64,000 nucleotides of DNA from an uncultured Staphylococcaceae bacterium (GTDB lineage Bacteria > Bacillota_I > Bacilli_A > RFN20 > CAG-826): contig CAZLUI010000004.1 of NCBI GenBank assembly GCA_964562705.1, positions 1,503 to 65,502 on the forward strand, read 5' to 3'. The position numbers were made by a program, and so were the translations under genes. Positions within the stretch are counted from its first letter, which is position 1, and every line of letters starts with the position of its first letter. The notes under the pieces were generated by a model. The model had not been told where the DNA came from and made no database searches. It saw only the letters and a program-made list of their open reading frames with translations. Shown here piece after piece: positions 1-64,000 of this stretch.

Positions 1-143
1 TCCTCAATAGTAGCAACGCCTTGTTTTAATAAAGATACTTTATTCTTATTTGTGTCATATCCAAAAATTTGATGACCTAAAGAGGCCAAGTAAACGGCAT
101 TGACTAGGCCAACGTAACCAAGACCAATGATTGTAATATCCAT
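1..143 (-). CDS. UDP-glucose/GDP-mannose 6-dehydrogenase family protein, N-terminal fragment; the gene continues beyond the window start
   Basis: The reverse complement of 1-143 translates to MDITIIGLGYVGLVNAVYLASLGHQIFGYDTNKNKVSLLKQGVATIE. This is the classic GxGYVG NAD-binding Rossmann N-terminus of the Ugd family. It is not in the ORF track because it is truncated. Confidence 0.6.
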   Translation of the reverse strand, partial: MDITIIGLGYVGLVNAVYLASLGHQIFGYDTNKNKVSLLKQGVATIE

Positions 144-241
144 CTATAGCCTTCTTTCATATGATATTATCGTATTTTTCCAAAGAAATTGCAAAAAACA
201 GGGAAGAAAATAAGCGCCTAAAAGTACTCTAGTGATGATGA

Positions 242-583
242 TTAATCTCCATAATCAGAACCTCGAGATTTATCTTCGATAAATATGCGAAGGGAGTCCG
301 CCACATCGCCAAATTCTAGTAAAATAAATCCTTCTTTGTGAGTTAAGGGGTTTTCGTAATCATAAGTAAAAATGACTTTTTGTCGTTCCATAACTATCTC
401 TGCCATTTTTTTAACAATGCGTTGAAAGTCCTTAATTGAATACATTTCTTTAAAATTGCTTAACTGGGTATAAAAAGCTGATTCAATGTAAAACACTTGA
501 CCGCCTGGATAGACAAAGCAACGAGAAAAGGGATTGTCAGGATCTTTAATTTGTTCTAGGTTGTTCCATTCTTCATAGTTCAT
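242..583 (-). CDS. hypothetical protein (113 aa), overlaps the upstream MBL gene by 1 nt
   Basis: ORF in the track with no recognisable motifs; appears co-transcribed with the MBL-fold hydrolase. Confidence 0.4.
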   Translation of the reverse strand: MNYEEWNNLEQIKDPDNPFSRCFVYPGGQVFYIESAFYTQLSNFKEMYSIKDFQRIVKKMAEIVMERQKVIFTYDYENPLTHKEGFILLEFGDVADSLRIFIEDKSRGSDYGD

Positions 584-1329
584 TATTTGTCACCTCCGCT
601 TACGGTCTTATTTTGAAAAGCGCACTTGATGTCAATTTTATTTAAATCAAGATGATATTTTTTAAATTTCTTAGTGAAAGCTTGAAGCGCCAATTCATGA
701 GTATTTGCTTCTTCGGAGATGTGGGCTAACACTATTTCTTTGGTGTTTTCGCCAACCAAGTCAACCATGTAACATGCTGAATCTTCGTTTGATAGATGAC
801 CATGTTCACCAGCAATCCTTAGTTTAAGAGATTGAGGCCGATCGGTTTGATATAATTTTTTCAAATTATGATTTGATTCGATGACATAATAATCAGCATT
901 ATGCATGTACTTTAATGTTTCTTCCGGGATGTAACCAGTATCGGTCAAATAGACCATTTTTTCATTTTCGCTTTCAATTATGAAGCCCACTGGGTTTGGA
1001 GCGTCGTGCGAGGTGGAAACTGGGGTTATTTTTAATCCAATTAGATTAAACGATTTGTATGGTTCGATATTTTCAACAGTTGCAGAATCATAAGTTTCCT
1101 TGGTGCAGTAAATTGGGAGCGGTGGTAAATAGCGAACGCCCTTAGTGTGATCGCTATGGTTGTGCGTCAAAAGCAACGCGTCAACATCATATATGTTGTG
1201 GTTGAGTTCCGATAATTCGTTTTTAACAACGCATAGCGCGGTGCCCATATCAATCAAAAGAAATCGACCTTCATTTTCAATGAGAGTCGCATTTCCTTTC
1301 GATCCAGATTCTAACACGTAAAACTTCAT
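583..1329 (-). CDS. MBL-fold metallo-hydrolase (YycJ/WalJ-like)
   Basis: HNHSDHTKG (HxHxDH) metallo-beta-lactamase motif; sits immediately downstream of dnaB, as yycJ does in Firmicutes. Confidence 0.7.
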   Translation of the reverse strand: MKFYVLESGSKGNATLIENEGRFLLIDMGTALCVVKNELSELNHNIYDVDALLLTHNHSDHTKGVRYLPPLPIYCTKETYDSATVENIEPYKSFNLIGLKITPVSTSHDAPNPVGFIIESENEKMVYLTDTGYIPEETLKYMHNADYYVIESNHNLKKLYQTDRPQSLKLRIAGEHGHLSNEDSACYMVDLVGENTKEIVLAHISEEANTHELALQAFTKKFKKYHLDLNKIDIKCAFQNKTVSGGDK

Positions 1330-1331
1330 AT

Positions 1332-2822
1332 CTATTCGTGGCTTAGGAATCTCACTCTTTCGTTGTCGATTGCAACTAATTGTTCTTCGCTTTCGCTCGA
1401 TGGGGAATCAAATTTGCAATATGATTTACGGAATAAAAGAGGAACACGTCCTTGTTTACCAGACCTATTCTTAGCGATGATAACATTAACGATTGAAGCA
1501 TCAGGTCCTCCATCATTTTTGGCAATTTGAAGTTGTGCTTTGTCAGCATTTGCTGCTGAAGTTTCGAAGATACTCTTTTTACCTTGTGGAGAATCTTTTG
1601 ATTCATCAGCAGCAGTAATTTTTGGTTCATGCAAAAGCATGACGATATCAGCATCTTGTTCAATGGAGCCAGATTCACGTAAGTCACTGAGGATAGGCTC
1701 ACCACCAGGTCTTTCATCTACTTTACGATTCAATTGGGCAACGCCAATAATTGGTATTTTAAGTTCTAGAGCAAGCTTCTTTAAGGTTTGAGAAATAACT
1801 TGGACTTCTTGTTGTCTTGAATCGCCTTTTGATTTGATGTTGGCATCAACAAGTCCGATATAGTCAACAACAACCAAACCCAAATCAGGTTCACGGTTTG
1901 CCAAAGTTCTGACTTTAGCACATAAGTCCATCAATTTTAGTCCTGATGTATCATCAACGTAAATATGTAAATCTGAGATTTTTTTACAAGCCTGATCTAG
2001 CTTTAATCGAGAATTGTTTCTATTCAAACCAAAACCAGTTAATAATGATTCAAATGGAACGTTAGATTCTGCCGAAATAATTCTTTTGAAAAGCATTGAA
2101 GCTGGCATTTCAAGAGAAAAATAGCCAACTGGTTTATTTCTAACAGCGGCGTTGTATGCTAGGTTCAACGCTAAAGCGGTTTTGCCAACGCCTGGTCTAG
2201 CAGCTAATACTATGTATTCACCTTTTTGGAAGCCATGAGTTAAACGATTTAATCTCACAAAACCGGTAGGTGTTCCAGTGACCGAATCATCAGTTGAGGA
2301 TTCCTTCAAGTTTTTAAATTCGTCTTGTAATTTAATAGCAACAGTCTTTGCGTCTTGGAATTCACCAACTTTTCTCGTTTCTGCAATATCACGCAATTTC
2401 TTTTCTGAAGCGCCTAAAAATGTGGAAACGTCGCCAATATCAAGTTTGTTATAATCGTCGGTAATCTTTTCAATTTGCAAAAGAAAACGACGCAAAACGG
2501 CTTGTTCTTGAACAATTGTCACATAGTGATTAAAGTTCGCAAATGTAACAACAGAATCTACTAGTTCAAATAAATATTCTGGCCCACCAGCAATTTCTAA
2601 TTCCTTTGAATTAGTTAATTCATCAACAAGAGTTTGAGTATCAACTGGAACACCGCGTGAACTCAATCTAAACATGGCTGAATAAATGGCACGATGATTG
2701 TCTGAAAAGAAATCGTCTTCATCAAGAGCGCCAATACCATCGCTAAGTTTTCCGCTAGAGCGAATCATTGAACCAAGAATTGCTTTTTCTGCTTCTAAAT
2801 TATGAGGCAATACTTTAATCAT
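1332..2822 (-). CDS. dnaB: replicative DNA helicase DnaB (DnaC in Bacillus nomenclature)
   Basis: Walker A GVGKTALALN; C-terminal LSDLRESGSIEQDADIVMLLH; N-terminal MIKVLPHNLEAEKAILGSMI; conserved gdpP-rplI-dnaB synteny. Confidence 0.95.
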   Translation of the reverse strand: MIKVLPHNLEAEKAILGSMIRSSGKLSDGIGALDEDDFFSDNHRAIYSAMFRLSSRGVPVDTQTLVDELTNSKELEIAGGPEYLFELVDSVVTFANFNHYVTIVQEQAVLRRFLLQIEKITDDYNKLDIGDVSTFLGASEKKLRDIAETRKVGEFQDAKTVAIKLQDEFKNLKESSTDDSVTGTPTGFVRLNRLTHGFQKGEYIVLAARPGVGKTALALNLAYNAAVRNKPVGYFSLEMPASMLFKRIISAESNVPFESLLTGFGLNRNNSRLKLDQACKKISDLHIYVDDTSGLKLMDLCAKVRTLANREPDLGLVVVDYIGLVDANIKSKGDSRQQEVQVISQTLKKLALELKIPIIGVAQLNRKVDERPGGEPILSDLRESGSIEQDADIVMLLHEPKITAADESKDSPQGKKSIFETSAANADKAQLQIAKNDGGPDASIVNVIIAKNRSGKQGRVPLLFRKSYCKFDSPSSESEEQLVAIDNERVRFLSHE

Positions 2823-2825
2823 AGA

Positions 2826-3275
2826 TTACCTCTTCTCACTAACATGAATTTTAATGACACCAACAACGCCTTTGTATAATTCAATCTCGAGATTGGTATA
2901 ACCAAGCCTATCAACAGCAGTTTTTGTAATAATTTTTCTTTTGTCAATAATCACGTTGAATTTGGATTTAAGTTCTTCTTCTATTTGTTTGGTGGAAATT
3001 GTGCCAAACATTTTTCCATCTTCACCGGCGTTAGCGAAAAACTCTAAAGAAATTCCTTTGAGTTGTTCAGAAATCTTTTGGGCATTTAATTTATCATCTG
3101 CATCTTTTTGTTTACGATCTGCTTCTTGCTTGCCGAGAATTTCAAGTGATCTTTTTGATTCCATCACCGCTAATCCTCTCGGTATTAAAAGGTTTGAAGC
3201 ATAACCATCTTTAACATCAACAACTTGGTTGGCTTTGCCAACACCTTTAACATCTTTCAATAATATTACTCTCAT
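2826..3275 (-). CDS. rplI: 50S ribosomal protein L9
   Basis: MRVILLKDVKGVGKANQVVDVKDGYASNLLIPRGLA is the canonical L9 N-terminus. Confidence 0.95.
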   Translation of the reverse strand: MRVILLKDVKGVGKANQVVDVKDGYASNLLIPRGLAVMESKRSLEILGKQEADRKQKDADDKLNAQKISEQLKGISLEFFANAGEDGKMFGTISTKQIEEELKSKFNVIIDKRKIITKTAVDRLGYTNLEIELYKGVVGVIKIHVSEKR

Positions 3276-3286
3276 AATTTGCCCCC

Positions 3287-5311
3287 TTATTTTTCATCGA
3301 CTTCTTTAACAGCACGAGCATCATTTAAATGCTCATTTAGAACATCCAGTAGTCTAGTTTCAACACGTTCGATTGTTGTGTTCTTTAGCACTCCAGCGGC
3401 TTGAGTCAAGTGACCGCCACCATTCAGTTGCTCGGCAAGCAATTGCACATTAATTGTTCCATCACTACGGCAAGAAACAGCAACATCTTTCTCACTAATT
3501 TTGCCAATTATAAAGCAGGCATTGACACCACGCATCTGCATGCATTGATTGCCAACTTTAGCAAGCGTTGCTCTTTCAATAATATCGTCTTCATCAGCAA
3601 CACAATAGACAACGCCATAATATGGAGTCTTTAGTGTTGCAATAATCTTTGTAATCAAAGTGTATTCTTCGAATTCATCTTTTAAGAAATCATCAGCGGT
3701 CGAGTTATCAGCTCCATATTCTTTTAGAATCATGGAAGCTTCAAAAGTACGAATGCCACAATTTTTTGATTTGAAGAAATTTGAATCCATGAAGATGCCC
3801 GATAGCATAATCGTAGCATAGCTAGATGGAATAATAATTCTTGGGTTAGCGGAACAATAACGGATTAGTTCTGCTACCATTTCGGAAGCCGATGAAGCGC
3901 TTGGCTCAACATAGCTAAACACTGGAGAATCAACAAATTCTTCACCACGCCTATGGTGATCAATAACCATGACTTTTGTGGCTTTATCTAGTAATTTTGG
4001 TGCCATAGTCATTGACGGTTTATGAACATCACAAACAATAATTAACGTATTGGCTTTGATAAGGTCTTGGGCATCGGAAGGAGTAACAGTTATTTTGTTC
4101 ACTTCTTCTCTAGAGAAGGATGATGTTACTGCTCCTCGGCATTTGCTTTCAGTCAATTTTGGGTCGTAAACAACAACTGAATCTTTTTTGCAATATTCAC
4201 AAATAGATTTCATACCTAAACATGAACCTAGCGAATCCATATCCATGGTTGTATGGCCCATAATAATAACATTAGACGAGTTACGAATAAGCGAAAGGAC
4301 AGAGTCCGCCATAACACGGACTTTAACTTTATTGCGATTCTCTTGGGCTTCGAATTTGCCACCGTAAAACTGCAATTCTTCCCCATATTTAGAAACAACG
4401 ACTTGGTCACCACCTCGTGACATAGCAATATCAATCGCATTTTCGGCCATCTCATTCAACTTTGTCACATCAGGAAATCCGTGTGCTAAACCGATAGATA
4501 GCGTTGGAGGCGTCCCTTCTTTTTCGCCAATATGATGAATATTCTCAATTAGAGAGAAATGATCAGCCTCCATCTTGGCTAAAGAATCATAGTTACACAA
4601 AACAAAATATGCATCATTTCGATAACGACGAATTAATACTTTATAGTTACGGACATATTCAAAAATGGCATTTCTGATTTTGGAAATGACATCATTTGTA
4701 TCGTCAGCGGTGCCGGAAATGTCAGAATAATTATCAATCATTATGATGCCGACAACCATTGCTTGCAATCTGGATTGAGTGTAAATATTTTCGTATTCAG
4801 TTTGATCTTTAAAAATAAATAATCCCGCATCGCTTAAATACTTGACATCATAGTTGCGAGAATTAACTTCTATTTTAACTACCGCCTCAGATGACATGGT
4901 TGCAAACTTTTCAAGTTTTGGTTGCCATTCAAGAATATTGGTATCCAGAATATCAATGGATCTTTGTTTAAACAGGTCGTTTGTCCAAATAACAATGTTA
5001 TTTTCATCCACAATAGCTAATCCAATCATTCCAAAGTTATAGGCTTCTTGAATATCGCCACCAATCAAATCAGCTGCGTGTAAATCGCTTGAACGTCTAA
5101 GCCTTGTCATAATAACTACACCAACCCAAGTTAAAACTAGGTTAAATACAATAAATATGCATGAAATAATATACAAGAAAGGGATTGTAATTTTTGTTTG
5201 AAATTCAAATATATTAGCAGAATAGAAAACACCAAAAATAATTGCAGTCAGTAATTCAATCGAAACAAATATCAAGAAGATTAATCGAAACGTTCTCAGG
5301 TGCTTTTTCAT
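3287..5311 (-). CDS. gdpP: c-di-AMP phosphodiesterase GdpP (YybT): two N-terminal TM helices, PAS-like region, degenerate GGDEF, DHH/DHHA1
   Basis: Hydrophobic N-terminus, DHH motif (MVIDHHRRGE), GGGH near the C-terminus, position upstream of rplI. Confidence 0.9.
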   Translation of the reverse strand: MKKHLRTFRLIFLIFVSIELLTAIIFGVFYSANIFEFQTKITIPFLYIISCIFIVFNLVLTWVGVVIMTRLRRSSDLHAADLIGGDIQEAYNFGMIGLAIVDENNIVIWTNDLFKQRSIDILDTNILEWQPKLEKFATMSSEAVVKIEVNSRNYDVKYLSDAGLFIFKDQTEYENIYTQSRLQAMVVGIIMIDNYSDISGTADDTNDVISKIRNAIFEYVRNYKVLIRRYRNDAYFVLCNYDSLAKMEADHFSLIENIHHIGEKEGTPPTLSIGLAHGFPDVTKLNEMAENAIDIAMSRGGDQVVVSKYGEELQFYGGKFEAQENRNKVKVRVMADSVLSLIRNSSNVIIMGHTTMDMDSLGSCLGMKSICEYCKKDSVVVYDPKLTESKCRGAVTSSFSREEVNKITVTPSDAQDLIKANTLIIVCDVHKPSMTMAPKLLDKATKVMVIDHHRRGEEFVDSPVFSYVEPSASSASEMVAELIRYCSANPRIIIPSSYATIMLSGIFMDSNFFKSKNCGIRTFEASMILKEYGADNSTADDFLKDEFEEYTLITKIIATLKTPYYGVVYCVADEDDIIERATLAKVGNQCMQMRGVNACFIIGKISEKDVAVSCRSDGTINVQLLAEQLNGGGHLTQAAGVLKNTTIERVETRLLDVLNEHLNDARAVKEVDEK

Positions 5312-5420
5312 AACTATTTGTTATTATACAACAAAGATAAGCAAATACGATATTCAAAAACGAGGAAATAGCGGAATGATTTTAAAAGTCGATTTTTAAA
5401 AATACGAGTAAAATATAAGT

Positions 5421-6395
5421 ATGAACATAAACGAATGGTCAAGTGATGGCCTGCATTTCATTAAAGTGGAAAATAATTCAGGGCTGACGATTACTTTTAC
5501 TAATTTAGGGGCAAGTGTCTATTCCATCTATCTAAACAACGAAATTATGACCATGACCACAAAGCACACTGCCGACTTTATAAAATCAAACGTTTATTAT
5601 GGGAAAACGATTGGCAGAATTTCAAACCGAATTGAAGATGGAAAAATAGAGATAAATAATCAAGTTTTTAAACTTGCTAAAAATGAAGAAAATAATACCT
5701 TGCATGGTGGTCCTAATGGTCTATCAAATCAATATTTTGATTATAAAATAATCAGAGAACGGGATTTAATCAGAATTATATTTAAATATTTATCTTTAGC
5801 GAAAGAAGCAAAACTGCCCGGAAATGTTACTTTTAAAATTGAATATCAAATTAAAGAAAATGAAACTAGTTTTTCGACTATCCTACTAGCAAAAACAGAC
5901 GCCACAACACCGATTAATTTAACCAATCATCTCTTCTTTTGCTTAGGAGAACAATCATTGGATAATGCTCAACTTCAAATAGTAAGTTCATGTTATATTG
6001 AGCCAAGAAAAGAAGATCTGATTCCTCTTGCCTATTTGCCAGTATGCAAGTGTTTAGATTTTAGAAAGCTCAAATCAATTATGCTAGACATAACTAATCC
6101 GTATCTTCAAAATTCTAAGACAAAAGGTTATGATCATTTCTTCTTATTCGATAACAAGTCACTGAATATTCATAATATCGTATTGAAAACAAGGAAGCAC
6201 ATTCTAGAAATCTATACAGATTATGAAGGTGTTCAAATCTATAGTGATAATTATAAGAATGATGTATTGGTAGAAAATACGAATGAACAGATTCATCGCG
6301 CCATCGCAATTGAACCAGTTGATTCTTATTTATCATCAAATATAATCACACCAAGCAAAGAATACATACGACACATCACCTATCTATTTAGATAG
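5421..6395 (+). CDS. aldose 1-epimerase (galactose mutarotase-like) family protein
   Basis: GRISNRIEDGKIEINNQ and TLHGGPNG resemble the GRxANRI / LHGG motifs of mutarotases. Confidence 0.6.
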   Translation: MNINEWSSDGLHFIKVENNSGLTITFTNLGASVYSIYLNNEIMTMTTKHTADFIKSNVYYGKTIGRISNRIEDGKIEINNQVFKLAKNEENNTLHGGPNGLSNQYFDYKIIRERDLIRIIFKYLSLAKEAKLPGNVTFKIEYQIKENETSFSTILLAKTDATTPINLTNHLFFCLGEQSLDNAQLQIVSSCYIEPRKEDLIPLAYLPVCKCLDFRKLKSIMLDITNPYLQNSKTKGYDHFFLFDNKSLNIHNIVLKTRKHILEIYTDYEGVQIYSDNYKNDVLVENTNEQIHRAIAIEPVDSYLSSNIITPSKEYIRHITYLFR

Positions 6396-6458
6396 AACAA
6401 AAGAAAAGACAAACGTTTTGAGGCGTTTGTCTTTTTTAAAATGCAAATAAATTACTTA

Positions 6459-8240
6459 TTAACTAGCACGGTAAAGTTGTGGAAGCAACATTGTTGGGCC
6501 TGTGGCTGATGCGTAATTAAGGAATCTTGGGGAAGAAACGTTATATAAAATTCTTCCATAGGCAGTTGTTGCACTTTGAATTGTCGCATTTCCAGTTGCT
6601 GAGTCAATTGAGATATCCCAAGAGGTATCTCCACTATCCCAGGCAGCTTTCTTAGCAGCTGTTGCACCTAATAATTTAGATGAGTATGAAAGTGTCCAAG
6701 CACCGCTTGCACCACCCAAAGTTAACGCGATAGAATCAGCACCTAAACTAGAGATTGTTGAGCCATCGGCAGCAAAGGTTGAGGCAACAGATGATAAGAA
6801 GACATTTGTGCCACTAAAGTCACCAGCTGTGAAACCGGTGTTTGAAGCGAGAACAAGGACATCGCCAACTGCTAATGTTGAAGCATCAGAAACAAGTGAA
6901 TATGTGACTGACACTGGAGCACTTAAAGCGATTGAAACTGGATCAGAAGTGACTGAACCAACTGAAACGGTGATTGATTTGGATTCACCATCAGCTTCCA
7001 CAAATGTATATGGAAGTGTAACTGAACATGTGTAATCAGCAAATGCAGCATCTTCAGCTCCGCTTGCACGGACTGCTTTGACGACTAATTCACTAGCAGT
7101 AAGGGTTTCACCATATTTCTTGGCAGTTGGTGCACTTGTAATAACAAGTGAAGCAACTGGATCAGCAGCGGCGATAACGATTGAAATTGCAGCAGAGACA
7201 ACACCATTTGCAGTTGCGGTAACAGTGACTGTTCCATCGGCAGTTGCGGTTAATACTGAACCTGCAATTGTTGCAAACTCAGAACCAGAAGCGATTTGAT
7301 ATGTAACTGCATCAGCAGCTGCTGATGGTGTTAAGTTAGCACTTAAGTTAACTGTATCGCCAACATAAACTGATGATTTATCAGCAACACATTCAACGCC
7401 TGTAGCGTGGACAGCGTGTTCTGTTGAAGAAACGATAATCATCTCATTCCAAGCAGTATCACTGCCAATGAGATAAGCTTTGACATCATAGTATTTGTCA
7501 ACGTTTTCAGCAACACCAATGGTTGAGACTGATTCACGAGCATATTTTGTTGCTTCTGAATAGTCTGTACCATCAACAAATTTTAAGTTGTAGTAGGTAC
7601 CGTTTTTGTAGACTTTAACAAGACCAGTAATCATTGTTAATCTTGATGAAGCAATACTGAATGCATCCCAGGATGCAAGTGTCATGGCTGAACCTTCTGG
7701 TACAGCGATGTGTGGGTCAGTGCCTTCGCCTGCAGCAATAACAATACCATCTTTACTGATTTGGCGGTTACCATGATAAGTTGAGGTTGTTCCAGAGACT
7801 CTGACGAAATCTCCAACTGCTTTTCCTGTATCTGTACCTTTGTAAGCGTAGATAGCGCCTGTTGCATCAGCAACAACAATACCTTTAGCAGTGACTGCTG
7901 TAACGCTTCCTTCAATGACAACTGCTTGTTCAGCTGCTAAAGCATAAACTTCTGCAATTGTTGAAACAGAAACAACTGGATCGGTACTTGAACTAGAGCT
8001 TGATTCTGAGCTGGAGCTTGAGCTTGATTCTGAACTTGAACTTGAGCTTGATTCTGAACTTGAACTAGAGCTTGATTCTGAGCTGGAGCTTGAACTTGAT
8101 TCTGAGCTGGAGCTTGAACTTGATTCTGAAGTTGTGCTTGTATCAGAACTTGATGACGAGCTGCTTGATGATGGGTTTTCACCACATCCAGTCAACGCGA
8201 GCATAACGGCTGGTAATAGAACGAATAATTTTTTATTCAT
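6459..8240 (-). CDS. surface lipoprotein with Ser-rich low-complexity repeats, a possible OB-fold region and Big_2-like Ig domains
   Basis: Signal peptide plus lipobox (LALTGC); (SSSSSSSE)x6 repeat; Big_2-like block (VYVGDTVNLSANLTPS...TVTVTATANG); noticeably GC/Ala/Thr/Ser-rich relative to its neighbours. Confidence 0.7.
   Translation of the reverse strand: MNKKLFVLLPAVMLALTGCGENPSSSSSSSSSDTSTTSESSSSSSSESSSSSSSESSSSSSSESSSSSSSESSSSSSSESSSSSSTDPVVSVSTIAEVYALAAEQAVVIEGSVTAVTAKGIVVADATGAIYAYKGTDTGKAVGDFVRVSGTTSTYHGNRQISKDGIVIAAGEGTDPHIAVPEGSAMTLASWDAFSIASSRLTMITGLVKVYKNGTYYNLKFVDGTDYSEATKYARESVSTIGVAENVDKYYDVKAYLIGSDTAWNEMIIVSSTEHAVHATGVECVADKSSVYVGDTVNLSANLTPSAAADAVTYQIASGSEFATIAGSVLTATADGTVTVTATANGVVSAAISIVIAAADPVASLVITSAPTAKKYGETLTASELVVKAVRASGAEDAAFADYTCSVTLPYTFVEADGESKSITVSVGSVTSDPVSIALSAPVSVTYSLVSDASTLAVGDVLVLASNTGFTAGDFSGTNVFLSSVASTFAADGSTISSLGADSIALTLGGASGAWTLSYSSKLLGATAAKKAAWDSGDTSWDISIDSATGNATIQSATTAYGRILYNVSSPRFLNYASATGPTMLLPQLYRAS
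7988..8135. repeat. about six tandem copies of a 24-bp unit (gattctga[ga]ct[gt]ga[ga]cttga[ag]ctt) encoding SSSSSSSE inside the lipoprotein gene
   Basis: Direct reading of the sequence; the unit periodicity matches the 8-aa protein repeat. Confidence 0.85.
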
Positions 8241-8498
8241 TATTAGTAATTCCTCCTTTTCTATTACTTATATTAAGTGGTAATGAAATCGTACGTTTTC
8301 CGTTACGCACAAAATAACGTTATAAAAATAACTTAATAAACTTATCAACATTCTTCGCAAAGCAAAATAATGTTTTCATGTACTAATATGTTAACATATT
8401 CTTCATTTGTTGCAAGAATTGAAAATTAATATGGTGACAATATGGGCATGTGTAGCCAATAGCAAACACTTCCATATAGGAGTATATTGTTTTGTATT

Positions 8499-9632
8499 AT
8501 GAGTGAAATAAAAAATAGGAATACTACTTTTTCTCTTTTATACATAGTGGGAATAGTGTTGGTTCTTTATAGACACTTTTGTCAGGGGCAAAATTTAATT
8601 TTTGAATATCTATTCATAACTAGCACGTACCTAGTTTATATTTTCTTTTTTTCGTCTGGTTATTTCTATAAAACAGACTCAGAGAGCCACCCGTTTAAGT
8701 ACATATGGCGAAAATTTTTAAAGCTAATAGTCCCTTATTTTATTGGCACAATAGCGTACGGAATAATTGGTATATTTGTTAAAGATTATTTACCAGATTA
8801 TCCAATCGCTCCTTTTACTTTTAAAACTGTAACGTACATCTCGTTAGTTAACGGCCTTCAGTTCTTTTTTAATTTAGGAGCTTGGATTTTAGTTTCTTTA
8901 TTTCTAAATGAAGTCATATATATGCTGCTTAGCAAAATATTAAAATTTAAGCATAAAGAATTGGTAATTTTTGGAGTATTTTTAGCAATTGGTATTGGAG
9001 GCTTGTACCTTTCATCGGATCCTATAAATTTTGAATGGAAATTGTTTATAGTTAGATTAATGGTTTCTTTACCATTCTACTCACTTGGTAACATCTACCG
9101 AGTATACTTAGAAAAAAATGATATCAAGATAAGCGCTTTGATAAAACTAATTACTTATATTGCTATTTTTGCAGTCGTTTCCATTTGCAACAACGGATTA
9201 CCAGTCGACTACGTTCCGTCTACCGGGAATGGTCTAACAACAAATCCAATGATTTATTATTTGTTATCTTTCGCTTCTATTCATTTCTGGCTTATTATTT
9301 GCACAAAATTATCAAAGTCCTTCGAAAATAATAAAACTGTTGATTATATAGCAAGCCATACTTTTTCAATTATGATGAACCATTTATTTGCTGTTTTTCT
9401 TTTAAAGTTGTTCTTTTATTCGATATCAGACCATCTAAATAATTTTTCAGTAGAAGCGTTTAAGGGTGACTGTTGGTATTTATATATGCCCTATGGAAAT
9501 AGAGGATTTGTAATTTTGTACATAATTTGGGCAATAGCGTTCTCACTCTTATTGTCATACCTATATTCCCTATTAAAAAAGGGGGTAATTAAATCTTTTA
9601 AAAGCATACAACATGTATTGTGTAAAAAATAA
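8499..9632 (+). CDS. polytopic membrane protein, probable acyltransferase family 3 (OatA-like)
   Basis: About 10 predicted TM helices, extremely AT-rich with F/Y/I bias; an N-terminal ...YRHF... region resembles the acyltransferase_3 start. Start is uncertain: the track uses a TTG at 8487, whereas the ATG at 8499 lies 15 nt from an AGGAG. Confidence 0.45.
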   Translation: MSEIKNRNTTFSLLYIVGIVLVLYRHFCQGQNLIFEYLFITSTYLVYIFFFSSGYFYKTDSESHPFKYIWRKFLKLIVPYFIGTIAYGIIGIFVKDYLPDYPIAPFTFKTVTYISLVNGLQFFFNLGAWILVSLFLNEVIYMLLSKILKFKHKELVIFGVFLAIGIGGLYLSSDPINFEWKLFIVRLMVSLPFYSLGNIYRVYLEKNDIKISALIKLITYIAIFAVVSICNNGLPVDYVPSTGNGLTTNPMIYYLLSFASIHFWLIICTKLSKSFENNKTVDYIASHTFSIMMNHLFAVFLLKLFFYSISDHLNNFSVEAFKGDCWYLYMPYGNRGFVILYIIWAIAFSLLLSYLYSLLKKGVIKSFKSIQHVLCKK

Positions 9633-9673
9633 AATAAAAAGCCCTGCAGTTTCCTACAGAGCTAATTAGCATT

Positions 9674-9750
9674 TATGGTTGTCTAAGGTCAGTTATTCAA
9701 TTTGGTCTAAAATTCTCCATTCACAATTATGTCGTACAACTTAGACTTCG
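9674..9750. repeat. 77-bp direct repeat, copy 1 (left boundary of the accessory island); continues into an 11-bp-stem hairpin tctccattcac/gtgaatggaga
   Basis: Identical to 12856-12932. Copy 1 alone has the right hairpin arm at 9750-9760. Confidence 0.9.
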
Positions 9751-9861
9751 TGAATGGAGACTTTTGAATCCACAAACCTTTCGCCTGTTGGGTAAAAAAG
9801 ATTTACGCAAAGCAGCAATTTAAACTGGTTTTAATGAAAGTTAATCTGATAAAATCTGTCG

Positions 9862-11151
9862 TTATTTAAATATGCTTCTAATTAATGAATATCTCGTATC
9901 ATACATTATATTCTTTAGAGCTAAATTGTTCTCGTACGAAACGGATAACAACTTGCTGACTTTATCAGACATTTCTGAAGCTGAAATACTAATTTTTCTT
10001 AGCTGGTTATTAATGGTGGAAAAACCATCATAGAGAGTAGTTTGTAATCTTTCAAGATTAATGTTTGCTTTGGTTAAGTTCAATATTACTTTTGCACGAT
10101 ATTTTTCTTCTTCAAATAAATTAATTGCTTCTTTCCAATTATCTGCTCTTCCACTTTCCAAAAGTTCGATAACAGCAGATAGTACCTCAACAGTTCTATA
10201 TTCAACAGGAACGTTAAACATTTGTTCAAATAAGATTTTTTTATCCATTAAATCTGCATAACTGTTTATCATTTCATGGAAATGTTCTTTTACATAATTA
10301 AATCGTTCTGAATGCAACTTAAAAAATGCGTCTCTTTTTTTAACAGCGTCTCTTATACATTCTGAAACTTGGTGACCGATGGGTAGAGTCGTTTTTTCTG
10401 TCACAGTTTTTGTTGCATCGCTAAAAAAACTAGCCACTAACACTCTGCGAGTTCTAGTTCGAGTAATTACAACGTCGGCAACATCGTTTGGAGCGTTTTT
10501 AATGAAGTCAAAGACATTACTGTCTCCACCAAGCAAACTATCACCAAGGTTTTTTTCATATTTGTTATCAACTGTGGACAAAGAATATGTTATCTCATCT
10601 TCGCTTCCAAAATTTTTTGCTCTGTCTTGTTCGTACGCTTCATCAAACAACTTTTCTAATCTTTTATATAATTCACCGTCATAACTAAATAACTCGTCGT
10701 AAAAGTTGTAAGGTGGCATATCGAAGAAGAATAACTTTCTTCTCATAACAGAATCCCAGTTAAGGTTAAGATCAGAAAATTCTATATTCTCTTTTAGATG
10801 AATTTGCTGATTTCTTATAAAGTCCCCATTCATATTCCAAAACTCATGGGAGTTAATTTTATATTCAGCAGGGTCATCTAAGTTTGTGTCGCACAAAAAC
10901 CAACACTCATAGCCGGTAAATGCATTGATATATTGCACCCAGTTTTTCAAAATTGAAATCAATTGACTTTTATTAACCTCTTTGGGATCGGATTTGATTT
11001 GAATTGCGTCGCTAGTTTTTTCTTCAACTTCTGTAAGAAGTTTTTTTGCTTCTTCTAGAGAATATTCCGTCCCACAATCTTGGCAAACAAAAACTCCATT
11101 TTCCTTCTTTATTGACTGACTTCCACATATTTCACAAACCATTTTTTTCAT
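9862..11151 (-). CDS. hypothetical protein with N-terminal zinc ribbon (CEICGS...CQDCGT), 429 aa; the remainder has no recognisable family
   Basis: Long clean ORF; the CxxC-x14-CxxC lies at residues 6-26; overlaps the upstream gene by 4 nt (translational coupling). Confidence 0.6.
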   Translation of the reverse strand: MKKMVCEICGSQSIKKENGVFVCQDCGTEYSLEEAKKLLTEVEEKTSDAIQIKSDPKEVNKSQLISILKNWVQYINAFTGYECWFLCDTNLDDPAEYKINSHEFWNMNGDFIRNQQIHLKENIEFSDLNLNWDSVMRRKLFFFDMPPYNFYDELFSYDGELYKRLEKLFDEAYEQDRAKNFGSEDEITYSLSTVDNKYEKNLGDSLLGGDSNVFDFIKNAPNDVADVVITRTRTRRVLVASFFSDATKTVTEKTTLPIGHQVSECIRDAVKKRDAFFKLHSERFNYVKEHFHEMINSYADLMDKKILFEQMFNVPVEYRTVEVLSAVIELLESGRADNWKEAINLFEEEKYRAKVILNLTKANINLERLQTTLYDGFSTINNQLRKISISASEMSDKVSKLLSVSYENNLALKNIMYDTRYSLIRSIFK

Positions 11152-11567
11152 CTTTCGCTTACTCCTTTCAACACTTTTGCAGTCTTTTTCTTAAAGTCGA
11201 TTGAATAGTAAAAAATATTTTTTCCTTTATTTTGAAGCAAAAACCTATTAGAAAGCATAGAAACATTGTTACTTTTGAAAACAATAATCACCGAATCATT
11301 TGACAATTGTGTTTCGGTAAAACGCCCGCATCCTATTACTTTGGACGATACACTATTAAAATGCGTTTCATATATATAATCGTTAACAAATACGATAGCC
11401 GAATTGTTTTTTCTATTTTTTAAAAAAACCGGATTACGAATATAAGAATTAATTTGAATATTGTACTTATAAAAATCATTAATTGCTTTCTCAATGCTTT
11501 CAGAAATCGCGCTTAAGTCTTCCTCGTCTACAAATAATCTTAAAAGGCATTCATTTTCGACATCCAT
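11148..11567 (-). CDS. hypothetical protein (139 aa), first gene of a two-gene operon with the zinc-ribbon protein
   Basis: ORF whose stop overlaps the start of the downstream gene; no recognisable motifs. Confidence 0.5.
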   Translation of the reverse strand: MDVENECLLRLFVDEEDLSAISESIEKAINDFYKYNIQINSYIRNPVFLKNRKNNSAIVFVNDYIYETHFNSVSSKVIGCGRFTETQLSNDSVIIVFKSNNVSMLSNRFLLQNKGKNIFYYSIDFKKKTAKVLKGVSER

Positions 11568-12197
11568 ATTTAGATTTATTTTAGTCTACTAACAAACTAA
11601 TAACAAGCACTTTAAAGCACTTAATTTATAACGATTTAGACTTAGCCCACGGACTTTTTCATATGCTTTGAGTTGTAATCTGCGAACCATTTACAAACTT
11701 AGCAATTTTAAATTGGTTAGAAAATGAGTGACCAAAAGAAACATTGTCGCCTTAACCCGTCATTAGAGTTTTTGGAGTTTTGCTTGAGTAAACACCAAAT
11801 TCGGTTTTTTTCACTAAATTCGGCATAAAGATAACTAAGCGACATTAAAAACAAGATAAATTGTAATCTTAAGTGCAACACTTCGATATAGCTTCAGACC
11901 GGTCTTTAAAAACGGGGCGCGGAATGTTAGTAAGTAAGGTATTTGTTAGGTCTATGTGATAAAGCTTGGTGGTGAGTTTGTTTGGAGCTTTAAACTGAGT
12001 TTTATGATAGCTGTGGTCTGATGTAAGTATGAAGTGAGAGCTTGTGTGTTTATATAAATATAACTTGCGGGCTGAGAGAGTATATTTTGGTGGAGTTGGG
12101 CGGGTAAGTATTAATAAGAAAGACTAAATAAAAAGTAAGTAAAATATAGTTTGTTTTTTTATAAGGGCGGGGAGAGAAGAATTAGTTAGTAAGTATT

Positions 12198-12231
12198 AAA
12201 AAAAGATCTAAGGTTAGTAGATCTTTTTTTA
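12198..12231. terminator. bidirectional intrinsic terminator (A7-agatcta-aggttag-tagatct-T7) within repeat unit 1
   Basis: Perfect 7-bp stem flanked by an A-run and a T-run. Confidence 0.7.
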
Positions 12232-12733
12232 GTTTTGTATGTAAGTATCTATGTTAATTATTGAATAGAGTTTTGTGTCTAAGTTTGAATAATTTGTTTT
12301 AGATAATTACATGACTGTCGTTGTCCAAGCTCGCCCATCCAGTTTTGTCTGAGGTCGCCCATCCATATTATGTCGTGTTTTGAGACAGTCGGGAGCGGGC
12401 GAATACGAATTATTTTTGCTGTGGGACGGAAGCTTTGCAGAAGACGTGTTTTGAGCTGCAGCCTGGTATTTGCTTAGGTATTGCGACAAAGCTTCTGTAT
12501 GGGCTTGTTTGATAGCTTAAAATGAGTCTGGTCGCAGGGTTTAAGCAAGGGCGGCAGGCTGGGCGGTTGAGGGGAGGTTTATATTAATATATAAGGTGAG
12601 GTAAGTAAGTATTATTTGTCTATATAGGATGAGAGTAAGTAAGTTGGTTGTTCTATATATATGGGAAATAAGTAAGTGAAAAGATATATATGACTAATAT
12701 TTTTTTATAGGGGCGGGGAGAGAAAGAAAGTAT

Positions 12734-12765
12734 AAAAAAGATCTATGGGTGAGATAGATCTTAAT
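12734..12765. terminator. bidirectional intrinsic terminator (A6-agatctat-gggtgag-atagatct-T-rich) within repeat unit 2
   Basis: Perfect 8-bp stem with an A-run upstream and a T-rich tract downstream. Confidence 0.65.
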
Positions 12766-12855
12766 TTGTTGTTTTGTTGTTAATAATTATCTATGTTTGT
12801 TGAATAATAATGTTTAGACTATTTTGAATGATTTGATTTAGATAATTACAATGAC

Positions 12856-12932
12856 TATGGTTGTCTAAGGTCAGTTATTCAATTTGGTCTAAAATTCTCC
12901 ATTCACAATTATGTCGTACAACTTAGACTTCG
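12856..12932. repeat. 77-bp direct repeat, copy 2 (right boundary of the island core); lacks the right hairpin arm seen in copy 1
   Basis: Identical to 9674-9750. Internally made of two ~22-bp subrepeats (ttgtctaaggtcagttattca / ttggtctaaaattctccattca). Confidence 0.9.
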
Positions 12933-12977
12933 CGAATAAGAAAAAACCAGGCTTTTACACCTGGCTAGTTTGGAATT

Positions 12978-13409
12978 TTAGAATTCTAGTTTTTTGCCTT
13001 TAAGACAATCTTCCGTGCTTGGCTCTGGTACACCACTACAACTCATTTCACTTTCTATTTCCAGAATCGGCTTGTATAGAAGATCTAATGTGTATAAGTC
13101 TTTGGCAATTGTTTCATATAGTTTTTTACGCTGCCCCACAAAACACTGACCTATTGCTTTAGCAATGTTAAGTAGAAAAGCCGATGTAATATCATGAGGA
13201 GTAGGTTCGCACCCCCAAAGCATAGATGTTTCCATGTCATAGTCATACTTCATTACTGACTGTTTAAACAACATTTCAAATCTACTATTACTTTCTTCCT
13301 TATATTCATCTTTAGTTTCTATAAGTTTATAAATAGTTGAACCTTTACCTTCTGGCCAAATACGCTCCAATTCCTTAAGCATCCATTCTTTTTTCATCCA
13401 TTCTTCCAT
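12978..13409 (-). CDS. hypothetical protein (143 aa), acidic/K-rich, no known family
   Basis: ORF with RBS aaagga about 9 nt upstream of the ATG; preceded by a conserved ~40-bp motif shared with the next gene. Confidence 0.5.
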   Translation of the reverse strand: MEEWMKKEWMLKELERIWPEGKGSTIYKLIETKDEYKEESNSRFEMLFKQSVMKYDYDMETSMLWGCEPTPHDITSAFLLNIAKAIGQCFVGQRKKLYETIAKDLYTLDLLYKPILEIESEMSCSGVPEPSTEDCLKGKKLEF

Positions 13410-13478
13410 AAATAATTTTCCTTTCTGTCATTTAAGACGCCACTATTATGTAATTTTTAGAAGTTCAAATGGTCGCTT

Positions 13479-13793
13479 CTATTGAGACAAAATATTTTCT
13501 GCATCTAATGTGAAATACAAAGTATCAATTGACTCATATTCACTACTTTCTATGGTTATTGAATTGTTACTTCTAAACCACACAATAAACTCTCTAGCTC
13601 CAATATTGAACTCGTTGATTTTTAGATCAGTAATAACAAATTTTAAAGTTGAATACCCATCCCTGTGATTAACTCTATTGGTACAAAGCACAACCGCATA
13701 GAAACCGATTTTTTCTAAGTCGCCATACCTATATTTTTTACCCGGTATAAATTTAAATTCATTCATACTTTTTTTCTCCTTTCGTGCCTCCAT
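13479..13793 (-). CDS. hypothetical protein (104 aa in the track). A better start is probably the internal MNEFKF (ATG at 13766, ~95 aa), which has aaggag 9 nt upstream.
   Basis: ORF; a strong SD precedes the internal ATG and none precedes the first ATG. Confidence 0.45.
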   Translation of the reverse strand: MEARKEKKSMNEFKFIPGKKYRYGDLEKIGFYAVVLCTNRVNHRDGYSTLKFVITDLKINEFNIGAREFIVWFRSNNSITIESSEYESIDTLYFTLDAENILSQ

Positions 13794-14017
13794 TATGAAT
13801 CTTTTGTAGTTTTAAATGGTCGCGTCCAGAGAGACAAAAAACTTACTCGCTAATAAATTGCTTACTTTAGTAACAAACGTGCGACAATGGACTCCTAAAG
13901 CAACAAAAAAGACCTGCACAGAAGCAGATCTCTTTATTAATTTTATAGCTGCCCACGCCGAATGGACGTTTTTGGCCAACTTCGGATAAGTGACTTTGGA
14001 CAACTACAGCATTCAAA

Positions 14018-14245
14018 TTAGTCTTGAATGTATGGTAGTAAACCCATGAAGCGGGCGTTTTTGATTGCTTTAGCCAGCTCTCTTTGATACTTAGCACATG
14101 TGCCAGTAGCGTGACGAGCGGCAATCTTACCGTTTGGAGTAATGAATTTGCTTAATAATTCAACATCCTTATAATCGATATGATCAATTTTATTCTTGGT
14201 AAAGTAACAAACCTTTTTGTGAGGTCTAATTTTCTTGAATCCCAT
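14018..14245 (-). CDS. rpsR: 30S ribosomal protein S18
   Basis: [41 protein letters not shown]...ARFMGLLPY. Confidence 0.95.
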
Positions 14246-14259
14246 TTTAATTTTCCTTT

Positions 14260-14682
14260 CTAGAACGGAAGGTCATCATCGGCGACATCAATAGAATCGA
14301 GATTCTTGCTATCGTCTACTGCTGGTTCATCTAGTGGAACTTCCTCATTAGGAATTTCTTTTGATTTTGGTTCAAGGAATTGAACTGAATCAGCAATTAC
14401 TTCAATGACAGAGCCTTTTGTTCCATCTCTTCTCTCGAATGTTCTTTGATGGATTCTACCATCAACACCGACGAGTGAGCCTTTGCGGCAATATTTTGCA
14501 ACGTTATCTGCTTGTTGATTCCAAACAGTAACTCCAATAAATGTAGTGGTCTTTTGGCCATTAGCATCTTTCATGCGATCATCCACTGCAATTGTGAATG
14601 AAGCAACTGGAACATCAGAAGTTGTTCTTCTTAGTTCTGGGTCGCGGGTTAGTCTACCCACGAGAATGATTCGATTAATCAT
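14260..14682 (-). CDS. ssb: single-stranded DNA-binding protein
   Basis: [20 protein letters not shown]-fold N-terminus, acidic C-terminal tail ending DDLPF. Confidence 0.95.
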
Positions 14683-14698
14683 TGTAAAACCTCCTTAA

Positions 14699-14986
14699 TT
14701 AGTCTTTATCAACCATGATTAAGTGACGTACAACGTTTTGGTCGATTTTAGCTAAACGGACGAACTCTTTCAAAGCTTCATCATCAGCTGTTACTTTAAT
14801 AACAACATAGTAGCCTTTTTTCATATCGTTGATTGGATATGCGAATTCACGTAAGCCCCATTCATTGACATTGGTAATGTTTGCACCTTTGCCGGTTAAA
14901 ATGGCGTGAAGTTTCTCGACTTCAGCTTTACGAGCTGCTTCGTCAAGATCTGCTTTCACGATGTACATAATTTCGTACTTTTTCAT
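14699..14986 (-). CDS. rpsF: 30S ribosomal protein S6
   Basis: MKKYEIMYIV start; rpsF-ssb-rpsR operon order. Confidence 0.95.
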   Translation of the reverse strand: MKKYEIMYIVKADLDEAARKAEVEKLHAILTGKGANITNVNEWGLREFAYPINDMKKGYYVVIKVTADDEALKEFVRLAKIDQNVVRHLIMVDKD

Positions 14987-15181
14987 ATAGGCACCTCCCT
15001 TTGGTCTTCTGGCTGTTATCTGTGTAACAGCAGAGAGAAATTGCGATTTCTCGCGTAGGCATTATATTATATATGCGTGCTTTTATTCAAGTTAATTCGT
15101 TTGTTGTACGCCTATGGATTCAAGTACCTCCGCTTACATATATAGCAAAACGAAAGAATATGTCCTTATTTGCAAGACAAA

Positions 15182-15208
15182 CAAAAACGATTCCCATAAA
15201 GGGAACCG
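15182..15208 (-). terminator. probable intrinsic terminator of lysS (minus strand: ggttccc-ttta-tgggaatcg followed by uuuuugUUU)
   Basis: Hairpin plus U-run about 18 nt after the lysS stop; imperfect stem. Confidence 0.4.
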
Positions 15209-15223
15209 TCTTAATTTTTGGGA

Positions 15224-16714
15224 TTATTTATTTGAGTCTCTCATGCATGGAAAGAGAATAACTTCACGGATGCTTTGTTGATTTGTCATCAGCATAACGA
15301 ATCTATCGATGCCGATGCCGATGCCGCCAGCTGGTGGCATGCCATAATCAAGGGCTTCAAGGAAGTCAGTATCCATTTCACTAGCTTCTTCATCACCAAG
15401 TTTTTTGGCTTCAAGTTGAGCTTCAAATCTTTCTTTTTGATCAATTGGATCATTAAGTTCGGTGTAAGCATTGCCGTATTCCATGCCACCAATAAATAAT
15501 TCAAATCGATCAGTGAACATTGGATTGCCAATTTCCTTCTTTGTTAAAGGAGACACTTCAATTGGATATGAATGAACAAATGTTGGTTCTTGTAGATATG
15601 GATCACACTTCTCATCAAAGAATGCATTGATAATAAAGCCAATACTTGTCCAGTGTTTTTCAACCTTAATTCCGTTCTTTCTTGCTAAAGCAACAGCTTC
15701 TTCAAAAGTCATTGGTTGGTTAAAATCAATACCAGTTGCTTCTTTAACAACATCAATCATTGTTACCCATCTAAATGGTTTGCCTAAATCTAGGGTCTTA
15801 TCGCCATAAGGAATTGTAGTTGAGCCCACAACTTTTTTAGCGACTTCTTTAAATAAATTTTCACAGAGGAACCTCATATCTTGAAGGTCACCATATGCTT
15901 GATATAGCTCAATAGTAGTAAATTCTGGGTTATGTTTTGTGTCCATTCCTTCGTTGCGGAATAAACGACCAATTTCATAAACTCTTTCCATTCCACCAAC
16001 AAGCAATTTTTTTAAAGGCAATTCGGTCGCAATGCGAAGATAAAAATCTTTGTCTAAAGCATTGTGATGGGTGACGAATGGTCTAGCTGATGCGCCGCCT
16101 AAAATTGGTGATAGCACGCTTGTTTCAACTTCAGTAAAACCTTGTCCATCAAAATAGTTTTGAATAGCGCGTATGATTTTTGGTCTTGCTAAAGCAATTT
16201 TCATAGAGTCGTCATTCATAATTAAATCAACATAACGATGTCTATATCTCTCTTCGACGTCTGTTAATCCATGAAACTTCTCTGGTAAAGGACGAAGTGA
16301 TTTGGTTAAATGAGTATATTTTTCAGCACGAACCGTCATTTCGCCAGTTCTAGTGAGCATAACTCTACCATAGACTCCAACGATATCACCGATATCGGCA
16401 AGTCTAAATAGTGAATATGCCTCTTCACCAACGACATCAATACCAACATATACTTGGATATTGCCACTCACATCTTTGATGTTCATAAACGATGCTTTCC
16501 CCATACGTCTTAAAGACATAATGCGTCCAGCAATAGTGACATAAACTCTGTTTGCGTCTAATTCTTCGTTTGTTTTTCCATCGCACTTTTCATGAACTGA
16601 TTTCACCGAATCACTTCTAATGAATTTTTGACCGAATGGATCAACTCCGAGTTCTTTGTATTTAGCAAGCTTCTCGCGTCTTACTTGTTCTTGATCTGAT
16701 AATTTTTCTTCCAT
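15224..16714 (-). CDS. lysS: lysine--tRNA ligase (class II)
   Basis: MEEKLSDQEQVRREKLAKYKELGVDPFG N-terminus, class II motifs; GAGG RBS 7 nt upstream of the ATG at 16714. The track ORF extends to 16762 as read-through. Confidence 0.95.
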   Translation of the reverse strand: MEEKLSDQEQVRREKLAKYKELGVDPFGQKFIRSDSVKSVHEKCDGKTNEELDANRVYVTIAGRIMSLRRMGKASFMNIKDVSGNIQVYVGIDVVGEEAYSLFRLADIGDIVGVYGRVMLTRTGEMTVRAEKYTHLTKSLRPLPEKFHGLTDVEERYRHRYVDLIMNDDSMKIALARPKIIRAIQNYFDGQGFTEVETSVLSPILGGASARPFVTHHNALDKDFYLRIATELPLKKLLVGGMERVYEIGRLFRNEGMDTKHNPEFTTIELYQAYGDLQDMRFLCENLFKEVAKKVVGSTTIPYGDKTLDLGKPFRWVTMIDVVKEATGIDFNQPMTFEEAVALARKNGIKVEKHWTSIGFIINAFFDEKCDPYLQEPTFVHSYPIEVSPLTKKEIGNPMFTDRFELFIGGMEYGNAYTELNDPIDQKERFEAQLEAKKLGDEEASEMDTDFLEALDYGMPPAGGIGIGIDRFVMLMTNQQSIREVILFPCMRDSNK

Positions 16715-16767
16715 ATGAAAACCTCGCTTTAAAATATTAACATAGCCAAGCGTTGTAAACAACGGAA

Positions 16768-17736
16768 TTACAACTCATGTTTCGCTAAAATGGCCAATAA
16801 AGACTTCTTTGTTATAAGGTTTTGAGATAATTCAGCTTTTAAAGGTTTCGAGTTTGGATAATTATTTAAAAATTTGGGGGCGATACCGCGTAGAACCATC
16901 ATCGCTTTATATTCACCTTTTTCTTCAATCATCATGTCCGTTAACGTTAGTAGATTTTTGATATTATCTTTTAAAGAAATATTTTGTATTTTTTCTCCAG
17001 TTTCAAAGAAGTGATTAATTTGCGTAACAAGGAACGGATTGCCAACTCCACCACGGGCCACCATAATCGCAGTAGCTTTGGTGATTTCTAGGGCTTTAAT
17101 CGCATCGTCTAACGAAAATATATCTCCACTAATAATTAACGGAATGTTCATTCTTAAGCCAAGATCTTTTAAGGCATCATATCTAGCAAAACCGGAATAG
17201 CCTTGTGTCGTAGTTCTTGCATGAATTGCAACTGCAGCTACGCCTGCATTTTGCAATGCTTTAATGTTCTCTTCAAAATTCAGTTTTTCTTCGCACCAAC
17301 CCAGTCTAATTTTTGCAGTAACTGGTTTAGGCGAATGTTTTACAACTTCACTCATTAATTTTTCCAGTTTTTTAGGGTCTTTTAAAAGAGCAGAACCAGC
17401 GCCAGTTTTTGTGACTTTTGGAACTGGACAGCCTAAGTTAATATCGAACATGTCAAAATCAGAATTATTAGCTAAAACGACATCCATTGCTTTACAAAGT
17501 GTTTCACTATTCGAACCAAAAAGTTGAATTGCAACTGGTCGATCTATTTTGCTGGTTTTGATGTAATCTAAGGTTAATTTATTGTTATATATTAATCCAC
17601 AATCAGATACCATTTCTGTAACTGATAAGCCAACCCCAAAACTTTTCATAAAATCACGATATGAAAGCGAAGTTATTCCAGCCATTGGGCCAAGAACAAC
17701 ATGTGATTTAATTTCAATGTTACCGATTTTCCACAT
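16768..17736 (-). CDS. dusB: tRNA-dihydrouridine synthase (DusB-like)
   Basis: MWKIGNIEIKSHVVLGPMAGITS and DINLGCPVPKV Dus motifs. The true start is the internal ATG at 17736; the longer track ORF overlaps ftsH. Confidence 0.9.
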   Translation of the reverse strand: MWKIGNIEIKSHVVLGPMAGITSLSYRDFMKSFGVGLSVTEMVSDCGLIYNNKLTLDYIKTSKIDRPVAIQLFGSNSETLCKAMDVVLANNSDFDMFDINLGCPVPKVTKTGAGSALLKDPKKLEKLMSEVVKHSPKPVTAKIRLGWCEEKLNFEENIKALQNAGVAAVAIHARTTTQGYSGFARYDALKDLGLRMNIPLIISGDIFSLDDAIKALEITKATAIMVARGGVGNPFLVTQINHFFETGEKIQNISLKDNIKNLLTLTDMMIEEKGEYKAMMVLRGIAPKFLNNYPNSKPLKAELSQNLITKKSLLAILAKHEL

Positions 17737-17742
17737 ATTAGT

Positions 17743-17769
17743 AAAAAGGGAGGTAAACCTCCCATTTTT
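17743..17769 (-). terminator. hairpin (gggagg-taaa-cctccc) with flanking A/T runs immediately after the ftsH stop and 7 nt before the dusB start
   Basis: Perfect 6-bp GC-rich stem, A5 on one side and T5 on the other. Confidence 0.45.
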
Positions 17770-19792
17770 ATTTAACTTCTTTGTTTTCAGGTTCAACAAC
17801 TGTAGGTTTTTCTTCCACTTTTGTTTCTGAGACAATCTCTAGTGTTGGATTCATTCCTTCTAAACTGCGATGTTTAAGAAGATATGTAATTTCCTCAGCA
17901 GTGATAGTTTCATTCTCAAGAAGGGTATTAGCAATTAGCTCCAAATCATCTTTATGTTCTTTTAGAACTTTTAATGCTTTAGCATGTGCATCACTAATAA
18001 TTTTGCGAACTTCAGTATCAATTTCAAAAGCGATTTGAGTTGAGAAATTCTTTTGAGTAGAAGCATAATCACGACCTAAAAATACTGAGCCAGAGTCTTT
18101 TTCGTATTGAATTGGTCCAAGAGAACTCATTCCATATTCAGTAACCATTGATCTAGCTATTCTTGTCGCAACTTCAATATCGTTTTGAGCACCAGTGGTG
18201 ACATCTTTGAAGAATAATTCTTCGGAACAACGTCCGCCAAGATAACCGACAATTCTAGCTTCTAATTCAGCTTTGCTAAGAAGAAATCTGTCATCTTCAG
18301 GAGTCATCAAAACGTGACCACCAGTTCTTCCACGTGGAATAATGGTAATCTTTTGGACTTTATCACTATGTTCAAGATTCAAACCAATGATGGCGTGGCC
18401 CGCTTCGTGATAAGCAACTGTCTTGCGTTCTTCCGGGTTCATTCCGTGTGAAGATTTAGCTGGGCCAGCAATACGTCTATCAATAGCTTCATCAATATCT
18501 TTGACAGTAACCATCGGTTCATTTTGTCTAACAGCAAGGATTGTTGCTTCGTTCAAAATGTTTTCAATATCAGCACCGCTGAAACCAACAGTTCTTTTAG
18601 CTAAGGCGGCAAAGTCGACTTTTGGATCAATTAATTTACCACGAGCGTGAACTTTAAAGATTGCTTCACGACCAACTTTATCAGGTAAATTAACGGTAAT
18701 AGTTCTATCAAAACGTCCTGCACGAAGTAGGGCTGGATCTAGAACGTCTTCACGGTTTGTAGCCGCAATAACAATGATTCCGGAATTATCTTCGAAACCA
18801 TCCATTTCAACTAATAATTGGTTAAGGGTTTGCTCGCGTTCATCGTTGCCACCGCCTAAGCCAGCACCACGTTGACGACCGACAGCATCGATTTCATCGA
18901 TAAAAATTAAACATGGAGCAGTTTGTTTCGCTTTTTTAAACATATCACGAACACGACCGGCACCGACACCAACAAACATTTCGACAAAGTCGGAACCGGA
19001 GATACTATAGAATGGGACACCAGCTTCGCCAGCAACAGCCTTAGCTAATAAAGTTTTACCAGTGCCTGGTGAGCCAATAAGTAATATGCCTTTTGGTAAT
19101 TTGGCTCCATATTTAGCAAACTTTTGAGGTTCTTTTAAATATTGAACGATTTCTTGCATTTCGGCTTTTTCTTCATCACAACCAGCAACATCGCTAAAGC
19201 GAACTTTGCTTGAATCCACTCTGCGAGCTCGGCTACGATTGAAATCCAAAGCTTTATTATTTGCTCCACCAACCGATGAAGATAATTTTGAGAATAAGAA
19301 AATTGCAATTAAAACGGTAACAGCAGTAATAATTAATGTTGGTCCCCATTGATCAAACCAGCTTACTTCAAAAGCATAATGGTCACTCATGTACGGAATA
19401 CCATAATCTCCACCATGAGAAGTATTGAAATCCGAAACTTCTTTACTAAATAAAGTACGATAAGATGCGTGGTCGACAACACTATCACCGTTGCTGTCAA
19501 ATCCGTTATTAAACCAAGTCTCATCACAAGTAAATGTATACGATTTTTTTACATTTTCAGGAGTTAAATATGTTCCTTGAACGGTAACTGTCGTTTCTTT
19601 GTTATATACATCAGCACTCATGACCTCGTTTGTTTCTAGTTTGGAGTCCACATTACTAACAGTCCACGAATCAGAACGATTTGAAGTTGATGTAATTATT
19701 AAAGCAACAAATCCAGCAATTGCCAGGGCAATTAAAATATATGGAAGGATAATTCCAAACAGGCTTCTTTTTGGTGTTTCTTGATTGTCCAT
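17768..19792 (-). CDS. ftsH: ATP-dependent zinc metalloprotease FtsH
   Basis: Two N-terminal TM segments, AAA+ Walker [23 protein letters not shown], zinc site HEAGHAI. Confidence 0.97.
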
Positions 19793-19905
19793 CTTTCTAC
19801 CTCTTTCTTTTCTTTTGTTTATACAATTTTATAATTGTTATGCCTATAAAATAACCTTAATTGAAATAATAACAAACCAGATTCTTTTGTAAATGCTTTT
19901 TGCAT

Positions 19906-21135
19906 TTATTTGAGATTAATTTTAAAAACTGACTTGTGAGAGTCAGAAAACACTCTTCGATAGCGAGCAATATAGACAATTTTCCCGTTCTTATCCAAAA
20001 TAACAGGCCACGCTTTTCTAAGGTGACGCGGCATCTTCCAATCGATGAATAAACGTCTAAGCACAACGTTATAACCATTAATATGATATTTATCATCGAG
20101 TGATGCATTTCTAATTGTAAGAGGAAACATGTCTTCTAAAATGCCTCTATCTTCTGCGCCCATGGAGAAGTCTATTTCAAATTGTTTGGTTGATAAAATA
20201 CCCCTCGTATCTAACGTATAGGAATATGGTTCAATTTCTTTCCCGACACATATAACGCCATATTCTTGGTAATAATAAATTCCCTTTCCCAAGGAGTAAC
20301 GGATATTTGCCTTTTTAGAATCAAGGAGGAGAATAAAATTTTGAATTTTTAATCTGGATAATGTAATAGAAACATTTAATGGTTCCAGCAATTTAAATAA
20401 AGCATACGCAAATTCTTCGCTTGTTAAAGTTTGAGCTTTTTTACATAAGATTGAATTATCTTGTTCAATAGCAAAAGAAGCGGTCTCTTTAAGTTTTTGG
20501 ATTCGCTCATTTTCGTGTGCTATGTCGTTCAAATACTTATATCTTTCATTCGAATCCATTTTTTCAATGATAGAATGACGCACTCTGTTTCTCTCATAAT
20601 GATTTGTTAGGTTAGAAACATCAATTGAATAAGGAATATCATTAAATTCATCATATTCTTTTAGCTGTTGTTTCGAATAGTCTAACAATGGTCTGATAAC
20701 TTTCATCCCATTCATATTAGATTCAACCGAAATTCCATAATTGGCCACTAAAGAATGACGACGTTTTTGCATTATGAATGTCTCAATCGAATCGTCTTGT
20801 TGATGAGCTATTAAAAGTCCTGATGCATTATACTTTTCGTACACATTTTTGAAAAATGCATATCTAACTTCTCTAGCCCAGGCTTGGAAGTTGCCTCTTA
20901 CAACGAGATTGGTGGTATCGAGCACTTCATATTGAATATGGTGTTTTACACAATATTCACATAAAGCCATTTCTTCAAAGTTTGAAACATCACGACGATG
21001 GTAGTTAACATGACAGACAACAAAGTGAATATTAGCCTTAAATAGCAGGTCAAAAAGCGCCATTGAATCCGGGCCAAATGAGCAAGCTAAAATGTATATT
21101 GATTTTTGGTTTAACGGATAATTAAGTTTAATCAT
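19906..21135 (-). CDS. tilS: tRNA(Ile)-lysidine synthetase
   Basis: PP-loop variant ACSFGPDSMAL; located upstream of ftsH as in Bacillus; start set at the internal MIKLNYPL. Confidence 0.85.
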   Translation of the reverse strand: MIKLNYPLNQKSIYILACSFGPDSMALFDLLFKANIHFVVCHVNYHRRDVSNFEEMALCEYCVKHHIQYEVLDTTNLVVRGNFQAWAREVRYAFFKNVYEKYNASGLLIAHQQDDSIETFIMQKRRHSLVANYGISVESNMNGMKVIRPLLDYSKQQLKEYDEFNDIPYSIDVSNLTNHYERNRVRHSIIEKMDSNERYKYLNDIAHENERIQKLKETASFAIEQDNSILCKKAQTLTSEEFAYALFKLLEPLNVSITLSRLKIQNFILLLDSKKANIRYSLGKGIYYYQEYGVICVGKEIEPYSYTLDTRGILSTKQFEIDFSMGAEDRGILEDMFPLTIRNASLDDKYHINGYNVVLRRLFIDWKMPRHLRKAWPVILDKNGKIVYIARYRRVFSDSHKSVFKINLK

Positions 21136-21382
21136 TTTTACTCTCGATCTCCGTATACATCGACTTTGCTTTTTCTTCAGTTGCAAATTCGAAAATATTA
21201 TCGATTCTATAAGTTGAGTTAATACTCTTTAAATGAACTGTCAAAACATCACCAATATTAACATTTGAAGAGGCTTTTGCAGGCTTTCCGTTCAAAGTAA
21301 CATTGCCTTTGTCCACCGTTTCTTTAGCGATAGTTCTTCTTTTTATTAATCGACTTACTTTTAAAAACTTATCTAATCTCAT
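21128..21382 (-). CDS. S4-domain RNA-binding protein (YabO/Hsp15-like)
   Basis: MRLDKFLKVSRLIKRRTIAKETVDKGNVTLNGKPAKAS S4 fold; position between mfd and tilS matches yabO. Confidence 0.8.
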   Translation of the reverse strand: MRLDKFLKVSRLIKRRTIAKETVDKGNVTLNGKPAKASSNVNIGDVLTVHLKSINSTYRIDNIFEFATEEKAKSMYTEIESKND

Positions 21383-21394
21383 AAAGATATACTA

Positions 21395-24300
21395 TCACTT
21401 TCTTTTAGAAAACTTATTATATAAATCAGTGACTACATCAACAATTGTTTCTAAGTCCTTTAGCCAATTGTTTTGTCTAGTAAGCCTAATTTTAAGTACT
21501 TTTTGAAGATAGGTTACTTGAATCTTGTTTAAAAGTGGGCTTAAAGCTTCAAATAAATAATTGCCAATACCATTTAATTCGCTGAATTTTTTCGAAAGGG
21601 TAATTTCAATGGTATCGCCATATTCCATAACATCTTTAAATTGTTCTTCAGATAACAAAATGTCTAGTCTTCTTTTCTCAAAAAGTAAAGAAACTTCGCT
21701 CGGAAGTCTTCCATAGATATCTCGAACTCTCAGGTTAATCTGTTTAAGTTCTTCAAGTGATTTGGAGTTTTCGATTTCTTGATATAATTGAATCTTGTCT
21801 TCCTTAGAAGCATATTCGCCAGGAATATATGCATCTAGTTCAAGAATTTTCACCGGTTTAGGTGGTTCATGTAATACACCAGTTTTTCTTTCTTCCATTA
21901 CCTCGTTTAGCATCTTCAAATATAAATCAAGACCGATGGAATCGATAAAACCAGCTTGCTCCGGACCTAGAATATCACCTGCTCCGCGAATCATTAAATC
22001 GCGTTGAGAAATTTTATATCCACTTCCAAGTTCGGCGAAGTCTTGGATAGCTTTAAGCCTTTTGGTAGCAATATTAGTTAGTGTTTTTTGTTCTTTAAAG
22101 AACAAGTACGCATAGGCAATCCGATTTCCACGTCCCACTCGTCCTTTAATTTGGTATAACTGAGCTAATCCAAAGTGATCTGCATCTTCAATAATTATTA
22201 GATTTGCATTAGGGACATCGATCCCATTTTCGATGATCGATGTAGCGACCAAAACATTTACTTCACCAGAATAAAACCTCATCATTACATCTTCAATTTC
22301 TTCTTTGTCCATCTTTCCATGAACGATTCCGACTGAAGCAGAGGGAATATGTCTTTGAATATGATTTGCGGTTGCTTGAATGGAAGAAATCGTATTGTGA
22401 ATATAGAAAACTTGACCATTTCTAGCTAATTCTCTTTCAATAAGCTCACGGGCAATTTCCTCTTTGAAAGGAGCAACATAAGTTTGAATTGTAGAACGGC
22501 TACTAGGTGGGGTGTTAATTTGTGACACAGGGCGCACCCCAATTAATGAAAGTTGCAGTGTCCTAGGAATTGGGGTGGCACTTAAAGAAAGAACATCAAT
22601 ATTGTTTTTCATTTCTTTAATAAGCTCTTTCTGCTCGACGCCAAAACGCTGCTCTTCATCAATAACTAAAAGACCCAAATCTTTGAATTGAAAGTCTTTG
22701 TTTAATAAACGATGAGTGCCAATAACAAGATGAATTTTGCCATCTTTGATTTCTTGCATATACCCTTTTTGGATTCTTTCTGGAACAAGACGAGAAATAA
22801 CAGCGATATTAACACCAAAATTTCTAAATCTTTCAAGGGCTAGTTCATAGTGTTGCCTAGCCAAAAGAGTGGTAGGACATAATATCGCGGCTTGTTTGCC
22901 ACTCAAGATAGCTTTAAAAATTGCTCTAAAGGCAACTTCCGTTTTGCCAAACCCGACATCGCCGCATAAGAGACGATCCATAGCAAAATCGGACTCCATG
23001 TCTTTCTTAATTTCCTCAACAGATTGCTTTTGATCTTTAGTTAATTCGTAAGGAAACTCTTGCTCAAATGCTTTTTGAAACTCATCATCTCCATTAAAGG
23101 CAAAGCCCTTAATGGACGCTCTTTCGCTATACAGTTGGTAGAGTCGATCTGCTAACAAATTTACTCTCTCTTTTATACGAGCTTTAGTTTTTTCCCAGCC
23201 TCCACTATTGAGATTAGATAACTTTGGGGCAGCTCCTTCTCGACCGGCGTATTTTCTAACTAGTCTAAACTGAGATAGAGGAACATAAAGAATGTTATCT
23301 CCAGCATATTGCAAATGAAGAAAATCTCTGTGAATACCTTCAATTTCAATTGTCTTTATATCAAGGAATTTCCCAATGCCGTAATATTCGTGAACTACAA
23401 AATCTCCCGGTTTAAAATCATCATAGTTTTTGACAATAACCGCTTCTTTAAAACGATTCAAAAACTGAGATGATTTATTTTGAAATCCAAACAACTCCTT
23501 AGCCGACAAGAAAACTATTTTGTCTTCAGGCAATTCAAAACCTTCCTCTAGTCCAAATATGGTTAATCCAATTTTTTTATTAGGAAGAGATAGGCCGTTC
23601 GTAATTTCATATTCAGTTTTTTCTTCCTTTAAAAGATTACTAATAGTGTCCGCTTGCTGTTTGTTAGAAACCGCAAGAATAACTTTGTCATTATTAGGAA
23701 GATATGAATCAATAATAACTTTTAAACTTGAATTGTTAGCTTTGCTAAAAATAATCGGATGTGTCTCAAAAATAATATCATCAATATCTTGTTTAAATTC
23801 ATTTGCGTGAAGACATCGTTCATGTTGCAAAACTATATCAATATTTCGATAAAGTTCAAGATGAGACATAAGCCTGCCTTCTTGAAATAATTTATCAAAA
23901 TATACTTTAGCTTCGTTAACAGCAAATTCAATCGTACTATAAAATTGTTTTTCATTTGAAATTAACACTAAATCGGCATCAAAATAATCCAGAATTGAGG
24001 CGGTGCTATTTTTTATATATCGATAATACTTATATGCTCTAGGAGAATACAATCTCTGAGAGATTTTTTCATAATCCAACTCAGTAATATACCTCAAATT
24101 GTCCCCCAATTCAGGTTCAAGCAACTCAATATCTTTGCTTAACTGATTATCGATTTTGCTTTTTAGATTTTCTAATTCAAACTCACTAAGTAATAAATCG
24201 GTTGCGGGAATAATTTCAACATTTTCTATTTCTTCCTCACTTGTCTGTGATGATAAATCAAAGAAATGAATACATTCGATCTCATCATCAAAGAATTCAA

Positions 24301-24865
24301 TTCGTATTGGTTTCGAATAATTAACAGAAAAGATATCTAATATATCGCCTCGGGACGCAAATTGCAGACTTTGATCGATTTTAGAAACATTTAAATATCC
24401 AGATTGAATCAATTTGGTTTTGAATTGTGCTAAATTAACGCGATCGCCAACTTTAAGAGTTAAGCGCGCATTGGTAAAATCAAACTTTGTTGGCAAAGGA
24501 GTAATTAATGAAGAAGCGTGGGTCACAACAATTTTGCTTTTGTTATTCAATACTTCATTCATTACAAAAAGTCTTTGGCAAAGTAGTTCTTTTGATGAGG
24601 AAACTAGTTCACAACAAAGCAAATCGTCAGTCGGAAATAACAAAACATTGTTGCTTCCTATTAAAGACGCAAGCAAGTCGCTAACCTTTTGAGCGGTAAA
24701 TAGATTTGGTGTTAAAATGACATATTTTCCTGGTTTTTTACTAAATAACCCTGCAAAAACTAAGGAAATTCCCAAAATGTCGTTAACCACAAAATTCCCT
24801 TTTTTAGAAAGAAGGGAGGTAACGGCTTTTGATTTTGAGATTAATTCTAATAAGTTATCATTCAA
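21395..24865 (-). CDS. mfd: transcription-repair coupling factor Mfd
   Basis: 1156 aa; helicase motif LLCGDVGFGKTEVA; DEEQRFGV; C-terminal TRCF domain. Confidence 0.97.
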   Translation of the reverse strand: MNDNLLELISKSKAVTSLLSKKGNFVVNDILGISLVFAGLFSKKPGKYVILTPNLFTAQKVSDLLASLIGSNNVLLFPTDDLLCCELVSSSKELLCQRLFVMNEVLNNKSKIVVTHASSLITPLPTKFDFTNARLTLKVGDRVNLAQFKTKLIQSGYLNVSKIDQSLQFASRGDILDIFSVNYSKPIRIEFFDDEIECIHFFDLSSQTSEEEIENVEIIPATDLLLSEFELENLKSKIDNQLSKDIELLEPELGDNLRYITELDYEKISQRLYSPRAYKYYRYIKNSTASILDYFDADLVLISNEKQFYSTIEFAVNEAKVYFDKLFQEGRLMSHLELYRNIDIVLQHERCLHANEFKQDIDDIIFETHPIIFSKANNSSLKVIIDSYLPNNDKVILAVSNKQQADTISNLLKEEKTEYEITNGLSLPNKKIGLTIFGLEEGFELPEDKIVFLSAKELFGFQNKSSQFLNRFKEAVIVKNYDDFKPGDFVVHEYYGIGKFLDIKTIEIEGIHRDFLHLQYAGDNILYVPLSQFRLVRKYAGREGAAPKLSNLNSGGWEKTKARIKERVNLLADRLYQLYSERASIKGFAFNGDDEFQKAFEQEFPYELTKDQKQSVEEIKKDMESDFAMDRLLCGDVGFGKTEVAFRAIFKAILSGKQAAILCPTTLLARQHYELALERFRNFGVNIAVISRLVPERIQKGYMQEIKDGKIHLVIGTHRLLNKDFQFKDLGLLVIDEEQRFGVEQKELIKEMKNNIDVLSLSATPIPRTLQLSLIGVRPVSQINTPPSSRSTIQTYVAPFKEEIARELIERELARNGQVFYIHNTISSIQATANHIQRHIPSASVGIVHGKMDKEEIEDVMMRFYSGEVNVLVATSIIENGIDVPNANLIIIEDADHFGLAQLYQIKGRVGRGNRIAYAYLFFKEQKTLTNIATKRLKAIQDFAELGSGYKISQRDLMIRGAGDILGPEQAGFIDSIGLDLYLKMLNEVMEERKTGVLHEPPKPVKILELDAYIPGEYASKEDKIQLYQEIENSKSLEELKQINLRVRDIYGRLPSEVSLLFEKRRLDILLSEEQFKDVMEYGDTIEITLSKKFSELNGIGNYLFEALSPLLNKIQVTYLQKVLKIRLTRQNNWLKDLETIVDVVTDLYNKFSKRK

Positions 24866-25428
24866 GAATTATCACCACCATTGTATTTACACATCGCTGA
24901 AGAAAAACCATGCAAAAGATATTCTCTAATTGCAAGGGCTCCTCTTTGAATTGCGTTTTCGATTAAAACTTTATCATTGCCAAACGGTTTGCCTAAGACA
25001 TAATCAATCGAATTATGAACTGGTTCACCAATACCAACGCGAATGCGCTTAATCTCTTTACTGCCAAGGCAATCAATAATATTGCCCATACCTTTTTGGC
25101 CGCCGCTTGAACCATTAACGCGTAATCTCAAATCTCCTGGTTTAATTGCCATGTCGTCAAAGACGACAACAATGTCATCTAGATTAATTTTAAAATAATG
25201 AACTATTTCTTGTACTGCGCTTCCAGATAGATTCATAAAAGTCATAGGCTTAAATAAAATGATATCCTCATCATCCAATTTAAACTTTGCATACACCCCT
25301 TTAAAATCTTCATGATTGAATTCAACATCAGCTATATCAGAAAAAGCATCAATAACTCTGAAGCCAGAATTATGACGAGTCAGTTTATATTCTTCACCAG
25401 GATTTCCCAATCCAACTATTAGTTTCAT
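24862..25428 (-). CDS. pth: peptidyl-tRNA hydrolase
   Basis: MKLIVGLGNPGEEYKLTRHNSGF. Confidence 0.95.
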   Translation of the reverse strand: MKLIVGLGNPGEEYKLTRHNSGFRVIDAFSDIADVEFNHEDFKGVYAKFKLDDEDIILFKPMTFMNLSGSAVQEIVHYFKINLDDIVVVFDDMAIKPGDLRLRVNGSSGGQKGMGNIIDCLGSKEIKRIRVGIGEPVHNSIDYVLGKPFGNDKVLIENAIQRGALAIREYLLHGFSSAMCKYNGGDNS

Positions 25429-25494
25429 AATCGATTGTGATTATATCACATAAGAATAGTTATTTTAATTATCAACTATGATAAGATTGTAAAC

Positions 25495-26424
25495 ATGAAA
25501 AAAATACCTACATCATTAAAAGACGGATTAGTCGGCTTAGCTATCGGCACTGCAATCATAATTCCTGGAATATCAGGAGGCACAATTGCACTAATTTTTG
25601 GTGCATTTAAAAAAATAACAACTGCAGTGGGCAATTTATTTAAGTCTTTTTGGAAGAGTTTATTGCTTCTTCTTCCTTTTGGAATTGGGGCGGTTTTGGC
25701 AATTGCTGGCCTTTATGTGCCATTTCAATATGCATTTGAATATTGCATGTTCGCCATCATTACATTATTTGCTGGTTTCATATTAGGCAGTATTCCTTCT
25801 GTTGTTGATGGAGTGAAAGGCGAAAAACCAACTGTCATAAACGTAATCTTACTAATCGTAGGGCTTGCTGTTGCGACATGCATTGGTGTCTTTTCTGTAC
25901 TTTGGGATTTCAATCAAAGTGTCACAGACTTATTCACAAATCATGAATGGTATCTATTTTTAATTATTTTTGTCGTCGGAATCATCAGTTCGACAGGCCT
26001 GATTGTCCCAGGTTTATCTGGCTCCCTAATATTGCTAGTTATAGGTTTTTATCAACCAATTTTTAATCTTCCCAGTTTGATTATTCAAAATAAAAATCTT
26101 TGGGTTAATCTTGGGCTTCTCTTCGTTTTCGCGATTGGAGTTTTAATCGGTTTTATTATCTTCAGCAAAATAATGAGTTATCTCTTAGATAAACATAAGA
26201 AATCTACCTACTACACAATTATTGGTTTTATTGTAGGATCGTTGGTTTCTATATATGTAAACAGCAATATGTTTGCCTACTTAGGCAACGGACATGGTCA
26301 TTTGTTAGATTGGATTCTAGCCCCAATATTCTTCATTATTGGTTTAGCAATATCAATTGTTATGCATATTTATATAATTAAACACCCTTCCAAAGAAGAA
26401 AAAGAAATAGTCGAAAATGCCTAG
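25495..26424 (+). CDS. DUF368-family polytopic membrane protein (putative undecaprenyl-phosphate translocase family)
   Basis: Duplicated PGISGG / PGLSGS motifs (IIPGISGGTIALIFG, IVPGLSGSLILLVIG) within about 8 TM helices. Confidence 0.65.
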   Translation: MKKIPTSLKDGLVGLAIGTAIIIPGISGGTIALIFGAFKKITTAVGNLFKSFWKSLLLLLPFGIGAVLAIAGLYVPFQYAFEYCMFAIITLFAGFILGSIPSVVDGVKGEKPTVINVILLIVGLAVATCIGVFSVLWDFNQSVTDLFTNHEWYLFLIIFVVGIISSTGLIVPGLSGSLILLVIGFYQPIFNLPSLIIQNKNLWVNLGLLFVFAIGVLIGFIIFSKIMSYLLDKHKKSTYYTIIGFIVGSLVSIYVNSNMFAYLGNGHGHLLDWILAPIFFIIGLAISIVMHIYIIKHPSKEEKEIVENA

Positions 26425-26974
26425 AACTTCTCAACAATTTAAAGAAATGCAACAGGAGCGAATAGATTCGATTTTAGAATCTTCACTAATTTTGTACGCT
26501 TTAAACAATGGAAAAATTACCATTGATGAGGTAGCTAAACACGCTAATTGTTCACACGGAATTATCTATCATTACTTTAATAATTCTGAAGCAATAATTG
26601 AAAAACTTCTTTCTGTGAAATCTTATTTGGATTTAAAAAGCTCCCTTATAAAACAATATAAAGGAATGTATGCGAAGGATGCTATTGGTAACATTGCAAA
26701 AACAATGCTTAATTTTTCAACAACAGCAGGTATTTGTTATGGCAAAATTTTGATTGAAGAAACAGGAAAAACTTCCCTAAGAAAAACACTTGAATCATTA
26801 GTGGAAAAAGGGCAAAAAGAAGGCGACATAACTGGTGGCAATTCTATAGAAATTGTAGACTGCTTTTTCTATCTATTAAACGGCTACTATTTGAGTGTGT
26901 TATTGAGCAAAAAGAGGACTATAAGTCCTCCACCTATTGATAATGTGTTAGAAATATTTAGAAAAAGAAGATAA
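26417..26974 (+). CDS. TetR/AcrR-family transcriptional regulator
   Basis: N-terminal HTH ITIDEVAKHANCSHGIIYHYFNNSEAI; overlaps the upstream gene by 8 nt. Confidence 0.65.
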   Translation: MPRTSQQFKEMQQERIDSILESSLILYALNNGKITIDEVAKHANCSHGIIYHYFNNSEAIIEKLLSVKSYLDLKSSLIKQYKGMYAKDAIGNIAKTMLNFSTTAGICYGKILIEETGKTSLRKTLESLVEKGQKEGDITGGNSIEIVDCFFYLLNGYYLSVLLSKKRTISPPPIDNVLEIFRKRR

Positions 26975-27024
26975 AAACCGAAATAAAATGCCTAGATAAT
27001 CCAGGCATTTTTTACTAGCTAAAT

Positions 27025-28593
27025 CTATTTATATTTTTTAGAAATCTTTTCAAATTCCTTTAAGTCTTTATAGGTTTCTTTAAGGTTAGGATACATCTTC
27101 ATATACACCTTATTAAACAAGTAATCGTATTTAGCGTGGTTTTCCATGTTTGGTTTAAACTCTTTGCCTTGATGCACCATGGCATTAGTTGCCTCATCAA
27201 CAGAAGCAAATTCACCTGATGCAATAAAACCAGCCATCGCAACACCTAATGAAGATGTTTCAAACGTTTGAACTCGAGTGACCGATAAACCAAAAATATC
27301 GGCTGTGATTTGACAAATTGCATCACTTTGAGAACCACCACCAGAAATACGAATTTTCTCAACTTTATGATGAAGTCTTTTTTTCTCAAATAGCTCTAAT
27401 CCTTCTCTTAAACAGAAGGTGATTCCTTCGATGATTGCTCGATATAAGTGGATATGCGTATGCATATCAGAGAAACCAATAATGGCTCCTTTAGCTAACG
27501 GCCTTCTTAGCCCAGCGCCCCAGTATGGCTGTAGAACAAGACCATCGCATCCCGGGTTAATTTTGAGCATCTCGTCATTTAATATTTCTAGGGTTAATTT
27601 GTTTTGAATTTGAGCTTCTAAAGATTCTTTTTCGCCAAATTCTTTACTAAACCAATTGAGCATCCAATATCCACGATAAACTTGAAGATCTAAATTATAA
27701 TAGCCTTTAACAACAGCTGGGTAGGCAGGCAAGAATGGTTCAGCGTCGGAATATTTTTGTGACGATACTTCACAAGTGCAAGCTGTTCCATAACTAATTG
27801 CCGCGATCTTACCATCCATAGCGCCTAGCCCTAAGGTTTCACAAGATTTGTCAGAGCCGCCAGAATAGACTTTTAAGCCTTCCGGCAATCCGGTTTTGTC
27901 GCTAGCTTCTTTGGTAATTGTGCCCATCACTTCACCAACAGGAACAAGTTTACATAACATTTTATTTGGTATACCAAATATTTGTCCTTTTAAGTGTTTA
28001 TCGCTCTTGTACCATTCACCTTTTTTGAAATCAATAGGAACATGTCCAGCTTGGCAAGAAGGAGAGTCGACATATTGGCCCAATAATTGCATATTAATAA
28101 AGGTCGAAATCATCATAAACTTATCTGCTTTTGCCCAGTTTTCTGGTTCGTTTTCTTGTAGCCAAATTGACATCGAACGCTTTCTATTCAAATCAATGGT
28201 TGCACTCATACCGACAAGTTTAAAAATAGCTCTCGCAGATAGAGGTATTTTTTGTTTTCCTTCTGCTCTTCTTTCATCAAGCCAAAGAATAGCAGGACGA
28301 ATCACTTTATTGTCTTTATCCATTATTAAGATTGAATCACGGAAACAGGTAATAGCCATTCCAACAACATCTTTGATTAAATCGCCATGTTCTTTTACAA
28401 GTAAATTAGTAAGTTCACACAACGAATCATAGTAATAATATGGATCTTGCTCAGCATATCCTAATTTTGGAGAATGATAAGCTGGTTCATATTGCTTCTT
28501 GTAAATGCAAACAATTTCTCCTCTTTTATTGAAAAGAGATGTTCTAACAGATTGGGTTCCAAAGTCCACCGCTAATACCAATGGTTCTTTCAT
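27025..28593 (-). CDS. FGGY-family carbohydrate kinase (xylulokinase/glycerol-kinase-like)
   Basis: LVLAVDFGTQSVRTSLF FGGY N-terminal motif; 522 aa. Confidence 0.8.
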   Translation of the reverse strand: MKEPLVLAVDFGTQSVRTSLFNKRGEIVCIYKKQYEPAYHSPKLGYAEQDPYYYYDSLCELTNLLVKEHGDLIKDVVGMAITCFRDSILIMDKDNKVIRPAILWLDERRAEGKQKIPLSARAIFKLVGMSATIDLNRKRSMSIWLQENEPENWAKADKFMMISTFINMQLLGQYVDSPSCQAGHVPIDFKKGEWYKSDKHLKGQIFGIPNKMLCKLVPVGEVMGTITKEASDKTGLPEGLKVYSGGSDKSCETLGLGAMDGKIAAISYGTACTCEVSSQKYSDAEPFLPAYPAVVKGYYNLDLQVYRGYWMLNWFSKEFGEKESLEAQIQNKLTLEILNDEMLKINPGCDGLVLQPYWGAGLRRPLAKGAIIGFSDMHTHIHLYRAIIEGITFCLREGLELFEKKRLHHKVEKIRISGGGSQSDAICQITADIFGLSVTRVQTFETSSLGVAMAGFIASGEFASVDEATNAMVHQGKEFKPNMENHAKYDYLFNKVYMKMYPNLKETYKDLKEFEKISKKYK

Positions 28594-28785
28594 AAAAAGT
28601 ACCTACTTTCGAATAAATAATAACACAATCAAATTAATTTAAGCATTTAGGAAATAAAGTGATGTAACCGCTTAATTACCAAAAATTATTAATTTTTATT
28701 GCTAACAAAGAGCAGTATTTGTTATATTTTTGTTGCGAGTGTTTTTGACATTCACGCAAAAAAGTATTTCACATAGGAGGAAAAT

Positions 28786-31422
28786 ATGGCGAAACAATAC
28801 GTATTTAACTTCAAGGATGCCTACGGATTAGGCAAAGAACTCCTTGGAGGAAAAGGTGCTGGTCTTGCTGAGATGACACACATCAATGTGCCAATTCCAG
28901 AAGGATTTACCATCACCACAGAAGCTTGCACTCTATATTATGAGAGTGGCAAAAAGCTACCAGAAGATTTAATCAAAGAAATCTATGCTGGAATCGCTAG
29001 AGTTGAAAAAGAAACAGGCAAAAACTTTGGCGGAGCCCACAAACCTCTTCTTGTTTCAGTTCGTTCCGGCGCTCGTGTTTCAATGCCAGGTATGATGGAC
29101 ACCATCTTAAACCTTGGTTTAAATGACACAACAGTCGCTGCATTAATCAACGAGACAAAGAATGAGAGATTCGCTTGGGATAGTTATCGTCGCTTTATCT
29201 TAATGTTCACAAACATTGCTAAAGGACATCCACGTACCGAAATGGACAAGATGTTAGACGATTTAAAGGTCTCAAAAGGTTATACACTAGATACAGAAAT
29301 AACCGCTGCCGAACTCAAAGAATTAGTAGGCAAGTACAAAGCATATTATAAGAAAACATTTGGTGAAGAATTCCCATCTGATCCAAAAGTTCAATTAATT
29401 GAAGCTGTTACCGCTGTCTTCCGTTCATGGGATAACCCACGTGCAAACGTTTATCGTATGCAATACTCTATTCCATATTCATGGGGCACTGCTGTTAACG
29501 TTCAATCAATGGCTTTCGGTAATAAAGGCGAAACATCAGGAACAGGCGTCGCTTTCTCAAGAAACGCTGCTACTGGTGAAAAAGTTATTTCCGCTGAATA
29601 TTTACCAAACGCTCAAGGCGAAGACGTCGTTGCTGGTATCCGTACACCACTTCATATTGATGAATTAAAAAGACGTATGCCAGATGTCTATAGACAATTT
29701 GAAGAAACCATTAAAAACATGGAACTCCATTACCGCGATATGCAAGATATGGAATTCACAGTTGAAGAAGGAAAACTATACTTCTTACAAACACGTAATG
29801 GTAAACGTACTCCAGCCGCTGCCTTAAAGATGGCTTGCGACATGGTTGACGAAGGCTTAATTACAAAAGAAGAAGCAGTTTTAAGAATTGATCCAGTATC
29901 ATTCGATAAACTTTTACTTCCTAACTTCGATAAAGAAGACTTAGCTAAAGCTGCTGTAAGAAAAATCGGCGTTGGTAACCCAGCTGGCCCAGGAGCCGGT
30001 ACTGGTAAATTAGCCTTCACCGCTGAAAGCGCTCAAGCAAGACATGCAGCCGGAGAAAAAGTAATTCTTGTCCGTGCTGAAACTTCACCAGAAGACTTAA
30101 TTGGTATGATCGCTTCTGAAGGCATTCTCACCATGCGTGGTGGTATGACTTCACACGCTGCTGTAGTCGCTCGTGGTATGGGCAAATGCTGTGTCACCGG
30201 TTGTGCTGCTGCACTAATCAATGAAGAGAAAAAGACCCTCACCCTAAGTGGCAAAACATATGGCGAAGGCGATGTCATTTCTCTTGATGGCTCTACAGGA
30301 TCAGTCTACGAAGGTGACATTAAAAAAGTTGCACCTGATTTATCAAGCGGAGACTTTGGTCGTTTAATGGCTTGGGTTGATGCAGCAAGAACCTTAAAAG
30401 TTCGCGCAAACGCTGATACTCCAAGAGATGCTCACCAAGCTAAAATCTTCGGTGCTCAAGGTATTGGTCTATGCCGTACAGAACATATGTTCTTCGACAA
30501 AGAAAAAATCTTCCACTTCCGTAAGATGATTCTTGCTGAAACAAAAGAAGAAAGAGTTGCTGCACTAGCAGAAATCGAACCATTGCAACAAAAAGACTTC
30601 GAAGGTCTATTTGAAGAAATGGGTGAACTCAATGTAAACATTCGTTTACTAGATCCACCACTACACGAATTCCTTCCACAAGAAGAAGATAAGATTGACG
30701 AACTTGCCGAAGCAACAGGTCGCTCTGTCGAATTCATTAAGAAAAGAATTGAAGACCTCCACGAATTCAACCCAATGATGGGTCACCGTGGTTGTCGTCT
30801 TGCTGTTTCATATCCTGAAATTTGCGAAATGCAAACATCAGCTATTATCAAAGCAGCAATCAATGTATCAAAGAAACTTCACATCGATATTGAACCTGAA
30901 ATCATGGTACCACTCGTACTTGAAGTTAAGGAACTTCAATTCGTTAAGGGAATTATCGTTGCTACTGCAGACAAAATCATTAAAGCTGCTGGCATTAATA
31001 TGAAATATCACGTCGGTACAATGATTGAAATCCCGCGTGCAGCACTTCTCTCTGATGAAATTGCAAAAGAAGCAGAATTCTTTTCATTCGGCACAAACGA
31101 CTTAACTCAAATGACATTTGGTTTCAGCCGCGATGATGCCTCAAAGTTCTTACCAGATTACTATTCCAACAAGATTTTGGAAGAAGATCCATTTAAGACC
31201 CTCGACACTAAAGGTGTTGGCAAACTTATTAAGATGTCTGTTAATGATGGACGTTCAACAAGACCAAACCTCCACATTGGTGTCTGTGGCGAAACTGGTG
31301 GCGAGCCAAATTCAATCGAATTCTATCACAATGCTGGACTTGACTATGTGTCATGCTCACCATTCCGTGTTCCAGTTGCTCGTTTAGCCGCTGCTCAAGC
31401 TGCTATTAAAGCCAAAAAATAG
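28786..31422 (+). CDS. ppdK: pyruvate, phosphate dikinase
   Basis: 878 aa; N-terminus MAKQYVFNF...GGKGAGLAEM; phospho-His motif GGMTSHAAVVARGMGKCCV; RBS aggagg. Confidence 0.95.
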   Translation: MAKQYVFNFKDAYGLGKELLGGKGAGLAEMTHINVPIPEGFTITTEACTLYYESGKKLPEDLIKEIYAGIARVEKETGKNFGGAHKPLLVSVRSGARVSMPGMMDTILNLGLNDTTVAALINETKNERFAWDSYRRFILMFTNIAKGHPRTEMDKMLDDLKVSKGYTLDTEITAAELKELVGKYKAYYKKTFGEEFPSDPKVQLIEAVTAVFRSWDNPRANVYRMQYSIPYSWGTAVNVQSMAFGNKGETSGTGVAFSRNAATGEKVISAEYLPNAQGEDVVAGIRTPLHIDELKRRMPDVYRQFEETIKNMELHYRDMQDMEFTVEEGKLYFLQTRNGKRTPAAALKMACDMVDEGLITKEEAVLRIDPVSFDKLLLPNFDKEDLAKAAVRKIGVGNPAGPGAGTGKLAFTAESAQARHAAGEKVILVRAETSPEDLIGMIASEGILTMRGGMTSHAAVVARGMGKCCVTGCAAALINEEKKTLTLSGKTYGEGDVISLDGSTGSVYEGDIKKVAPDLSSGDFGRLMAWVDAARTLKVRANADTPRDAHQAKIFGAQGIGLCRTEHMFFDKEKIFHFRKMILAETKEERVAALAEIEPLQQKDFEGLFEEMGELNVNIRLLDPPLHEFLPQEEDKIDELAEATGRSVEFIKKRIEDLHEFNPMMGHRGCRLAVSYPEICEMQTSAIIKAAINVSKKLHIDIEPEIMVPLVLEVKELQFVKGIIVATADKIIKAAGINMKYHVGTMIEIPRAALLSDEIAKEAEFFSFGTNDLTQMTFGFSRDDASKFLPDYYSNKILEEDPFKTLDTKGVGKLIKMSVNDGRSTRPNLHIGVCGETGGEPNSIEFYHNAGLDYVSCSPFRVPVARLAAAQAAIKAKK

Positions 31423-31480
31423 TCTAAGACTATAAATTAAAACGTCTCAAGTTAATTCTTGGGACGTTTTTTAATTCGGA

Positions 31481-31741
31481 TTAGTTTGCTTTCATTAAGG
31501 CTTTGGAATCGAAGTGAAGATCGTTGGAACCATTCACATAGCCACCGACAACTCCACGAATATAGATGTCATAATTGTCTTCAATGTAGCCTACATATTC
31601 ATCTTGGATATAAATATCTCCTTCATCGGTCAAAGTTCCAAACCTATGACCATTGGCGAACATATCTCCATCTGGGCTAATATAGCCAACCAATTGATCA
31701 TCAATGTAGACATTTTTACCATAGCATTCTATGAATATCAT
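31481..31741 (-). CDS. small protein (86 aa) with three internal YI-D-x-VGYI repeats; its start overlaps the glmU stop by 4 nt
   Basis: Repeats YIDDQLVGYI / YIQDEYVGYIED / YIRGVVGGYV; translational coupling to glmU. Confidence 0.45.
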   Translation of the reverse strand: MIFIECYGKNVYIDDQLVGYISPDGDMFANGHRFGTLTDEGDIYIQDEYVGYIEDNYDIYIRGVVGGYVNGSNDLHFDSKALMKAN

Positions 31742-33144
31742 TTTTTAGATGCTTCCTTTTTAGCTTTCGCTCTAGCTTTAATAATATGGGAATATCCTTT
31801 TTTATTTTCTTGACGTGCTCTTGCAATAGCAAGCTCGTCGTTTTCAACATCTTTAGTAAGAACACTTCCAGCAGCAACAAACGCTTCATCCTTAACCTTA
31901 AGAGGAGCAATTATCACTGAACCAGAACCGATAAATACATCTTTTCCGATGCTAGTCTTGAATTTGTTATATCCATCATAATTTGCTGTGATGGTGCCAC
32001 AACCAATATTTGTTCTTTCCCCAATTTCACAATCTCCAAGATAAGTTAAGTGAGCCGCTTTAGCACCTTCATGAATATGAGAGGCTTTGATTTCAACGAA
32101 ATTGCCAACTTTTGAGTTTTTATCAACAATCGCGCCCGCTCTCATTCTGCAAAATGGTCCAATATGGTTGTTATCGCCAATTTGAGAGTCAATTAGATGA
32201 GACATGATAATTTCATTATCGTTACCTATTTTCATGTTATTAAGGAGGGAATCAGGACCAACGATATTGCGTTGTCCAATTATTGTTTCTCCTAAAAGAG
32301 TAACATTAGGTTTAATAATCGTATCAGGACCGATTTCGACATATGGACCGATATAAGTGTTATCTGGGTCTTCAATAGTGACTCCAGAAAGCATTAATTT
32401 ATCATTAATGCGTTTTTTCATTAATTTTGTAGCGTAGGCGAGTTGAACTCGATCATTAATTCCTAGCATCTCCTCATCACCACGCATAATTGAAACGCCA
32501 ACACGATGTCCCTCTTTAGCAAAAATTTCAATCAAATCAGTAAGATAATACTCACCAGCTTTATTGTTAGGTTTTAATTCATTTAAATATTTGTATAAAA
32601 GTTCGTTATCAAAAACATAAACACCAGTATTTACGACGTTAACTTTTTGTTCTTCTTCAGAGGCATCTTTTTGTTCAACAATTTTAACCAGTTTCCCATT
32701 TTCATCAATTATTAAACGACCATAGCCAAATGGGTTATCAATTTGAGCACCAAGAACAGTAAGTTTATTATTACTAGCAACATGGTCACTGAGCAGCTTT
32801 TCAAGCGTTTCACTCTTTAATAAAGGTGTGTCTCCACAAAGAATAATTGTTTCGCCTTTTTCGTTCTCAAGTTCGGGCCTAGTTTGCATAATTGCGTGGC
32901 CAGTACCTTTTTGTTCTCTTTGCCAGACAACAGCAGATTCGCCTTCAACAATCGTTTTGCTAGTTTCGCCACCAAACCCTACAATTGTAACAATCTTCTT
33001 TATGCCCAAAGGGATTAAAGAATTAAGGACATATTTGACGAGTGGGACACCAAGTATCTCGTAAGAAACTTTTGATTTATTTTCCAAAAGTGACTTCATT
33101 CTGGAGCCTTTTCCAGCGGCAAGAATTATTGCATAGCGGTTCAT
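31738..33144 (-). CDS. glmU: bifunctional UDP-N-acetylglucosamine pyrophosphorylase / glucosamine-1-phosphate N-acetyltransferase
   Basis: MNRYAIILAAGKGSRMKS; C-terminal left-handed beta-helix hexapeptide repeats; K-rich tail. Confidence 0.95.
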   Translation of the reverse strand: MNRYAIILAAGKGSRMKSLLENKSKVSYEILGVPLVKYVLNSLIPLGIKKIVTIVGFGGETSKTIVEGESAVVWQREQKGTGHAIMQTRPELENEKGETIILCGDTPLLKSETLEKLLSDHVASNNKLTVLGAQIDNPFGYGRLIIDENGKLVKIVEQKDASEEEQKVNVVNTGVYVFDNELLYKYLNELKPNNKAGEYYLTDLIEIFAKEGHRVGVSIMRGDEEMLGINDRVQLAYATKLMKKRINDKLMLSGVTIEDPDNTYIGPYVEIGPDTIIKPNVTLLGETIIGQRNIVGPDSLLNNMKIGNDNEIIMSHLIDSQIGDNNHIGPFCRMRAGAIVDKNSKVGNFVEIKASHIHEGAKAAHLTYLGDCEIGERTNIGCGTITANYDGYNKFKTSIGKDVFIGSGSVIIAPLKVKDEAFVAAGSVLTKDVENDELAIARARQENKKGYSHIIKARAKAKKEASKK

Positions 33145-34001
33145 TTCAATGTCCTCGTAAGATACACTTCGTATCCTTCTTTCTCATATTTTTTATATAA
33201 ACGTTTAACAAAATTATTATCTGTTGAAAGTCCGTACACAGCAGAGCCAGAGCCAGACATCATCACCATCTTTAAACCGTCTTTAAACAACATATCTTTT
33301 ACAATTTGGATCTCGTGGAGCATAGATAATGAAACTTTCTCAAGTGAATTGAACATGCTTTTAGCAAGCAACTCATCATCGCCACTTTTTAAAGCTTCAA
33401 TAACGTTATTGATGTTTCCGTGATCTAAAGTCATTGTATCAGCTTTTTCAAAAACATGTTTGGTTGATAACCCAGTTTTTGGTTTGATTATGATAACAAA
33501 ATATTGATGTTTTAAAGGGATTTCGGTAATTTTTTCTCCAATACCTTCGACTAATGCTGGCTTATTGAGTAAGCAGAAGGGGACGTCGGCGCCAATAGTT
33601 TTTGCAATGCAGTTCATTTTATCTGGTTCAATATTGAGTTTTAACATATTGTTAAAAGCTTTTAAAGTTGCCGCAGCGTTAGATGAACCTCCACCTAAAC
33701 CTGCTTGAATTGGTATCTCTTTATGGACATTGATATTAAAATTTTGTTTAAATTGATATAGGTCTCTCAATTTGTTAATAGTTGTATTAATCAAATTATA
33801 TTTAGTTTCTTGTAGGTCAACATGATCACATGTCACATAACTATCACATAGATATGGTAAAAATTCAATTTGAATAGAATCATGCAGTTCCAAAGGAAGC
33901 ATAATCATCTTCATTTCGTGGTATCCATCATCTCGTTTAGAAACGACATCAAGATAGACGTTTATTTTGGCGTAAGCTTTTACAAACATAATAGACCTCA
34001 C
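33141..34001 (-). CDS. ispE: 4-diphosphocytidyl-2-C-methyl-D-erythritol kinase
   Basis: AYAKINVYLDVVSKRDDGYHEM GHMP-kinase motif; synteny with ksgA. Confidence 0.9.
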   Translation of the reverse strand: MRSIMFVKAYAKINVYLDVVSKRDDGYHEMKMIMLPLELHDSIQIEFLPYLCDSYVTCDHVDLQETKYNLINTTINKLRDLYQFKQNFNINVHKEIPIQAGLGGGSSNAAATLKAFNNMLKLNIEPDKMNCIAKTIGADVPFCLLNKPALVEGIGEKITEIPLKHQYFVIIIKPKTGLSTKHVFEKADTMTLDHGNINNVIEALKSGDDELLAKSMFNSLEKVSLSMLHEIQIVKDMLFKDGLKMVMMSGSGSAVYGLSTDNNFVKRLYKKYEKEGYEVYLTRTLK

Positions 34002-34819
34002 ATAATTGTAGAGATGAAGTTTGAAGACTTCAATAAATTTAATAATTCTAAATAAAATTTAATATTTAGTTGTTCTGGGCGAGCCGAAAGAGAGGCTGAA
34101 CACTCTTCCAATAACTTGGTTGCTTCTTCTTTATTCCCTATCAAAGAAGCTAAACAATTCAAAATGGTTTTTCTTCTGTGCAGAAAGATTTTTGACATCA
34201 TTTTATATAAAGCTTCGTTTTCTTCATTTTTTATATTCTCGTTTGGAGTTAAAACAAAGTAAGCTGAATCGACATGAGGAATAGGTGCAAAGCTGTTTCT
34301 TCCAACATTTATGCAAGAAGAAATTGAGGAAACATAATTCAGCAAAAGAGTTAATGGAGTGACCTCTTTTTTATCTATCAATCTTGAATAAACTTCTTTT
34401 TGAACCATCAGCACAATAAGCTTCACATTTTTCGCATTCAAAAGTATGTATTCGATAATTCCTGAGGTGATGTAATACGGGAGATTGCCTACGATTTTTG
34501 AGTAATTCAAAATATCTTCTTTGAAGATATTTTGTCTCTTAACCATAATGTTCGCCCCGTTATCCAAATGTTCAGAAAGGAAATTGACCATGTTATCATC
34601 AACATCGATGAGAGTTATATGTCCTTTGCTCTTGGTTAAGAAGTAAGAAAGGGAACCTAAACCTGCACCAATCTCTAAGACATTATCGTCTTCATTAATG
34701 TCAAGTTTAGAAACGATACTTTCGGCTTTATCACTATCAATCAAAAAGTTTTGTCCTAACGACTTATTAGCCAATAACTTATAGCTTTTAACTAATTCAA
34801 AATATTCACTTTTGTTCAT
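33998..34819 (-). CDS. rsmA: 16S rRNA (adenine1518/1519-N6)-dimethyltransferase
   Basis: LGQNFLIDSDKAESIV; SAM-binding LEIGAGLGSLS. Confidence 0.95.
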   Translation of the reverse strand: MNKSEYFELVKSYKLLANKSLGQNFLIDSDKAESIVSKLDINEDDNVLEIGAGLGSLSYFLTKSKGHITLIDVDDNMVNFLSEHLDNGANIMVKRQNIFKEDILNYSKIVGNLPYYITSGIIEYILLNAKNVKLIVLMVQKEVYSRLIDKKEVTPLTLLLNYVSSISSCINVGRNSFAPIPHVDSAYFVLTPNENIKNEENEALYKMMSKIFLHRRKTILNCLASLIGNKEEATKLLEECSASLSARPEQLNIKFYLELLNLLKSSNFISTIM

Positions 34820-35345
34820 GAAGTAATTCTATCATTTCTTCTTTGCTTACATGCAAAGAATTTAGTCTTCTACAAAAAGTTTTCGCATTTGTATAACCTA
34901 AGCCCAGTTTTGTTGAAATATAATATCGTTTTTCAGCCGAATCCGGCTGTCCAGTTAAACCTAGATCAAATAAATCGGAGGATGTGACATCAGCTACTGC
35001 CATTGAATCAAATACCTTTATATCATCAAGAGCGTTAAGTACTTCATCAATATCACATTCAGCTACTCCAACTTTGCCGTGTTTTACAGCAAACTCTTTT
35101 CTGATGAAACAGTGTTTTAATCCATCTATATTTTGATCAAGAACATCTCTTATTCTTTTTCCTGGGGAATCTGGATCAGTCAGAACAACGACATCTTTAG
35201 TTTTAATTATTGTTTTAAGATATTCAACGGTTTCGAAAGGAATTTCAGATCCGTTTGTAATAACAAACTCGCAATCAATAAAATTTGATAGGTACTGGAC
35301 ATCGGATTTACCTTCAACAACAAGAACTGCATTGATTTTTTTCAT
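34806..35345 (-). CDS. rnmV: ribonuclease M5 (Toprim domain)
   Basis: INAVLVVEGKSDVQYL Toprim start; tatD-rnmV-ksgA synteny. Confidence 0.8.
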   Translation of the reverse strand: MKKINAVLVVEGKSDVQYLSNFIDCEFVITNGSEIPFETVEYLKTIIKTKDVVVLTDPDSPGKRIRDVLDQNIDGLKHCFIRKEFAVKHGKVGVAECDIDEVLNALDDIKVFDSMAVADVTSSDLFDLGLTGQPDSAEKRYYISTKLGLGYTNAKTFCRRLNSLHVSKEEMIELLHEQK

Positions 35346-36109
35346 AAATTAAATAATCTTTTAAAATTATTAGTTGATAGTTCTTCAACTTTGCAAGATT
35401 GAATACCTTTTTGAAAAGCAATTTCATCTCTTATATAAGATAAATATTTCGATTGATTTTCTTTTCCGCGGAAAGGGGTTGGAGTTAGATACGGCGCATC
35501 AGTTTCAAGAACAAAATAATCATTATCAATCAATTTTGCCACTTCTTTAGGCTTTACCGCATTTTTAAACGTGCAAGTACCGCCTATTCCAATTAAATAG
35601 CCAAGTTTTACAAAGTTTTTTGCCATTTCAGATGAACTAGAGAAGCAATGAATTATGCCTTTTCTATTAACCGGGTGTTCTTCGAGAATTTCTAAACAAT
35701 TTTCGTACCCATCACGACAATGAATTGAGACAGGAAGATTGTATTTGTTGGCGAGTTCTATTTGCTTTATAAAATACTCTCTTTGAGAGTATTTTAACTC
35801 TTCTGTTTTATCCCAATAGTAGTCAAGTCCTATCTCTCCAATTGCAATAACCTTTTTATGGGTAAGCAAAGCCTCAATTTTTGCCAAATCTCCATCTTCC
35901 ATATTTTTAACTTCAGCAGGTATAATGCCAACAGCGGCAAACACACCATCGAATTGTTCTGCGATTTCAACTGCCTTAAAAGAACTGGCGACATCATAAC
36001 CAACAACAAGCATAATTTCCACACCGTTTTCTTTGGCTTCTTTTACATATTCCTCTTCCTTGCCTAAAAAAGCCAAATCGTTAATATGACAATGTGAATC
36101 TATAAGCAT
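35342..36109 (-). CDS. tatD: TatD-family metal-dependent DNase/hydrolase
   Basis: MLIDSHCHINDL motif; start set at the internal Met, since the track ORF start would overlap mnmE by 38 nt. Confidence 0.85.
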   Translation of the reverse strand: MLIDSHCHINDLAFLGKEEEYVKEAKENGVEIMLVVGYDVASSFKAVEIAEQFDGVFAAVGIIPAEVKNMEDGDLAKIEALLTHKKVIAIGEIGLDYYWDKTEELKYSQREYFIKQIELANKYNLPVSIHCRDGYENCLEILEEHPVNRKGIIHCFSSSSEMAKNFVKLGYLIGIGGTCTFKNAVKPKEVAKLIDNDYFVLETDAPYLTPTPFRGKENQSKYLSYIRDEIAFQKGIQSCKVEELSTNNFKRLFNL

Positions 36110-36110
36110 A

Positions 36111-37424
36111 CTATTTACCAACGCAAAAACGAGAGAAAATTTCGTCACTCAAATCGTTTTTGTTTGATTCCCCCAATAATTCTAAAGCGGCGTTATAGGC
36201 CACCATTATGCTTGTTGATACTAAGTCTAATGGTTGATTACTTCTTGCATCTTCTAACGCAATATTCAATGTTCTTACAATGTTTCTCATTACGCCAAGT
36301 TGTCTTTCGTTATTAAACGATGGAGTAATCTGTAAATCATCAATATCCATAATCTCTTTAATCTTATTAATAAGATTAGAAATATCGTTATTCTTGGCTG
36401 AAATATATACTGAATTTGTTTTCTTCTCGTTTAAAAGATCTGATTTGTTATAAACAACAATATGCTTTTCATCTTTTACTAACTTATAAAGTTCGTTATC
36501 AAATCCGGTCTCATCAACAAGAAATAGAACTAAATCGCTTTTTTCAATGACTTGTTTTGCTTTATTTATGCCAATTTGTTCAACCAAATCGTTTGATTCC
36601 CGTAATCCTGCAGTGTCAAATAAATGAACTGGCACTCCAGAAATAGAAAAATCACCTTCAACAATATCGCGAGTTGTCCCTGCTATTGGGGTAACAATCG
36701 CTTTGTCTTCTTTCAAAAACGCATTCAACAAAGAAGATTTTCCAACATTTGGTTTACCAACGATTGCTATTTTGATGCCATTTTTAAAAACTAAGTGTTT
36801 GTTTCCGTTTGCAATTAATGAATTTAATTCATTAACAATTTCGTTACAGGAGTCGATTACACTCTCCCTTGAAGTTATCTCAATATCTTCATATTCTGGG
36901 TAATCAATATTAACTTCGATAGAAGCAAGTAATTCGCCAATTTTCTCTTTTATTGGTTTGAAAATAGCAGAATTATCACCCTTCAAAGCTAGAATTGATA
37001 AATCTTTAGCTTCTGCTGTGGTAGCGTTAATCATGTCATTAATAGCTTCAGCTTGTACAAGGTCGATTTTACCATGCAAAAAAGCCCGAGAAGAGAATTC
37101 CCCATTCGTCGCCATTCTCGCTCCATTTTCGAGTAATAACTTGATAATTTGGTTAACAATAATCATAGAGCCATGGCACATTATCTCTACTGAATCTTCT
37201 CCAGTAAAACTTTGTGGATGCACATATGTTACTAAAACTACTTGATCAACCGCTTTTTCGTCATCTTTAATATAGCCAAATATAACATCTCTTTTTGGAG
37301 ATATGGTCAAATCTTTGCTAAATATCTTTGAAACAACTTTAAAACAATCATCGCCAGATAAGCGAACGATGGCTAATGCGGATTTTAATGGTGGTGTTGC
37401 AAGTGCAACGATTGTTTCAAACAT
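36111..37424 (-). CDS. mnmE: tRNA modification GTPase MnmE (TrmE)
   Basis: MFETIVALATPP...; G-domain GKPNVGKSSLLNAF; C-terminal CVGK. Confidence 0.95.
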   Translation of the reverse strand: MFETIVALATPPLKSALAIVRLSGDDCFKVVSKIFSKDLTISPKRDVIFGYIKDDEKAVDQVVLVTYVHPQSFTGEDSVEIMCHGSMIIVNQIIKLLLENGARMATNGEFSSRAFLHGKIDLVQAEAINDMINATTAEAKDLSILALKGDNSAIFKPIKEKIGELLASIEVNIDYPEYEDIEITSRESVIDSCNEIVNELNSLIANGNKHLVFKNGIKIAIVGKPNVGKSSLLNAFLKEDKAIVTPIAGTTRDIVEGDFSISGVPVHLFDTAGLRESNDLVEQIGINKAKQVIEKSDLVLFLVDETGFDNELYKLVKDEKHIVVYNKSDLLNEKKTNSVYISAKNNDISNLINKIKEIMDIDDLQITPSFNNERQLGVMRNIVRTLNIALEDARSNQPLDLVSTSIMVAYNAALELLGESNKNDLSDEIFSRFCVGK

Positions 37425-37461
37425 AATCCTATTATATGAAAAATAGAGTTATAAAACTCTA

Positions 37462-38064
37462 TTAATCAACATATTTAATTGTTACAGCTCTATGTCGACC
37501 TTCACCGACAGATTCAGTTTTAATATGAGTAAAGTTTCCTAATGCGTTATGAATTATTCTTCTTTCATCACTTGGCATCGGATCGAGAACAACATCAATT
37601 TTTGTTCTTTGAACTTCTTTTGCAGCTTTGCGAGCAATAAAGGCAACACGTGAATATTTATTATCTTTATAATCGCCAATATCAAGAAGGATTCTAAAGC
37701 GACGGCGGAATTTTCCGCTTACCGCCAAACGAACAATGTCGTTAAGTGCTTGAAGCGTTGAACCATTTTTACCAATTAAAATTGGGTTATGGTTTGAATC
37801 AATTTCGATACGGATAATATCATCCTCAAGTGAAGCGTTTGTAGTAACATCTCCAACTCCTAATGATTCGATTACATCTTTGATGTAAGTACAAGCGTAT
37901 TCAATCGCATCATTTAATTCGTATACTTCAATTGTGGCTTTTTTAGCGAATAAGCCTTTCTTTTCTTCGATAACAGTGAAGACAACATCATCAGCTTCGA
38001 TGCCAAGTTCTTCGGCCGCTAATGCAACTGCCTCTTCAACAGTTTTTGCAGAATATTCTTTCAT
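37462..38064 (-). CDS. jag: Jag/KhpB RNA-binding protein (KH + R3H)
   Basis: MKEYSAKTVEEAVALAAEELGIEADDVVF; position between yidC and mnmE. Confidence 0.9.
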   Translation of the reverse strand: MKEYSAKTVEEAVALAAEELGIEADDVVFTVIEEKKGLFAKKATIEVYELNDAIEYACTYIKDVIESLGVGDVTTNASLEDDIIRIEIDSNHNPILIGKNGSTLQALNDIVRLAVSGKFRRRFRILLDIGDYKDNKYSRVAFIARKAAKEVQRTKIDVVLDPMPSDERRIIHNALGNFTHIKTESVGEGRHRAVTIKYVD

Positions 38065-38075
38065 TATAAATCTCC

Positions 38076-39605
38076 TTATTTATGTTTTTTCTTATTAACA
38101 ATGGCTTGTGTTAAAAGTGACAATCCAAGTGAAATGAACGCACTTATTAACCAATACACACCCATAGCTGCAGGTAATGTGAAGCCCATGACGATAATCA
38201 TAATCATCATTCCATAACTTACGATAGTCATCGTTTTGTTTTGTTGTTTTTGAGCTGGATTAACACCTAATCTAGCAACTTTTTTAGTTTTTGCTTTAAC
38301 AATCCATTGTGGAACTTTCATTGATAGGAACTGTGCGACCGCCATCACGATGAATAAAACAAGAGCAGTCCACCAGCCATACATATTGCTTGGCATTCCA
38401 TCAAAATTGCTTAAGGCAGTCCAGATTGATGTTGAAAGATTTAAGTTCAAGAAAGTACCTGTAGATAATACAGCAGATCCAGTCATAGCACCCCAAACAC
38501 CAATAAAGATAGGGAACTGAACAACCATGATTAGAAGTTGCGATAAAGGATTAACTTTATTCTTCTTATATAGTTTCATCTGTTCTTCAGCTAAACGCTG
38601 CTTCTCAGATTGATTTGTGTTTGCGTTTGGATATTTAGCTTGAATTTTTGCTAATTCGGGTTGTAAAGCTTGAATCTTTTGTTGTCCATACGTAGCTTTG
38701 AATGTGATAGCAAAAATAATTAAACGAACAATCACAGTTACAACTAGCAAGGCTAATAATTGTGGCCAGCCTTGTAGCATTGCGCCTGAATCAAGGCCGC
38801 CAGCAAACGATGTTGCTAAAATATCAGTTAACCAGGCAACTGGATATACAATTAATCCAGAGATTGGTCCTTTTGACCAAGCATAGCCCCAATCCTTTTT
38901 GTTGATTTGGACCTGAATTTCATCTTGCCCGTACATTCCATATTTATAATCTTCAATAGCAATACAAGATTTTGTACCAGAAATTCCAGTATTCATTGTA
39001 GTCTGGTATAAAGAAACATAATCTCTTGTTGGACAAGCCTCAACACCTAGTTCAAAAGATAATTGGCTGTTAATAGCTTGATAATTACCCCAAACATTAT
39101 CTTCATCACCATAAAACTTATAGTAGCCAAAATCAGTTAAAGCGGACTCTGCTTCTTCTTTTGTTAAGATGGCTGGCGAATAAGCGGTATGAGATAAAGC
39201 AAGTTTTAAAACTTTATAATCAAATTCTTTAAAGTAATCACTACCTGGAACTGCATATTTCTTGTTTGTTGCAGTTTCGTTGATAGATGAAATTTGTTTG
39301 AATTTAACAATGCTACTACTTTCGCTGTTCCATTTGTAATAGTTATTTTTGCTATCAAATGTTACTTTTCGCCAAAGATTTTCATTTTCAGAAAATACTT
39401 GTTCGATTACATAAGAATATTCTTCATTCTTTTGTTCTTCCGCTTCAGCTTTTGAGCTAAAGTATTCAGTAACACCTGGTTCGATAGCAAAAAGAATTCT
39501 GCTCTTCTCTGAAGACATGCAGAAATTTGAAGTACAGCTAGAAGCAATGAAAGCAGACATCAATACGATGCCGCCGGTCAATACTAGTTTAGTTGATTTT
39601 TTCAC
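38076..39605 (-). CDS. yidC: membrane protein insertase YidC/SpoIIIJ-family lipoprotein, unusually long (509 aa) with a ~250-aa extracytoplasmic N-domain
   Basis: Lipobox FIASSC; C-terminal 5-TM Oxa1 core; basic tail KKKHK; position rnpA-yidC-jag. Confidence 0.85.
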   Translation of the reverse strand: MKKSTKLVLTGGIVLMSAFIASSCTSNFCMSSEKSRILFAIEPGVTEYFSSKAEAEEQKNEEYSYVIEQVFSENENLWRKVTFDSKNNYYKWNSESSSIVKFKQISSINETATNKKYAVPGSDYFKEFDYKVLKLALSHTAYSPAILTKEEAESALTDFGYYKFYGDEDNVWGNYQAINSQLSFELGVEACPTRDYVSLYQTTMNTGISGTKSCIAIEDYKYGMYGQDEIQVQINKKDWGYAWSKGPISGLIVYPVAWLTDILATSFAGGLDSGAMLQGWPQLLALLVVTVIVRLIIFAITFKATYGQQKIQALQPELAKIQAKYPNANTNQSEKQRLAEEQMKLYKKNKVNPLSQLLIMVVQFPIFIGVWGAMTGSAVLSTGTFLNLNLSTSIWTALSNFDGMPSNMYGWWTALVLFIVMAVAQFLSMKVPQWIVKAKTKKVARLGVNPAQKQQNKTMTIVSYGMMIMIIVMGFTLPAAMGVYWLISAFISLGLSLLTQAIVNKKKHK

Positions 39606-39934
39606 TATTTATTTCCTACTTTGCTTAATAAGTCACTGATATCTTCTTTGCTTACAGCAAAATTATCGATATCGTAGTTTCGCCGAGCTATAAAGATATA
39701 ATCGAAACCTTTTGTTATATCTAATTCAGTGTTCAGAATTGCTCGAATCTGTCTTTTCATTTTGTTACGAACAACGGCGTTGCCGCTTTTAGTTGGGATT
39801 GAGATTCCAACCCTGGCATAACCTAATTCGTTTGGCAAATAGTAAAGAGTGAGAGTTTTAGATTTTAAAAGCGATCCATCAGAAATTACTTTTTGAAATT
39901 CTTTATATTTCTTTACTCGATACTTTGATTTCAT
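39605..39934 (-). CDS. rnpA: ribonuclease P protein component
   Basis: MKSKYRVKKYKEFQKVISDG...; follows rpmH. Confidence 0.9.
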   Translation of the reverse strand: MKSKYRVKKYKEFQKVISDGSLLKSKTLTLYYLPNELGYARVGISIPTKSGNAVVRNKMKRQIRAILNTELDITKGFDYIFIARRNYDIDNFAVSKEDISDLLSKVGNK

Positions 39935-39943
39935 GAAAAATGA

Positions 39944-40078
39944 TTAAGCAGTTAAACTTGCTCTGCCTTTTTCGCGACGAGCAGCTAAAACTTTACGGCC
40001 ACTCTTTGTAGCCATTCTTGCACGGAAACCATGGACATTGCGTCTGTGGGTCTTGCTTGGTTGATAAGTTCTTTTCAT
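39944..40078 (-). CDS. rpmH: 50S ribosomal protein L34 (missing from the ORF track because it is under 60 aa)
   Basis: Manual translation: [44 protein letters not shown]. Confidence 0.95.
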
Positions 40079-40545
40079 TGAGTTAATCTCCTTGTGTTTT
40101 TACACGCGCTAAAAATTATATATGCACCCGCGCTATTAGTCAAAGATTATTTACGCACACTCGCTCGCGAGGTTTTCTGAATTCGTCAAGTTGAATTAAT
40201 AAATGAATATTTTCCACATAATAATAAAAATTATGAAGTTTTTTTCTATTCTTAGGTAAAAGTTTTAAAAATTGTCAACATGTTACTATTAAAATGTTAA
40301 TTTTGATATTTTTTCTTTATTTTTACATGAATCAGTCGAACATATTTAAGATTTTAGATAATGTTGATTTATATCTTTTCTGTCCACTTTTGAACAATAT
40401 AATTCGCATTTATCCACACAGCTTTGCACATTTATCACAAAATATGTTGATAACTTAGTTTTTAATCGATTAAATCCAACCATTTTTAGTGTTTTATTGT
40501 GGAAAATTCATTTTTTCTAAAATTGGATGTTTATTTTATCTTTGA
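40079..40545. promoter_or_regulatory. oriC: oriC part 1: AT-rich rpmH-dnaA intergenic region with DnaA boxes
   Basis: TTTTCCACA at 40210-18; TGTCCACTT at 40381-89; perfect TTATCCACA at 40410-18; TTATCACAA at 40432-40; TTATCAACA (minus strand) at ~40446-54; TTTTCCACA (minus strand) at ~40498-40506. Confidence 0.85.
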
Positions 40546-40581
40546 GTGATAGTATACTTTGTTTACAAAAGAGGACAATAT

Positions 40582-41940
40582 ATGGCTGAAACTATCTCTG
40601 AACTTGGTCGCATTTGGGCGAAAGTTCTGGAAAATCTAGAAATGAAAATAGATGATCGCCGTTTTTTCGATGTCTTCCTTAGCGAATCAAGCATTTATTC
40701 ATTAGATGGAAATCAGATGTTGGTATCTGTTAGCTCCAGTTTGGCTGCTACGATTTTATCAACTAAATACTTGAGTACGATTCAGGATGCTGTAAAAGAC
40801 GTCACAAACCAAACAATTAAGGTAAAATTTGAAAATAGTGATAATTTGAAAGCAATTGCCAAACCGGTAACTGAAGAAGCTAAATATTTTAAGTATTCAA
40901 TAGTCAAACCAACACTTACTTTTGACAATTTTATTACCGGTTCATGCAATATTGAGGCGAAACAAGCTTCAATTTTAATTGCTAAAAACCCAGGAAGCAG
41001 AGACTATAATCCTTTATTTATATATTCAGATTCAGGTTTGGGAAAAACTCACCTTCTATCCGCGATTGTTAATTACCTAAAGGAATCGGCGTCGGGTAAA
41101 AAGACCTTGTACTGTGCTGCGTCTGATTTTCTTGAAGAATACCTTCTTGTCGCTAATGGCGAAAAAGAATTCAACAAATTAAAAGATTATATCGTCAGCC
41201 ACGATGTGTTGTTAATTGACGATGTTCAAATGCTTGGTGGAAAAGAGAAAACAACCGATTATTTATTCCAGATTTTCCAAAAGATGTATAACGGAGGAAA
41301 ACAAATTGTTATCACTAGTGATAAGCATCCTAGTGAATTGAAAGGTTTTGACGAAAGACTTAAATCAAGATTTGCTGGCGGTCTTTCGATCTCGATTGGA
41401 GCACCAGACGTTCAAACCTGCATCTCAATCCTAAAATCGAAAATTGATGCAGGACCAATCGAACTTAGTGCATTTGATGAGAATGTCCTTGAATTTATTG
41501 GACAAAAATTCTCCAAAAATATTCGCAACATTGATGAGGCATTGAATAAATTGGTGTTTTACACCACAACATTCAAGCCAACCAAGCATATCGATATGGA
41601 AGTAGCTATGGAAGCCTTGCAGCCGCTCCTCGACGTGAGAGTTGAAAAACAAAGATTAAGTGAACAAAAAATTATTAGTGTTGTTGCCGATTATTACAAC
41701 TTAACCCCTTCTCAAGTTACAGGAAACTCAAGACAAGGGCAAATCGCTCTCGCTAGGCATATATCCATGTATTTAATTAGAAGCATGCTCGATGTTCCAT
41801 TTACAAAAATTGGCATGACGTTCGGTGGCAAGGATCACTCCACGGTAATGAACGGTGTAGTAAAAGTGGAAAATGAGTCGAAAATTAATCAGACATTGCA
41901 AGAGGCGTTAGTCGAATTAAAGAAACGACTAAAATCCTAG
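40582..41940 (+). CDS. dnaA: chromosomal replication initiator DnaA
   Basis: MAETISELGRIWAKVLENL with RBS aaagagga; AAA+ GLGKTHLL; C-terminal DNA-binding helix-turn-helix. The track ORF starts 36 nt earlier without an SD. Confidence 0.97.
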   Translation: MAETISELGRIWAKVLENLEMKIDDRRFFDVFLSESSIYSLDGNQMLVSVSSSLAATILSTKYLSTIQDAVKDVTNQTIKVKFENSDNLKAIAKPVTEEAKYFKYSIVKPTLTFDNFITGSCNIEAKQASILIAKNPGSRDYNPLFIYSDSGLGKTHLLSAIVNYLKESASGKKTLYCAASDFLEEYLLVANGEKEFNKLKDYIVSHDVLLIDDVQMLGGKEKTTDYLFQIFQKMYNGGKQIVITSDKHPSELKGFDERLKSRFAGGLSISIGAPDVQTCISILKSKIDAGPIELSAFDENVLEFIGQKFSKNIRNIDEALNKLVFYTTTFKPTKHIDMEVAMEALQPLLDVRVEKQRLSEQKIISVVADYYNLTPSQVTGNSRQGQIALARHISMYLIRSMLDVPFTKIGMTFGGKDHSTVMNGVVKVENESKINQTLQEALVELKKRLKS

Positions 41941-42072
41941 TATTTATTTTATAAATTGAATACACATACAGGCAATAGCGTGATAGAATGGAAATACAAA
42001 ACAAACTAGTTTTCCACACAATCCACAGGCATTACTATTATTAATATATTTGAAAGGAATAAATAAATAATT
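41941..42072. promoter_or_regulatory. oriC: oriC part 2: dnaA-dnaN intergenic region with tandem DnaA boxes plus an AT-rich putative DNA unwinding element
   Basis: TTTTCCACA at 42010-18 immediately followed by CAATCCACA at 42019-27, then attactattattaatatatt. Confidence 0.75.
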
Positions 42073-43179
42073 ATGAGATTTACCGCAAACCGAGAATACT
42101 TACTCAAAGCATTGATGATGGTTTCGAAAGCTGTTCCTCAAAAAGCTGAACTACCAATTCTACAAAACGTCAAGATATCTCTTAACGAAAGAGGACTTGA
42201 ATTTGTTGGAAGTGATAACAATATAACAATCAGAACCTCCGTACCTTATATGGTGAATGATGTTGAATTAATCAAAAATGCCAAACCTGGTGAAACATTA
42301 GTTCAATGCAAATTATTACTAGAAATTATTAGACACTCTGAAAGTGAATTTATTGATTTCGAATTAATTGACAACTCAATTCTCAAAATCGCTTATGGTG
42401 ATACGGTCAATAAACCAAACACAATTAGAGTTGAAGAATATCCGGAAATTGATTTTAACTCAAATGGGGCCTCTTTCGATATCAAGACAACCGATATATC
42501 AAGATTGGTTGAACAGACCGCCTTTGCGGCCTCTACGAAAGAAACAAGACCAATTTTAACCGCGGTCAACCTTGAAGCTCACGAAGGTTTACTGACAGCG
42601 ACCGCCACCGACACAGCAAGGTTAGCTAGAAAAACGATTGATATTGAATGTGCCTCAAGTTTCAACGCTAACATTCCTGCCAAGAAATTGTTAGATATTG
42701 TCCACTCTTTTGAAGGTGAAGAATTTGTATCAATCGCTATTAGCGATAAAAAAGCATTGTTCTCGTTTGGCAATACTATAATTTCTACACGTTTAATCAA
42801 TGGCGATTATCCGAACACAAAAAACATTGTTCCGAAAACTTTCAATTACCACCTCGAAGTCAACTCGAGGGAATTCTTGTCAGCCATGGAAAGAGTTTCT
42901 TTGTTTGGTGGAATTATCAAATTGATTATGACAGAAGATGAAGTTGAGTTAATTTCTAGATCATCGATCGTCGGTTCTGCCAATGTTAAATTATCAACAT
43001 TCCAATTCTCTGGTGAAAGATTAGAAATCTCGTTCAATTCAGTTTTTGTTGCTGATGCGATAAAAGCTGTTGCAAGCGAGGATGTCACTATTTCCTTCAT
43101 TGGCGAAATGAAGCCGTTCGTTGTTAAGAATGTCAAAGATGATAGTGTTGATATGTTAGTCACCCCATTACGTTCATAA
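42073..43179 (+). CDS. dnaN: DNA polymerase III beta sliding clamp
   Basis: MRFTANREYLLKALMMVSKAV...; 368 aa; follows dnaA. Confidence 0.95.
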   Translation: MRFTANREYLLKALMMVSKAVPQKAELPILQNVKISLNERGLEFVGSDNNITIRTSVPYMVNDVELIKNAKPGETLVQCKLLLEIIRHSESEFIDFELIDNSILKIAYGDTVNKPNTIRVEEYPEIDFNSNGASFDIKTTDISRLVEQTAFAASTKETRPILTAVNLEAHEGLLTATATDTARLARKTIDIECASSFNANIPAKKLLDIVHSFEGEEFVSIAISDKKALFSFGNTIISTRLINGDYPNTKNIVPKTFNYHLEVNSREFLSAMERVSLFGGIIKLIMTEDEVELISRSSIVGSANVKLSTFQFSGERLEISFNSVFVADAIKAVASEDVTISFIGEMKPFVVKNVKDDSVDMLVTPLRS

Positions 43180-43285
43180 ACCTCCAAAAATAAGTCGTTT
43201 TTACATATTGGAATTCAAGGGAATTTATTATTCCCTTTTATTTTTATATATGATAAAATTATTTTTGAGGAGTAAACATCTTTTT

Positions 43286-43504
43286 ATGGATAAAAAACCT
43301 ATCGAGGTCAAAATCGCCTCTGAATTCATTACTTTGGGCCAATTTTTGAAGTATGCTGACATCATTCAATCCGGTGGTGAAGCAAAACCTTATCTTCAAA
43401 CTGCTCATGTTGTAATTAATGACGTGGAAGATAATCGCCGAGGTCGCAAAATTCGTCCCGGTGACAAAGTTGAAATTGATTCTAAGGTTTATCTTGTTTC
43501 TTAA
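43286..43504 (+). CDS. yaaA: S4-domain RNA-binding protein YaaA
   Basis: MDKKPIEVKIASEFITLGQFLKY...; RBS gaggag; dnaN-yaaA-recF synteny. The track ORF starts earlier at 43208. Confidence 0.85.
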   Translation: MDKKPIEVKIASEFITLGQFLKYADIIQSGGEAKPYLQTAHVVINDVEDNRRGRKIRPGDKVEIDSKVYLVS

Positions 43505-43506
43505 AA

Positions 43507-44580
43507 ATGTTTGTTTCAAAACTCGTTCTTAGGAATTTCCGGAACTACGGATGGCTCGAATTGGAGTTCTCGCCAAAGATGAATGTTATTGTTGGTGACA
43601 ACGCTGAAGGAAAGACAAATATTGTAGAAGCTATTCACTTTCTCTCTTTGGCACGATCCTTCCGAACCAACGAATTTGCGGATTTAATAATGAAATCGCG
43701 CCAATTCGCCACGATTGAGGCCAGGGTTGAGCAATTAACCACAAAGAAAGAAATAACGGCTCTATTAACTCCATCTGGCAAAAAGATAAGCTGTAACGGA
43801 AAACCGGTTCGGCGCATATCGGAATTATCGAGTCTCATTAATGTGATAGTCTTTGAACCCAAAGATGCGTTAATGTTCAACGATTCACCAATAGTCCGCC
43901 GAAACTTTATGGACATTAGTATTTCAAAGAAATCGCCTTTATATCTTGAAAACCTGATGATCTATGAAAAATTACTTCGAGAAAGAAACCTTCTTCTCAA
44001 AAACGAAAATGTTGATTTAACTCAATTAAATGTGGTTACTCAACAAATTGTCGCCGCATCTGAGGAAATTGTGAAATATCGCTGTACATTCGTAAGCGAG
44101 ATTAATCGCATATTATCAAAGATAACGACACAGTTAAAAGGCGAAACAGAAGAAGCACATCTTGTATATGAGCCATTTGTCAAATGCGATGAACATTTCA
44201 AACAAAATGGTACGCGCATGTACGAGCGCGCATTAGAAAGTGATAGAAAACGTCGAATGACTCAGGTTGGCATTCACCGCGAAGACATCAAAATGTTCTT
44301 AAACGGATATGACATTTCTTCACATGGTAGTCAGGGCGAAAACAGAATTGTTGTTATTGCCTTAAAGTTAGCTCCTTACTTCTTAATAGAAGATAAAGAA
44401 TTGAGACCAATTGTTGTTCTAGATGATGTATTGTCTGAATTGGACAAGGAGCACAAAGAAAGGTTAATCGCCTTTCTAAGGAAGTTTGAACAAGTGTTCA
44501 TTACTTCCACATCAGCACAAATTAATAACGCTTCAATATTCGAAGTGAAAAAGCATACAGTTACAAGGAGGAATGCTTAA
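43507..44580 (+). CDS. recF: DNA replication and repair protein RecF
   Basis: [47 protein letters not shown]. Confidence 0.95.
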
Positions 44581-46619
44581 TGGAAGAAAAAGAGAAAATT
44601 GAATCTACTCTTAAAGATGACGAAGTCAGAGATGATTCCATCGAAGTAGATGTCCCAATGGACGAGAAAGAGGACCGCGCTAATGAAAAGTACACCGCGA
44701 CCAATATTCAAGTCTTAGAGGGTCTAGAGGCTGTCAGAAAACGTCCTGGCATGTACATCGGTACAACCGCTTCACCAGGTCTTCACCATCTAGTATGGGA
44801 AATTGTCGATAACTCAATCGACGAAGCCTTAGCTGGCTACTGCGACAAGATTATTGTCACAATTAATAAAGGTAACACTATCAGCGTCATAGATAATGGC
44901 CGTGGTGTTCCAGTAGACATCGTTGCTAAATCAGGTCTTTCCGGCGTTGAAACAGTCTTCACCATTCTCCACGCGGGTGGTAAGTTCGGCGAAGCTGGCG
45001 GATACAAAGTATCTGGTGGTCTACACGGTGTCGGCGCATCTGTTGTTAATGCCTTATCTGAATGGATGGAAGTAACTGTCCACAAAGATGGCGGTATTTA
45101 CTACATTAAGTTCGGTCGTGGTGGAAAGCCAATCGATCACTTAAAACGTATTGGTGATTGCAAAGACACAGGCACAACCGTCACTTTCAAACCAGATGAC
45201 ACAATCTTTACCGAAACAACCGAATACGATTACGACATTATTTGTGACCACTTAAAACAAATGGCCTACCTTAACAAAGGCGTTAAGATTGAAGTCAACG
45301 ATGATCGTGGTGATACAAGAAAAACTGAAGTTTACTGCTATGAAGGCGGTATTATTCAATATGTCAAAGATATCAACGCAAACAAAGGGCCTATCATGGA
45401 AGAAGTTATCTATTGTGAAGGTCGTGGAGTTTACGAAGTAAACGCAGAATCAAAAGGCCACATTAAATGTGAAGTTGCTATTCAATACAACGAATCATAC
45501 AATCCGACCATATTCTCTTTCTGCAACAACATTCATACACATGAAGGTGGTACTCACGAAGAAGGATTCCGTCTTGCTATTAGACGTGTTTTAAATGAAT
45601 ACGCACGCAGTTATAAATTCATCAAAGAAGACCAAGAAGATTTTGAAACATCTGATCTTCTTGAAGGTATGACTTGTATTGTTAGTGTGAAACACCCTAA
45701 CCCACAATACGAAGGACAAACAAAGACTAAACTTGGCAACAGCGAAGTTAGAAAAATTGTTTCACAAGTAGTTGGTGAACACTTAAAGAAATTCCTCCTT
45801 GAAAATCCAAAAGCTGCCGACATCATCATGAACAAGTTGCTAACAGCTGCCAAAGCTCGTATTGCTGCTAAAAATGCTCGTGAATCAGTTCGTAGAAATA
45901 CTGGATTAGAATTAACTACTCTTCCTGGAAAACTAGCCGATTGCTCAAGCAAAGATCCTAATATTTGTGAATTATACATTGTTGAAGGTAACTCCGCTGG
46001 TGGTTCTGCTAAAAACGGCCGCGATAGAAATACCCAAGCAATTCTTCCACTTCGTGGAAAAATTCTAAACGTTGAAAAAGCAACAATTGATAAAGCGTTT
46101 GCTAACGCTGAAATTGGCAACATGATTACCGCTATCGGTGCTGGTGTTGACCCAGAATTTAACGCCGAAAAAATTCGTTATCACAAAATCGTTATTATGA
46201 CCGATGCTGATGTTGACGGCAGCCACATTCGTATCTTGTTGTTAACATTCTTCTATCGCTACATGAAGGAACTCATTGAAAAAGGCTTTGTTTATATTGC
46301 TCAACCACCACTCTACAAAGTAGAGAATCATGGCAAACAATACTATGCCTATAACGATGAACAACTTGATGTGTTAAAGAAACAGCTTAACCTTAAACCT
46401 GGATTCCCATTCCAACGTTATAAAGGTCTTGGCGAAATGGATGCGGAACAACTTTGGGAAACAACCATGGATCCAAAAGCACGTAAGATGCTAAGAGTTC
46501 AATTAAGTGATGCTATCGAGGCTGATAAAGTATTCACAGATTTAATGGGTGATGAAGTTATGCCTCGTAAAGATTTCATTCACAAAAATGCCAAGTTCGT
46601 TAAGAATTTAGACATTTAA
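44580..46619 (+). CDS. gyrB: DNA gyrase subunit B
   Basis: [24 protein letters not shown]; [11 protein letters not shown]; Toprim domain; ~35-aa acidic N-terminal extension (the alternative start at MDEKED, 44658, is possible). Confidence 0.97.
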
Positions 46620-46634
46620 TGAAAGGAGAATTAT

Positions 46635-49208
46635 ATGTCAGACGAAGAAAAGAAAATTGACAACGTTGAAAACGTTGATGAAGAAGAAAATACCGCCAGT
46701 GATGCCGATATCGAAAAAATCGAAGAAGGTATTGTTCCAGGACTTCGCGATACAGATTTGAGCAAAGAAGTAAAAAGTAGCTTCCTTGATTATGCCATGT
46801 CTGTTATCGTTGCTCGTGCCATTCCAGATATCCGTGATGGCTGTAAACCAGTTCATCGCCGCGTTATTTATGATATGTACATTACCGGTATCCTCCCAGG
46901 ATCGCCATATAAGAAATGCGCTCGTATCGTTGGTGATGTTATGGGTAAATTTCACCCACACGGCGATGCTGCGATTTATTCAACATTAGTTCGTTTAGCT
47001 CAACCATTCTCAATGAGATACACTCTTGTTGATGGCCATGGTAACTTTGGTTCCGTGGATGGTGATGAGCCAGCTGCTTATCGTTATACCGAAGCTAGAA
47101 TGACCAAACTTGCCATGGAAATGGTTAGAGATATTAAATGTGATACAGTTGATTTCGTGGATAACTATGATGGTACAGAAGAAGAACCTTCTGTTCTTCC
47201 TTCTAGATTCCCTAATTTATTAGTCAATGGTTCAAACGGTATCGCTGTTGGTATGGCTACATACATTCCAACCCACAACTTGGGTGAAACAATCGACGCT
47301 GTTGTCGCCTTAGCGAAAAACCCACTCCTTACACCTGTAGAATTAATGACTGACTACTTATTTGGCCCTGATTTTTCAACTGGGGCAATGATTCTTGGCC
47401 GCTCCGGAATTAAACAAGCTTATGAAACTGGTTCAGGTTCAATTACTATTCGCTCACGTGCGGAAATAAAAGAAAATGAACACTCAGGCAAAAAGCAAAT
47501 CATTGTTACTGAGATTCCATATCAAGTTAACAAAGCGACATTAGTTGAGAACATTGCTCACTTAGTTAGAGATAAGGTTGTTGAAGGTATCACTGATATT
47601 CGTGATGAATCATCCAAAGGAAAAGTTCGTGTTGTTATTGACGTTCGTCATGATTGCATTCCTGAAGTTCTTTTGAATCAACTTTATAAGTTGACTCAAC
47701 TTCAAACAAGTATGGGCATCATTATGCTCAGTCTAGTTGATGGAGCACCAAAAATTCTTCCAATTAATGAAATTCTCCTTCATTACCTTAATTTCCAAAT
47801 CAATGTTGTCGAAAGAAGAACAAAATTCTTGTTAAAACAAGATGAAGCGAGACTTCACATTGTTGACGGCTTATTGAAGGCTACCGAATTTATTGATGAA
47901 ATCGTTAAAGACATTAGAGCAGCCGATACTCCAGATGAGGCGTCAGCTACTCTGATGAGTAAATATGGTTTCAGTGAACTCCAAACACAAGCCATTCTAG
48001 CTATGACCCTTCGTCGTTTAACCGGTCTAGAAGAAGGCAAACTTGAAGCCGAAAAGAAAGAACTTGAAGCTAATATTGCTAGTTATCACGCAATTCTTGC
48101 CTCTAGAGAAAGTGTTACAGAAGTTGTTGTGAAAGAACTTCTCGAAATCAAAGACAGATTCTCTGATGAAAGAATGACTGAGATCAGCGATGACGCTGCA
48201 ACTATCGAGGATGAAGATTTAATTCCTCAAAAAGATATTGTTATTGTTCTCACAACAAATAACTATGTTAAGAGAATGACAACCGAAACATTTAGAACCC
48301 AACATCGTGGCGGTCGTGGTGTTCGTGGCATGTCAACCAATGGTGAAGACTCAGTCAATATCATGGTTCACACCGAAACTCACACAGACATTCTGTTCTT
48401 CTCTAACCTTGGCCGTGTTTATAGACTTAGAGGTTATATGGTTCCTGAAGAAAGCAGAACTTCTAAAGGATTGCCAATTCAAAATCTTCTCAATCTTGAG
48501 AAGGGTGAGAAAGTTGTTTCAATCCTCCCACTTGATGACTACAATCCTGATCATTTCTTATTCTTTGCAACAAAAGAAGGAATTGTTAAACGAACAAGAT
48601 TGGGCGAATTTGAATCAATTAGAAGCAATGGCAAGATTGCCATCGTTCTACGTGAAACAGATTCATTGCTTGATGTTAAACGCACCAATGGTGAAGCTTT
48701 AATTGGCCTTGCTTCTTCAAAAGGCAAGATGGTTAAGTTCCCTGAAAATGATGTTAGACCAATTGGCAGAACTGCTACTGGTGTAAAAGGCATGGATTTA
48801 GATGCAGATGCATCCTTAATTGGATTGACTTCTTCTTTAGAAGGAAACAATATTCTTGTTATTACCCTTAACGGTTATGGTAAGATGTCTGCTCTTGAAG
48901 ATTATCGTCAATCTCACCGTGGCACAAAAGGTGTTATTACCCTCAATGTCACTAATAAGAATGGTCGCATTGTTGCTATGAGAGCTGTTAAAGGCGACGA
49001 GGACTTAATGATGATCACCAATGGTGGAACACTCATTAGAATGCCATTATCACAAATCAAGATTGTAGGCCGTAACACTCAAGGTGTTCGTGTTATTCGT
49101 CTTGATGATGAAAAGCAAAGAGTGTCTTCAATCGCTATTATTTCATCCGACGATATTTCGGGTGAAGAAGAGACTCCAGTTGAAGAAAACCCAGCAAAAG
49201 CTGAATAA
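46635..49208 (+). CDS. gyrA: DNA gyrase subunit A
   Basis: RDGLKPVHRR-like AIPDIRDGCKPVHRRVIY; active-site region AAYRYTEARMTK; C-terminal beta-pinwheel repeats. Confidence 0.97.
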   Translation: MSDEEKKIDNVENVDEEENTASDADIEKIEEGIVPGLRDTDLSKEVKSSFLDYAMSVIVARAIPDIRDGCKPVHRRVIYDMYITGILPGSPYKKCARIVGDVMGKFHPHGDAAIYSTLVRLAQPFSMRYTLVDGHGNFGSVDGDEPAAYRYTEARMTKLAMEMVRDIKCDTVDFVDNYDGTEEEPSVLPSRFPNLLVNGSNGIAVGMATYIPTHNLGETIDAVVALAKNPLLTPVELMTDYLFGPDFSTGAMILGRSGIKQAYETGSGSITIRSRAEIKENEHSGKKQIIVTEIPYQVNKATLVENIAHLVRDKVVEGITDIRDESSKGKVRVVIDVRHDCIPEVLLNQLYKLTQLQTSMGIIMLSLVDGAPKILPINEILLHYLNFQINVVERRTKFLLKQDEARLHIVDGLLKATEFIDEIVKDIRAADTPDEASATLMSKYGFSELQTQAILAMTLRRLTGLEEGKLEAEKKELEANIASYHAILASRESVTEVVVKELLEIKDRFSDERMTEISDDAATIEDEDLIPQKDIVIVLTTNNYVKRMTTETFRTQHRGGRGVRGMSTNGEDSVNIMVHTETHTDILFFSNLGRVYRLRGYMVPEESRTSKGLPIQNLLNLEKGEKVVSILPLDDYNPDHFLFFATKEGIVKRTRLGEFESIRSNGKIAIVLRETDSLLDVKRTNGEALIGLASSKGKMVKFPENDVRPIGRTATGVKGMDLDADASLIGLTSSLEGNNILVITLNGYGKMSALEDYRQSHRGTKGVITLNVTNKNGRIVAMRAVKGDEDLMMITNGGTLIRMPLSQIKIVGRNTQGVRVIRLDDEKQRVSSIAIISSDDISGEEETPVEENPAKAE

Positions 49209-49210
49209 TT

Positions 49211-50206
49211 ATGAAAGTTTGTGTCTATTTTCAACCTAAAAACAAAAAGGAATATTTCGAAGGTTTCCGCCTTAGAAAAAACATTAAAGGGGCACTGGAG
49301 ATAGTTGATATCCCTTACGCCAAAGATATTATTGATTCCTATGATGTTATGCATTTCTTATCTTTAAGTGATGAATTGAAAATTAATGATGCAAAAGAAA
49401 TGGGAATTCCGACTGTATTCTCAGCCTTAAATTGCGAATCAGACGATAGCGCTAGTATCTTAACTGAAAAGAAAGATGGCTATGCGCTATCGCTAAAAGC
49501 GATTAGAACTCTAAACCAAGTCGATGTTGTTCTTGTTAGCGACCAAGCAAGCAAAGATTTATTGATTGAAAATGGGATAACGACGCGTATTGAAATTGTT
49601 ACTCCTGGAGTTAATCTTTCTCGCTTTGAATTCACCTCGAATCTCGAAGAAGATATTTTCTACAATTATTACCAACTTGAAAAACAACAAAAGTTTGTAG
49701 TAATCATTGGCAAATATGACGACGCTAACAAAAGGAAAGCTCTATATGAAATTGCTAGACTCTGCCCAATGTATCGTTTCTATTATTTTGGAAATGCTAG
49801 ATTGACCAAATTGGCTCGCATTCAATATTCTGTGCCAAACAATCTCCGCCTTTGCCCTTTAGCAAATAACGAGATATATTGTTCGATGATGAAAAAAGCT
49901 TCAATCTATTTGGCGCTTGATAATTCAAAGCATTCACCAATTACATTGTTGGATGCAGCGGCAAGCAAATCTCAGATTGTAGCGCTAGCGCCAACTTTGT
50001 TAAATGAAGAATTGTTGAATGATTTACACGCTTATGTTGGTAACAATACCAAAGAAGTAAGCGAAATTATTAATCGACTCTATACAGGTGACCTGAAATC
50101 TACAGTTGATAAGGCGCATGTTTATGCCCAAAAGAATTCGTTGATGGAATTAGGCAAAAGATTAAAACAAATTTATGAAAGTGTATTAGATAGGAGAGAT
50201 ATATGA
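49211..50206 (+). CDS. hypothetical protein, distantly glycosyltransferase-family-4-like, tightly coupled between gyrA and serS
   Basis: The C-terminal region NSKHSPITLLDAAASKSQIVALAP resembles the GT4 E-x7-E / EAMA-G-PVI motif. Begins 3 nt after gyrA and overlaps serS by 4 nt. Confidence 0.4.
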   Translation: MKVCVYFQPKNKKEYFEGFRLRKNIKGALEIVDIPYAKDIIDSYDVMHFLSLSDELKINDAKEMGIPTVFSALNCESDDSASILTEKKDGYALSLKAIRTLNQVDVVLVSDQASKDLLIENGITTRIEIVTPGVNLSRFEFTSNLEEDIFYNYYQLEKQQKFVVIIGKYDDANKRKALYEIARLCPMYRFYYFGNARLTKLARIQYSVPNNLRLCPLANNEIYCSMMKKASIYLALDNSKHSPITLLDAAASKSQIVALAPTLLNEELLNDLHAYVGNNTKEVSEIINRLYTGDLKSTVDKAHVYAQKNSLMELGKRLKQIYESVLDRRDI

Positions 50207-51483
50207 TTAATCAAAAATTGATAATCGAAAATCCTGAACTTATTGCAAGTAAACTTGCAAAAAAAGGGTGTGTTGTTGACTTTAAACCATTTTTAGCTTT
50301 GGTAGAGAAAAGAAAATCTTTATTGATAAATGTTGAGAAAGCAAAAGCAGAAAGAAACAAATTATCCGCTTCAGTTCCTCAAGTGAAAAAAGCTGGTGGA
50401 GACGTGAATGCGATTTTTTCTAAAGTGAAAGAAATTGCTGCCGGAACTGCACGTGATGAAGAAGAACTAACAAAAGTTGAAGATGAGATTAGAACATTTT
50501 TACTTCCACTTCCAAATCTTCCAGATGACGACCTTTTAGCTGGTGGAAAAGAAAATAACAAAGTTATTTATGAATTTGGTAAACCTGTAAAATTTGATTT
50601 CCCAGCCAAAAATCACGTTGATCTTTGTGAATCACTTGGCTTAATTGACTATGAAAGGGCGGCTAAAATGAGTGGACATGGTACTTGGGTCTATACTGGG
50701 CTTGGTGCACAACTTGAATGGGCATTATTAAACTTCTTCATTTCTGAGCATTTAAAAGATGGCTATGAATTCATTCTCCCACCTCATATTTTGAACTATG
50801 AATCAGGATTCGTTGCTGGTCAGTTTCCTAAATTTATTGATGATGTATTTTCTTTAGAGAATGTGACTCCTAAAAAGTTCATTCTTCCAACAGCTGAAAC
50901 AGCCCTTGTAAATTTACATCGCGATGAAATACTTAGTGAAGATGAATTACCAAAGAAATACTTCGCTTATACCCCTTGTTATCGAAAAGAAGCAGGTGCC
51001 TATCGCACTGAAGAAAGAGGAATGATTCGCGGTTATCAATTTAACAAGATTGAAATGTTCCAATATACAACTGAAGAAGGCGATCAAGCCGCTTTTGATG
51101 AATTGGTCAAAAAAGCATGTGCTCTTGTTGAAAAACTAGGATTGACTTTTCATGTTTCCAAATTAGCTTCAGAAGATATCTCTGCCTCAATGGCAAGAAC
51201 CTATGATATTGAAGTCTACATTCCAAGTGTTGGTATTTTTAAAGAAGTATCATCAGTTTCTACCGCTCACGATTACCAAGCTCGCCGTGGCATGATTCGC
51301 TATAGAGAGAAAGCTACTGGCAAGGTTAAATACGCTCACACATTGAACGGTTCTGGCCTAGCTACTTCCAGAATTTTCCCAGCTCTTGTTGAACAAATGC
51401 AGCAAGCTGATGGAAGCATTAAAATTCCAGAAGTGTTACGTCCATTTATGGGCGGACTAGAATACATCAAGCCTAAAAAATAG
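50203..51483 (+). CDS. serS: serine--tRNA ligase
   Basis: MINQKLIIENPELIASKLAKKG; class II motifs; 426 aa. Confidence 0.95.
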   Translation: MINQKLIIENPELIASKLAKKGCVVDFKPFLALVEKRKSLLINVEKAKAERNKLSASVPQVKKAGGDVNAIFSKVKEIAAGTARDEEELTKVEDEIRTFLLPLPNLPDDDLLAGGKENNKVIYEFGKPVKFDFPAKNHVDLCESLGLIDYERAAKMSGHGTWVYTGLGAQLEWALLNFFISEHLKDGYEFILPPHILNYESGFVAGQFPKFIDDVFSLENVTPKKFILPTAETALVNLHRDEILSEDELPKKYFAYTPCYRKEAGAYRTEERGMIRGYQFNKIEMFQYTTEEGDQAAFDELVKKACALVEKLGLTFHVSKLASEDISASMARTYDIEVYIPSVGIFKEVSSVSTAHDYQARRGMIRYREKATGKVKYAHTLNGSGLATSRIFPALVEQMQQADGSIKIPEVLRPFMGGLEYIKPKK

Positions 51484-51512
51484 TAAGCCTGCTTAGTAAA
51501 ATTGATTATGTC

Positions 51513-51545
51513 AGAAAGAGTCCCTTTGGGACTCTTTCTTTTTGC
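51513..51545 (+). terminator. intrinsic terminator of serS (agaaagagtccc-ttt-gggactctttct + T-run)
   Basis: Perfect 12-bp stem followed by TTTTT. Confidence 0.85.
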
Positions 51546-51663
51546 TACTAAAATTCTTGGTCATCTCAACAAATCGTTTATCATAATTATTGGCAAATTC
51601 CATTTTGCAATTCCGTTCCACATAAATACTTTGTCATCTATTTTCAAATAAGGTATTATTTAA

Positions 51664-51747
51664 TTGCCATCGCAATAGGCGACTACGAACCAGGTCAGGA
51701 TAGGAATATAGCAGCCTTAAGTAAATCAAGTATGTGCGATGGTTTAT
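51664..51747 (+). ncRNA. ffs: probable signal recognition particle RNA (small 4.5S type)
   Basis: gaaCCAGGUCAGGauaGGAAuauAGCAGCCuuaag matches the universal SRP domain IV (CCAGGUCAGGucc-GGAA-ggaAGCAGCC), with a compensatory AUA/UAU in place of UCC/GGA. The terminal helix is gccatcgca/tgcgatggt. It lies adjacent to tadA; in B. subtilis scr is next to tadA. Confidence 0.6.
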
Positions 51748-51751
51748 TTAT

Positions 51752-52216
51752 ATGAAAAATACAGATCAAAAATATATGGAGTTGGCTTTGAAAGAAGCGA
51801 AGAAAGCAGCTGCAATTGATGAAGTACCAATTGGAGCTGTTATTGTTCGCGATGGGAAGATAATTGCAAGAGGCCATAATCTCAGAGAAAAAACATCAGA
51901 TCCAACCGCCCACGCTGAGATTGTTGCTATTAGAAAAGCCTGCAAAAAAGCCAAATCTTGGAGATTAGAAGGTTCCACCATTTATGTTACTGTTGAGCCT
52001 TGCGCTATGTGTGCCGGTACTATTTTGTGGAGTCGTATTGAACGAGTTGTTTATGGCGCCAAAGACTTAAAAGGCGGTGCGTTAGGTACAACATTTGATT
52101 TATACCAAGTAAATAACCTAAATCATTACCCAGATGTTACTTCAGGAATAATGGAAGAAGAGTGCAGTGAAATCATAAAAAAATATTTTAAAAGTAAACG
52201 TATTAACGATAAATAA
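51752..52216 (+). CDS. tadA: tRNA-specific adenosine deaminase
   Basis: HAEIVAIRKA and VTVEPCAMCAG CDA zinc motifs. The start is set at MKNTDQ because the track ORF start would overlap the SRP RNA. Confidence 0.9.
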   Translation: MKNTDQKYMELALKEAKKAAAIDEVPIGAVIVRDGKIIARGHNLREKTSDPTAHAEIVAIRKACKKAKSWRLEGSTIYVTVEPCAMCAGTILWSRIERVVYGAKDLKGGALGTTFDLYQVNNLNHYPDVTSGIMEEECSEIIKKYFKSKRINDK

Positions 52217-52290
52217 TCCGTATTTCTTTTACACTGTATAAGTTTTTAATATATACTTTAAAAAGTATTACTTTCGTATTTATATAGTCT

Positions 52291-54735
52291 ATGAGAAACA
52301 AACTTAAACATCATGAAAATAGTTCTCCAATCATTTGCGATCTTTCCAATGGCTTAAATGCTGCTCAAGTTGAAGAAAGAATTGATCAAGGACTGACCAA
52401 TAAAGTAGCAAAAACTGTTACCAAATCATACTTCCGTATTTTCTTCGATAATATTTTTAGTTTTTTCAATATTCTGTTAATGGGCATTTGCATCTTTATG
52501 GTTACTGCAGGAGCAGGTCCAGGAGATTTCATGTTTGCCTACCTTCTTATTATTAATATAACACTTGGAATAATTCAGGATATTAGAGCCAGGCAAAAAT
52601 CAGATAAATTAAAAGTTATATCTTACCCTTCTGTTCTTGTTCTTAGAGATGGCGAAGAAAAAAATATTCCTGCAAACGAATTGGTGCTTAGCGATTTATA
52701 TATTTTAAAAAACGGGAATCAAATTGTTGCCGATGGAACAGTTCTTGAGGGAGAGATTGAAGTTAACGAATCTCTTATCACAGGCGAATCTACAAATGTA
52801 TTAAAAAAAGTCGGAGACAGTATATTTTCTGGATCATATGTGACAAGTGGCACAGCAAAAATTCGAACCGACAAAGTAGGTAAAACCAATTATGCTCAAA
52901 CTTTGCAAAGCAAAGCTAAACGATTTAAACGACCAAAATCTGAGATTCTATCTACTATTAACAAAGCATTCAGATTGATTGGAATTGTTGTGATTATTTT
53001 AGGTGTAGCGATGTTAATTACTTACGCTACGAATGGCCAGTTTGCCGAAGATTATAATAAAACAGTATTAAAATTCTCCTCTTCTTTAGTTTCGATGATG
53101 CCAATAGGAATGTATCTTCTTACCTCAATGACACTAGCGGTTGGGGTTATTCGTTTAGCAAAACATAGAATGCTTGTTCAAGAATTGTACTGCATCGAAA
53201 CGCTTGCTCGAGTTGATGTTTTATGTCTTGATAAAACCGGTACTATAACTGATGGTTCAATGTCTTTACATGGCATTACTCCAATTGGTGTGGCTGATAA
53301 AAAAGATATTGAAAACATCATTCTTTCATTAGTTAGCGCTACTCAAGATGAAAACCCGACCGCTAAAGCTCTTCGTGAAGGATTTAAAGATGCTATATTA
53401 TTAAAGTCTACTTCATCGCTTGCATTTAATAGCGATCGTAAATATTCGGCCGTAATGTTAAATGATGGCAGGTGCTTTGCTTTAGGGGCTAGAGAATTTT
53501 TGCCACATAAAGAACAAGATGTTGATCGTATTTGCAAGGAATATGAAAGACAAGGTTATCGCGTTCTCATTCTAGGCTCTTCTAAAAAAGCTTTTTTGCA
53601 AACAGATAAAATGCCAAGTGTTTCTGTTATTGCTGTTATTGCGCTAGCAGATCATATTAAAGAAGACGCGGCAGAAAACATCGCTTGGTTTAAAGCCAAT
53701 GGTGTCGCCATTAAAATCATTTCAGGAGATAATCCAATTAGTGTTGCTGAGATTGCTTCAAGAGTTGGCGTGGAAAATGCCGAAATGTATGTTTCTTTAG
53801 AAGGCATGTCTTTAGAAGCGGTTAAAGAGATTGCAAACAAATATACAGTATTCGGTCGTGTTTCGCCTGAACAAAAAGAAGTAATCATTCGTGCTCTTCA
53901 AGAAGCAAAACACACAGTGGCAATGACTGGTGATGGTGTTAATGATATTTTAGCTTTAAAAATTGCCGATTGCTCAATTGCAATGGCTCAAGGAAGCGAC
54001 GCTGCTAAAGCAGTTTCACACCTTGTATCGATGGATTCGAACTTCTCAGCTCTGCCAAATGTTGTTGCTGAAGGCAGACGCGTAATTAATAATTTACAAC
54101 GCACTTGTTCAATTTTCTTAATTAAAACGATTTTTGCAATGATTATTACAATTATTTTCCTTGTAGCAAGTTGGATATCAAGCAAGGAGACATATCCTTT
54201 CGTTCAAAACAATATGTACATTTGGGAACTGCTAACCATAGGTTTTGCATCATTCTTTTTATCACTTCAACCAAACAACGAACGAATTAAGAATAGTTTT
54301 GTTAGCAATGTGTTAGTGCGATCGCTTCCTGGAGGTATTGTTCAAGCATTTTTTACTATGTCATTTCTAACTATCAGTGCCATTTTCCCAAATTTCCTAT
54401 CTCATGAAGGAGCAGTTTCCATGGCGATGATTACGTTAACTGTTGTTAGTTTTGCTACTTTAATATTTATTTCTAAACCTTTCGATATCTATCGAATTGT
54501 TCTTGCTTCAGTGATTGGAGTTCTAATTGTTGGTTTCTTTACTATTGATTATTTCTTCCTTTATTCATCGGGTAGTGGCGTCAGTTTCTTTAAAATAAAC
54601 TATTCTGAAATAAACACAAATAATTGGTGGTTATTGATTGCTATAATCGTTCTAGCGGTTGTTACTTACGTCTTTGTTAATCGTCTCGCTGTCTATTTAC
54701 AAAATAAACATAACAAAAAGGTGGAATCATTATGA
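52291..54735 (+). CDS. cation-transporting P-type ATPase (Ca2+/Mg2+-type, P2/P3-like)
   Basis: CLDKTGTITDG phosphorylation motif; TGES; MTGDGVNDILALK hinge; 10 TM segments. Confidence 0.9.
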   Translation: MRNKLKHHENSSPIICDLSNGLNAAQVEERIDQGLTNKVAKTVTKSYFRIFFDNIFSFFNILLMGICIFMVTAGAGPGDFMFAYLLIINITLGIIQDIRARQKSDKLKVISYPSVLVLRDGEEKNIPANELVLSDLYILKNGNQIVADGTVLEGEIEVNESLITGESTNVLKKVGDSIFSGSYVTSGTAKIRTDKVGKTNYAQTLQSKAKRFKRPKSEILSTINKAFRLIGIVVIILGVAMLITYATNGQFAEDYNKTVLKFSSSLVSMMPIGMYLLTSMTLAVGVIRLAKHRMLVQELYCIETLARVDVLCLDKTGTITDGSMSLHGITPIGVADKKDIENIILSLVSATQDENPTAKALREGFKDAILLKSTSSLAFNSDRKYSAVMLNDGRCFALGAREFLPHKEQDVDRICKEYERQGYRVLILGSSKKAFLQTDKMPSVSVIAVIALADHIKEDAAENIAWFKANGVAIKIISGDNPISVAEIASRVGVENAEMYVSLEGMSLEAVKEIANKYTVFGRVSPEQKEVIIRALQEAKHTVAMTGDGVNDILALKIADCSIAMAQGSDAAKAVSHLVSMDSNFSALPNVVAEGRRVINNLQRTCSIFLIKTIFAMIITIIFLVASWISSKETYPFVQNNMYIWELLTIGFASFFLSLQPNNERIKNSFVSNVLVRSLPGGIVQAFFTMSFLTISAIFPNFLSHEGAVSMAMITLTVVSFATLIFISKPFDIYRIVLASVIGVLIVGFFTIDYFFLYSSGSGVSFFKINYSEINTNNWWLLIAIIVLAVVTYVFVNRLAVYLQNKHNKKVESL

Positions 54736-55631
54736 AAATTTCAAAAGAAGTTCAAGGTGCATTAAAAGCACATCAGCCCATTGTTGCCCTCGAGTCAACA
54801 ATCATTTCGCATGGAATGCCATATCCGAAAAATGTCCAAACAGCTCTGCTTGTTGAAAAAACAATTCGTGATAATGGAGCAATACCAGCCACCATTGGTA
54901 TTATCGATGGTGAGGCAATCATTGGTATGTCGTCTGAAGAAATCGAAGAATTTGGAAAAAGAAAAGGAATTCGCAAAGTTTCTCGTAGAGATTTGCCAAT
55001 TGTATATGCTCAAAAATTATGGGGAGCTACCACTGTAGCGGCTACTATGATTCTTGCAAGCCAAGCCGGCATTGAAATATTCGTTACCGGCGGAGTTGGT
55101 GGCGCTCATAGGGGAGCTCAAGAAACATTTGATATTTCTGCCGACCTTGAAGAACTCGGAAAAACTGATGTTACTGTTGTATCAGCCGGAGTTAAAGCGA
55201 TTCTCGATTTAAATTTAACACTCGAAATTCTTGAAACAAAAGGTGTGCCAGTTTTAAGCTATGGCACCGATGAGTTTGCTGATTTCTATACTAGGAACTC
55301 TGGTATCAAAATGGAAAATGTTGTCAATTCACCACTTGAGGTTGCACAAATTATTCACGCCAAGCGAGTTAATGAATTACATGGTGGCGTTTTAGTTGCT
55401 AATCCAATTCCAGTTGAATATGCAATGGAACCAAAAGTAATTAATAACGCAATTGAAAAAGCGTTGAAGATGGCTGATGAACAACATGTGAAAGGAAAAG
55501 ATGTCACCCCGTTCCTTTTAAAAACAATTGTTGAATTAACTGGCGGCGATTCGTTGGAATCGAACATAAAATTAGTTTTAAATAACGCTAAATTAGGAGC
55601 TAGTATAGCTAAAGAATTAATGAAGTTATGA
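54732..55631 (+). CDS. psuG: pseudouridine-5'-phosphate glycosidase
   Basis: IVALESTIISHGMPYPKN and the overall 299-aa YeiN-like sequence. Confidence 0.85.
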   Translation: MKISKEVQGALKAHQPIVALESTIISHGMPYPKNVQTALLVEKTIRDNGAIPATIGIIDGEAIIGMSSEEIEEFGKRKGIRKVSRRDLPIVYAQKLWGATTVAATMILASQAGIEIFVTGGVGGAHRGAQETFDISADLEELGKTDVTVVSAGVKAILDLNLTLEILETKGVPVLSYGTDEFADFYTRNSGIKMENVVNSPLEVAQIIHAKRVNELHGGVLVANPIPVEYAMEPKVINNAIEKALKMADEQHVKGKDVTPFLLKTIVELTGGDSLESNIKLVLNNAKLGASIAKELMKL

Positions 55632-56173
55632 GGATTGAAACCAAGTATCGCGAAGGCTTGAAACTGCTCATGAAGAGCAAACCACTTGATGAAATCAACG
55701 TGGTTATGCTTTGTGATGCTGTAAAATCCAATCGTCAGACTTTCTATTATCATTATCGCGATATTTCAGATGTTATCGAGTCAATGTTTTTAAAAGAAAG
55801 AATTGGATATGGCATTAAGCCATTTGAGTTTGAAAGTATCGTCAAGCCTTTTCTTGCTTATGTGAATTCTAACGTGACTTTCTTAACTGCGGTGGCAAAT
55901 TCTTTTGCAAGTGATAAAGTCGAACAATTTTTTTATTCTTTCTTTTACCAAAGAACAACCCAATACCTAAAATTATCCAAAAAAGAAGAACTAGTTGGTC
56001 AAACAAATGTTACTTATGTAGTTCGATATATCTCGTCTTTATTCTCCAAAGAGACTGTATTTTGGATTTTGAACAAGCGAAAAGAAAGGCAAGTTCATTT
56101 GCAAAAAAGATTTTCGTTAATATGGGATTATTTTATCAACTCCTACTCTAAAGGAATGAAAGGAACTAAATGA
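55628..56173 (+). CDS. TetR-family (DhaS-like) transcriptional regulator
   Basis: HTH pattern INVVMLCDAVKSNRQTFYYHYRDISDV. Confidence 0.55.
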   Translation: MRIETKYREGLKLLMKSKPLDEINVVMLCDAVKSNRQTFYYHYRDISDVIESMFLKERIGYGIKPFEFESIVKPFLAYVNSNVTFLTAVANSFASDKVEQFFYSFFYQRTTQYLKLSKKEELVGQTNVTYVVRYISSLFSKETVFWILNKRKERQVHLQKRFSLIWDYFINSYSKGMKGTK

Positions 56174-57345
56174 TTAACTTCGATTTCTGTTCACCCACCA
56201 AGATTTTCTTTGGAAAAAACCGAGAAGATGAAATTAGCACTATTTTAAAATCATATTCTGCTAAAAGAGTTCTTTTGGTTTATGGTTCTGGGTCCATTAT
56301 TAAAAGTGGGCTTTATGACAAAATCATAAGTAATATGGAGTCCGACAATATTGAGTACTTCGAATTGTCTGGTGTAAGACCAAACCCATCTGTTATATCA
56401 GTCAGAGCCGGTGTTCAAATTGTTAAGGAAAAACAAATTGATTTTATTTTAGCGGTTGGTGGCGGATCAGTTATCGATGTCGCAAAAGCAATCGCGGTCA
56501 GTTATCAATATGCTGGAGATCCTTATGATTTCAATCTATATAAAGTTCAGCCAGCCATTGCCTTACCTATTGGAGTTATTTTGACTCTTTCGGCAAGTGG
56601 AAGCGAACTATCATCCTCCTGCGTTATTTCTAATGACGAACTTGGAGTAAAACAAGGTTTTAATAACAATCTTGTTAGACCTGTTTTCACAATTCTCAAT
56701 CCAGAATTAACATATTCGGTGGGGAAATTTCAAACTGGTTGTGGCATAGTCGACATCATCTCCCATTCTCTAGAAAGATATTTTTCTAAAAGTGGTAATT
56801 TTGAATTTTCTGATAGAGTTGCTTTAGCAATCATTAAAAACACAATTGAATGTGGCTCTATATGCATCAACGAACCTAATAATTATGATGCAAGAGCAGC
56901 GATGATGCTAAATGGCTCATTTTCGCATAACGGAATTGCAAGTGTTGGCAAGAAGTCGATAATGCCAATCCACGCGATTGAGCACGCTATTAGCGCATTT
57001 AAAATCGATATTGCTCATGGGGCAGGGCTTTCAGTTTTAATTCCAGCCTGGATGAATTACACATATAAGGTTGATATCGATAAGTTTGTTATATTCACGG
57101 AAACAGTTTTTAATCTGCACTTTGTTAACAAAGATGAAAGTGCTAAAATTGGAATACAATCATTAAAAACATATTTTAAATCGATTGGAATGCCAACAAC
57201 ATTAACCGAACTTGGCATTCAAAAAACTGACATCCCTGCTATTGTGGATAAGATGACTTACGGAGGCACACGTTTGATTGGCACCGGCTCAATCTATCCA
57301 TTAAGCAAAGAAGACCTAATTAGTCTGCTTAATGACGCTATCTAA
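56170..57345 (+). CDS. iron-containing (group III) alcohol dehydrogenase
   Basis: GGGSVIDVAKAIA NAD-binding motif; metal-binding His residues. Confidence 0.85.
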   Translation: MINFDFCSPTKIFFGKNREDEISTILKSYSAKRVLLVYGSGSIIKSGLYDKIISNMESDNIEYFELSGVRPNPSVISVRAGVQIVKEKQIDFILAVGGGSVIDVAKAIAVSYQYAGDPYDFNLYKVQPAIALPIGVILTLSASGSELSSSCVISNDELGVKQGFNNNLVRPVFTILNPELTYSVGKFQTGCGIVDIISHSLERYFSKSGNFEFSDRVALAIIKNTIECGSICINEPNNYDARAAMMLNGSFSHNGIASVGKKSIMPIHAIEHAISAFKIDIAHGAGLSVLIPAWMNYTYKVDIDKFVIFTETVFNLHFVNKDESAKIGIQSLKTYFKSIGMPTTLTELGIQKTDIPAIVDKMTYGGTRLIGTGSIYPLSKEDLISLLNDAI

Positions 57346-57359
57346 AAGGGGATTGCATT

Positions 57360-58499
57360 ATGAAAAAAGAAGATATTGTTAGTTTAATTGTTTATATCTT
57401 AATGCTAGGTATTGCTTTGATTGTTGGTTTCACTTTAGTGAAAAATATGTTTTCTACATATCCCAAATCATTCAAAGTGTTTAGCCCATATCTATTCGCA
57501 ATATTGACTATTTTAGTCGGAGTGGTTATTAACGCCGTTGGCCTAGAGGTTGGCCACGTTTTAGGTGGTCTTATCGGTGGTTATTCCATTGTTTCTTTCA
57601 ATGTATTCGGCTTTTGTTGGTATAAAAGCAAGGGCGATAAGAAATTTGGATTTAAAGATTTTGATGGACTGACAGGTGAGACAATATTGGCTCCAAAAAA
57701 GGATAAGCCTAATCCGAAGATGTATGTTTGGCTTCCTCTTATCATGTATCTTGTTGAGCTAATTGTTTGCACTATTATTTATTCAATTGGTTCAAGAATT
57801 GAAGCTAATGATAACGGAAACCCACTAATCTGGTTAGCTACTGCATCGATCATCATTATTGCCATCTCATCTATGATGGCGTTATACAATTTTGTTCCGG
57901 CTAAACTTGATTCAATGACTGATGGCTATCGTTTAACTTTAATTTCAAAGCCAATTAATGTCGAAGCATACAACGAACTAATGAGAATAGAAAACCTACA
58001 AAGAGACGGACTCGAAGTTAAAGATGTGCGAGTCTTTGAAGAGGTCACCGATTTTACTACCTCAATTAACCAAATTACTGTTTATGAAAATCTAGCCCAA
58101 AAGGATTTCGAAGGTGCTACGAAATTGATAGATAAGATGTGTGAAAATCCGGAAAAAATTTCTCACACCACTTATTATCGTTTGTTAGCTCAAAAGTTAT
58201 ATATAAAAATAATCACCTTGCCTCTTGAAGAAGCAAAGAAATATTATGATGCAGAAATAGATGATAAAGTTCGTCGTTTTATTTCAAACGATATTTCTAT
58301 GGAATCAATTCGAGCCTATGTATTAATTGCAGGTATACTAGATGACTCTCTAGGAGAAGTTCAATTCGCGAACGCTAAGAAACCAAAAGCGATGAAACGC
58401 GCTCTTGCAAGCCGTGCAAAAATTGAAGAAGTTTTGTATAAGGAATCCATTGATTTGGTCAAAAAAGCCCATCCTGATTGGGATATTGCAAATACTTAA
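57360..58499 (+). CDS. polytopic membrane protein, site-2-protease (M50)-like with a degenerate HExxH (LEVGH)
   Basis: TM helix carrying GLEVGHVLGG and a later TM helix carrying NFVPAKLDSMTDGYRL (M50 N-x2-P-x4-DG-like motif); soluble C-terminal domain. Confidence 0.4.
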   Translation: MKKEDIVSLIVYILMLGIALIVGFTLVKNMFSTYPKSFKVFSPYLFAILTILVGVVINAVGLEVGHVLGGLIGGYSIVSFNVFGFCWYKSKGDKKFGFKDFDGLTGETILAPKKDKPNPKMYVWLPLIMYLVELIVCTIIYSIGSRIEANDNGNPLIWLATASIIIIAISSMMALYNFVPAKLDSMTDGYRLTLISKPINVEAYNELMRIENLQRDGLEVKDVRVFEEVTDFTTSINQITVYENLAQKDFEGATKLIDKMCENPEKISHTTYYRLLAQKLYIKIITLPLEEAKKYYDAEIDDKVRRFISNDISMESIRAYVLIAGILDDSLGEVQFANAKKPKAMKRALASRAKIEEVLYKESIDLVKKAHPDWDIANT

Positions 58500-58551
58500 T
58501 TGATAGAAAAGAAGACCGTTTAAGGTCTTCTTTCAATATACAAATAAATTA

Positions 58552-58878
58552 CTAATCCTTTTCTTCGTATCTGAAGTTATCTTCATGAGGGAAATCTTCG
58601 CTGGCACTTTCAGGTTCGTTCTTCTTGATTTTGCCAAGAATAATATGTTCATCAGCATATCCACCTTGAGTGTCTAGTGTTGATCCATCATCCATGAAAT
58701 CAGCCATCGAGAGATTAAATTGTTCACAAAGATATTTCAAATTTTCAGGTCTAGGCAAAGCCTCGCCTGTTCTCCATTTGTTAATAATACCTTTTCGAAT
58801 TCGAAATTTCTTAGCGAACTGGCGTTCGTTAATATTAAGTCGTTTGATTAAATAATCTACTTTTTCAATAACTGTCAT
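58552..58878 (-). CDS. XRE-family helix-turn-helix transcriptional regulator
   Basis: LIKRLNINERQFAKKFRIRKGIINKWRTGEALPRPENLKYLCEQFNLS HTH_3 pattern. Confidence 0.75.
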   Translation of the reverse strand: MTVIEKVDYLIKRLNINERQFAKKFRIRKGIINKWRTGEALPRPENLKYLCEQFNLSMADFMDDGSTLDTQGGYADEHIILGKIKKNEPESASEDFPHEDNFRYEEKD

Positions 58879-58883
58879 AAAAA

Positions 58884-59624
58884 CTATTTTGATTTCTTCT
58901 TTAATAGATCACGAATTTCAACCAATAGTTCAGTTTCGGTTGGTTCTGGTACAACCTCTTCAACTGGAGCAGGTCTATCTTCTGGATATTTTTTATAATG
59001 TTCTTCTAACAATTTAGCATCAAGCTCAGCCTTCTTCTTCTGAAGGGCTACTGTGATTTTGACAATGGTGAATAAGACTAATGCGATAATTAAAAAGCTA
59101 ATGACAGCATTAATAGCTGAACCCCAATCAATGATTGCTGATTGATTGTATACATAAGTTGAACCATGAAGTGTATATAGACTCTTTAAACCTTGCAAAG
59201 GATTGGCATCTTTTGGAAATATGCTTGAATATATATCAGCCATTTCATTCATGCTAGCTGCATCAAATGTTTGTCCAATTCCTTCAATGCCTTTTTGAGC
59301 GTCAGTTGCCGCAGGAAGGACAGTAATTAAACCTTTAAGTCCACCTGGAACAGCATAAGTGCAAATACTTAATAAAATATTGACGACCGATGTGACGATT
59401 GTGCCAAAGGCACCACCAATTACAACACCAACAGCCAAGTTGAGAACTGAACCCTTAGAGATAAAAGCTTTGAATTCGGACCAAATACCTTTGTATTCAC
59501 CTCTAGCAATAGCGCCTCGCTTTGCCGCTCTTTTTTCCGCTCTTAATTGTTTTTTTGTTTTCGGAGCTTCTTCTTTTTTCTCAGTTTCCTCTTCAACTAC
59601 TTTCGTTTCTACATTTTCGGACAT
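58884..59624 (-). CDS. mscL: large-conductance mechanosensitive channel MscL homolog with N/C-terminal extensions and an enlarged periplasmic loop
   Basis: KGSVLNLAVGVVIGGAFGTIV matches the MscL TM1 signature; start at MSENVE (gaggtg RBS); 246 aa versus ~130 aa typical. Confidence 0.7.
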   Translation of the reverse strand: MSENVETKVVEEETEKKEEAPKTKKQLRAEKRAAKRGAIARGEYKGIWSEFKAFISKGSVLNLAVGVVIGGAFGTIVTSVVNILLSICTYAVPGGLKGLITVLPAATDAQKGIEGIGQTFDAASMNEMADIYSSIFPKDANPLQGLKSLYTLHGSTYVYNQSAIIDWGSAINAVISFLIIALVLFTIVKITVALQKKKAELDAKLLEEHYKKYPEDRPAPVEEVVPEPTETELLVEIRDLLKKKSK

Positions 59625-59727
59625 ATTAACACCTCGATAACTCGATTCTATCATTTATCTATCAGATAAAAAATAATAAAAATGAAAATTCTTTAAGATA
59701 TTATATAATTTATAGCGAGGTATATAT

Positions 59728-60579
59728 ATGAACAAAGTGCAAATTATCGTTGATTCAACCGTCGATTTAACTCCTGAAATGTATAAAAATCTCAATCTTC
59801 GAGTTGAGCCACTTTCAGTGAATTTCGGTGAAGAATCATTTAAAGATGGAATTGATATTAATCCTGATGAGATTTACGCTCGAGTAAAAAAGAGTGGTGT
59901 TTTACCAAGCACAGCGGCCATTTCGCCCGAGACCCTTAAATCATTATTTGAAGAATATATTAACAAAGGAATGGATATTGTTTTCTTAGGCATTGGATCT
60001 AAAATGTCGACAACCTTCCAAAATGTTCACATTGCTTCTATGGACCTTCCTAGTGGAAGAGTGTTCGCTGTTGATTCTGCAAATCTATCCACAGGAACCG
60101 GTCTATTAGTTTTGAAAGCAGTTAAACTTAGAGATGAAGGAAAATCTGCAAAGGACATTGCGGATTATTTGAACAGCATTGTTGATAAGGTTTCAGCAAA
60201 GTTTGTTCTTGATAAACTTGATTATATGCATAAAGGCGGACGTTGTTCTGGCACGGTTGCGCTTTTTGGACACTTATTCCATATTCACCCAGTTCTAAAA
60301 TTGGTGGATGGGAAAATTGTTGTTGAAAAGAAAGTCCGTGGACCAATGAAAGCAGCATATAATGCAATGATTGAAGAACTAAAAAGCGATCTTCCAAACG
60401 TTGATATGGATAACATTATGATTACACATTCTGGAATACCTGAGGAAGACATTAAATACTTATTTGATGAAGTATCTAAGCTTGTTGATAAGAGTCTTAT
60501 CCGTATTACAAGAGCAGGCTGCGTTATTACCTCACATTGTGGTCCAGGAACAGTCGGAATATTGTATATAAAAAAGTAA
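59728..60579 (+). CDS. DegV-family fatty-acid-binding protein
   Basis: MNKVQIIVDSTVDLTPEMYKNLNLRVEPLSVNFGEESF. Confidence 0.9.
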   Translation: MNKVQIIVDSTVDLTPEMYKNLNLRVEPLSVNFGEESFKDGIDINPDEIYARVKKSGVLPSTAAISPETLKSLFEEYINKGMDIVFLGIGSKMSTTFQNVHIASMDLPSGRVFAVDSANLSTGTGLLVLKAVKLRDEGKSAKDIADYLNSIVDKVSAKFVLDKLDYMHKGGRCSGTVALFGHLFHIHPVLKLVDGKIVVEKKVRGPMKAAYNAMIEELKSDLPNVDMDNIMITHSGIPEEDIKYLFDEVSKLVDKSLIRITRAGCVITSHCGPGTVGILYIKK

Positions 60580-60695
60580 ATAATTATCCAAAAAAGGTTG
60601 TAATGACTGAAAATACCATTAAATCTATGAAATAAAAGGTGGACAAAATTACTGAGCCCATGATCTAAAGGTTATTTGAAATTAAATGTGGTTAT

Positions 60696-60733
60696 AAAAA
60701 CCAGGCACGGATATAAACCCATGCCTGGTTTTT
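60696..60733. terminator. bidirectional terminator between the convergent degV and tldE genes (aaaaaccaggca...tgcctggttttt)
   Basis: 7-bp stem flanked by an A-run and a T-run. Confidence 0.6.
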
Positions 60734-60751
60734 ATTGGTTGCTTTTTTTAA

Positions 60752-62077
60752 CTATTTACCAGATATTGATAATCGCTTAATTAATACACTTGGTGAATTG
60801 AACCCGTTAAGTTGTAGTTCAGAATCGTTTGCAACTTCTTTTAAATTCATGAACATTTCGTATAAATTACCAGCAACAGTAATTAGTGATAATGGTTCGG
60901 CGAGTTTGCCGTCTTTTATCATGAATCCTTGAGCTTGAAGAGAGAAATTTCCACTCTTCGCATTCATGCCAGCATGTAGTCCTTCAAGGTTTGTAATGTA
61001 GACGCCTTCATGAATCTTGCTAATCATTTGTCCCAACGATTTTTTGCTTGGTTTAACAATAGAGTAGCCCAAGGTTGCTTGGATCTTTGCACCAAGAACA
61101 CCATTTCCGGTTGGCTCAACATTATCAATCTTGGCTGTTTTTAATGTATACAAATAAGTTTCAAGGACACCTTTATTGATAATTGTTTTCCTGCTTGTAG
61201 CAACACCTTCATCATCGTGGTATGAAAAGAAGATATTCTTCTCAAGTGGATTTTCAATGAGAGTGAGTTTCTTACTAGCAATTGGTTGATGTAGTTTTCC
61301 TACAAACATTGATGAATTCTTCTGGACTTCTTCAGCGTCCAAGTTTGTTAAATAGGCCGCTAAAAGTTGTGCAAATGGTCTTCCAGCAATAGCTGTTGGA
61401 TATTTCTTGCTTTTGCATTGAATTGAACCAAGTTTAGATAAAGCATCTTCAGCTACTTCTTTTACAAACTTTTCCATGTTGAACTCTTTTGGATCCATCG
61501 AAGCAAAGACTTTAAAACCTGTTTTGATTTCATCACCTTGTTTAGCGGTTATTTCAGCGTAGATTGAGAACGCTGCGGTCTTGTCTTTTAACTTAAGCCC
61601 ATAGGAATTAGACATAGTTGATTCAGACATACTCTCTTCGTAGCCAATCGAGGCAACTTCATTAATTCTTGAGTCAAAAGCACGAAGTTTGGCTTCAATT
61701 TGTTTAAGTAATTCAATTTTTGCAGGAATATTGTTAGAAATGACTTCTTTGTTAAAGACATTTTTCTTATGGTATTTAGCGCTGCCTTTAAAGATGATAC
61801 TAGGATCATCGTTTTCAATTAGAGTTGCTGTTTCTTTAATTTCTTTGACTAGGAATTCAGGCGCTTCCTTATCAAATTTTTCAGTAACCGCAGTACCAAA
61901 TTTGCCATTATATATACCTCTAGCGATGGCGCGATAAGTATCACTCTCAGAGAAGCTATCTACCTCACTTTGAAACAAAGAAAGGTTTAATGAGTATTCG
62001 TGACTGACGGATAAATCAGCGGCTTCGAATTTGTATTCTGTGGCTAATTCAAAGAATTTTTTTTCGTTAATTTTCAT
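60752..62077 (-). CDS. pmbA: TldE/PmbA-family metalloprotease component
   Basis: PmbA_TldD fold; paired with and overlapping tldD by 4 nt. Confidence 0.8.
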   Translation of the reverse strand: MKINEKKFFELATEYKFEAADLSVSHEYSLNLSLFQSEVDSFSESDTYRAIARGIYNGKFGTAVTEKFDKEAPEFLVKEIKETATLIENDDPSIIFKGSAKYHKKNVFNKEVISNNIPAKIELLKQIEAKLRAFDSRINEVASIGYEESMSESTMSNSYGLKLKDKTAAFSIYAEITAKQGDEIKTGFKVFASMDPKEFNMEKFVKEVAEDALSKLGSIQCKSKKYPTAIAGRPFAQLLAAYLTNLDAEEVQKNSSMFVGKLHQPIASKKLTLIENPLEKNIFFSYHDDEGVATSRKTIINKGVLETYLYTLKTAKIDNVEPTGNGVLGAKIQATLGYSIVKPSKKSLGQMISKIHEGVYITNLEGLHAGMNAKSGNFSLQAQGFMIKDGKLAEPLSLITVAGNLYEMFMNLKEVANDSELQLNGFNSPSVLIKRLSISGK

Positions 62078-63471
62078 TTCAATATTCCTCCGTTACCACC
62101 AACAAGTATTTCGTCTACACGAATAGTTGGTTGTCCGACATCAGTTGGAATGCTACCTGAAGCAGCACCACACATGCCTTGAGCTCTTGCAAGGTCGTTG
62201 CCAACCATGTCAATATGCATCAGGACCTCGGCTCCAGAACCAATTAGGCTTGCGCCACGAACTGGTTCACAAATTTTCCCATCACGAATGATATAAGCTT
62301 CGCTACAACCAAAGTTAAATTCTCCAGTTGCTGGGTTTACTGAACCACCGTTGAGTGATTTTGCATATAAGCCCAACTTAGTGGCTTTAATAATTTCTTC
62401 AGGAGTTGAACTACCATTATCAATATATGTGTTAGACATTCTTGAGGTAGGTTCATATTTATATGATTCACGACGACAAGCGCCGTTGCCAGGTGTATTC
62501 ATTCTTCTACCGTTGAAATCATCAACAAGGTAAGATTTTAAAATCCCGTTTTTAATAAGCATTGTGCGATGTGTTGGATTTCCTTCATCATCGATGTTGT
62601 TTGATCCCCAACCATTCACAATTGTTCCGTCATCAAAAGCATTCACAAGTGGTGAAGCAATCTGCTGTCCGAGTTTACCGGCAAAAACAGAAAGATTCTT
62701 GCTAACTGCTGATGCTTCTAGCGCGTGGCCGCATGCTTCATGGAAAATAACACCACCGAAGCCGTTGCCGATTACTACTGGCATTTTGCCACTTGGGCAT
62801 TCTTTTGCAGTTAACATCAGCAAGGCTGACGTAGCGGTTTCTTTTGCTAGTTTCTCGATATCGATTTGATTTTGGAAATATTCAAAACCGGCGCTTGCGC
62901 CTGGACCAGCAAAACCAGTTTCCATTTTGTTTCCTTCAGCGGCAATGCACATTAAATATACACGGCCTCTTTCTTTGCTATCCTTGTAAATAAAGCCTTT
63001 AGAATTAATTAATGTAATGTTGTTTTTGTAATGCGAAAGGCCAGCTTTTGTTCTAACAATTTTTGGACTAGTTTCTCTCATTACCTTATCGCCCTTTTTC
63101 AAATAGGCGATTTTTTCTTCACTAGGAACCTCTGCTTGTGGCCTTAGATGAGGATGACTATTTTTAACATTTTTAATCTTTAAGGAATCAATTACCAATT
63201 CTTGTTTTCCTTTAAAAGATGCTGACAAAGTTTTAGCTAAATTTAGTAACCCCTTTTTAGAGACATCGTTTGTGTATCCATAGATACTTTGATTTTTGCA
63301 AAGAAGCCTAACACCTGCGCCATAGGATTGGCCAATGGTGGCTGAGTCAACCTTTCCATTTTCAATAGAATAGTTGTAACTTACCTTATCTTCGATAAAG
63401 ATTTCAGCATAATCGGCACCAGTTGATAATCCAGCGTTCAATACTTCGATTGCTTGTGATTTACTTAACAT
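62074..63471 (-). CDS. tldD: TldD-family metalloprotease
   Basis: N-terminal MLSKSQAIEVLNAGLSTGADYAEIFIEDK and GSGAEVLMHID patterns; HExxxH-like HEACGHALE. Confidence 0.85.
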   Translation of the reverse strand: MLSKSQAIEVLNAGLSTGADYAEIFIEDKVSYNYSIENGKVDSATIGQSYGAGVRLLCKNQSIYGYTNDVSKKGLLNLAKTLSASFKGKQELVIDSLKIKNVKNSHPHLRPQAEVPSEEKIAYLKKGDKVMRETSPKIVRTKAGLSHYKNNITLINSKGFIYKDSKERGRVYLMCIAAEGNKMETGFAGPGASAGFEYFQNQIDIEKLAKETATSALLMLTAKECPSGKMPVVIGNGFGGVIFHEACGHALEASAVSKNLSVFAGKLGQQIASPLVNAFDDGTIVNGWGSNNIDDEGNPTHRTMLIKNGILKSYLVDDFNGRRMNTPGNGACRRESYKYEPTSRMSNTYIDNGSSTPEEIIKATKLGLYAKSLNGGSVNPATGEFNFGCSEAYIIRDGKICEPVRGASLIGSGAEVLMHIDMVGNDLARAQGMCGAASGSIPTDVGQPTIRVDEILVGGNGGILK

Positions 63472-63486
63472 TTTCTTCCTCCTTTA

Positions 63487-64000
63487 TTATTTATTAAGAG
63501 CGACTTTTCTGTGCTCTTTTTTAAGAATTAATTGAATGGCGAATTTCCCGCTCATAAGAGCGATTGGAAGCCCACCAGGCATTATTGTCCATTGACCTGA
63601 AAATAGCAAATTTTTTAAACCGGAAACTGAAGAATTGTGCAACAGCTGATTACCTTTCGCGGTGAATGCCCAAGGCATATATGCACCACGATGAGCATTA
63701 ACATAACGATTATATGTCATTGGAGTAGCGACATCGATCGATTCTATCTTACCTTTTAATGATGGAAAACGTGTTTCAATTCTTGTTTTTACTTGCTCTG
63801 CAACGTTATCTTTAACTTTTTTATATGTTGGGTAGTCTTTTCTAATGTTCTCCCAATAATAAAAATCGTTGTCATTTTGATGAATCAAAACATTTAACAA
63901 AACATGGCCATCTTTTATAAATGTTTGATCGTATAAATAGTTTCTGATTTTAACTGAATCTTCTTTTCTATTGCCAACATTAAATGGTTCACAAGGAAAT
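63487..64000 (-). CDS. FAD-dependent oxidoreductase (phytoene desaturase / amine-oxidase-family), C-terminal part; the gene continues beyond the window end
   Basis: The ORF stays open in-frame upstream of the track's TTG start through position 63960; C-terminal GxW..MPGGGLP-like pattern. Confidence 0.5.
   Translation of the reverse strand, partial: FPCEPFNVGNRKEDSVKIRNYLYDQTFIKDGHVLLNVLIHQNDNDFYYWENIRKDYPTYKKVKDNVAEQVKTRIETRFPSLKGKIESIDVATPMTYNRYVNAHRGAYMPWAFTAKGNQLLHNSSVSGLKNLLFSGQWTIMPGGLPIALMSGKFAIQLILKKEHRKVALNK

Follow-up and report, generated by a model that had tools for sequence, protein, structure and literature searches.

Positions 9674-14008 of the window, the 64-kb stretch of DNA analyzed here, very probably represent a 4.3-kb transposition-type insertion. 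It comprises three small elements bounded by terminal inverted repeats (TIR), arranged head to tail and each without a transposase gene of its own, which would be mobilized in trans, most likely by an IS21-family transposase. The elements, all assigned to the minus strand, are E1 (9674-12311), E2 (12316-12850), and E3 (12856-14008). A first-pass annotation had listed repeats, four ORFs, and an ORF-free stretch, all of which are present as assessed by the ORF list and a repeat search. The single cargo module bracketed by direct repeats that it proposed is not borne out, the segment being three separate TIR-bounded elements. That reading missed a degenerate copy of the repeat (12316-12400), an inverted copy ending at 14008, and the organization of the ORF-free DNA into two diverged homologous units of ~545 nt.

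Insertion boundaries and the empty site

The inverted TIR copy ends at 14008, 9 nt past the rpsR stop codon (14018-14020), and this, not 13850 as annotated earlier, is the true right boundary. The whole array is flanked by GCATT at 9669-9673 and at 14009-14013, a 5-bp target-site duplication identified by sequence reading and by comparison with an empty site. The latter is present in a conspecific strain (contigs L045-L048, 99.6% identical over 12 kb), in which a single GCATT is found and the order is rpsR-TAATTTGAATGC|TAATT-terminator-acyltransferase gene. This sequence corresponds exactly to the window minus 9674-14008 and minus one GCATT. The insertion lies in the 14 nt that separate the rpsR stop codon from the intrinsic terminator of the rpsF-ssb-rpsR operon (9640-9663, minus strand, terminator scan), which also lies at the end of the acyltransferase gene. 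The terminator, 14 nt past the rpsR stop in the empty-site strain, is cut off from rpsR by the insertion. In more distant relatives a terminator likewise comes within about 15 nt after the rpsR stop, and TIRs are absent. The segment is thus accessory as proposed, being strain-variable and precisely lacking in the 99.6%-identical strain. The highly conserved core synteny claimed for both sides is only partly true, since the interval between rpsR and gdpP varies among relatives. Unitigs L049 and L050 end at the insertion point, which is compatible with both alleles in those samples.

No integrase, recombinase, or transposase is encoded in the insert, as assessed by the ORF list and family searches that confirm the earlier reading, and the 64-kb window as a whole lacks an integrase gene. 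Mobility machinery is absent from the array because its elements are non-autonomous. Pfam, PADLOC, PHROGs, and NCBIfam assign no family to the proteins of the insert, giving only generic zinc-ribbon matches below cut-off, in agreement with their description as family-less. Rfam returned no match at E ≤ 1 on the segment, in which no tRNA genes were found.

Element ends and contents

The 82-nt "direct repeat" forms the left TIR of transposable elements that are non-autonomous and belong to a new family. Its copies at 9674-9755 and 12856-12937 agree in 81 of 82 positions and are identical over the first 77 nt; no comparable match was seen in shuffled controls (n = 100). The TIR, ~50 bp long, is built of two 24-bp direct sub-repeats, and most copies have TGT..ACA termini. 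Across the 64 kb, a TIR profile matches only at 9675, 12316, and 12857 on the plus strand and at 14008 on the minus strand, i.e. at the left ends of E1 (9675-9723, E = 2e-10) and E2 (12316-12365, E = 3e-11) and at both ends of E3 (12857-12905, E = 2e-10; 14008-13960, E = 1e-12). Left end A (9674-9755, plus strand) consists of the terminus TATGG, two sub-repeats (TTGTCTAAGGTC..ATTCA and TTGGTCTAAAAT..CATTCA), and then ATTATGTCGT; both A and left end C (12856-12937) begin with TATGG rather than TG. Right end D (13955-14008, minus strand) has the opposite orientation to ends A, B, and C. It starts with TGTAG followed by two 24-bp sub-repeats (TTGTCCAAAGTC..ATCCG and TTGGCCAAAAAC..CATTCG), and matches the right-end profile with E = 2e-16. 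The profiles do not detect the degenerate right ends of E1 and E2 at statistical significance; these ends are supported by their layout, a terminus common to four copies, and the duplication at E2.

Alignment of the right ends reveals a common layout with an AGATCT terminator hairpin, and every right end has an inward-facing terminator. These are at 12197-12231 in E1 (AGATCT stem with 14-nt, 100% complementary arms and a T-run, aligning with the corresponding hairpins at other right ends), at 12737-12765 in E2 (right-end alignment), and at 13906-13935 in E3 (terminator scan; conserved in the right ends of the related contigs L030 and L051), all on the minus strand. Such terminators would insulate the cargo from rpsR read-through, which the one in E3 would stop. 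Element ends abut at 2-8 nt, mostly 4-5 nt.

E1 (2.64 kb) extends from its left end (9674-9750) to a degenerate right end finishing ...GATAATTACA at 12311. It carries genes for a 429-aa protein (9862-11151, minus strand) and a 139-aa orphan protein (11148-11567, minus strand), the stop of the latter overlapping the start of the former by 4 nt (ATGA). The 429-aa protein, a member of an unnamed family of about 88 proteins, has an N-terminal CxxC..CxxC zinc ribbon, an α/β middle, and a long C-terminal coiled coil; fold comparison of its AlphaFold model (pLDDT 83) gave coiled coils as the sole matches. The 139-aa protein has only two remote homologues among 1.84 billion representative proteins, and elsewhere the neighbors of 429-family genes are unrelated. 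E3 (1.15 kb) encodes two orphan proteins on the minus strand, one of 143 aa (12978-13409; eight members in its 90% cluster) and one of ~95 aa (13479-13766; 104 aa from an upstream ATG at 13793). The latter gene is bracketed by 62-nt D2 repeats (13439-13500 and 13786-13847) and is missing from the E3 copy in L051. In every case the cargo genes point from the right end towards the left, and the cargo proteins of E1 and E3 have no recognizable family or fold.

The ORF-free stretch (1,410 nt, 11568-12977), previously described as 1.4 kb of structured non-coding DNA, does exist; it is in fact made up of the E1 right arm, the complete cargo-less E2, and the left end of E3. The E1 arm is homologous to E2. 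The GC skew of the stretch reaches +0.55 on the plus strand, opposite in sign to the surroundings. E2, a 535-bp MITE-like element, runs TGTCGTTGTCC...GATAATTACA and has on either side a 5-bp duplication, read from the sequence as ATGAC at 12311-12315, the first A doubling as the last base of E1, and at 12851-12855. It contains a near-invariant 110-nt hairpin block (12454-12563, plus strand), in which 108 of 110 columns are identical in the three copies compared, versus 221 of 340 elsewhere in E2. The consensus fold of this block is -27.5 kcal/mol on the plus strand versus -9.1 on the minus strand. A diverged paralogue in the right arm of E1 (11925-12045, plus strand), found by alignment and RNAalifold, differs by four compensatory pairs and keeps the plus-strand helices via G-U pairs. 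The hairpin probably belongs to the element, as a cis-acting or RNA feature, rather than being a host gene. A promoter-like site (TTGAAT-17-TACAAT, 12824-12852, plus strand), identified by consensus scan only, reads outward across the E2 terminus; taken as a whole, the region is not enriched in such sites.

Related elements and competing explanations

Relatives of these elements occupy different loci in other metagenomes. Copies 84-86% identical to E2 occur with unrelated flanks in L030 (8000-8455) and L032 (2856-3413), the latter a solo element with both ends. L030 and L031 contain arrays with other cargo (a lipoprotein, NUDIX plus DUF3990, and a RhuM fragment), and an E3-like element (91-97% identical) lies in L051/L052, 13 nt past a tRNA-Ala gene. 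No clean target duplication was found at the L032 solo copy or the L051 element. In all three cases with a visible host flank, the right end is found 9-13 nt beyond the end of a host gene of the same orientation (rpsR, tRNA-Ala, and an rlmD-like gene). Elements of these kinds are known: E1 and E3 are mobile insertion cassettes (MIC) and E2 is a MITE, so that "undescribed" holds only in the sense of an element family without database match. As with MICs (e.g. MIC231 of Bacillus cereus) and bacterial MITEs, they are short elements with insertion-sequence-type inverted repeats and target-site duplications, lack a transposase gene, carry passenger genes (MIC) or no cargo (MITE), and are variably present between strains. 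They differ in that no cognate insertion sequence was found, their ends matching nothing in phage, plasmid, or viral collections, in that they pile up head to tail with ends 2-8 nt apart, one inserted exactly into a junction, and in that E2 keeps a near-invariant hairpin outside its TIRs.

It is improbable that the ORF-free DNA is a host gene or gene pair for a large structured non-coding RNA with incidental flanking repeats. The strong G excess on the plus strand, the fold z-score of -3.3 for 12311-12775 (plus strand), and the hairpin with its G-U-dependent helices and compensatory pairs would fit this, but the covariation comes from a single diverged paralogue, the minus strand, too, folds more stably than its shuffled versions (z = -4.1), and there is no Rfam match. 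Moreover, the segment is missing in the 99.6%-identical strain, TIR-bounded copies occur at unrelated loci in other contigs, and an element-borne RNA or cis-acting DNA site accounts equally well for the conservation. Placement of an integrative element or remnant (a cis-mobilizable element or satellite) by a site-specific recombinase, with the 82-nt repeats as attL and attR, is scarcely credible. Long direct repeats around a recombinase-less gene set do recall CIME-type elements, but attB should hold the core, and the 82-nt repeat, of which the empty site has no copy, was therefore rejected as an att core duplication. In addition, the duplication at the true boundaries measures just 5 bp, the repeat forms one half of an inverted-repeat pair, and the same ends bound elements at unrelated loci. 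Very improbable, too, is an integron-like array in which right end, spacer, and left end form an attC-like site for an unknown recombinase and cassettes are exchanged as circles. Integron arrays and integrase-less attC clusters have co-oriented small orphan gene cassettes between ~100-nt imperfect palindromes. The small, promoter-poor, co-oriented orphan cassettes between ~110-nt imperfect palindromes in the window, L030, L031, and L051 are similar, and a cassette is present or absent exactly between D2 repeats. Against this, the array is bordered by half-sites with a 5-bp duplication around them, E2 is flanked by a separate duplication, one two-ended element stands alone (L032), attC core motifs (GTTRRRY/RYYYAAC) are absent, and the 64-kb window has no integrase.

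It is unlikely that the ends are mobilized by a different heteromeric DDE system (Tn7-like, Tn552/Tn5053-like, or Mu-like), possibly one targeting the 3' ends of conserved genes. TGT..ACA termini and a 5-bp duplication are also features of Tn7, Mu, and Tn5053, and Tn552 ends have two adjacent 23-bp transposase sites. Tn7-like elements have multiple transposase-binding repeats, to which the sub-repeats may be analogous, and insert immediately past a conserved gene, a particular end adjoining it; Tn7-like islands gather several elements and spare ends at one site. The placement 9-13 nt from a gene end looks more like such targeted insertion than like the weak target choice reported for IS21. However, both ends here consist of exactly two contiguous sub-repeats, without the asymmetric 3 + 4 arrangement of Tn7, and tnsABCD/tniQ genes are absent. 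Target immunity of Tn7 and Mu should prevent both the insertion of E2 between two resident ends and the abutting of elements at 2-8 nt, near-identical ends use three different host genes, and Tn552 target duplications are 6-7 bp.

Probable mobilization and history of the array

The favored reading is mobilization in trans by a DDE transposase encoded elsewhere, most likely an IS21-family IstA/IstB pair (transposase and ATPase) because IS21 ends share the layout seen here. IS21 ends comprise two 23-bp direct repeats, each of two conserved blocks about 10 bp apart, with terminal CA and a 5-bp duplication (PMC10122671). The ends described here have the same design with 24-bp repeats, and share the TGTC... 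start, the terminal CA, and the duplication with IS21 and IS5376. Abutted-end junctions a few nt apart, like those in the array, are described for IS21-type families (PMC10122671; PMC3299598). Beyond TGTC, the family ends have no sequence similarity to the IS5376 TIR; some left ends begin with TA, not TG, istA/istB are absent here and in every related locus fetched, and the apparent preference for gene ends has not been reported for IS21. The collections searched (including phage, plasmid, and viral) and the related loci yielded neither an autonomous copy nor a transposase with matching ends, and the IS21 assignment is therefore drawn from end architecture.

E2 is a later arrival, inserted precisely where a 4-nt junction had joined E1 to E3 (previously ACA-TGAC-TATGG) with duplication of ATGAC. 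Before that, E1-TGAC-E3 may have transposed together as a composite; alternatively, E1 may have been a circle with an abutted-end junction that recombined into the left end of an E3 already in place. Both histories fit, because the 77-nt left ends of E1 and E3 are near-identical and the outer duplication is GCATT.

Architecture of the rpsR-proximal island

The window spans the region next to the replication origin of a low-GC genome (rnpA, 39605-39934; dnaA, from 40546; then dnaN-recF-gyrBA), in which the − strand carries the genes left of the origin. The 612-nt gap between rnpA and dnaA (39935-40545) presumably holds rpmH and oriC. The island delineated in the first-pass annotation (9640-13850) is real and accessory, and is accounted for by a new family of mobile insertion cassette (MIC)/MITE-type elements with IS21-like ends that inserted behind rpsR and are stacked there head to tail. 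It lies between an acyltransferase gene (8487-9632, + strand) and rpsR (14018-14245, − strand). According to the ORF list, it encodes, all on the − strand, proteins of 429 aa (9862-11151) and 139 aa (11148-11567), the ORFs of which overlap by 4 nt, and proteins of 143 aa (12978-13409) and 104/95 aa (13479-13793). The 139-aa and 143-aa ORFs are separated by an ORF-free stretch of 1,410 nt, where GC skew on the + strand reaches +0.55 vs a negative background. A direct repeat, 9674-9755 and 12856-12937, is identical at 81 of 82 positions and unique in the window. Searches of the four proteins against Pfam, PADLOC, PHROGs, and NCBIfam found no fitting family, the only protein-family matches being weak, sub-threshold zinc-ribbon hits to residues 1-40 of the 429-aa protein. 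Rfam covariance models gave no match at E ≤ 1 within 8000-16000, the window contains no tRNA or tmRNA genes, and neither the ORF list nor four HMM libraries revealed a transposase gene inside the insert. The direct repeats, ORFs, 1.4-kb ORF-free stretch, and family-less proteins that had been reported from the sequence were thus all confirmed by repeat alignment, the ORF list, and HMM and Rfam searches.

A third, diverged copy, at ~12316-12400, became evident when the repeat copies were aligned. The ORF-free DNA consists of two diverged homologous units of ~545 nt, each of which stops just before a repeat copy. A degenerate pattern common to the three copies matched four metagenomic contigs, and it is the reading of these contigs that identified the repeat as a transposon end. 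This end has a TGTnG terminus followed by two tandem 24-bp sub-repeats (TTGTCYAAR-N7-ATYCA), the TTGTCY block lying at ~6-11 nt and the ATYCA block at ~20-26 nt from the terminus, and again at +24; ATTATGTCGT is invariant in left ends. Inverted copies of the same end exist, and the one in the window (end D, 13955-14008) finishes at 14008, with 9 nt between it and the rpsR stop codon. A terminal inverted repeat (TIR) profile built from 13 ends (for pattern scans, TGTNGTTGTCYAARNNNNNNNATYC...TTNGNCNAAA would be suitable) and searched over the whole 64 kb matched only at 9675, 12316, and 12857 on the + strand (left ends A, B, and C) and at 14008 on the − strand, with E values from 1e-12 to 2e-10. 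The three elements are E1 (9674-12311, with the 429-aa and 139-aa genes), E2 (12316-12850, cargo-less), and E3 (12856-14008, with the 143-aa and ~95-aa genes).

The putative right ends of E1 and E2, at 12311 and 12850, finish in ...TTTAGATAATTACA and are AT-rich and degenerate. Profiles did not detect them statistically; by eye, the alignment shows that they retain the TGT terminus and both sub-repeats. Their layout, a terminus common to four copies, and the target duplication of E2 make them probable right ends. Terminator hairpins with an AGATCT stem are found at 12197-12231, 12737-12765, and 13906-13935, with the spacing from the end seen in right end D. Ends B and D, the right ends of E1 and E2, and most ends in contigs L030, L031, and L051 have TG...CA termini, and a TATGG start is found in A, C, and the end in L033.

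The array (9674-14008) is flanked by a target duplication, GCATT, at 9669-9673 and 14009-14013, and E2 (12316-12850) by ATGAC at 12311-12315 and 12851-12855. The first base of the left ATGAC is also the last base of E1, and E2 therefore inserted exactly into the 4-nt E1/E3 junction, ACA-TGAC-TATGG. When 9674-14008 and one GCATT are taken out, what remains is the rpsR stop codon, 14 nt, and an intrinsic terminator (9663-9640, − strand), a layout also present in more distant relatives, where there are no TIRs. Four contigs (L045-L048), traced through another SSB of the same 90% cluster, share 99.6% identity with the window over 12 kb and match the predicted empty site base for base: they read ...CAAGACTAATTTGAATGC|TAATTAGCTCTGTAGG..., with a single GCATT, and the acyltransferase gene comes directly after. 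This confirms that the island is accessory. Because the empty site holds no part of the 82-nt repeat, an integrative element with the repeats as att sites is ruled out. The proposal that the direct repeats bracket one module does not stand either, the repeat being a transposon end that is without trace at the empty site. Taken together, these findings show a transposition-type insertion that made a 5-bp duplication, elements that are non-autonomous and bounded by TIRs, and a secondary insertion into an end-to-end junction.

Two Logan unitigs (L049 and L050) stop exactly at ...TTTGAATGCT, the insertion point, which is compatible with, but no proof of, a mixture of empty and occupied alleles in samples SRR33579977 and SRR16345327. 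A possible circular form suggested by Logan contig L006 (9721-12885) was discarded, as its ends are de Bruijn unitig breaks inside the repeat. In L042 (9521-9625; also L043), from a relative with an 86% identical SSB, the sequence 9 nt past the rpsR stop codon begins TGTAAAAGTACAAAG and a hairpin, GATCTATCTAAACAATAGATCTTTTTT, occurs ~75 nt further on, within a ~45-nt stretch that is 82% identical to the terminator region of the E2 right end. A HepT/MNT toxin-antitoxin pair comes next. This site may represent a right end that has decayed in place or just a similar native terminator, and the similarity is too weak for it to be counted as a relic.

Related elements at other loci and the E2 hairpin

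Copies of the family are found with different flanks in four other contigs (L030, L032, L033, and L051). E2-type copies, 84-86% identical, occupy L030 8000-8455 and L032 2856-3413 with unrelated flanks, and an E3-type copy lies after a tRNA-Ala(CGC) gene in L051/L052 (97% identity for the right end, 91% for the 143-aa gene, and 94% for the left end). The arrays in L030/L031 carry other cargo, i.e. a lipoprotein, NUDIX plus DUF3990, and a RhuM fragment. The genes of the six cargo-bearing elements are all directed from right end to left end, and abutting ends are separated by spacers of 2-8 nt, mostly 4-5 nt. No clean target duplication was seen for the L032 and L051 copies, and an AAGT flank repeat in L030 was rejected as it corresponds to two different junction spacers. 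L051 also contains a mini-element of ~127 nt (2156-2282) that comprises nothing beyond a sub-repeat resembling a right end, a hairpin, and a TIR resembling a left end; a 5-nt spacer, GCTAT, separates it from the abutting E3-like element.

Host flanks are visible in three cases, and in each the right end of the array follows a co-oriented host gene at a distance of 9-13 nt: 9 nt from rpsR (window 14009-14017), 13 nt from the tRNA-Ala gene (L051 980-992), and ~10 nt past the stop codon of an rlmD-like methyltransferase gene (L032 3414-3423). This pattern, from only three cases, suggests targeted insertion or strong selection for placement. In the window, the right end precedes the terminator stem by 5 nt.

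The E3-type copy in L051 is without the 95-aa gene, and the missing part maps exactly to the D2 repeats, two 62-nt sequences (13439-13500 and 13786-13847; L051 1441-1560) located upstream of the 143-aa and 95-aa genes. Since the gene is missing exactly between the D2 copies, D2 marks a sub-cassette boundary, generated by homologous deletion or insertion. On the − strand, its motif GTCTC-N-GCGACCATTT...CATAAT is common to the inner part of left ends (GTCT..CGACATAAT), and D2 may be a shared promoter or operator.

Within E2, a block at 12454-12563 is identical in 108 of 110 columns in the three copies, vs 221 of 340 columns (with 134 gapped) outside it. RNAalifold predicts a consensus hairpin of −27.5 kcal/mol for the + strand vs −9.1 for the − strand. 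Many of the helices depend on G-U pairs, and four pairs are compensatory when compared with the diverged E1 paralogue. This favours a + strand RNA, as judged from one diverged sequence. Both strands of the unit also fold better than shuffled sequences, and the E2 copies compared have no ORF in common over the block. The most variable, indel-prone part of E2 is a 33-nt tandem repeat (12588-12659, 2.2 copies, GTAAGTAAG-rich) with TAA in all three frames, which L030 has lost by deletion and which takes a different form in L032.

Mobilising enzyme and history of the stack

In viral, phage, and plasmid collections and ~364 kb of compared loci, no autonomous element with the same ends was found. When the non-coding DNA was used as a blastn query, nothing was found in plasmids and only one marginal match of ~60 nt, at the E = 0.01 limit, in phages; a concatenated TIR query vs plasmids returned nothing. 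Scans of viral contigs for the unit motif, right-end motif, TIR consensus, hairpin block, and right-end core gave nothing or chance matches.

In the IS21-family element IS5376, each TIR contains a pair of 23-bp direct repeats, in each of which two conserved blocks lie ~10 bp apart, and IstA requires both repeats; the element has a terminal CA, and all sequenced insertions show 5-bp duplications (PMC10122671). The elements described here similarly have two direct sub-repeats per end with two blocks each (24-bp spacing vs ~23 bp in IS21), and a 5-bp duplication (4-5 bp in the IS21 family, 5 bp for IS5376). Abutted-end junctions are likewise formed by the IS21, IS3, IS30, and IS256 families (PMC3299598, PMC9333248). 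In contrast, the end sequences share only TGTC and the layout with the IS5376 R-TIR, and istA (DDE transposase) and istB (AAA+ helper) are absent from both the insert and the 64-kb window. Their absence is expected for a non-autonomous derivative and neither supports nor excludes IstA/IstB acting in trans. We infer an IS21-type mobilising enzyme, a view in which our confidence is about evenly balanced. Mobilisation by another heteromeric DDE system is plausible but rather unlikely. Orientation-specific insertion just downstream of a conserved gene is Tn7-like, although it is seen in only three cases and selection could also yield the pattern. Unlike the Tn7 ends, with their asymmetric arrangement of three spaced and four contiguous TnsB sites, both ends here have two contiguous sub-repeats, and tnsA/B/C and tnsD/tniQ genes are absent from both the insert and the window.

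Two histories are compatible with the outer GCATT duplication, the TGAC junction, and the fact that left ends A and C are identical over 77 nt. Either a composite E1-TGAC-E3 would have transposed as such, or a circular E1, with abutted ends and a 4-nt spacer, would have recombined homologously into the left end of a resident E3. A more elaborate scenario, which we hold to be improbable, is a transposase-driven platform that accumulates cassettes, generating integron-like orphan-gene arrays without an integrase, with the E2 hairpin as a functional RNA in the process. New cassettes would preferentially join the abutted ends of resident ones, the site would always be a few nt downstream of a strongly expressed host gene, and the 110-nt hairpin RNA would regulate a trans-acting transposase or help in target choice. 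The resemblance to integrons does not extend to the core sites, which are GACAAC/GTTGTC rather than the RYYYAAC/GTTRRRY of attC, and no integrase is encoded in the window.

Elements of this kind are already known; what is new in detail is the family itself, the way its members stack at abutted ends, and the conserved hairpin. An apparently machinery-free island thereby becomes a defined, testable mobile-element family of uncultured low-GC Bacilli from gut and rumen-type metagenomes, with exact element boundaries, an empty-site allele, and a TIR profile for annotating similar orphan-gene islands. It also illustrates that transposase-less cassettes can stack behind a ribosomal-protein operon. 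A plain MITE model leaves over two features, the conserved E2 hairpin and the 9-13-nt placement after host gene ends, which could reveal control or targeting of the mobilising transposase.

Cargo proteins and the surrounding accessory region

The 429-aa protein belongs to a family of ~88 members in which the zinc ribbon is invariant, the middle part varies, and the helical region at the C-terminus is conserved; those members that were found in genome collections are from rumen/gut Bacilli or Mollicutes MAGs. Its homologues occur in varied accessory contexts (toxin-antitoxin, restriction-modification, DUF262, IS3), and the TIRs described here were never found around them, which identifies the protein as cargo rather than machinery. 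Coiled coils are the only PDB structures matched by its AlphaFold model (pLDDT 83). None of the genes neighbouring family members elsewhere is homologous to the 139-aa protein, which has two remote homologues among 1.84 billion representatives, and the context of one of these, P0247, shows no TIRs and no 429-like partner. The 143-aa and 95-aa proteins have only close relatives in the collection searched. Because they are flagged as horizontally moving, this zinc-ribbon/coiled-coil family and the three orphan proteins may reasonably be considered candidates for a role in conflict or defence.

In this clade, the region from rpsR to gdpP as a whole is variable and holds surface-protein and accessory genes. 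The window encodes a 593-aa lipoprotein (6459-8240, − strand) with a long (S7E)n low-complexity linker; over its promoter and signal-peptide region (8200-8275), it shares 83% identity with the start of the Flg_new_2 surface proteins of relatives. These proteins, of 1,030-1,060 aa, are encoded directly after rpsR (L036 10948-14136 and L039 10943-14041). Another accessory hotspot of the same origin-proximal region is present in a relative (L039/L040 2555-7261), where a SLFN/AlbA_2-HATPase gene and two Fic-domain genes lie between an ABC transporter gene and lysS.

Follow-up and report, generated by a model that had tools for sequence, protein, structure and literature searches.

Identical 77-bp repeats are the distal ends of two cassettes in an array inserted behind rpsR in an uncultured bacterium

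Organization of the locus

The window (the whole 64,000-nucleotide stretch of DNA that was analysed) contains an island of three head-to-tail cassettes, E3, E2 and E1. The array is adjoined by rpsR and an acyltransferase gene, which are native neighbours in empty-site strains too. The features of the locus are listed below by window position.

9669..9673, plus strand: target-site duplication, copy 1; GCATT on the plus strand, AATGC in the rpsR orientation (empty-site comparison, blastn)
9674-12311: cassette E3, consisting of an E2-like backbone and an operon for 139- and 429-aa proteins
9674..9750, plus strand: E3 distal end (copy 1), two ~24-bp subrepeats and the conserved CACAATTATGTCGT tail
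9750..9765, plus strand: inverted third half-site, forming an 11-16-bp hairpin with 9709-9724; only in E3
9862..11151, minus strand: E3 cargo gene, 429 aa; N-terminal zinc ribbon, alpha/beta middle domain and long helical C-terminus; orphan family
11148..11567, minus strand: E3 cargo gene, 139 aa; no family match; 4-nt overlap with the start of the 429-aa gene
11900..12311, minus strand: E2-like backbone of E3 (repeat search, PWM scan), with a CCCCGCCC box and a tract poor in C (plus strand)
12197-12231: terminator hairpin of the E3 backbone, perfect 14-bp arms
12261-12311, minus strand: proximal end of the E3 backbone (PWM scan)
12312..12315, plus strand: 4-bp spacer TGAC, separating E3 (proximal end) from E2 (distal end)
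12316..12850, minus strand: cassette E2, 535 bp, non-coding, MITE-like, no conserved ORF; distal end 12316-12390, conserved core ~12400-12565, hairpin 12739-12761, proximal end 12800-12850
12851..12855, plus strand: 5-bp spacer ATGAC, separating E2 (proximal end) from E1 (distal end)
12856-14008: cassette E1, two small genes
12856..12932, plus strand: E1 distal end (copy 2) (repeat search, PWM scan)
12978..13409, minus strand: 143-aa E1 cargo gene without a family match; terminator behind it at 12945-12966
13479..13793, minus strand: 104-aa E1 cargo gene without a family match
13906..13935, minus strand: intrinsic terminator that borders the E1 proximal end on the inside and takes the place of the native rpsR terminator
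13958..14008, minus strand: E1 proximal end, TGTAGTTGTCCAAAGTC..., starting 9 nt past the rpsR stop codon
14009..14013, minus strand: target-site duplication, copy 2, AATGC (empty-site comparison, blastn)
14018..14245, minus strand: rpsR (S18), whose 3' flank is the insertion site

A sequence-only reading of this DNA had reported identical repeats at 9674-9750 and 12856-12932, and the repeat search confirmed identity over 77 nt. Extended to 9674-9755 and 12856-12937 (82 nt), the copies had one mismatch (81/82 matching). The 45-nt core of the repeat had exactly two matches in the window vs. none in 100 shuffles. The search also bore out the two subrepeats (~22-24 bp) described for each copy. 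The hairpin reported after copy 1 was present, with arms (9709-9724 and 9750-9765) that were 94% complementary; copy 2 diverges at this point. A diverged third version was located at 12316-12390. PWM scanning added three inverted partners, all on the minus strand, that the earlier reading had missed (14008->13958, 12850->12800 and 12311->12261). Real sites scored 47-63, and the maximum for shuffles was 8.3. All six ends, which form three inverted pairs, were confined to the island, and the scan found no similar copies in the rest of the 64-kb window; a REP-like dispersed repeat, which the reading had named as the finding that would overturn its proposal, was thus not indicated within the window.

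The rpsR-proximal end of each cassette (TGTA...) is paired with an inverted end on the distal side. The two 77-mers are distal ends, i.e., the same terminus type, of two different cassettes, E3 and E1. They are in direct orientation because the array is laid out head-to-tail, and their perfect identity may have arisen through gene conversion between the two ends. Both end types contain two ~24-bp direct subrepeats (TTGTCYAAR..ATYC), presumably transposase-binding sites. Comparison of 25 ends from 10 or more loci revealed the common core T.T.GTTGTCYAA-N7-ATYC-N6-G.CTRAA-N6-CATYC, with an extra conserved tail in distal ends. The ends started with TGT in 19 of 25 cases (12/12 proximal and 7/13 distal); the distal ends of E1 and E3 start with TATGG rather than TGT. 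The inner spacers in the window are ATGAC and TGAC (GTCAT in the other orientation), in contrast to the outer duplication AATGC. Spacers between cassettes in other arrays were 0 to 8 bp. A promoter-like sequence, TTGAAT-N17-TACAAT, was found at 12824-12852, just upstream of copy 2, and a weaker one upstream of copy 3. The junction brings together the -35/-10 pair at 12824-12852: TTGAAT lies in the proximal end, and TACA+AT extends across the spacer.

Searches of the island's four proteins with Pfam, PADLOC and PHROGs gave a zinc-ribbon signal only, and revealed no Rep or HTH regulator encoded in the island. The AlphaFold model of the 429-aa protein had a pLDDT of 81, and Foldseek found no match to it in PDB at E <= 0.001. 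Cargo varied across related loci (ORF6N, HTH, MNT-HepT, Fic, CitMHS transporter, lipoproteins, or none) and never included a transposase. No transposase/recombinase, AAA+ regulator or TniQ/TnsD was found in the array, in window ORFs of at least 150 aa, or in ~15 related loci.

Empty sites and related loci

The whole block 9674-14008 (4,335 bp) was missing in near-identical strains with flanks 99-99.6% identical. Four contigs from this species, with 99.0-99.6% identity on the side of rpsR, had rpsR joined directly to the acyltransferase terminator. The difference between filled and empty sites was exactly 9674-14008 plus the duplicated AATGC: empty-site contigs read ...TTTGAATGC joined directly to TAATTAGC..., and AATGC flanks the block at both ends in the filled site. 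In blastn comparison of the two, both flanks aligned to the same 6 nt of the query. These findings demonstrated that the array as a whole was inserted 9 nt past the rpsR stop codon and is flanked by a 5-bp target duplication. The interval 9674-12932, which the two 77-mers bracket, is not the mobile unit. The idea of att-like scars of an integrative element held in that the repeats belong to a mobile/integrative element; however, they are not att scars flanking one element. The locus represents a 4.3-kb presence/absence polymorphism inside one species.

The same end family formed similar arrays in other Erysipelotrichia/Bacilli MAGs (L018, L019, L024, L026, L028 and L049). At five loci, the proximal end faced rpsR and started 35-39 nt past the conserved AIKNAR(F/I)M codons of the gene; insertion downstream of this conserved gene was site- and orientation-specific at these five rpsR loci. 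Cassettes with the same ends thus occupy the same rpsR site, in the same orientation, in other species. A second insertion site was located 10 nt past a RumA/TRAM methyltransferase gene. L018 has a 531-bp E2-like element beside rpsR, flanked by TGAAG/TGAAG, which is an independent clean insertion. A 5-bp target duplication was found for the window array (AATGC, with empty-site controls) and for this element (TGAAG); several other junctions were not clean, and a matching duplication was absent in some elements, e.g., L016/L027, L019 and L024.

E2-like elements were 85-95% identical across four MAG species, indicating recent spread. E2 had no match in plasmid and phage collections. Of four end patterns scanned against viral contigs, three had no match and one had 54; none of these 54 passed the PWM, and they were chance matches. 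More distant relatives (rpsR identity 75-77%) had no such ends. In one species with 82% rpsR identity, the DNA that follows rpsR was variable and had a TGT-type end of a different kind.

Comparison with known mobile elements

Known Tn7-like elements with att sites include Tn7, which inserts at glmS via TnsD, as well as Tn5053/Tn402, Tn6022 and CASTs; remnants that retain only the ends also occur among them, as do neighbouring insertions that build up islands at att sites. The cassettes resemble Tn7-like transposons in having a 5-bp target duplication; the TGT termini and the asymmetric ends made of several ~20-24-bp direct repeats may be a further point of likeness. As with those transposons, a conserved essential gene is left intact while insertion behind its 3' end is in a single orientation and at a nearly constant distance, and the cargo is diverse (accessory, toxin-antitoxin (TA) and defence-like). 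Tn7-like elements carry arrays of transposase-binding sites in their ends, and adjacent insertions yield several left and right ends (PMC8649781); likewise, several elements with multiple left and right ends are stacked at one site here, as in Tn7-like att-site islands (PMC8649781). In contrast to Tn7-like elements, no copy seen had tnsA/B/C or tniQ, so that the cassettes are at most non-autonomous derivatives, and they are tiny (0.2-2.6 kb). Each end has two clear subrepeats (vs. three and four sites in Tn7), some distal ends start with TAT or TAA, and insertion occurs 5-12 nt past the stop codon (vs. about 25 nt for Tn7). A literature search found no report of rpsR as a transposon att site or of Tn7-like elements in the host clade.

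The non-coding E2 elements (456-561 bp) resemble MITEs and other non-autonomous derivatives, such as Tn3-derived TIMEs and integron mobilisation units, in their terminal inverted repeats and target duplication, and in occurring as highly identical copies in several species. All four MITE features (terminal inverted repeats, a target duplication, no transposase, and multiple related copies) were found for E2 and its relatives in L016, L018, L026, L049 and L050. Unlike MITEs, the family is site- and orientation-specific in its insertion rather than dispersed, and some members have one or two cargo genes; E1 and E3, which carry such genes, are larger than the usual MITE.

The arrays resemble integron arrays in that small, promoter-poor cassettes with varied or no cargo lie head-to-tail at one site and have imperfectly palindromic junctions. 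However, there was no intI in the window and no attC core motif in the ends, the target duplication is a true one of arbitrary sequence, each cassette has its own terminator, and the cargo is not obviously driven by a common promoter. Ends that abut across a spacer of a few bp, and a -35/-10 pair that the junction brings together, are also seen in tandem (IS)2 and IS circle junctions of IS21/IS30. The cassettes differ from these in lacking a transposase gene, in being targeted behind rpsR rather than at their own inverted repeats alone, and in having a spacer of duplication length (5 bp, vs. 2-3 bp in IS21/IS30).

Origin of the array and its significance

We consider it probable, with some reserve, that the 77-mers end two of three non-autonomous cassettes that have Tn7/Mu-type ends, are moved in trans, and target the rpsR 3' flank. 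The cassettes would be mobilised by a DDE transposase of the TnsB/MuA/TniA kind; we infer this enzyme class from DNA anatomy only, because of the staggered 5-bp cut, TGT termini and multi-site ends. Target choice would depend on a selector that recognises the conserved coding sequence at the rpsR 3' end, in the way TnsD acts at glmS. The array may have been built through serial insertions at one att position, which would account for the identical inner spacers GTCAT, and may then have moved as a composite, via the outermost proximal and distal ends, into the AATGC site of this strain. Matching inner spacers combined with a different outer duplication fit this order of events. Counted against trans-mobilised Tn7/Mu-type cassettes were the lack of an enzyme gene, the TATGG distal ends and the two clear subrepeats per end; the 0-8 bp spacers elsewhere and the elements without a matching duplication; and the fact that a 5-6-bp duplication is equally expected from the short shared crossover core of a recombinase.

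A possible but doubtful alternative is a previously undescribed system of uncultured Erysipelotrichia/Bacilli, in which transposase-less cassettes stacked behind rpsR form an integron-like array with transposon ends. The trans machinery would not be a recognisable Tn7 set, and E2 might have a cis or RNA role in targeting or mobilisation. RNA guidance by the non-coding DNA of E2/E3 was considered and rejected, since its complementarity to the att region was not above chance.

Integron-like or Xer-like recombination appears unlikely. In such a process, distal end, spacer and proximal end would form one site, cassettes would be excised as circles and integrate conservatively beside rpsR, and the 5 bp would be a shared crossover core. 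The junctions are indeed imperfect palindromes (GACAAC.ACA-N4-5-TGT..TT.TC) with extra arm-like subrepeats, the arrays keep a strict head-to-tail order at a single chromosomal site, and there is no transposase in the window or related loci. However, tyrosine recombinases require a matching overlap of fixed length, and the spacers are not conserved in sequence (AATGC, GTCAT, CTTCA, GCGTT, ATCAA...) or in length (0 to 8 bp). The empty site has no convincing half-sites, the ends lack the attC R''/R' core (RYYYAAC / GTTRRRY), and no integrase was found in the 64-kb window or beside any array.

We consider it quite improbable that the 77-mers are a functionless product of recent local duplication or gene conversion, of importance only in that RecA could use them to delete 3.2 kb. 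Their 100% identity over 77 bp (vs. about 70% for other end copies in the window) would fit such an origin, and 77 bp is long enough for homologous recombination; however, each copy is paired with an inverted proximal end, and unrelated cassettes of another species (L019) finish in a distal end of this type, with about 90% identity. The sequence-only reading had suggested deletion between the copies: recombination is possible, but the 3.2-kb deletion variant, which would leave E1 as the only cassette (rpsR-E1-acyltransferase), was not seen among the contigs inspected.

A regulatory or RNA function, with the repeats as operator/iteron arrays (also suggested by that reading) or as the conserved 5' part of small RNAs from the promoter-like site at 12824-12852, is very improbable: the promoter-like sites upstream of copies 2 and 3 (weaker at 3), the terminator-like hairpins after them, and the strong conservation of the E2 core would agree with it, but copy 1 has no such promoter, the island has no replication initiator or regulator gene, and regulation does not explain inverted motif pairs that bound insertions. 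Folding z-scores were weak (-0.6 and -1.9), and a structured RNA in the E2 core was rejected for this reason. Rfam revealed only SRP RNA in the whole window at the gathering threshold, and nothing credible in 9000-14500 at E-values up to 10. RNA transcribed from the ends could coexist with mobility.

The analysis turns an odd repeat pair into a defined mobile-DNA system with exact boundaries, and reveals that the cassettes enter at a conserved site behind a ribosomal gene that is essential and lies near the replication origin. It also has a practical side: short-read assemblies break at this locus because of the identical 77-mers. The trans-acting enzyme, if found, would define a transposition module that is new and att-site-specific, in a clade that has been little studied and is mostly uncultured, and would explain the shuffling of TA, defence-like and transporter genes within that clade.

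Paired ends and cassettes in the window

The two direct repeats reported from sequence alone proved to be an 82-nt pair (9674-9755 and 12856-12937) with one mismatch, identical over the first 77 nt. A 45-nt core of the repeat had exactly two matches in the window and none in shuffled sequences. The hairpin was again found in copy 1 only (arms 9709-9724 and 9750-9765; absent from copy 2), as were two subrepeats of ~24 bp in each 77-bp copy and a diverged third direct copy at 12316-12390. A weak inverted match revealed a fourth, minus-strand copy directly after the rpsR stop codon. A position-weight matrix for ends, built from the repeat copies and run over the window, detected six sites: 9674, 12316 and 12856 on the plus strand and 14008, 12850 and 12311 on the minus strand. 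Their scores were 47-63, vs 8.3 for the best shuffled sequence, and the remainder of the window held no further end sites. The six sites pair up as three inverted pairs, to which the three minus-strand copies, additional to those of the sequence-only reading, contribute one end each. That reading offered att-like scars of an integrative element as one option, beside iterons or operator arrays and recombination substrates. It is partly supported: the 77-mers are mobile-element termini but do not bracket a single element, being the distal ends of two cassettes, E3 and E1.

Cassette array in rpsR orientation (window minus strand); proximal, toward rpsR; distal, its inverted partner
Order: rpsR - AATGC - E1 - GTCAT - E2 - GTCA - E3 - AATGC - acyltransferase terminator
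E1: proximal end 14008 to 13958, terminator 13935-13906, 104-aa and 143-aa genes, terminator, distal end 12932 to 12856
E2: proximal end 12850 to 12800, hairpin, non-coding body, distal end 12390 to 12316
E3: proximal end 12311 to 12261, perfect hairpin 12231-12197, E2-like body, 139-aa and 429-aa genes, distal end 9750 to 9674

The "repetitive region" described earlier comprises E2 together with the left, E2-like part of E3. Window 11900-12800 is C-poor on the plus strand (GC skew +0.6 to +0.75). In E1, a 62-nt direct repeat (73% identical; 13439-13500 and 13786-13847; coding strand TTTTGTCTC..GCGACCATTT.AA...CATAAT.G.GGC) lies directly upstream of both genes and could be a common promoter, operator or leader. 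A sigma-70-like site, TTGAAT-N17-TACAAT (12824-12852), is formed across a cassette junction, with its -35 within the E2 proximal end and its -10 across end and spacer, directed into the E1 distal end; promoters at the junctions of IS circles and tandems are similar. The array is ~27 kb from dnaA. Because dnaA, dnaN, recF, gyrB and gyrA (40546-49208) have yidC, jag and mnmE on the opposite side, the window covers the replication-origin region.

Filled and empty insertion sites

Among contigs encoding an S18 protein identical to that of the window, six carried the same island and four (L010, L011, L012 and L014) did not. The empty site reads ...caagacTAAtttgAATGC|TAATTAGCTCTGTAGG..., so that rpsR is followed directly by the terminator belonging to the convergent acyltransferase gene. 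The filled site reads ...tttgAATGC[TGTAG.....CCATA]AATGCtaattagc, with AATGC on either side of block 9674-14008. In blastn against the window, all four empty contigs showed 99.0-99.6% identity on the rpsR side; their alignments met at 14008 and 9673, and 6 query bases aligned to both flanks. The target duplication is therefore 5 bp (6 bp counting a shared T), and the inserted DNA is 4,335 bp. The island is a presence/absence polymorphism within the species.

On the acyltransferase side (6436-9673), identity was 99.3-99.7% with L011 and L014 but only 95-96% with L010 and L012, for which 6436-6913 did not align. The lipoprotein encoded at 6459-8240 (593 aa here, 589-597 aa across strains) has a long (SSSSSSE)n tract. 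Five k=31 short-read contigs (L002 and L113-L116) end exactly within the 77-mer; L002 (3165 bp) consists of the 3105 unique bases between the 77-mers plus 30 nt of repeat per side. The identical 77-bp ends thus split assemblies of the island locus.

Related elements in other genomes

A degenerate two-subrepeat pattern, scanned against one genome per species, matched at eight loci; Erysipelotrichia, Erysipelotrichaceae or Bacilli MAGs accounted for seven. A metagenome scan added five loci, and a translated piece of the E2 core two further contexts. At L018 and L019, elements lie directly behind rpsF-ssb-rpsR with the proximal end facing rpsR: in L018 a 531-bp E2-like element, flanked on either side by TGAAG, adjoins an older cassette, and L019 has an E1 version of 219 bp that lacks cargo, as well as a cassette carrying a CitMHS transporter gene. 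Further head-to-tail arrays were found at L024/L021, L026, L028 and L049. Cargo included ORF6N proteins, HTH regulators, an MNT-HepT pair, a Fic protein and lipoproteins. E2-like elements of four MAG species were 85-95% identical with an almost invariant core, and comparison revealed no conserved ORF in them. The core (12400-12565; also in L016, L018, L026 and L049) is non-coding and has a long imperfect hairpin. Cassettes stack at one site and have spread recently between species.

The 25 compiled ends share the core T.T.GTTGTCYAA-N7-ATYC-N6-G.CTRAA-N6-CATYC. All 12 proximal ends start with TGT; the 13 distal ends start with TGT (7), TAT (3), TAA (2) or TGA (1). At five loci the proximal end starts 35-39 nt past the conserved AIKNAR(F/I)M codons of rpsR, a spacing kept despite differing C-terminal tails and intervening bases. 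The same geometry recurs behind a RumA/TRAM-type rRNA methyltransferase gene, where the element follows the stop codon by 10 nt and its proximal end faces the gene; this flank may be a second attachment site.

E2-like elements at the RumA/TRAM site
L016: 4426-4986
L027: 2853-3413
L050: 7052-7612

No matching target duplication was seen for these three. In a species with an 82%-identical S18, the DNA directly after rpsR varies by strain (L055, about 4998-5130; L054, 9231-9350); one allele has another TGT-type end (TGTGACGGGACGAAGTCG...) followed by a terminator, and two contigs stop precisely behind rpsR. A wider superfamily may use the rpsR flank as a hotspot.

Mode of movement

The inserted DNA has inverted, multi-repeat termini and a short duplication of its target, and its site and orientation are specific; the movement would be staggered-cut transposition. 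Duplications of 5 arbitrary bp, together with TGT termini and ends that contain several ~24-bp repeats, characterise TnsB/MuA/TniA DDE transposases, and Tn7-like elements with a TnsD/TniQ selector occupy a fixed position behind a conserved gene, as the cassettes do behind rpsR. The duplications AATGC and TGAAG, the TGT termini and the multi-repeat ends therefore point to an enzyme of this type. For this group, binding-site arrays are documented, as are adjacent insertions that leave multiple left and right ends (PMC8649781). The inner spacers are alike (GTCAT, GTCA) and differ from the outer AATGC. Serial insertion at a single attachment position would regenerate the same 5 bp at each junction; if the whole stack later moved by its two outermost ends, one proximal and one distal, the inner spacers would be retained and the outer duplication made anew, which would match the pattern in the window.

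Several features weaken the transposition model. The E1 and E3 distal ends begin with TATGG, each end has only two clear subrepeats, spacers in other arrays are 0 to 8 bp, and several cassettes have no matching duplication. Together with the failure to find a transposase, they keep conservative site-specific recombination at palindromic junction sites a live alternative. We rate it below transposition: spacers are conserved in neither sequence nor length, the empty site shows no half-sites, and no recombinase accompanies any array. Recent gene conversion may be the source of the perfect identity between the two distal ends, but leaves their existence unexplained. A purely regulatory or RNA role accounts for neither inverted pairing nor insertion; Rfam gave no match for the repeats or island, the conserved E2 core had weak folding z-scores, and no guide-like complementarity to the attachment region was found.

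Neither the four island proteins nor the window ORFs of at least 150 aa contain a recognisable transposase, AAA+ regulator, TniQ or integrase domain; the window has housekeeping genes, dnaA-dnaN-recF-gyrBA among them. The cargo of related loci likewise had no recognisable transposase, recombinase, AAA+ regulator, TniQ or integrase, and none of the fetched cassette copies was autonomous. The 429-aa E3 protein (9862-11151) is one of a small orphan family, about 88 clusters in all, whose members share an invariant CxxC...CxxC zinc ribbon at the N-terminus and long helices at the C-terminus. Its model (mean pLDDT 81) places an alpha/beta domain between the two; neither a Pfam domain nor a matching PDB fold was found. 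Homologues lie among TA and defence-like accessory genes, with differing upstream partners, and adjoin MqsA, DUF2971, DUF3800, Macro and NTP-transferase genes. These neighbours suggest an accessory or defence-type role, and we treated the protein as cargo.

The repeats are very probably the termini of stacked, inserted mobile cassettes. The fuller account, in which a Tn7/Mu-type transposase acts in trans and is targeted via the rpsR 3' end, is favoured with less assurance, and the specific Tn7-like assignment is tentative. In our literature search, neither an attachment site at rpsR nor such elements in this clade had been reported. The kind of element is already known, since transposable elements that are non-autonomous and have ends of the Tn7 type do stack at attachment sites.

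Follow-up and report, generated by a model that had tools for sequence, protein, structure and literature searches.

The 139-aa and 429-aa ORFs encoded on the minus strand of the window (the whole stretch of 64,000 nt that was analysed) are the distal cargo of a transposon-like insertion that carries no transposase and that some strains lack. The insertion spans 4,335 bp, begins 14 nt after the stop codon of rpsR and contains four ORFs. Four contigs of the same species (L045–L048) lack it; they join window position 14008/14013 straight to 9673 and have flanks 96–99.7% identical to the window. The empty site in these contigs reads TTTGAATGCTAATTAGC and was located only via an RpsR search; among contigs with the 143-aa gene no empty-site variant was found, and all of them hold the full island. 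A previous interpretation of this DNA, made from the letters alone (the sequence-only reading), had held that the pair does not resemble housekeeping genes and sits next to ssb, and both observations are borne out, the two genes being strain-specific mobile cargo. The features of the region are as follows.

9669–9673, minus strand: right copy of the target duplication AATGC, from the sequence and the comparison with the empty site
9674–14008, minus strand: strain-specific insertion, from the empty-site comparison
9674–9765, plus strand: right end RE-A, TATGGTTGTCTAAGGTCAGTTATTC + AATTTGGTCTAAAATTCTCCATTCAC, then the hairpin TCTCCATTCAC/GTGAATGGAGA
9862–11151, minus strand: 429-aa gene, an ORF with family matches
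11148–11567, minus strand: 139-aa ORF, coding-like in its own frame only
11162–11168, minus strand: AAAGGAG, the Shine-Dalgarno sequence of the 429-aa gene, which falls within the 3' end of the 139-aa ORF, read from the sequence
11568–12311, minus strand: left end LE3 and non-coding module of the 139/429 unit, homologous to L025 2986–3220
11578–11606, minus strand: predicted promoter TTGTTA-17-TAAAAT, from a consensus scan
12316–12850, minus strand: unit X, 535 bp, non-coding and MITE-like, with the outer end of LE2 at 12850 and a diverged right end, RE-C, at 12316
12856–12937, plus strand: internal right-end copy RE-B, 99% identical to RE-A
12978–13793, minus strand: cargo ORFs of 143 aa (12978–13409) and 104/95 aa (13479–13793)
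13958–14008, minus strand: left terminal inverted repeat LE1, TGTAGTTGTCCAAAGTCACTTATCC + GAAGTTGGCCAAAAACGTCCATTCGG, two subrepeats of ~24 nt
14009–14013, minus strand: left copy of the target duplication AATGC (gene sense), from the comparison with the empty site
14260–14682: ssb

Boundaries and units of the insertion

The terminal inverted repeats of the insertion are imperfect, are approximately 50 nt long and consist of two tandem subrepeats of ~24 nt at each end. Aligned in inverted orientation, LE1 and the right end share 76% identity over 46 nt. This alignment scores 45, whereas 20,000 shuffles score no higher than 30, and none of ~20,000 random genomic 51-mers reaches the score of LE1. 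LE1, LE2, LE3 and RE-C start with TGT, and RE-A and RE-B start with TATGG.

The island is an array of three end-bounded units. The direct repeats that the sequence-only reading saw around the pair are present at 9674–9755 and 12856–12937 (82 nt, 99% identical, no further copy in 64 kb) and are extra right-end copies, the first corresponding to RE-A and the second to RE-B, which closes the unit carrying the 104- and 143-aa ORFs. Two other identities for these repeats, integrase att sites and a family of small RNA genes with a promoter of its own, were rejected by the junction analysis that identified them as transposon right ends. A hairpin element of the IS200/IS605 type was rejected on account of the 5-bp duplication and the inverted ends. 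Rfam searches over 9600–14100, with both gathering and E-value thresholds, returned nothing credible. Unit X holds no coding frame and is flanked on both sides by GTCAT (12851–12855 and 12311–12315), which could be inherited junction sequence instead of a fresh duplication and counts for less as evidence. The LE3 module contains the hairpin AAAGATCTA..TAGATCTTT (12197–12231), the motif TCTCTCCCCGCCC and repeats of ACTTACTTA, and shows extreme G depletion. The 143-aa and 104/95-aa ORFs have no family match in Pfam, NCBIfam, PHROGs or PADLOC.

A related genus (contig L025) has an island with like ends that occupies the same position behind rpsR in matching orientation; its left end lies 10 nt after the rpsR stop codon. 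All ends in L025 start with TGT except one left end, which starts with TGC. The cargo of this sister island comprises Phd/YoeB, a GIY-YIG protein, a homologue of the 429-aa protein and HipA. Housekeeping DNA of L025 is only 75.5% identical to that of the window, whereas the end modules reach 76–84%. A further unit flanked by a 5-bp duplication (ACTGA), with termini TGTAAT...ATTACA, occupies 7980–9431 of L025. No transposase was identified in the four ORFs of the island by Pfam, NCBIfam or PHROG, nor in 11 kb of L025, so the island would be at most a non-autonomous derivative, and its mobility today and transposon class are read from the ends only. The DNA pattern of the left end does not occur in IMG/VR, and PLSDB contains no DNA of the island.

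The gene pair and the 429-aa family

The two ORFs overlap by 4 bases (ATGA) at the coordinates given by the sequence-only reading, and through this overlap the 139-aa ORF and the 429-aa gene are translationally coupled. The 139-aa ORF itself lacks a Shine-Dalgarno sequence. The promoter-like site ends 10 nt ahead of its ATG, so the predicted mRNA would be near-leaderless. The stop-codon frequency in this 36% G+C DNA is 0.069 per codon, which gives a probability of 5e-5 for 139 stop-free codons. When scored against the codon usage of the genome, the 429- and 139-aa ORFs reach +0.21 and +0.12 respectively in their own frames, while the other five frames score −0.18 to −0.83 and the adjacent 1.4-kb spacer is negative in six of six frames. 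The improbable stop-free length and a positive codon score in the own frame only argue that neither is a chance ORF, and both are predicted to be real genes.

The 139-aa protein is an ORFan unique to this strain; a search of 5.8 billion clusters returned only the protein itself. It has no match in Pfam, NCBIfam, PHROGs, PADLOC or toxin-antitoxin models, and AlphaFold2, run on the single sequence, gave no usable model (pLDDT 44). The absence of homologues and this poor model, together with the missing Shine-Dalgarno sequence and a coding score that is the lowest among the local genes (mean 0.35), speak for a non-functional gene: a decayed or fortuitous frame, at most a translated leader that feeds ribosomes to the 429-aa gene. 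The available copies are all 99.99–100% identical, so no selection on the ORF is measurable. Against this explanation stand the chance probability of the open frame, the positive score restricted to that frame, the exact ATGA overlap and a promoter-like site suited to a leaderless start, and we regard it as doubtful. The sequence-only reading had taken an absence of homologues as a sign of a spurious ORF; the 139-aa protein has none, yet its frame is coding-like, and the 429-aa protein has homologues in ~100 clusters.

The N-terminus of the 429-aa protein (MKKMVCEICGS...VFVCQDCGT) carries the CxxC pair of a zinc ribbon as the sequence-only reading proposed, although the spacing is CxxC-x13-CxxC and not x14. 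AlphaFold2 (mean pLDDT 83.8) predicts the following layout.

aa 1–41: C4 zinc ribbon
aa 42–58: disordered linker
aa 61–180: helical domain
aa 186–255: alpha/beta domain
aa 259–333: helices bearing the motif LPxKYR...GRADxWKEAINL
aa 339–417: single long helix

The statement that the protein has no recognisable catalytic domain also stands, with only sub-threshold zinc-ribbon matches in Pfam, NCBIfam, PHROGs and PADLOC; the same four collections gave only zinc-ribbon and coiled-coil noise across 48 family members. The Foldseek comparison that had been suggested provided no match to PDB or BFVD at E<0.1, and a PDB sequence-profile search found designed and viral coiled coils only. PADLOC-DB v2 holds no defence model for the protein, the sole match being a chance zinc-ribbon similarity to Cas12f (E = 0.08).

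The 429-aa protein is a member of a small uncharacterised family. One search gave 88 matches, with 104 cluster representatives at E<1e-30, and the family amounts to ~100 clusters at 50% identity. As defined here, its members are ~390–470 aa long and share an N-terminal C4 zinc ribbon, a K..L..W helix, the motif LPxKYR-x14-GRADxWKEAxNLY and a long C-terminal helix (~80 residues), and the window protein shows every one of these features. Matches to the family profile span positions 1–408; a search with the 68-residue motif profile by itself gave two fragments. Members come from rumen and gut MAGs of uncultured Bacilli/Mollicutes-type bacteria, in host DNA of 26 to 53% G+C, and no member was found in IMG/VR, among INPHARED phages or among PLSDB plasmids. 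Literature searches returned no description of it.

Mean pairwise identity within the family is 0.78 in the zinc ribbon, 0.42 in the motif and 0.12–0.24 elsewhere; the helical and alpha/beta core diverges fast. The zinc ribbon is under strong protein-level purifying selection, its codon positions 1+2 showing 83% identity and its third positions 46%; DNA-level recombination or gene conversion was rejected as the source of this conservation by the low identity of third positions. In a full-length alignment of the window protein with 47 homologues, C6, C9, C23, C26, W71, P315 and a few others are invariant, and Y318, G334 and A336 are near-invariant and all present in the window protein. No conserved acid/His/Ser constellation is found in the family alignment and no enzyme-typical residues are kept; nothing that is conserved suggests an enzymatic function for the effector-like body of the sequence-only reading.

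Possible roles of the gene pair

The upstream gene is different at every locus holding a 429-aa homologue, and several homologues are solitary. A conserved two-gene system was rejected because the partners are unrelated across loci: the operon of the sequence-only reading survives as a translationally coupled pair in the window, and homologues are not always paired. At two other homologue loci the upstream partner is a GIY-YIG nuclease-like protein; in L009 the GIY-YIG gene and the family gene share 4 bp, and Phd lies close by. Elsewhere the neighbours are GmrSD and a restriction-modification-like gene (L008), a SecB-like protein matching PADLOC PD-T4-9_C with an MqsA-like HTH gene and a DUF2971/PDC-S31 protein (L007), or DUF3800, Macro and a nucleotidyltransferase (L024). 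Toxin-antitoxin or defence genes accompany homologues at about half of the loci, and at approximately 5 of 13 loci (L010 and L029–L031 among them) the family gene is solitary with no such gene nearby. The proposed defence or toxin module retains its mobile, strain-specific setting and part of its neighbourhood, but neither a PADLOC match nor a presence in phage, plasmid or viral collections.

A defence or conflict role of the 429-aa protein is plausible given the mobile cargo, the small uncharacterised family and the strain-unique partner. Our tentatively preferred reading is that of a transposon-borne accessory conflict gene encoding a non-enzymatic oligomeric sensor or adaptor with an exchangeable small partner. 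As transposon cargo, the two genes would serve in anti-phage or anti-mobile-element defence, or in addiction to the element. The long C-terminal helix may oligomerise the protein, the variable core may recognise a variable cue, and the invariant zinc ribbon on its disordered tether may dock on a conserved target, either cellular or a nucleic acid. A lineage-specific, exchangeable partner would be supplied by the small upstream gene. A near-invariant ribbon on highly divergent proteins itself points to a conserved cellular docking target. If this is a conflict system, it adds a protein for defence or addiction that shows neither an enzymatic signature nor a known fold, from never-cultured bacteria that are poorly covered by defence catalogues.

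It is also conceivable, though unlikely, that the 429-aa protein is an ordinary accessory host protein, a membrane- or envelope-associated scaffold or regulator that acts outside conflict and was acquired as cargo. In 15 of 112 members (~13%) there are 1–2 transmembrane helices, with a transmembrane hairpin in place of the alpha/beta part, other variants carry C-terminal Sel1 repeats or a different type of zinc ribbon, a sister clade is headed by PF13240, and the same ribbon heads LRR, TPR-like and multi-transmembrane proteins. The lack of conserved catalytic residues agrees with such a role, as do several homologues that lie alone among metabolic genes or next to GGDEF or transporter genes. 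The gene is, however, strain-polymorphic and transposon-borne in the window, roughly every second context includes a toxin-antitoxin or defence gene, and extreme core divergence beside an invariant ribbon is more typical of conflict proteins.

That the pair, or the 429-aa protein by itself, is a toxin-antitoxin-like stabiliser of the transposase-less island with no anti-phage role is quite improbable. Overlapping genes are the typical toxin-antitoxin layout, the sister island of L025 is packed with Phd/YoeB and HipA, and other homologues lie near Phd or, as in L007, near an MqsA-like gene beside a SecB-like gene. Neither protein has a toxin or antitoxin domain in Pfam, NCBIfam or PADLOC, however, and the pair does not qualify as a type II toxin-antitoxin system; known antitoxins and small toxins do not resemble a 429-aa protein with a coiled coil, conservation does not extend to the partner, and many of the homologues stand alone.

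TnsD/TniQ also feature an N-terminal zinc finger. A TniQ/TnsD-like DNA-binding target selector or regulator of an rpsR-targeting element would fit this shared feature, the position of the 429-aa gene beside the right end and the homologue in the L025 island at the same site, but it is very improbable: the 429-aa protein has no match to TniQ (PF06527) or another transposition-related Pfam family at E<=1 and no detectable HTH or other DNA-binding domain, most homologues sit in loci without these ends, and units in L025 as well as unit X do without the protein. TniQ is also not among the 25 families listed of the 98 matched when 48 members were scanned at E<=0.1.

Comparison with known zinc-ribbon proteins and mobile elements

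The zinc ribbon resembles the C4 ribbons of TFIIB/TFS/Rrn7/A2L (PF08271, PF11781, PF08792) and Prok-RING_1 (PF14446) in its CxxC-x13-CxxC spacing and the beta-hairpin between the knuckles. Between 36 and 45 of 48 family members match these models weakly, and some homologues pass the Pfam threshold, such as P0114 (34.5 bits with the TFIIB/Rrn7-type model); P0176, which has only the zinc ribbon in common with the family, scores 50.6 bits. The window protein remains below the gathering score of each model (17–18 bits versus 27–29; for the TFIIB/Rrn7-type models PF11781 and PF08271, 17.2 versus 27.1 and 14.7 versus 29), and the 390 residues after its ribbon are unlike any of those proteins. The MqsA antitoxin has an N-terminal C4 zinc ribbon and belongs to an overlapping two-gene module on mobile DNA. 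The 429-aa protein shares this arrangement, but it is three times larger, has no HTH and no MqsA_antitoxin Pfam match, and ends in a coiled coil.

The island is similar to integrons and CALINs in its head-to-tail series of small, mostly promoter-poor cassettes, its repeated hairpin-holding boundaries and a cargo of toxin-antitoxin genes and unknown small ORFs. In integrons, IntI recombines cassettes at attC sites, imperfect palindromes with a GTTRRRY core, and leaves no target duplication. The island is instead bounded by inverted-repeat ends and shows a 5-bp duplication; no GTTRRRY core was found at the junctions and no intI or other integrase in the island, and an integron gene cassette was rejected on these grounds. 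The boundary sequence is moreover 76–84% conserved between genera, whereas attC sites conserve structure and not sequence. Terminal inverted repeats with a target duplication, the missing transposase and the 535-bp non-coding unit X recall MITEs or other non-autonomous derivatives. The other island units differ from these in holding two genes each, and the copies all lie in one array at one site, with none elsewhere in 64 kb.

Tn7, Tn5053 and Tn552-type elements combine subterminal inverted-repeat arrays, safe-site insertion and defence-rich cargo (PMC8649781). The island resembles Tn7/Tn5053 (Tn402)/Tn552, of the TnsB/TniA DDE family, in the tandem inverted subterminal repeats of ~20–24 nt at each end. 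The termini of this class are 5'-TG...CA-3'; the ends here start T[G/A]T, with TATGG at RE-A and RE-B. It further shares with Tn7-type elements the 5-bp target duplication (AATGC in the island, ACTGA in the L025 unit), an orientation-specific insertion a few bases past the end of a conserved essential gene in two genera, the tandem stacking of units and a cargo rich in toxin-antitoxin or defence-type genes. It differs in having no tnsA, tnsB, tnsC or tnsD/tniQ in the island or in 11 kb of L025, in its tiny units (0.5–2.6 kb) with only two repeats per end, in its attachment site, rpsR, and in a right end that reads TATGG and not TGT. No paper naming both Tn7-like elements and an attachment site at rpsR came up in a full-text literature search, and literature searches returned no description of rpsR as an attachment site either.

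A bolder combination of these observations, which we consider improbable as a whole, is that the 429-aa protein is a new non-enzymatic immune sensor with an unseen fold that uses its partners, for example GIY-YIG nucleases, as effectors, and that it is spread among uncultured gut and rumen Bacilli by undescribed transposase-less Tn7-type mini-elements that are directed to the rpsR terminator and assemble cassette arrays there. Independently of any conflict role, the locus serves as a clean natural example, in which the empty site, the target duplication and both ends are visible. Small cargo-only units with Tn7/Tn552-style ends pile up behind an essential ribosomal-protein gene, an arrangement that would amount to cassette-array trading of accessory genes without an integron.

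A mobile island carrying the gene pair

The gene pair is cargo of a transposon-like insertion (the island) that follows rpsR and is polymorphic among strains. The two overlapping ORFs and the direct repeats around them were already seen in the sequence-only reading; the ORF coordinates agree, and the codon usage of both ORFs is coding-like.

Features of the island (window coordinates)
9674-12311: unit with a non-coding module and the 139/429 pair
12316-12850: unit of 535 bp, non-coding and MITE-like, with island-type left and right ends and GTCAT on both sides
12856-14008: unit whose cargo is the 104/95-aa and 143-aa ORFs
9674-9755 and 12856-12937: 82-nt direct repeat, 99% identical, unique to this locus
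9862-11151, minus strand: 429-aa ORF with a C4 zinc ribbon at its start
11148-11567, minus strand: 139-aa ORF, sharing ATGA with the 429-aa ORF (4-bp overlap)
~11611-11628, minus strand: tandem 8-mers AAGTGCTT-TA-AAGTGCTT

Four contigs of the same species, recovered by looking up contigs that encode an identical RpsR protein, lack the island; their flanks are 96-99.7% identical to the window, and a convergent acyltransferase gene lies 45 nt after rpsR. The empty site reads TTTGAATGCTAATTAGC, and the window reads TTTGAATGC/TGTAGTTGTCC... at the left junction and ...GACAACCATA/AATGC/TAATTAGC at the right. The junctions are exact, with 4,335 bp inserted (9674-14008) and a 5-bp duplication, AATGC. 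The left terminus (TGTAGTTGTCCAAAGTCACTTATCC GAAGTTGGCCAAAAACGTCCATTC) and the right terminus (TATGGTTGTCTAAGGTCAGTTATTC AATTTGGTCTAAAATTCTCCATTC) are imperfect inverted repeats with 76% identity across 46 nt, each composed of two ~24-nt subrepeats. Their alignment score of 45 compares with a shuffle maximum of 30 (n=20,000) and was matched by 0 of ~20,000 random genomic 51-mers. Of the two 82-nt repeats, one is the right end itself (RE-A) and the other duplicates it internally (RE-B); one more copy, RE-C, is diverged and begins at 12316. Left-end copies (TGTAATTATCTAAA...) adjoin RE-B and RE-C, which makes the island a three-unit array. The MITE-like unit fits exactly between the two units with cargo. 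Outside the island, a gene at 6459-8240 encodes a Ser-rich lipoprotein and contains repeats with a 12-nt period (8 copies in 8000-8158); strains differ in its length, with 593 aa in the window, 597 aa in L045 and 589 aa in L046, two of the contigs that lack the island.

The contig L025 belongs to a related genus (LysS protein 81% identical, housekeeping DNA 75.5% identical). It has a left end 10 nt past the rpsR stop codon and two more at 7980 and 9440, while right ends terminating ...ATTACA lie at 4105 and 9431; ACTGA flanks the unit 7980-9431. Its cargo consists of Phd/YoeB, a GIY-YIG protein, a homologue of the 429-aa protein (P0023), a small ORF with HipA and then an HTH protein. Judged by these ends, the element family of the island is evidently present at the same rpsR site in a second genus.

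The 104/95-aa ORF (13479-13793) and the 143-aa ORF (12978-13409) are additional cargo for which no annotation is possible. For the former, Met10 is the likelier start, in view of an AAAGGAG 8 nt ahead of it, and would shorten the protein to 95 aa; the gene calls on several contigs agree. Terminator-like hairpins occur at 9640-9663, 12945-12966 and 13906-13935, and every unit carries or abuts its own. The module behind each left end is non-coding, is composed of a hairpin (AGATCTA..TAGATCT) with a T-run followed by TCTCTCCCCRCCC, and is 76-84% identical between the two genera. The AGATCT-containing hairpins would block read-through from rpsR into the cargo. Two tracts with plus-strand GC skews of +0.72 (11901-12300) and +0.74 (12501-12850) have no counterpart elsewhere in the 64 kb. 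They are G-poor on the gene-sense strand, carry TCTCTCCCCGCCC behind a terminator-like hairpin and contain ACTTAC(T)TA, a three-frame stop on the opposite strand, at least 8 times. The homologous tract of L025 (2951-3200) has the same skew, and an Rfam search of the skewed tracts gave no match.

Coding quality and the partner gene

Both ORFs look coding, and by codon usage and composition the genes are real. Scored against the genome's own usage, the 429-aa ORF reaches +0.21 and the 139-aa ORF +0.12 (core genes mean +0.35), each positive in its own frame only, and all six frames of the neighbouring 1.4-kb spacer are negative. The chance of an open frame of 139 codons at local composition is P = 5e-5. 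The AAAGGAG ribosome-binding site of the 429-aa gene sits within the 3' part of the 139-aa ORF, and no site of this kind precedes the 139-aa start. A promoter-like TTGTTA-17-TAAAAT ends 10 nt ahead of the 139-aa ATG, so this mRNA would be nearly leaderless. The tandem 8-mers directly upstream of this promoter-like site may be an operator. A related AAATTAAGT motif is found in L025 ahead of the GIY-YIG gene (4110-4140) and inside another cassette (8111-8163), where the HTH gene follows ~330 nt later.

The 139-aa partner is an ORFan that matched only itself in the protein-cluster search, and its single-sequence structure model was unusable. The copies of the locus available for comparison are 99.99-100% identical, too alike for selection on this protein to be measured. 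The 139-aa ORF might alternatively be non-functional, a reading that would fit an ORFan and that has the frame-specific codon usage against it.

The view of the pair as a conserved operon did not survive comparison, as the upstream neighbour varies at each of 12 other loci. It is a GIY-YIG protein in L009 (4-bp overlap) and L025, elsewhere DUF3800, GmrSD, transmembrane proteins or tiny ORFs, and at another locus a metabolic gene at an ordinary intergenic distance. In pairwise BLAST the upstream genes were unrelated, save that the GIY-YIG genes of L009 and L025 matched weakly; the 139/429 operon is thus local and not a conserved system. In L009, an imperfect ~290-nt direct repeat (5018-5243 and 7298-7524, 43-nt core at 98%), unlike the rpsR-island repeats, flanks the translationally coupled GIY-YIG gene and family member, with a Phd antitoxin gene next. 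These repeats look like a second, unrelated type of cassette boundary, and the bracketing again suggests cassette-like carriage.

The zinc-ribbon protein family

The 429-aa protein belongs to a real, small and uncharacterised family. Among 5.8 billion protein clusters it had 88 matches, nearly all of 390-470 aa, unnamed and without Pfam domains. When a profile was run exhaustively against 1.84 billion representatives, 104 passed E<1e-30, most of them over their full length. Where a source is named, it is a rumen or gut MAG assigned to Bacilli, Mollicutes or Bacillales. The G+C content of host DNA spans 26 to 53%, and the family was not found in IMG/VR, INPHARED or PLSDB.

The predicted C4 ribbon is present at the N-terminus (MKKMVCEICGSQSIKKENGVFVCQDCGT). 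Conservation along the family is very uneven, with mean pairwise identity of 0.78 in the zinc ribbon, 0.42 in the LPxKYR...DGRADxWKEAxNLY motif, 0.24 in the C-terminal helix, 0.18 in the N-terminal helical domain, 0.14 in the linker and 0.12 in the middle alpha/beta domain. In the ribbon, identity is 83% at codon positions 1 and 2 and drops to 46% at position 3, so its conservation reflects selection at the protein level; the same third positions rule out DNA recombination as the cause. The invariant residues are the four Cys, S11, K16, F21, G27, Y30, W71, P315 and a few hydrophobics, and no catalytic-like constellation was seen among them. Searches of the protein and 48 members against Pfam, NCBIfam, PHROGs and PADLOC returned only sub-threshold zinc-ribbon matches, in agreement with the earlier view that no catalytic domain is recognisable.

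The AlphaFold2 model, built from a 48-sequence alignment, is confident (pLDDT 83.8, pTM 0.64) and predicts the zinc ribbon on a disordered tether (46-54), then a helical region and an alpha/beta unit of four strands, and last a helical bundle and a 79-residue helix. Foldseek against PDB and BFVD, a check that had been proposed, gave nothing below E = 0.1, and a PDB profile search gave coiled coils only. On this model the family is unplaced, with a fold that is confidently predicted yet unmatched.

One or two transmembrane helices replace the alpha/beta middle in 15 of the 112 full-length members, and two members carry Sel1 repeats at the C-terminus. In a sister clade the body is retained but the ribbon is of the PF13240 type, and the TFIIB-like ribbon of the family is also N-terminal on LRR_5, TPR-like and multi-transmembrane proteins. 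Another contig (L006, 79-3304) encodes a tandem of two paralogues (435 and 429 aa) with a 192-aa ORF between them, whose R-x4-H motif is possibly HEPN-like.

Possible role and relation to known transposons

The suggested defence or toxin function stands in part, through mobile carriage and through the toxin-antitoxin or defence genes that lie near roughly half of the homologues, but no known defence model (PADLOC) matched the pair. From the carriage and the neighbours we infer that the 429-aa protein may be a non-enzymatic sensor or adaptor in genetic conflict. Its invariant ribbon would be a docking module attached to a hypervariable core, and the long C-terminal helix probably serves oligomerisation; these features and the lack of catalytic residues point the same way. 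Against a conflict role, several family loci have ordinary gene surroundings. The toxin-antitoxin neighbours could also fit an addiction module. An ordinary membrane or scaffold protein would suit the members with transmembrane helices. Transposition accessory machinery is a further alternative. Domain searches of the island's ORFs found none that is transposase- or integrase-like. The interest of the locus lies more in its mobile-element architecture and in the unplaced family with its unmatched fold than in a demonstrated role in defence.

Elements of the Tn7, Tn5053 and Tn552 type are marked by arrays of subterminal repeats, termini reading T[G/A]T, a 5-bp duplication and insertion in a fixed orientation immediately behind a conserved gene, and defence genes are abundant in their cargo (PMC8649781). 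Unlike these elements, the island has no transposase and is therefore classed only as a non-autonomous element with Tn7/Tn5053/Tn552-style ends. Its ends start T[G/A]T, with TATGG at RE-A and RE-B, and it resembles these elements in its subterminal repeats, its 5-bp duplication and its orientation-specific site after a conserved gene.
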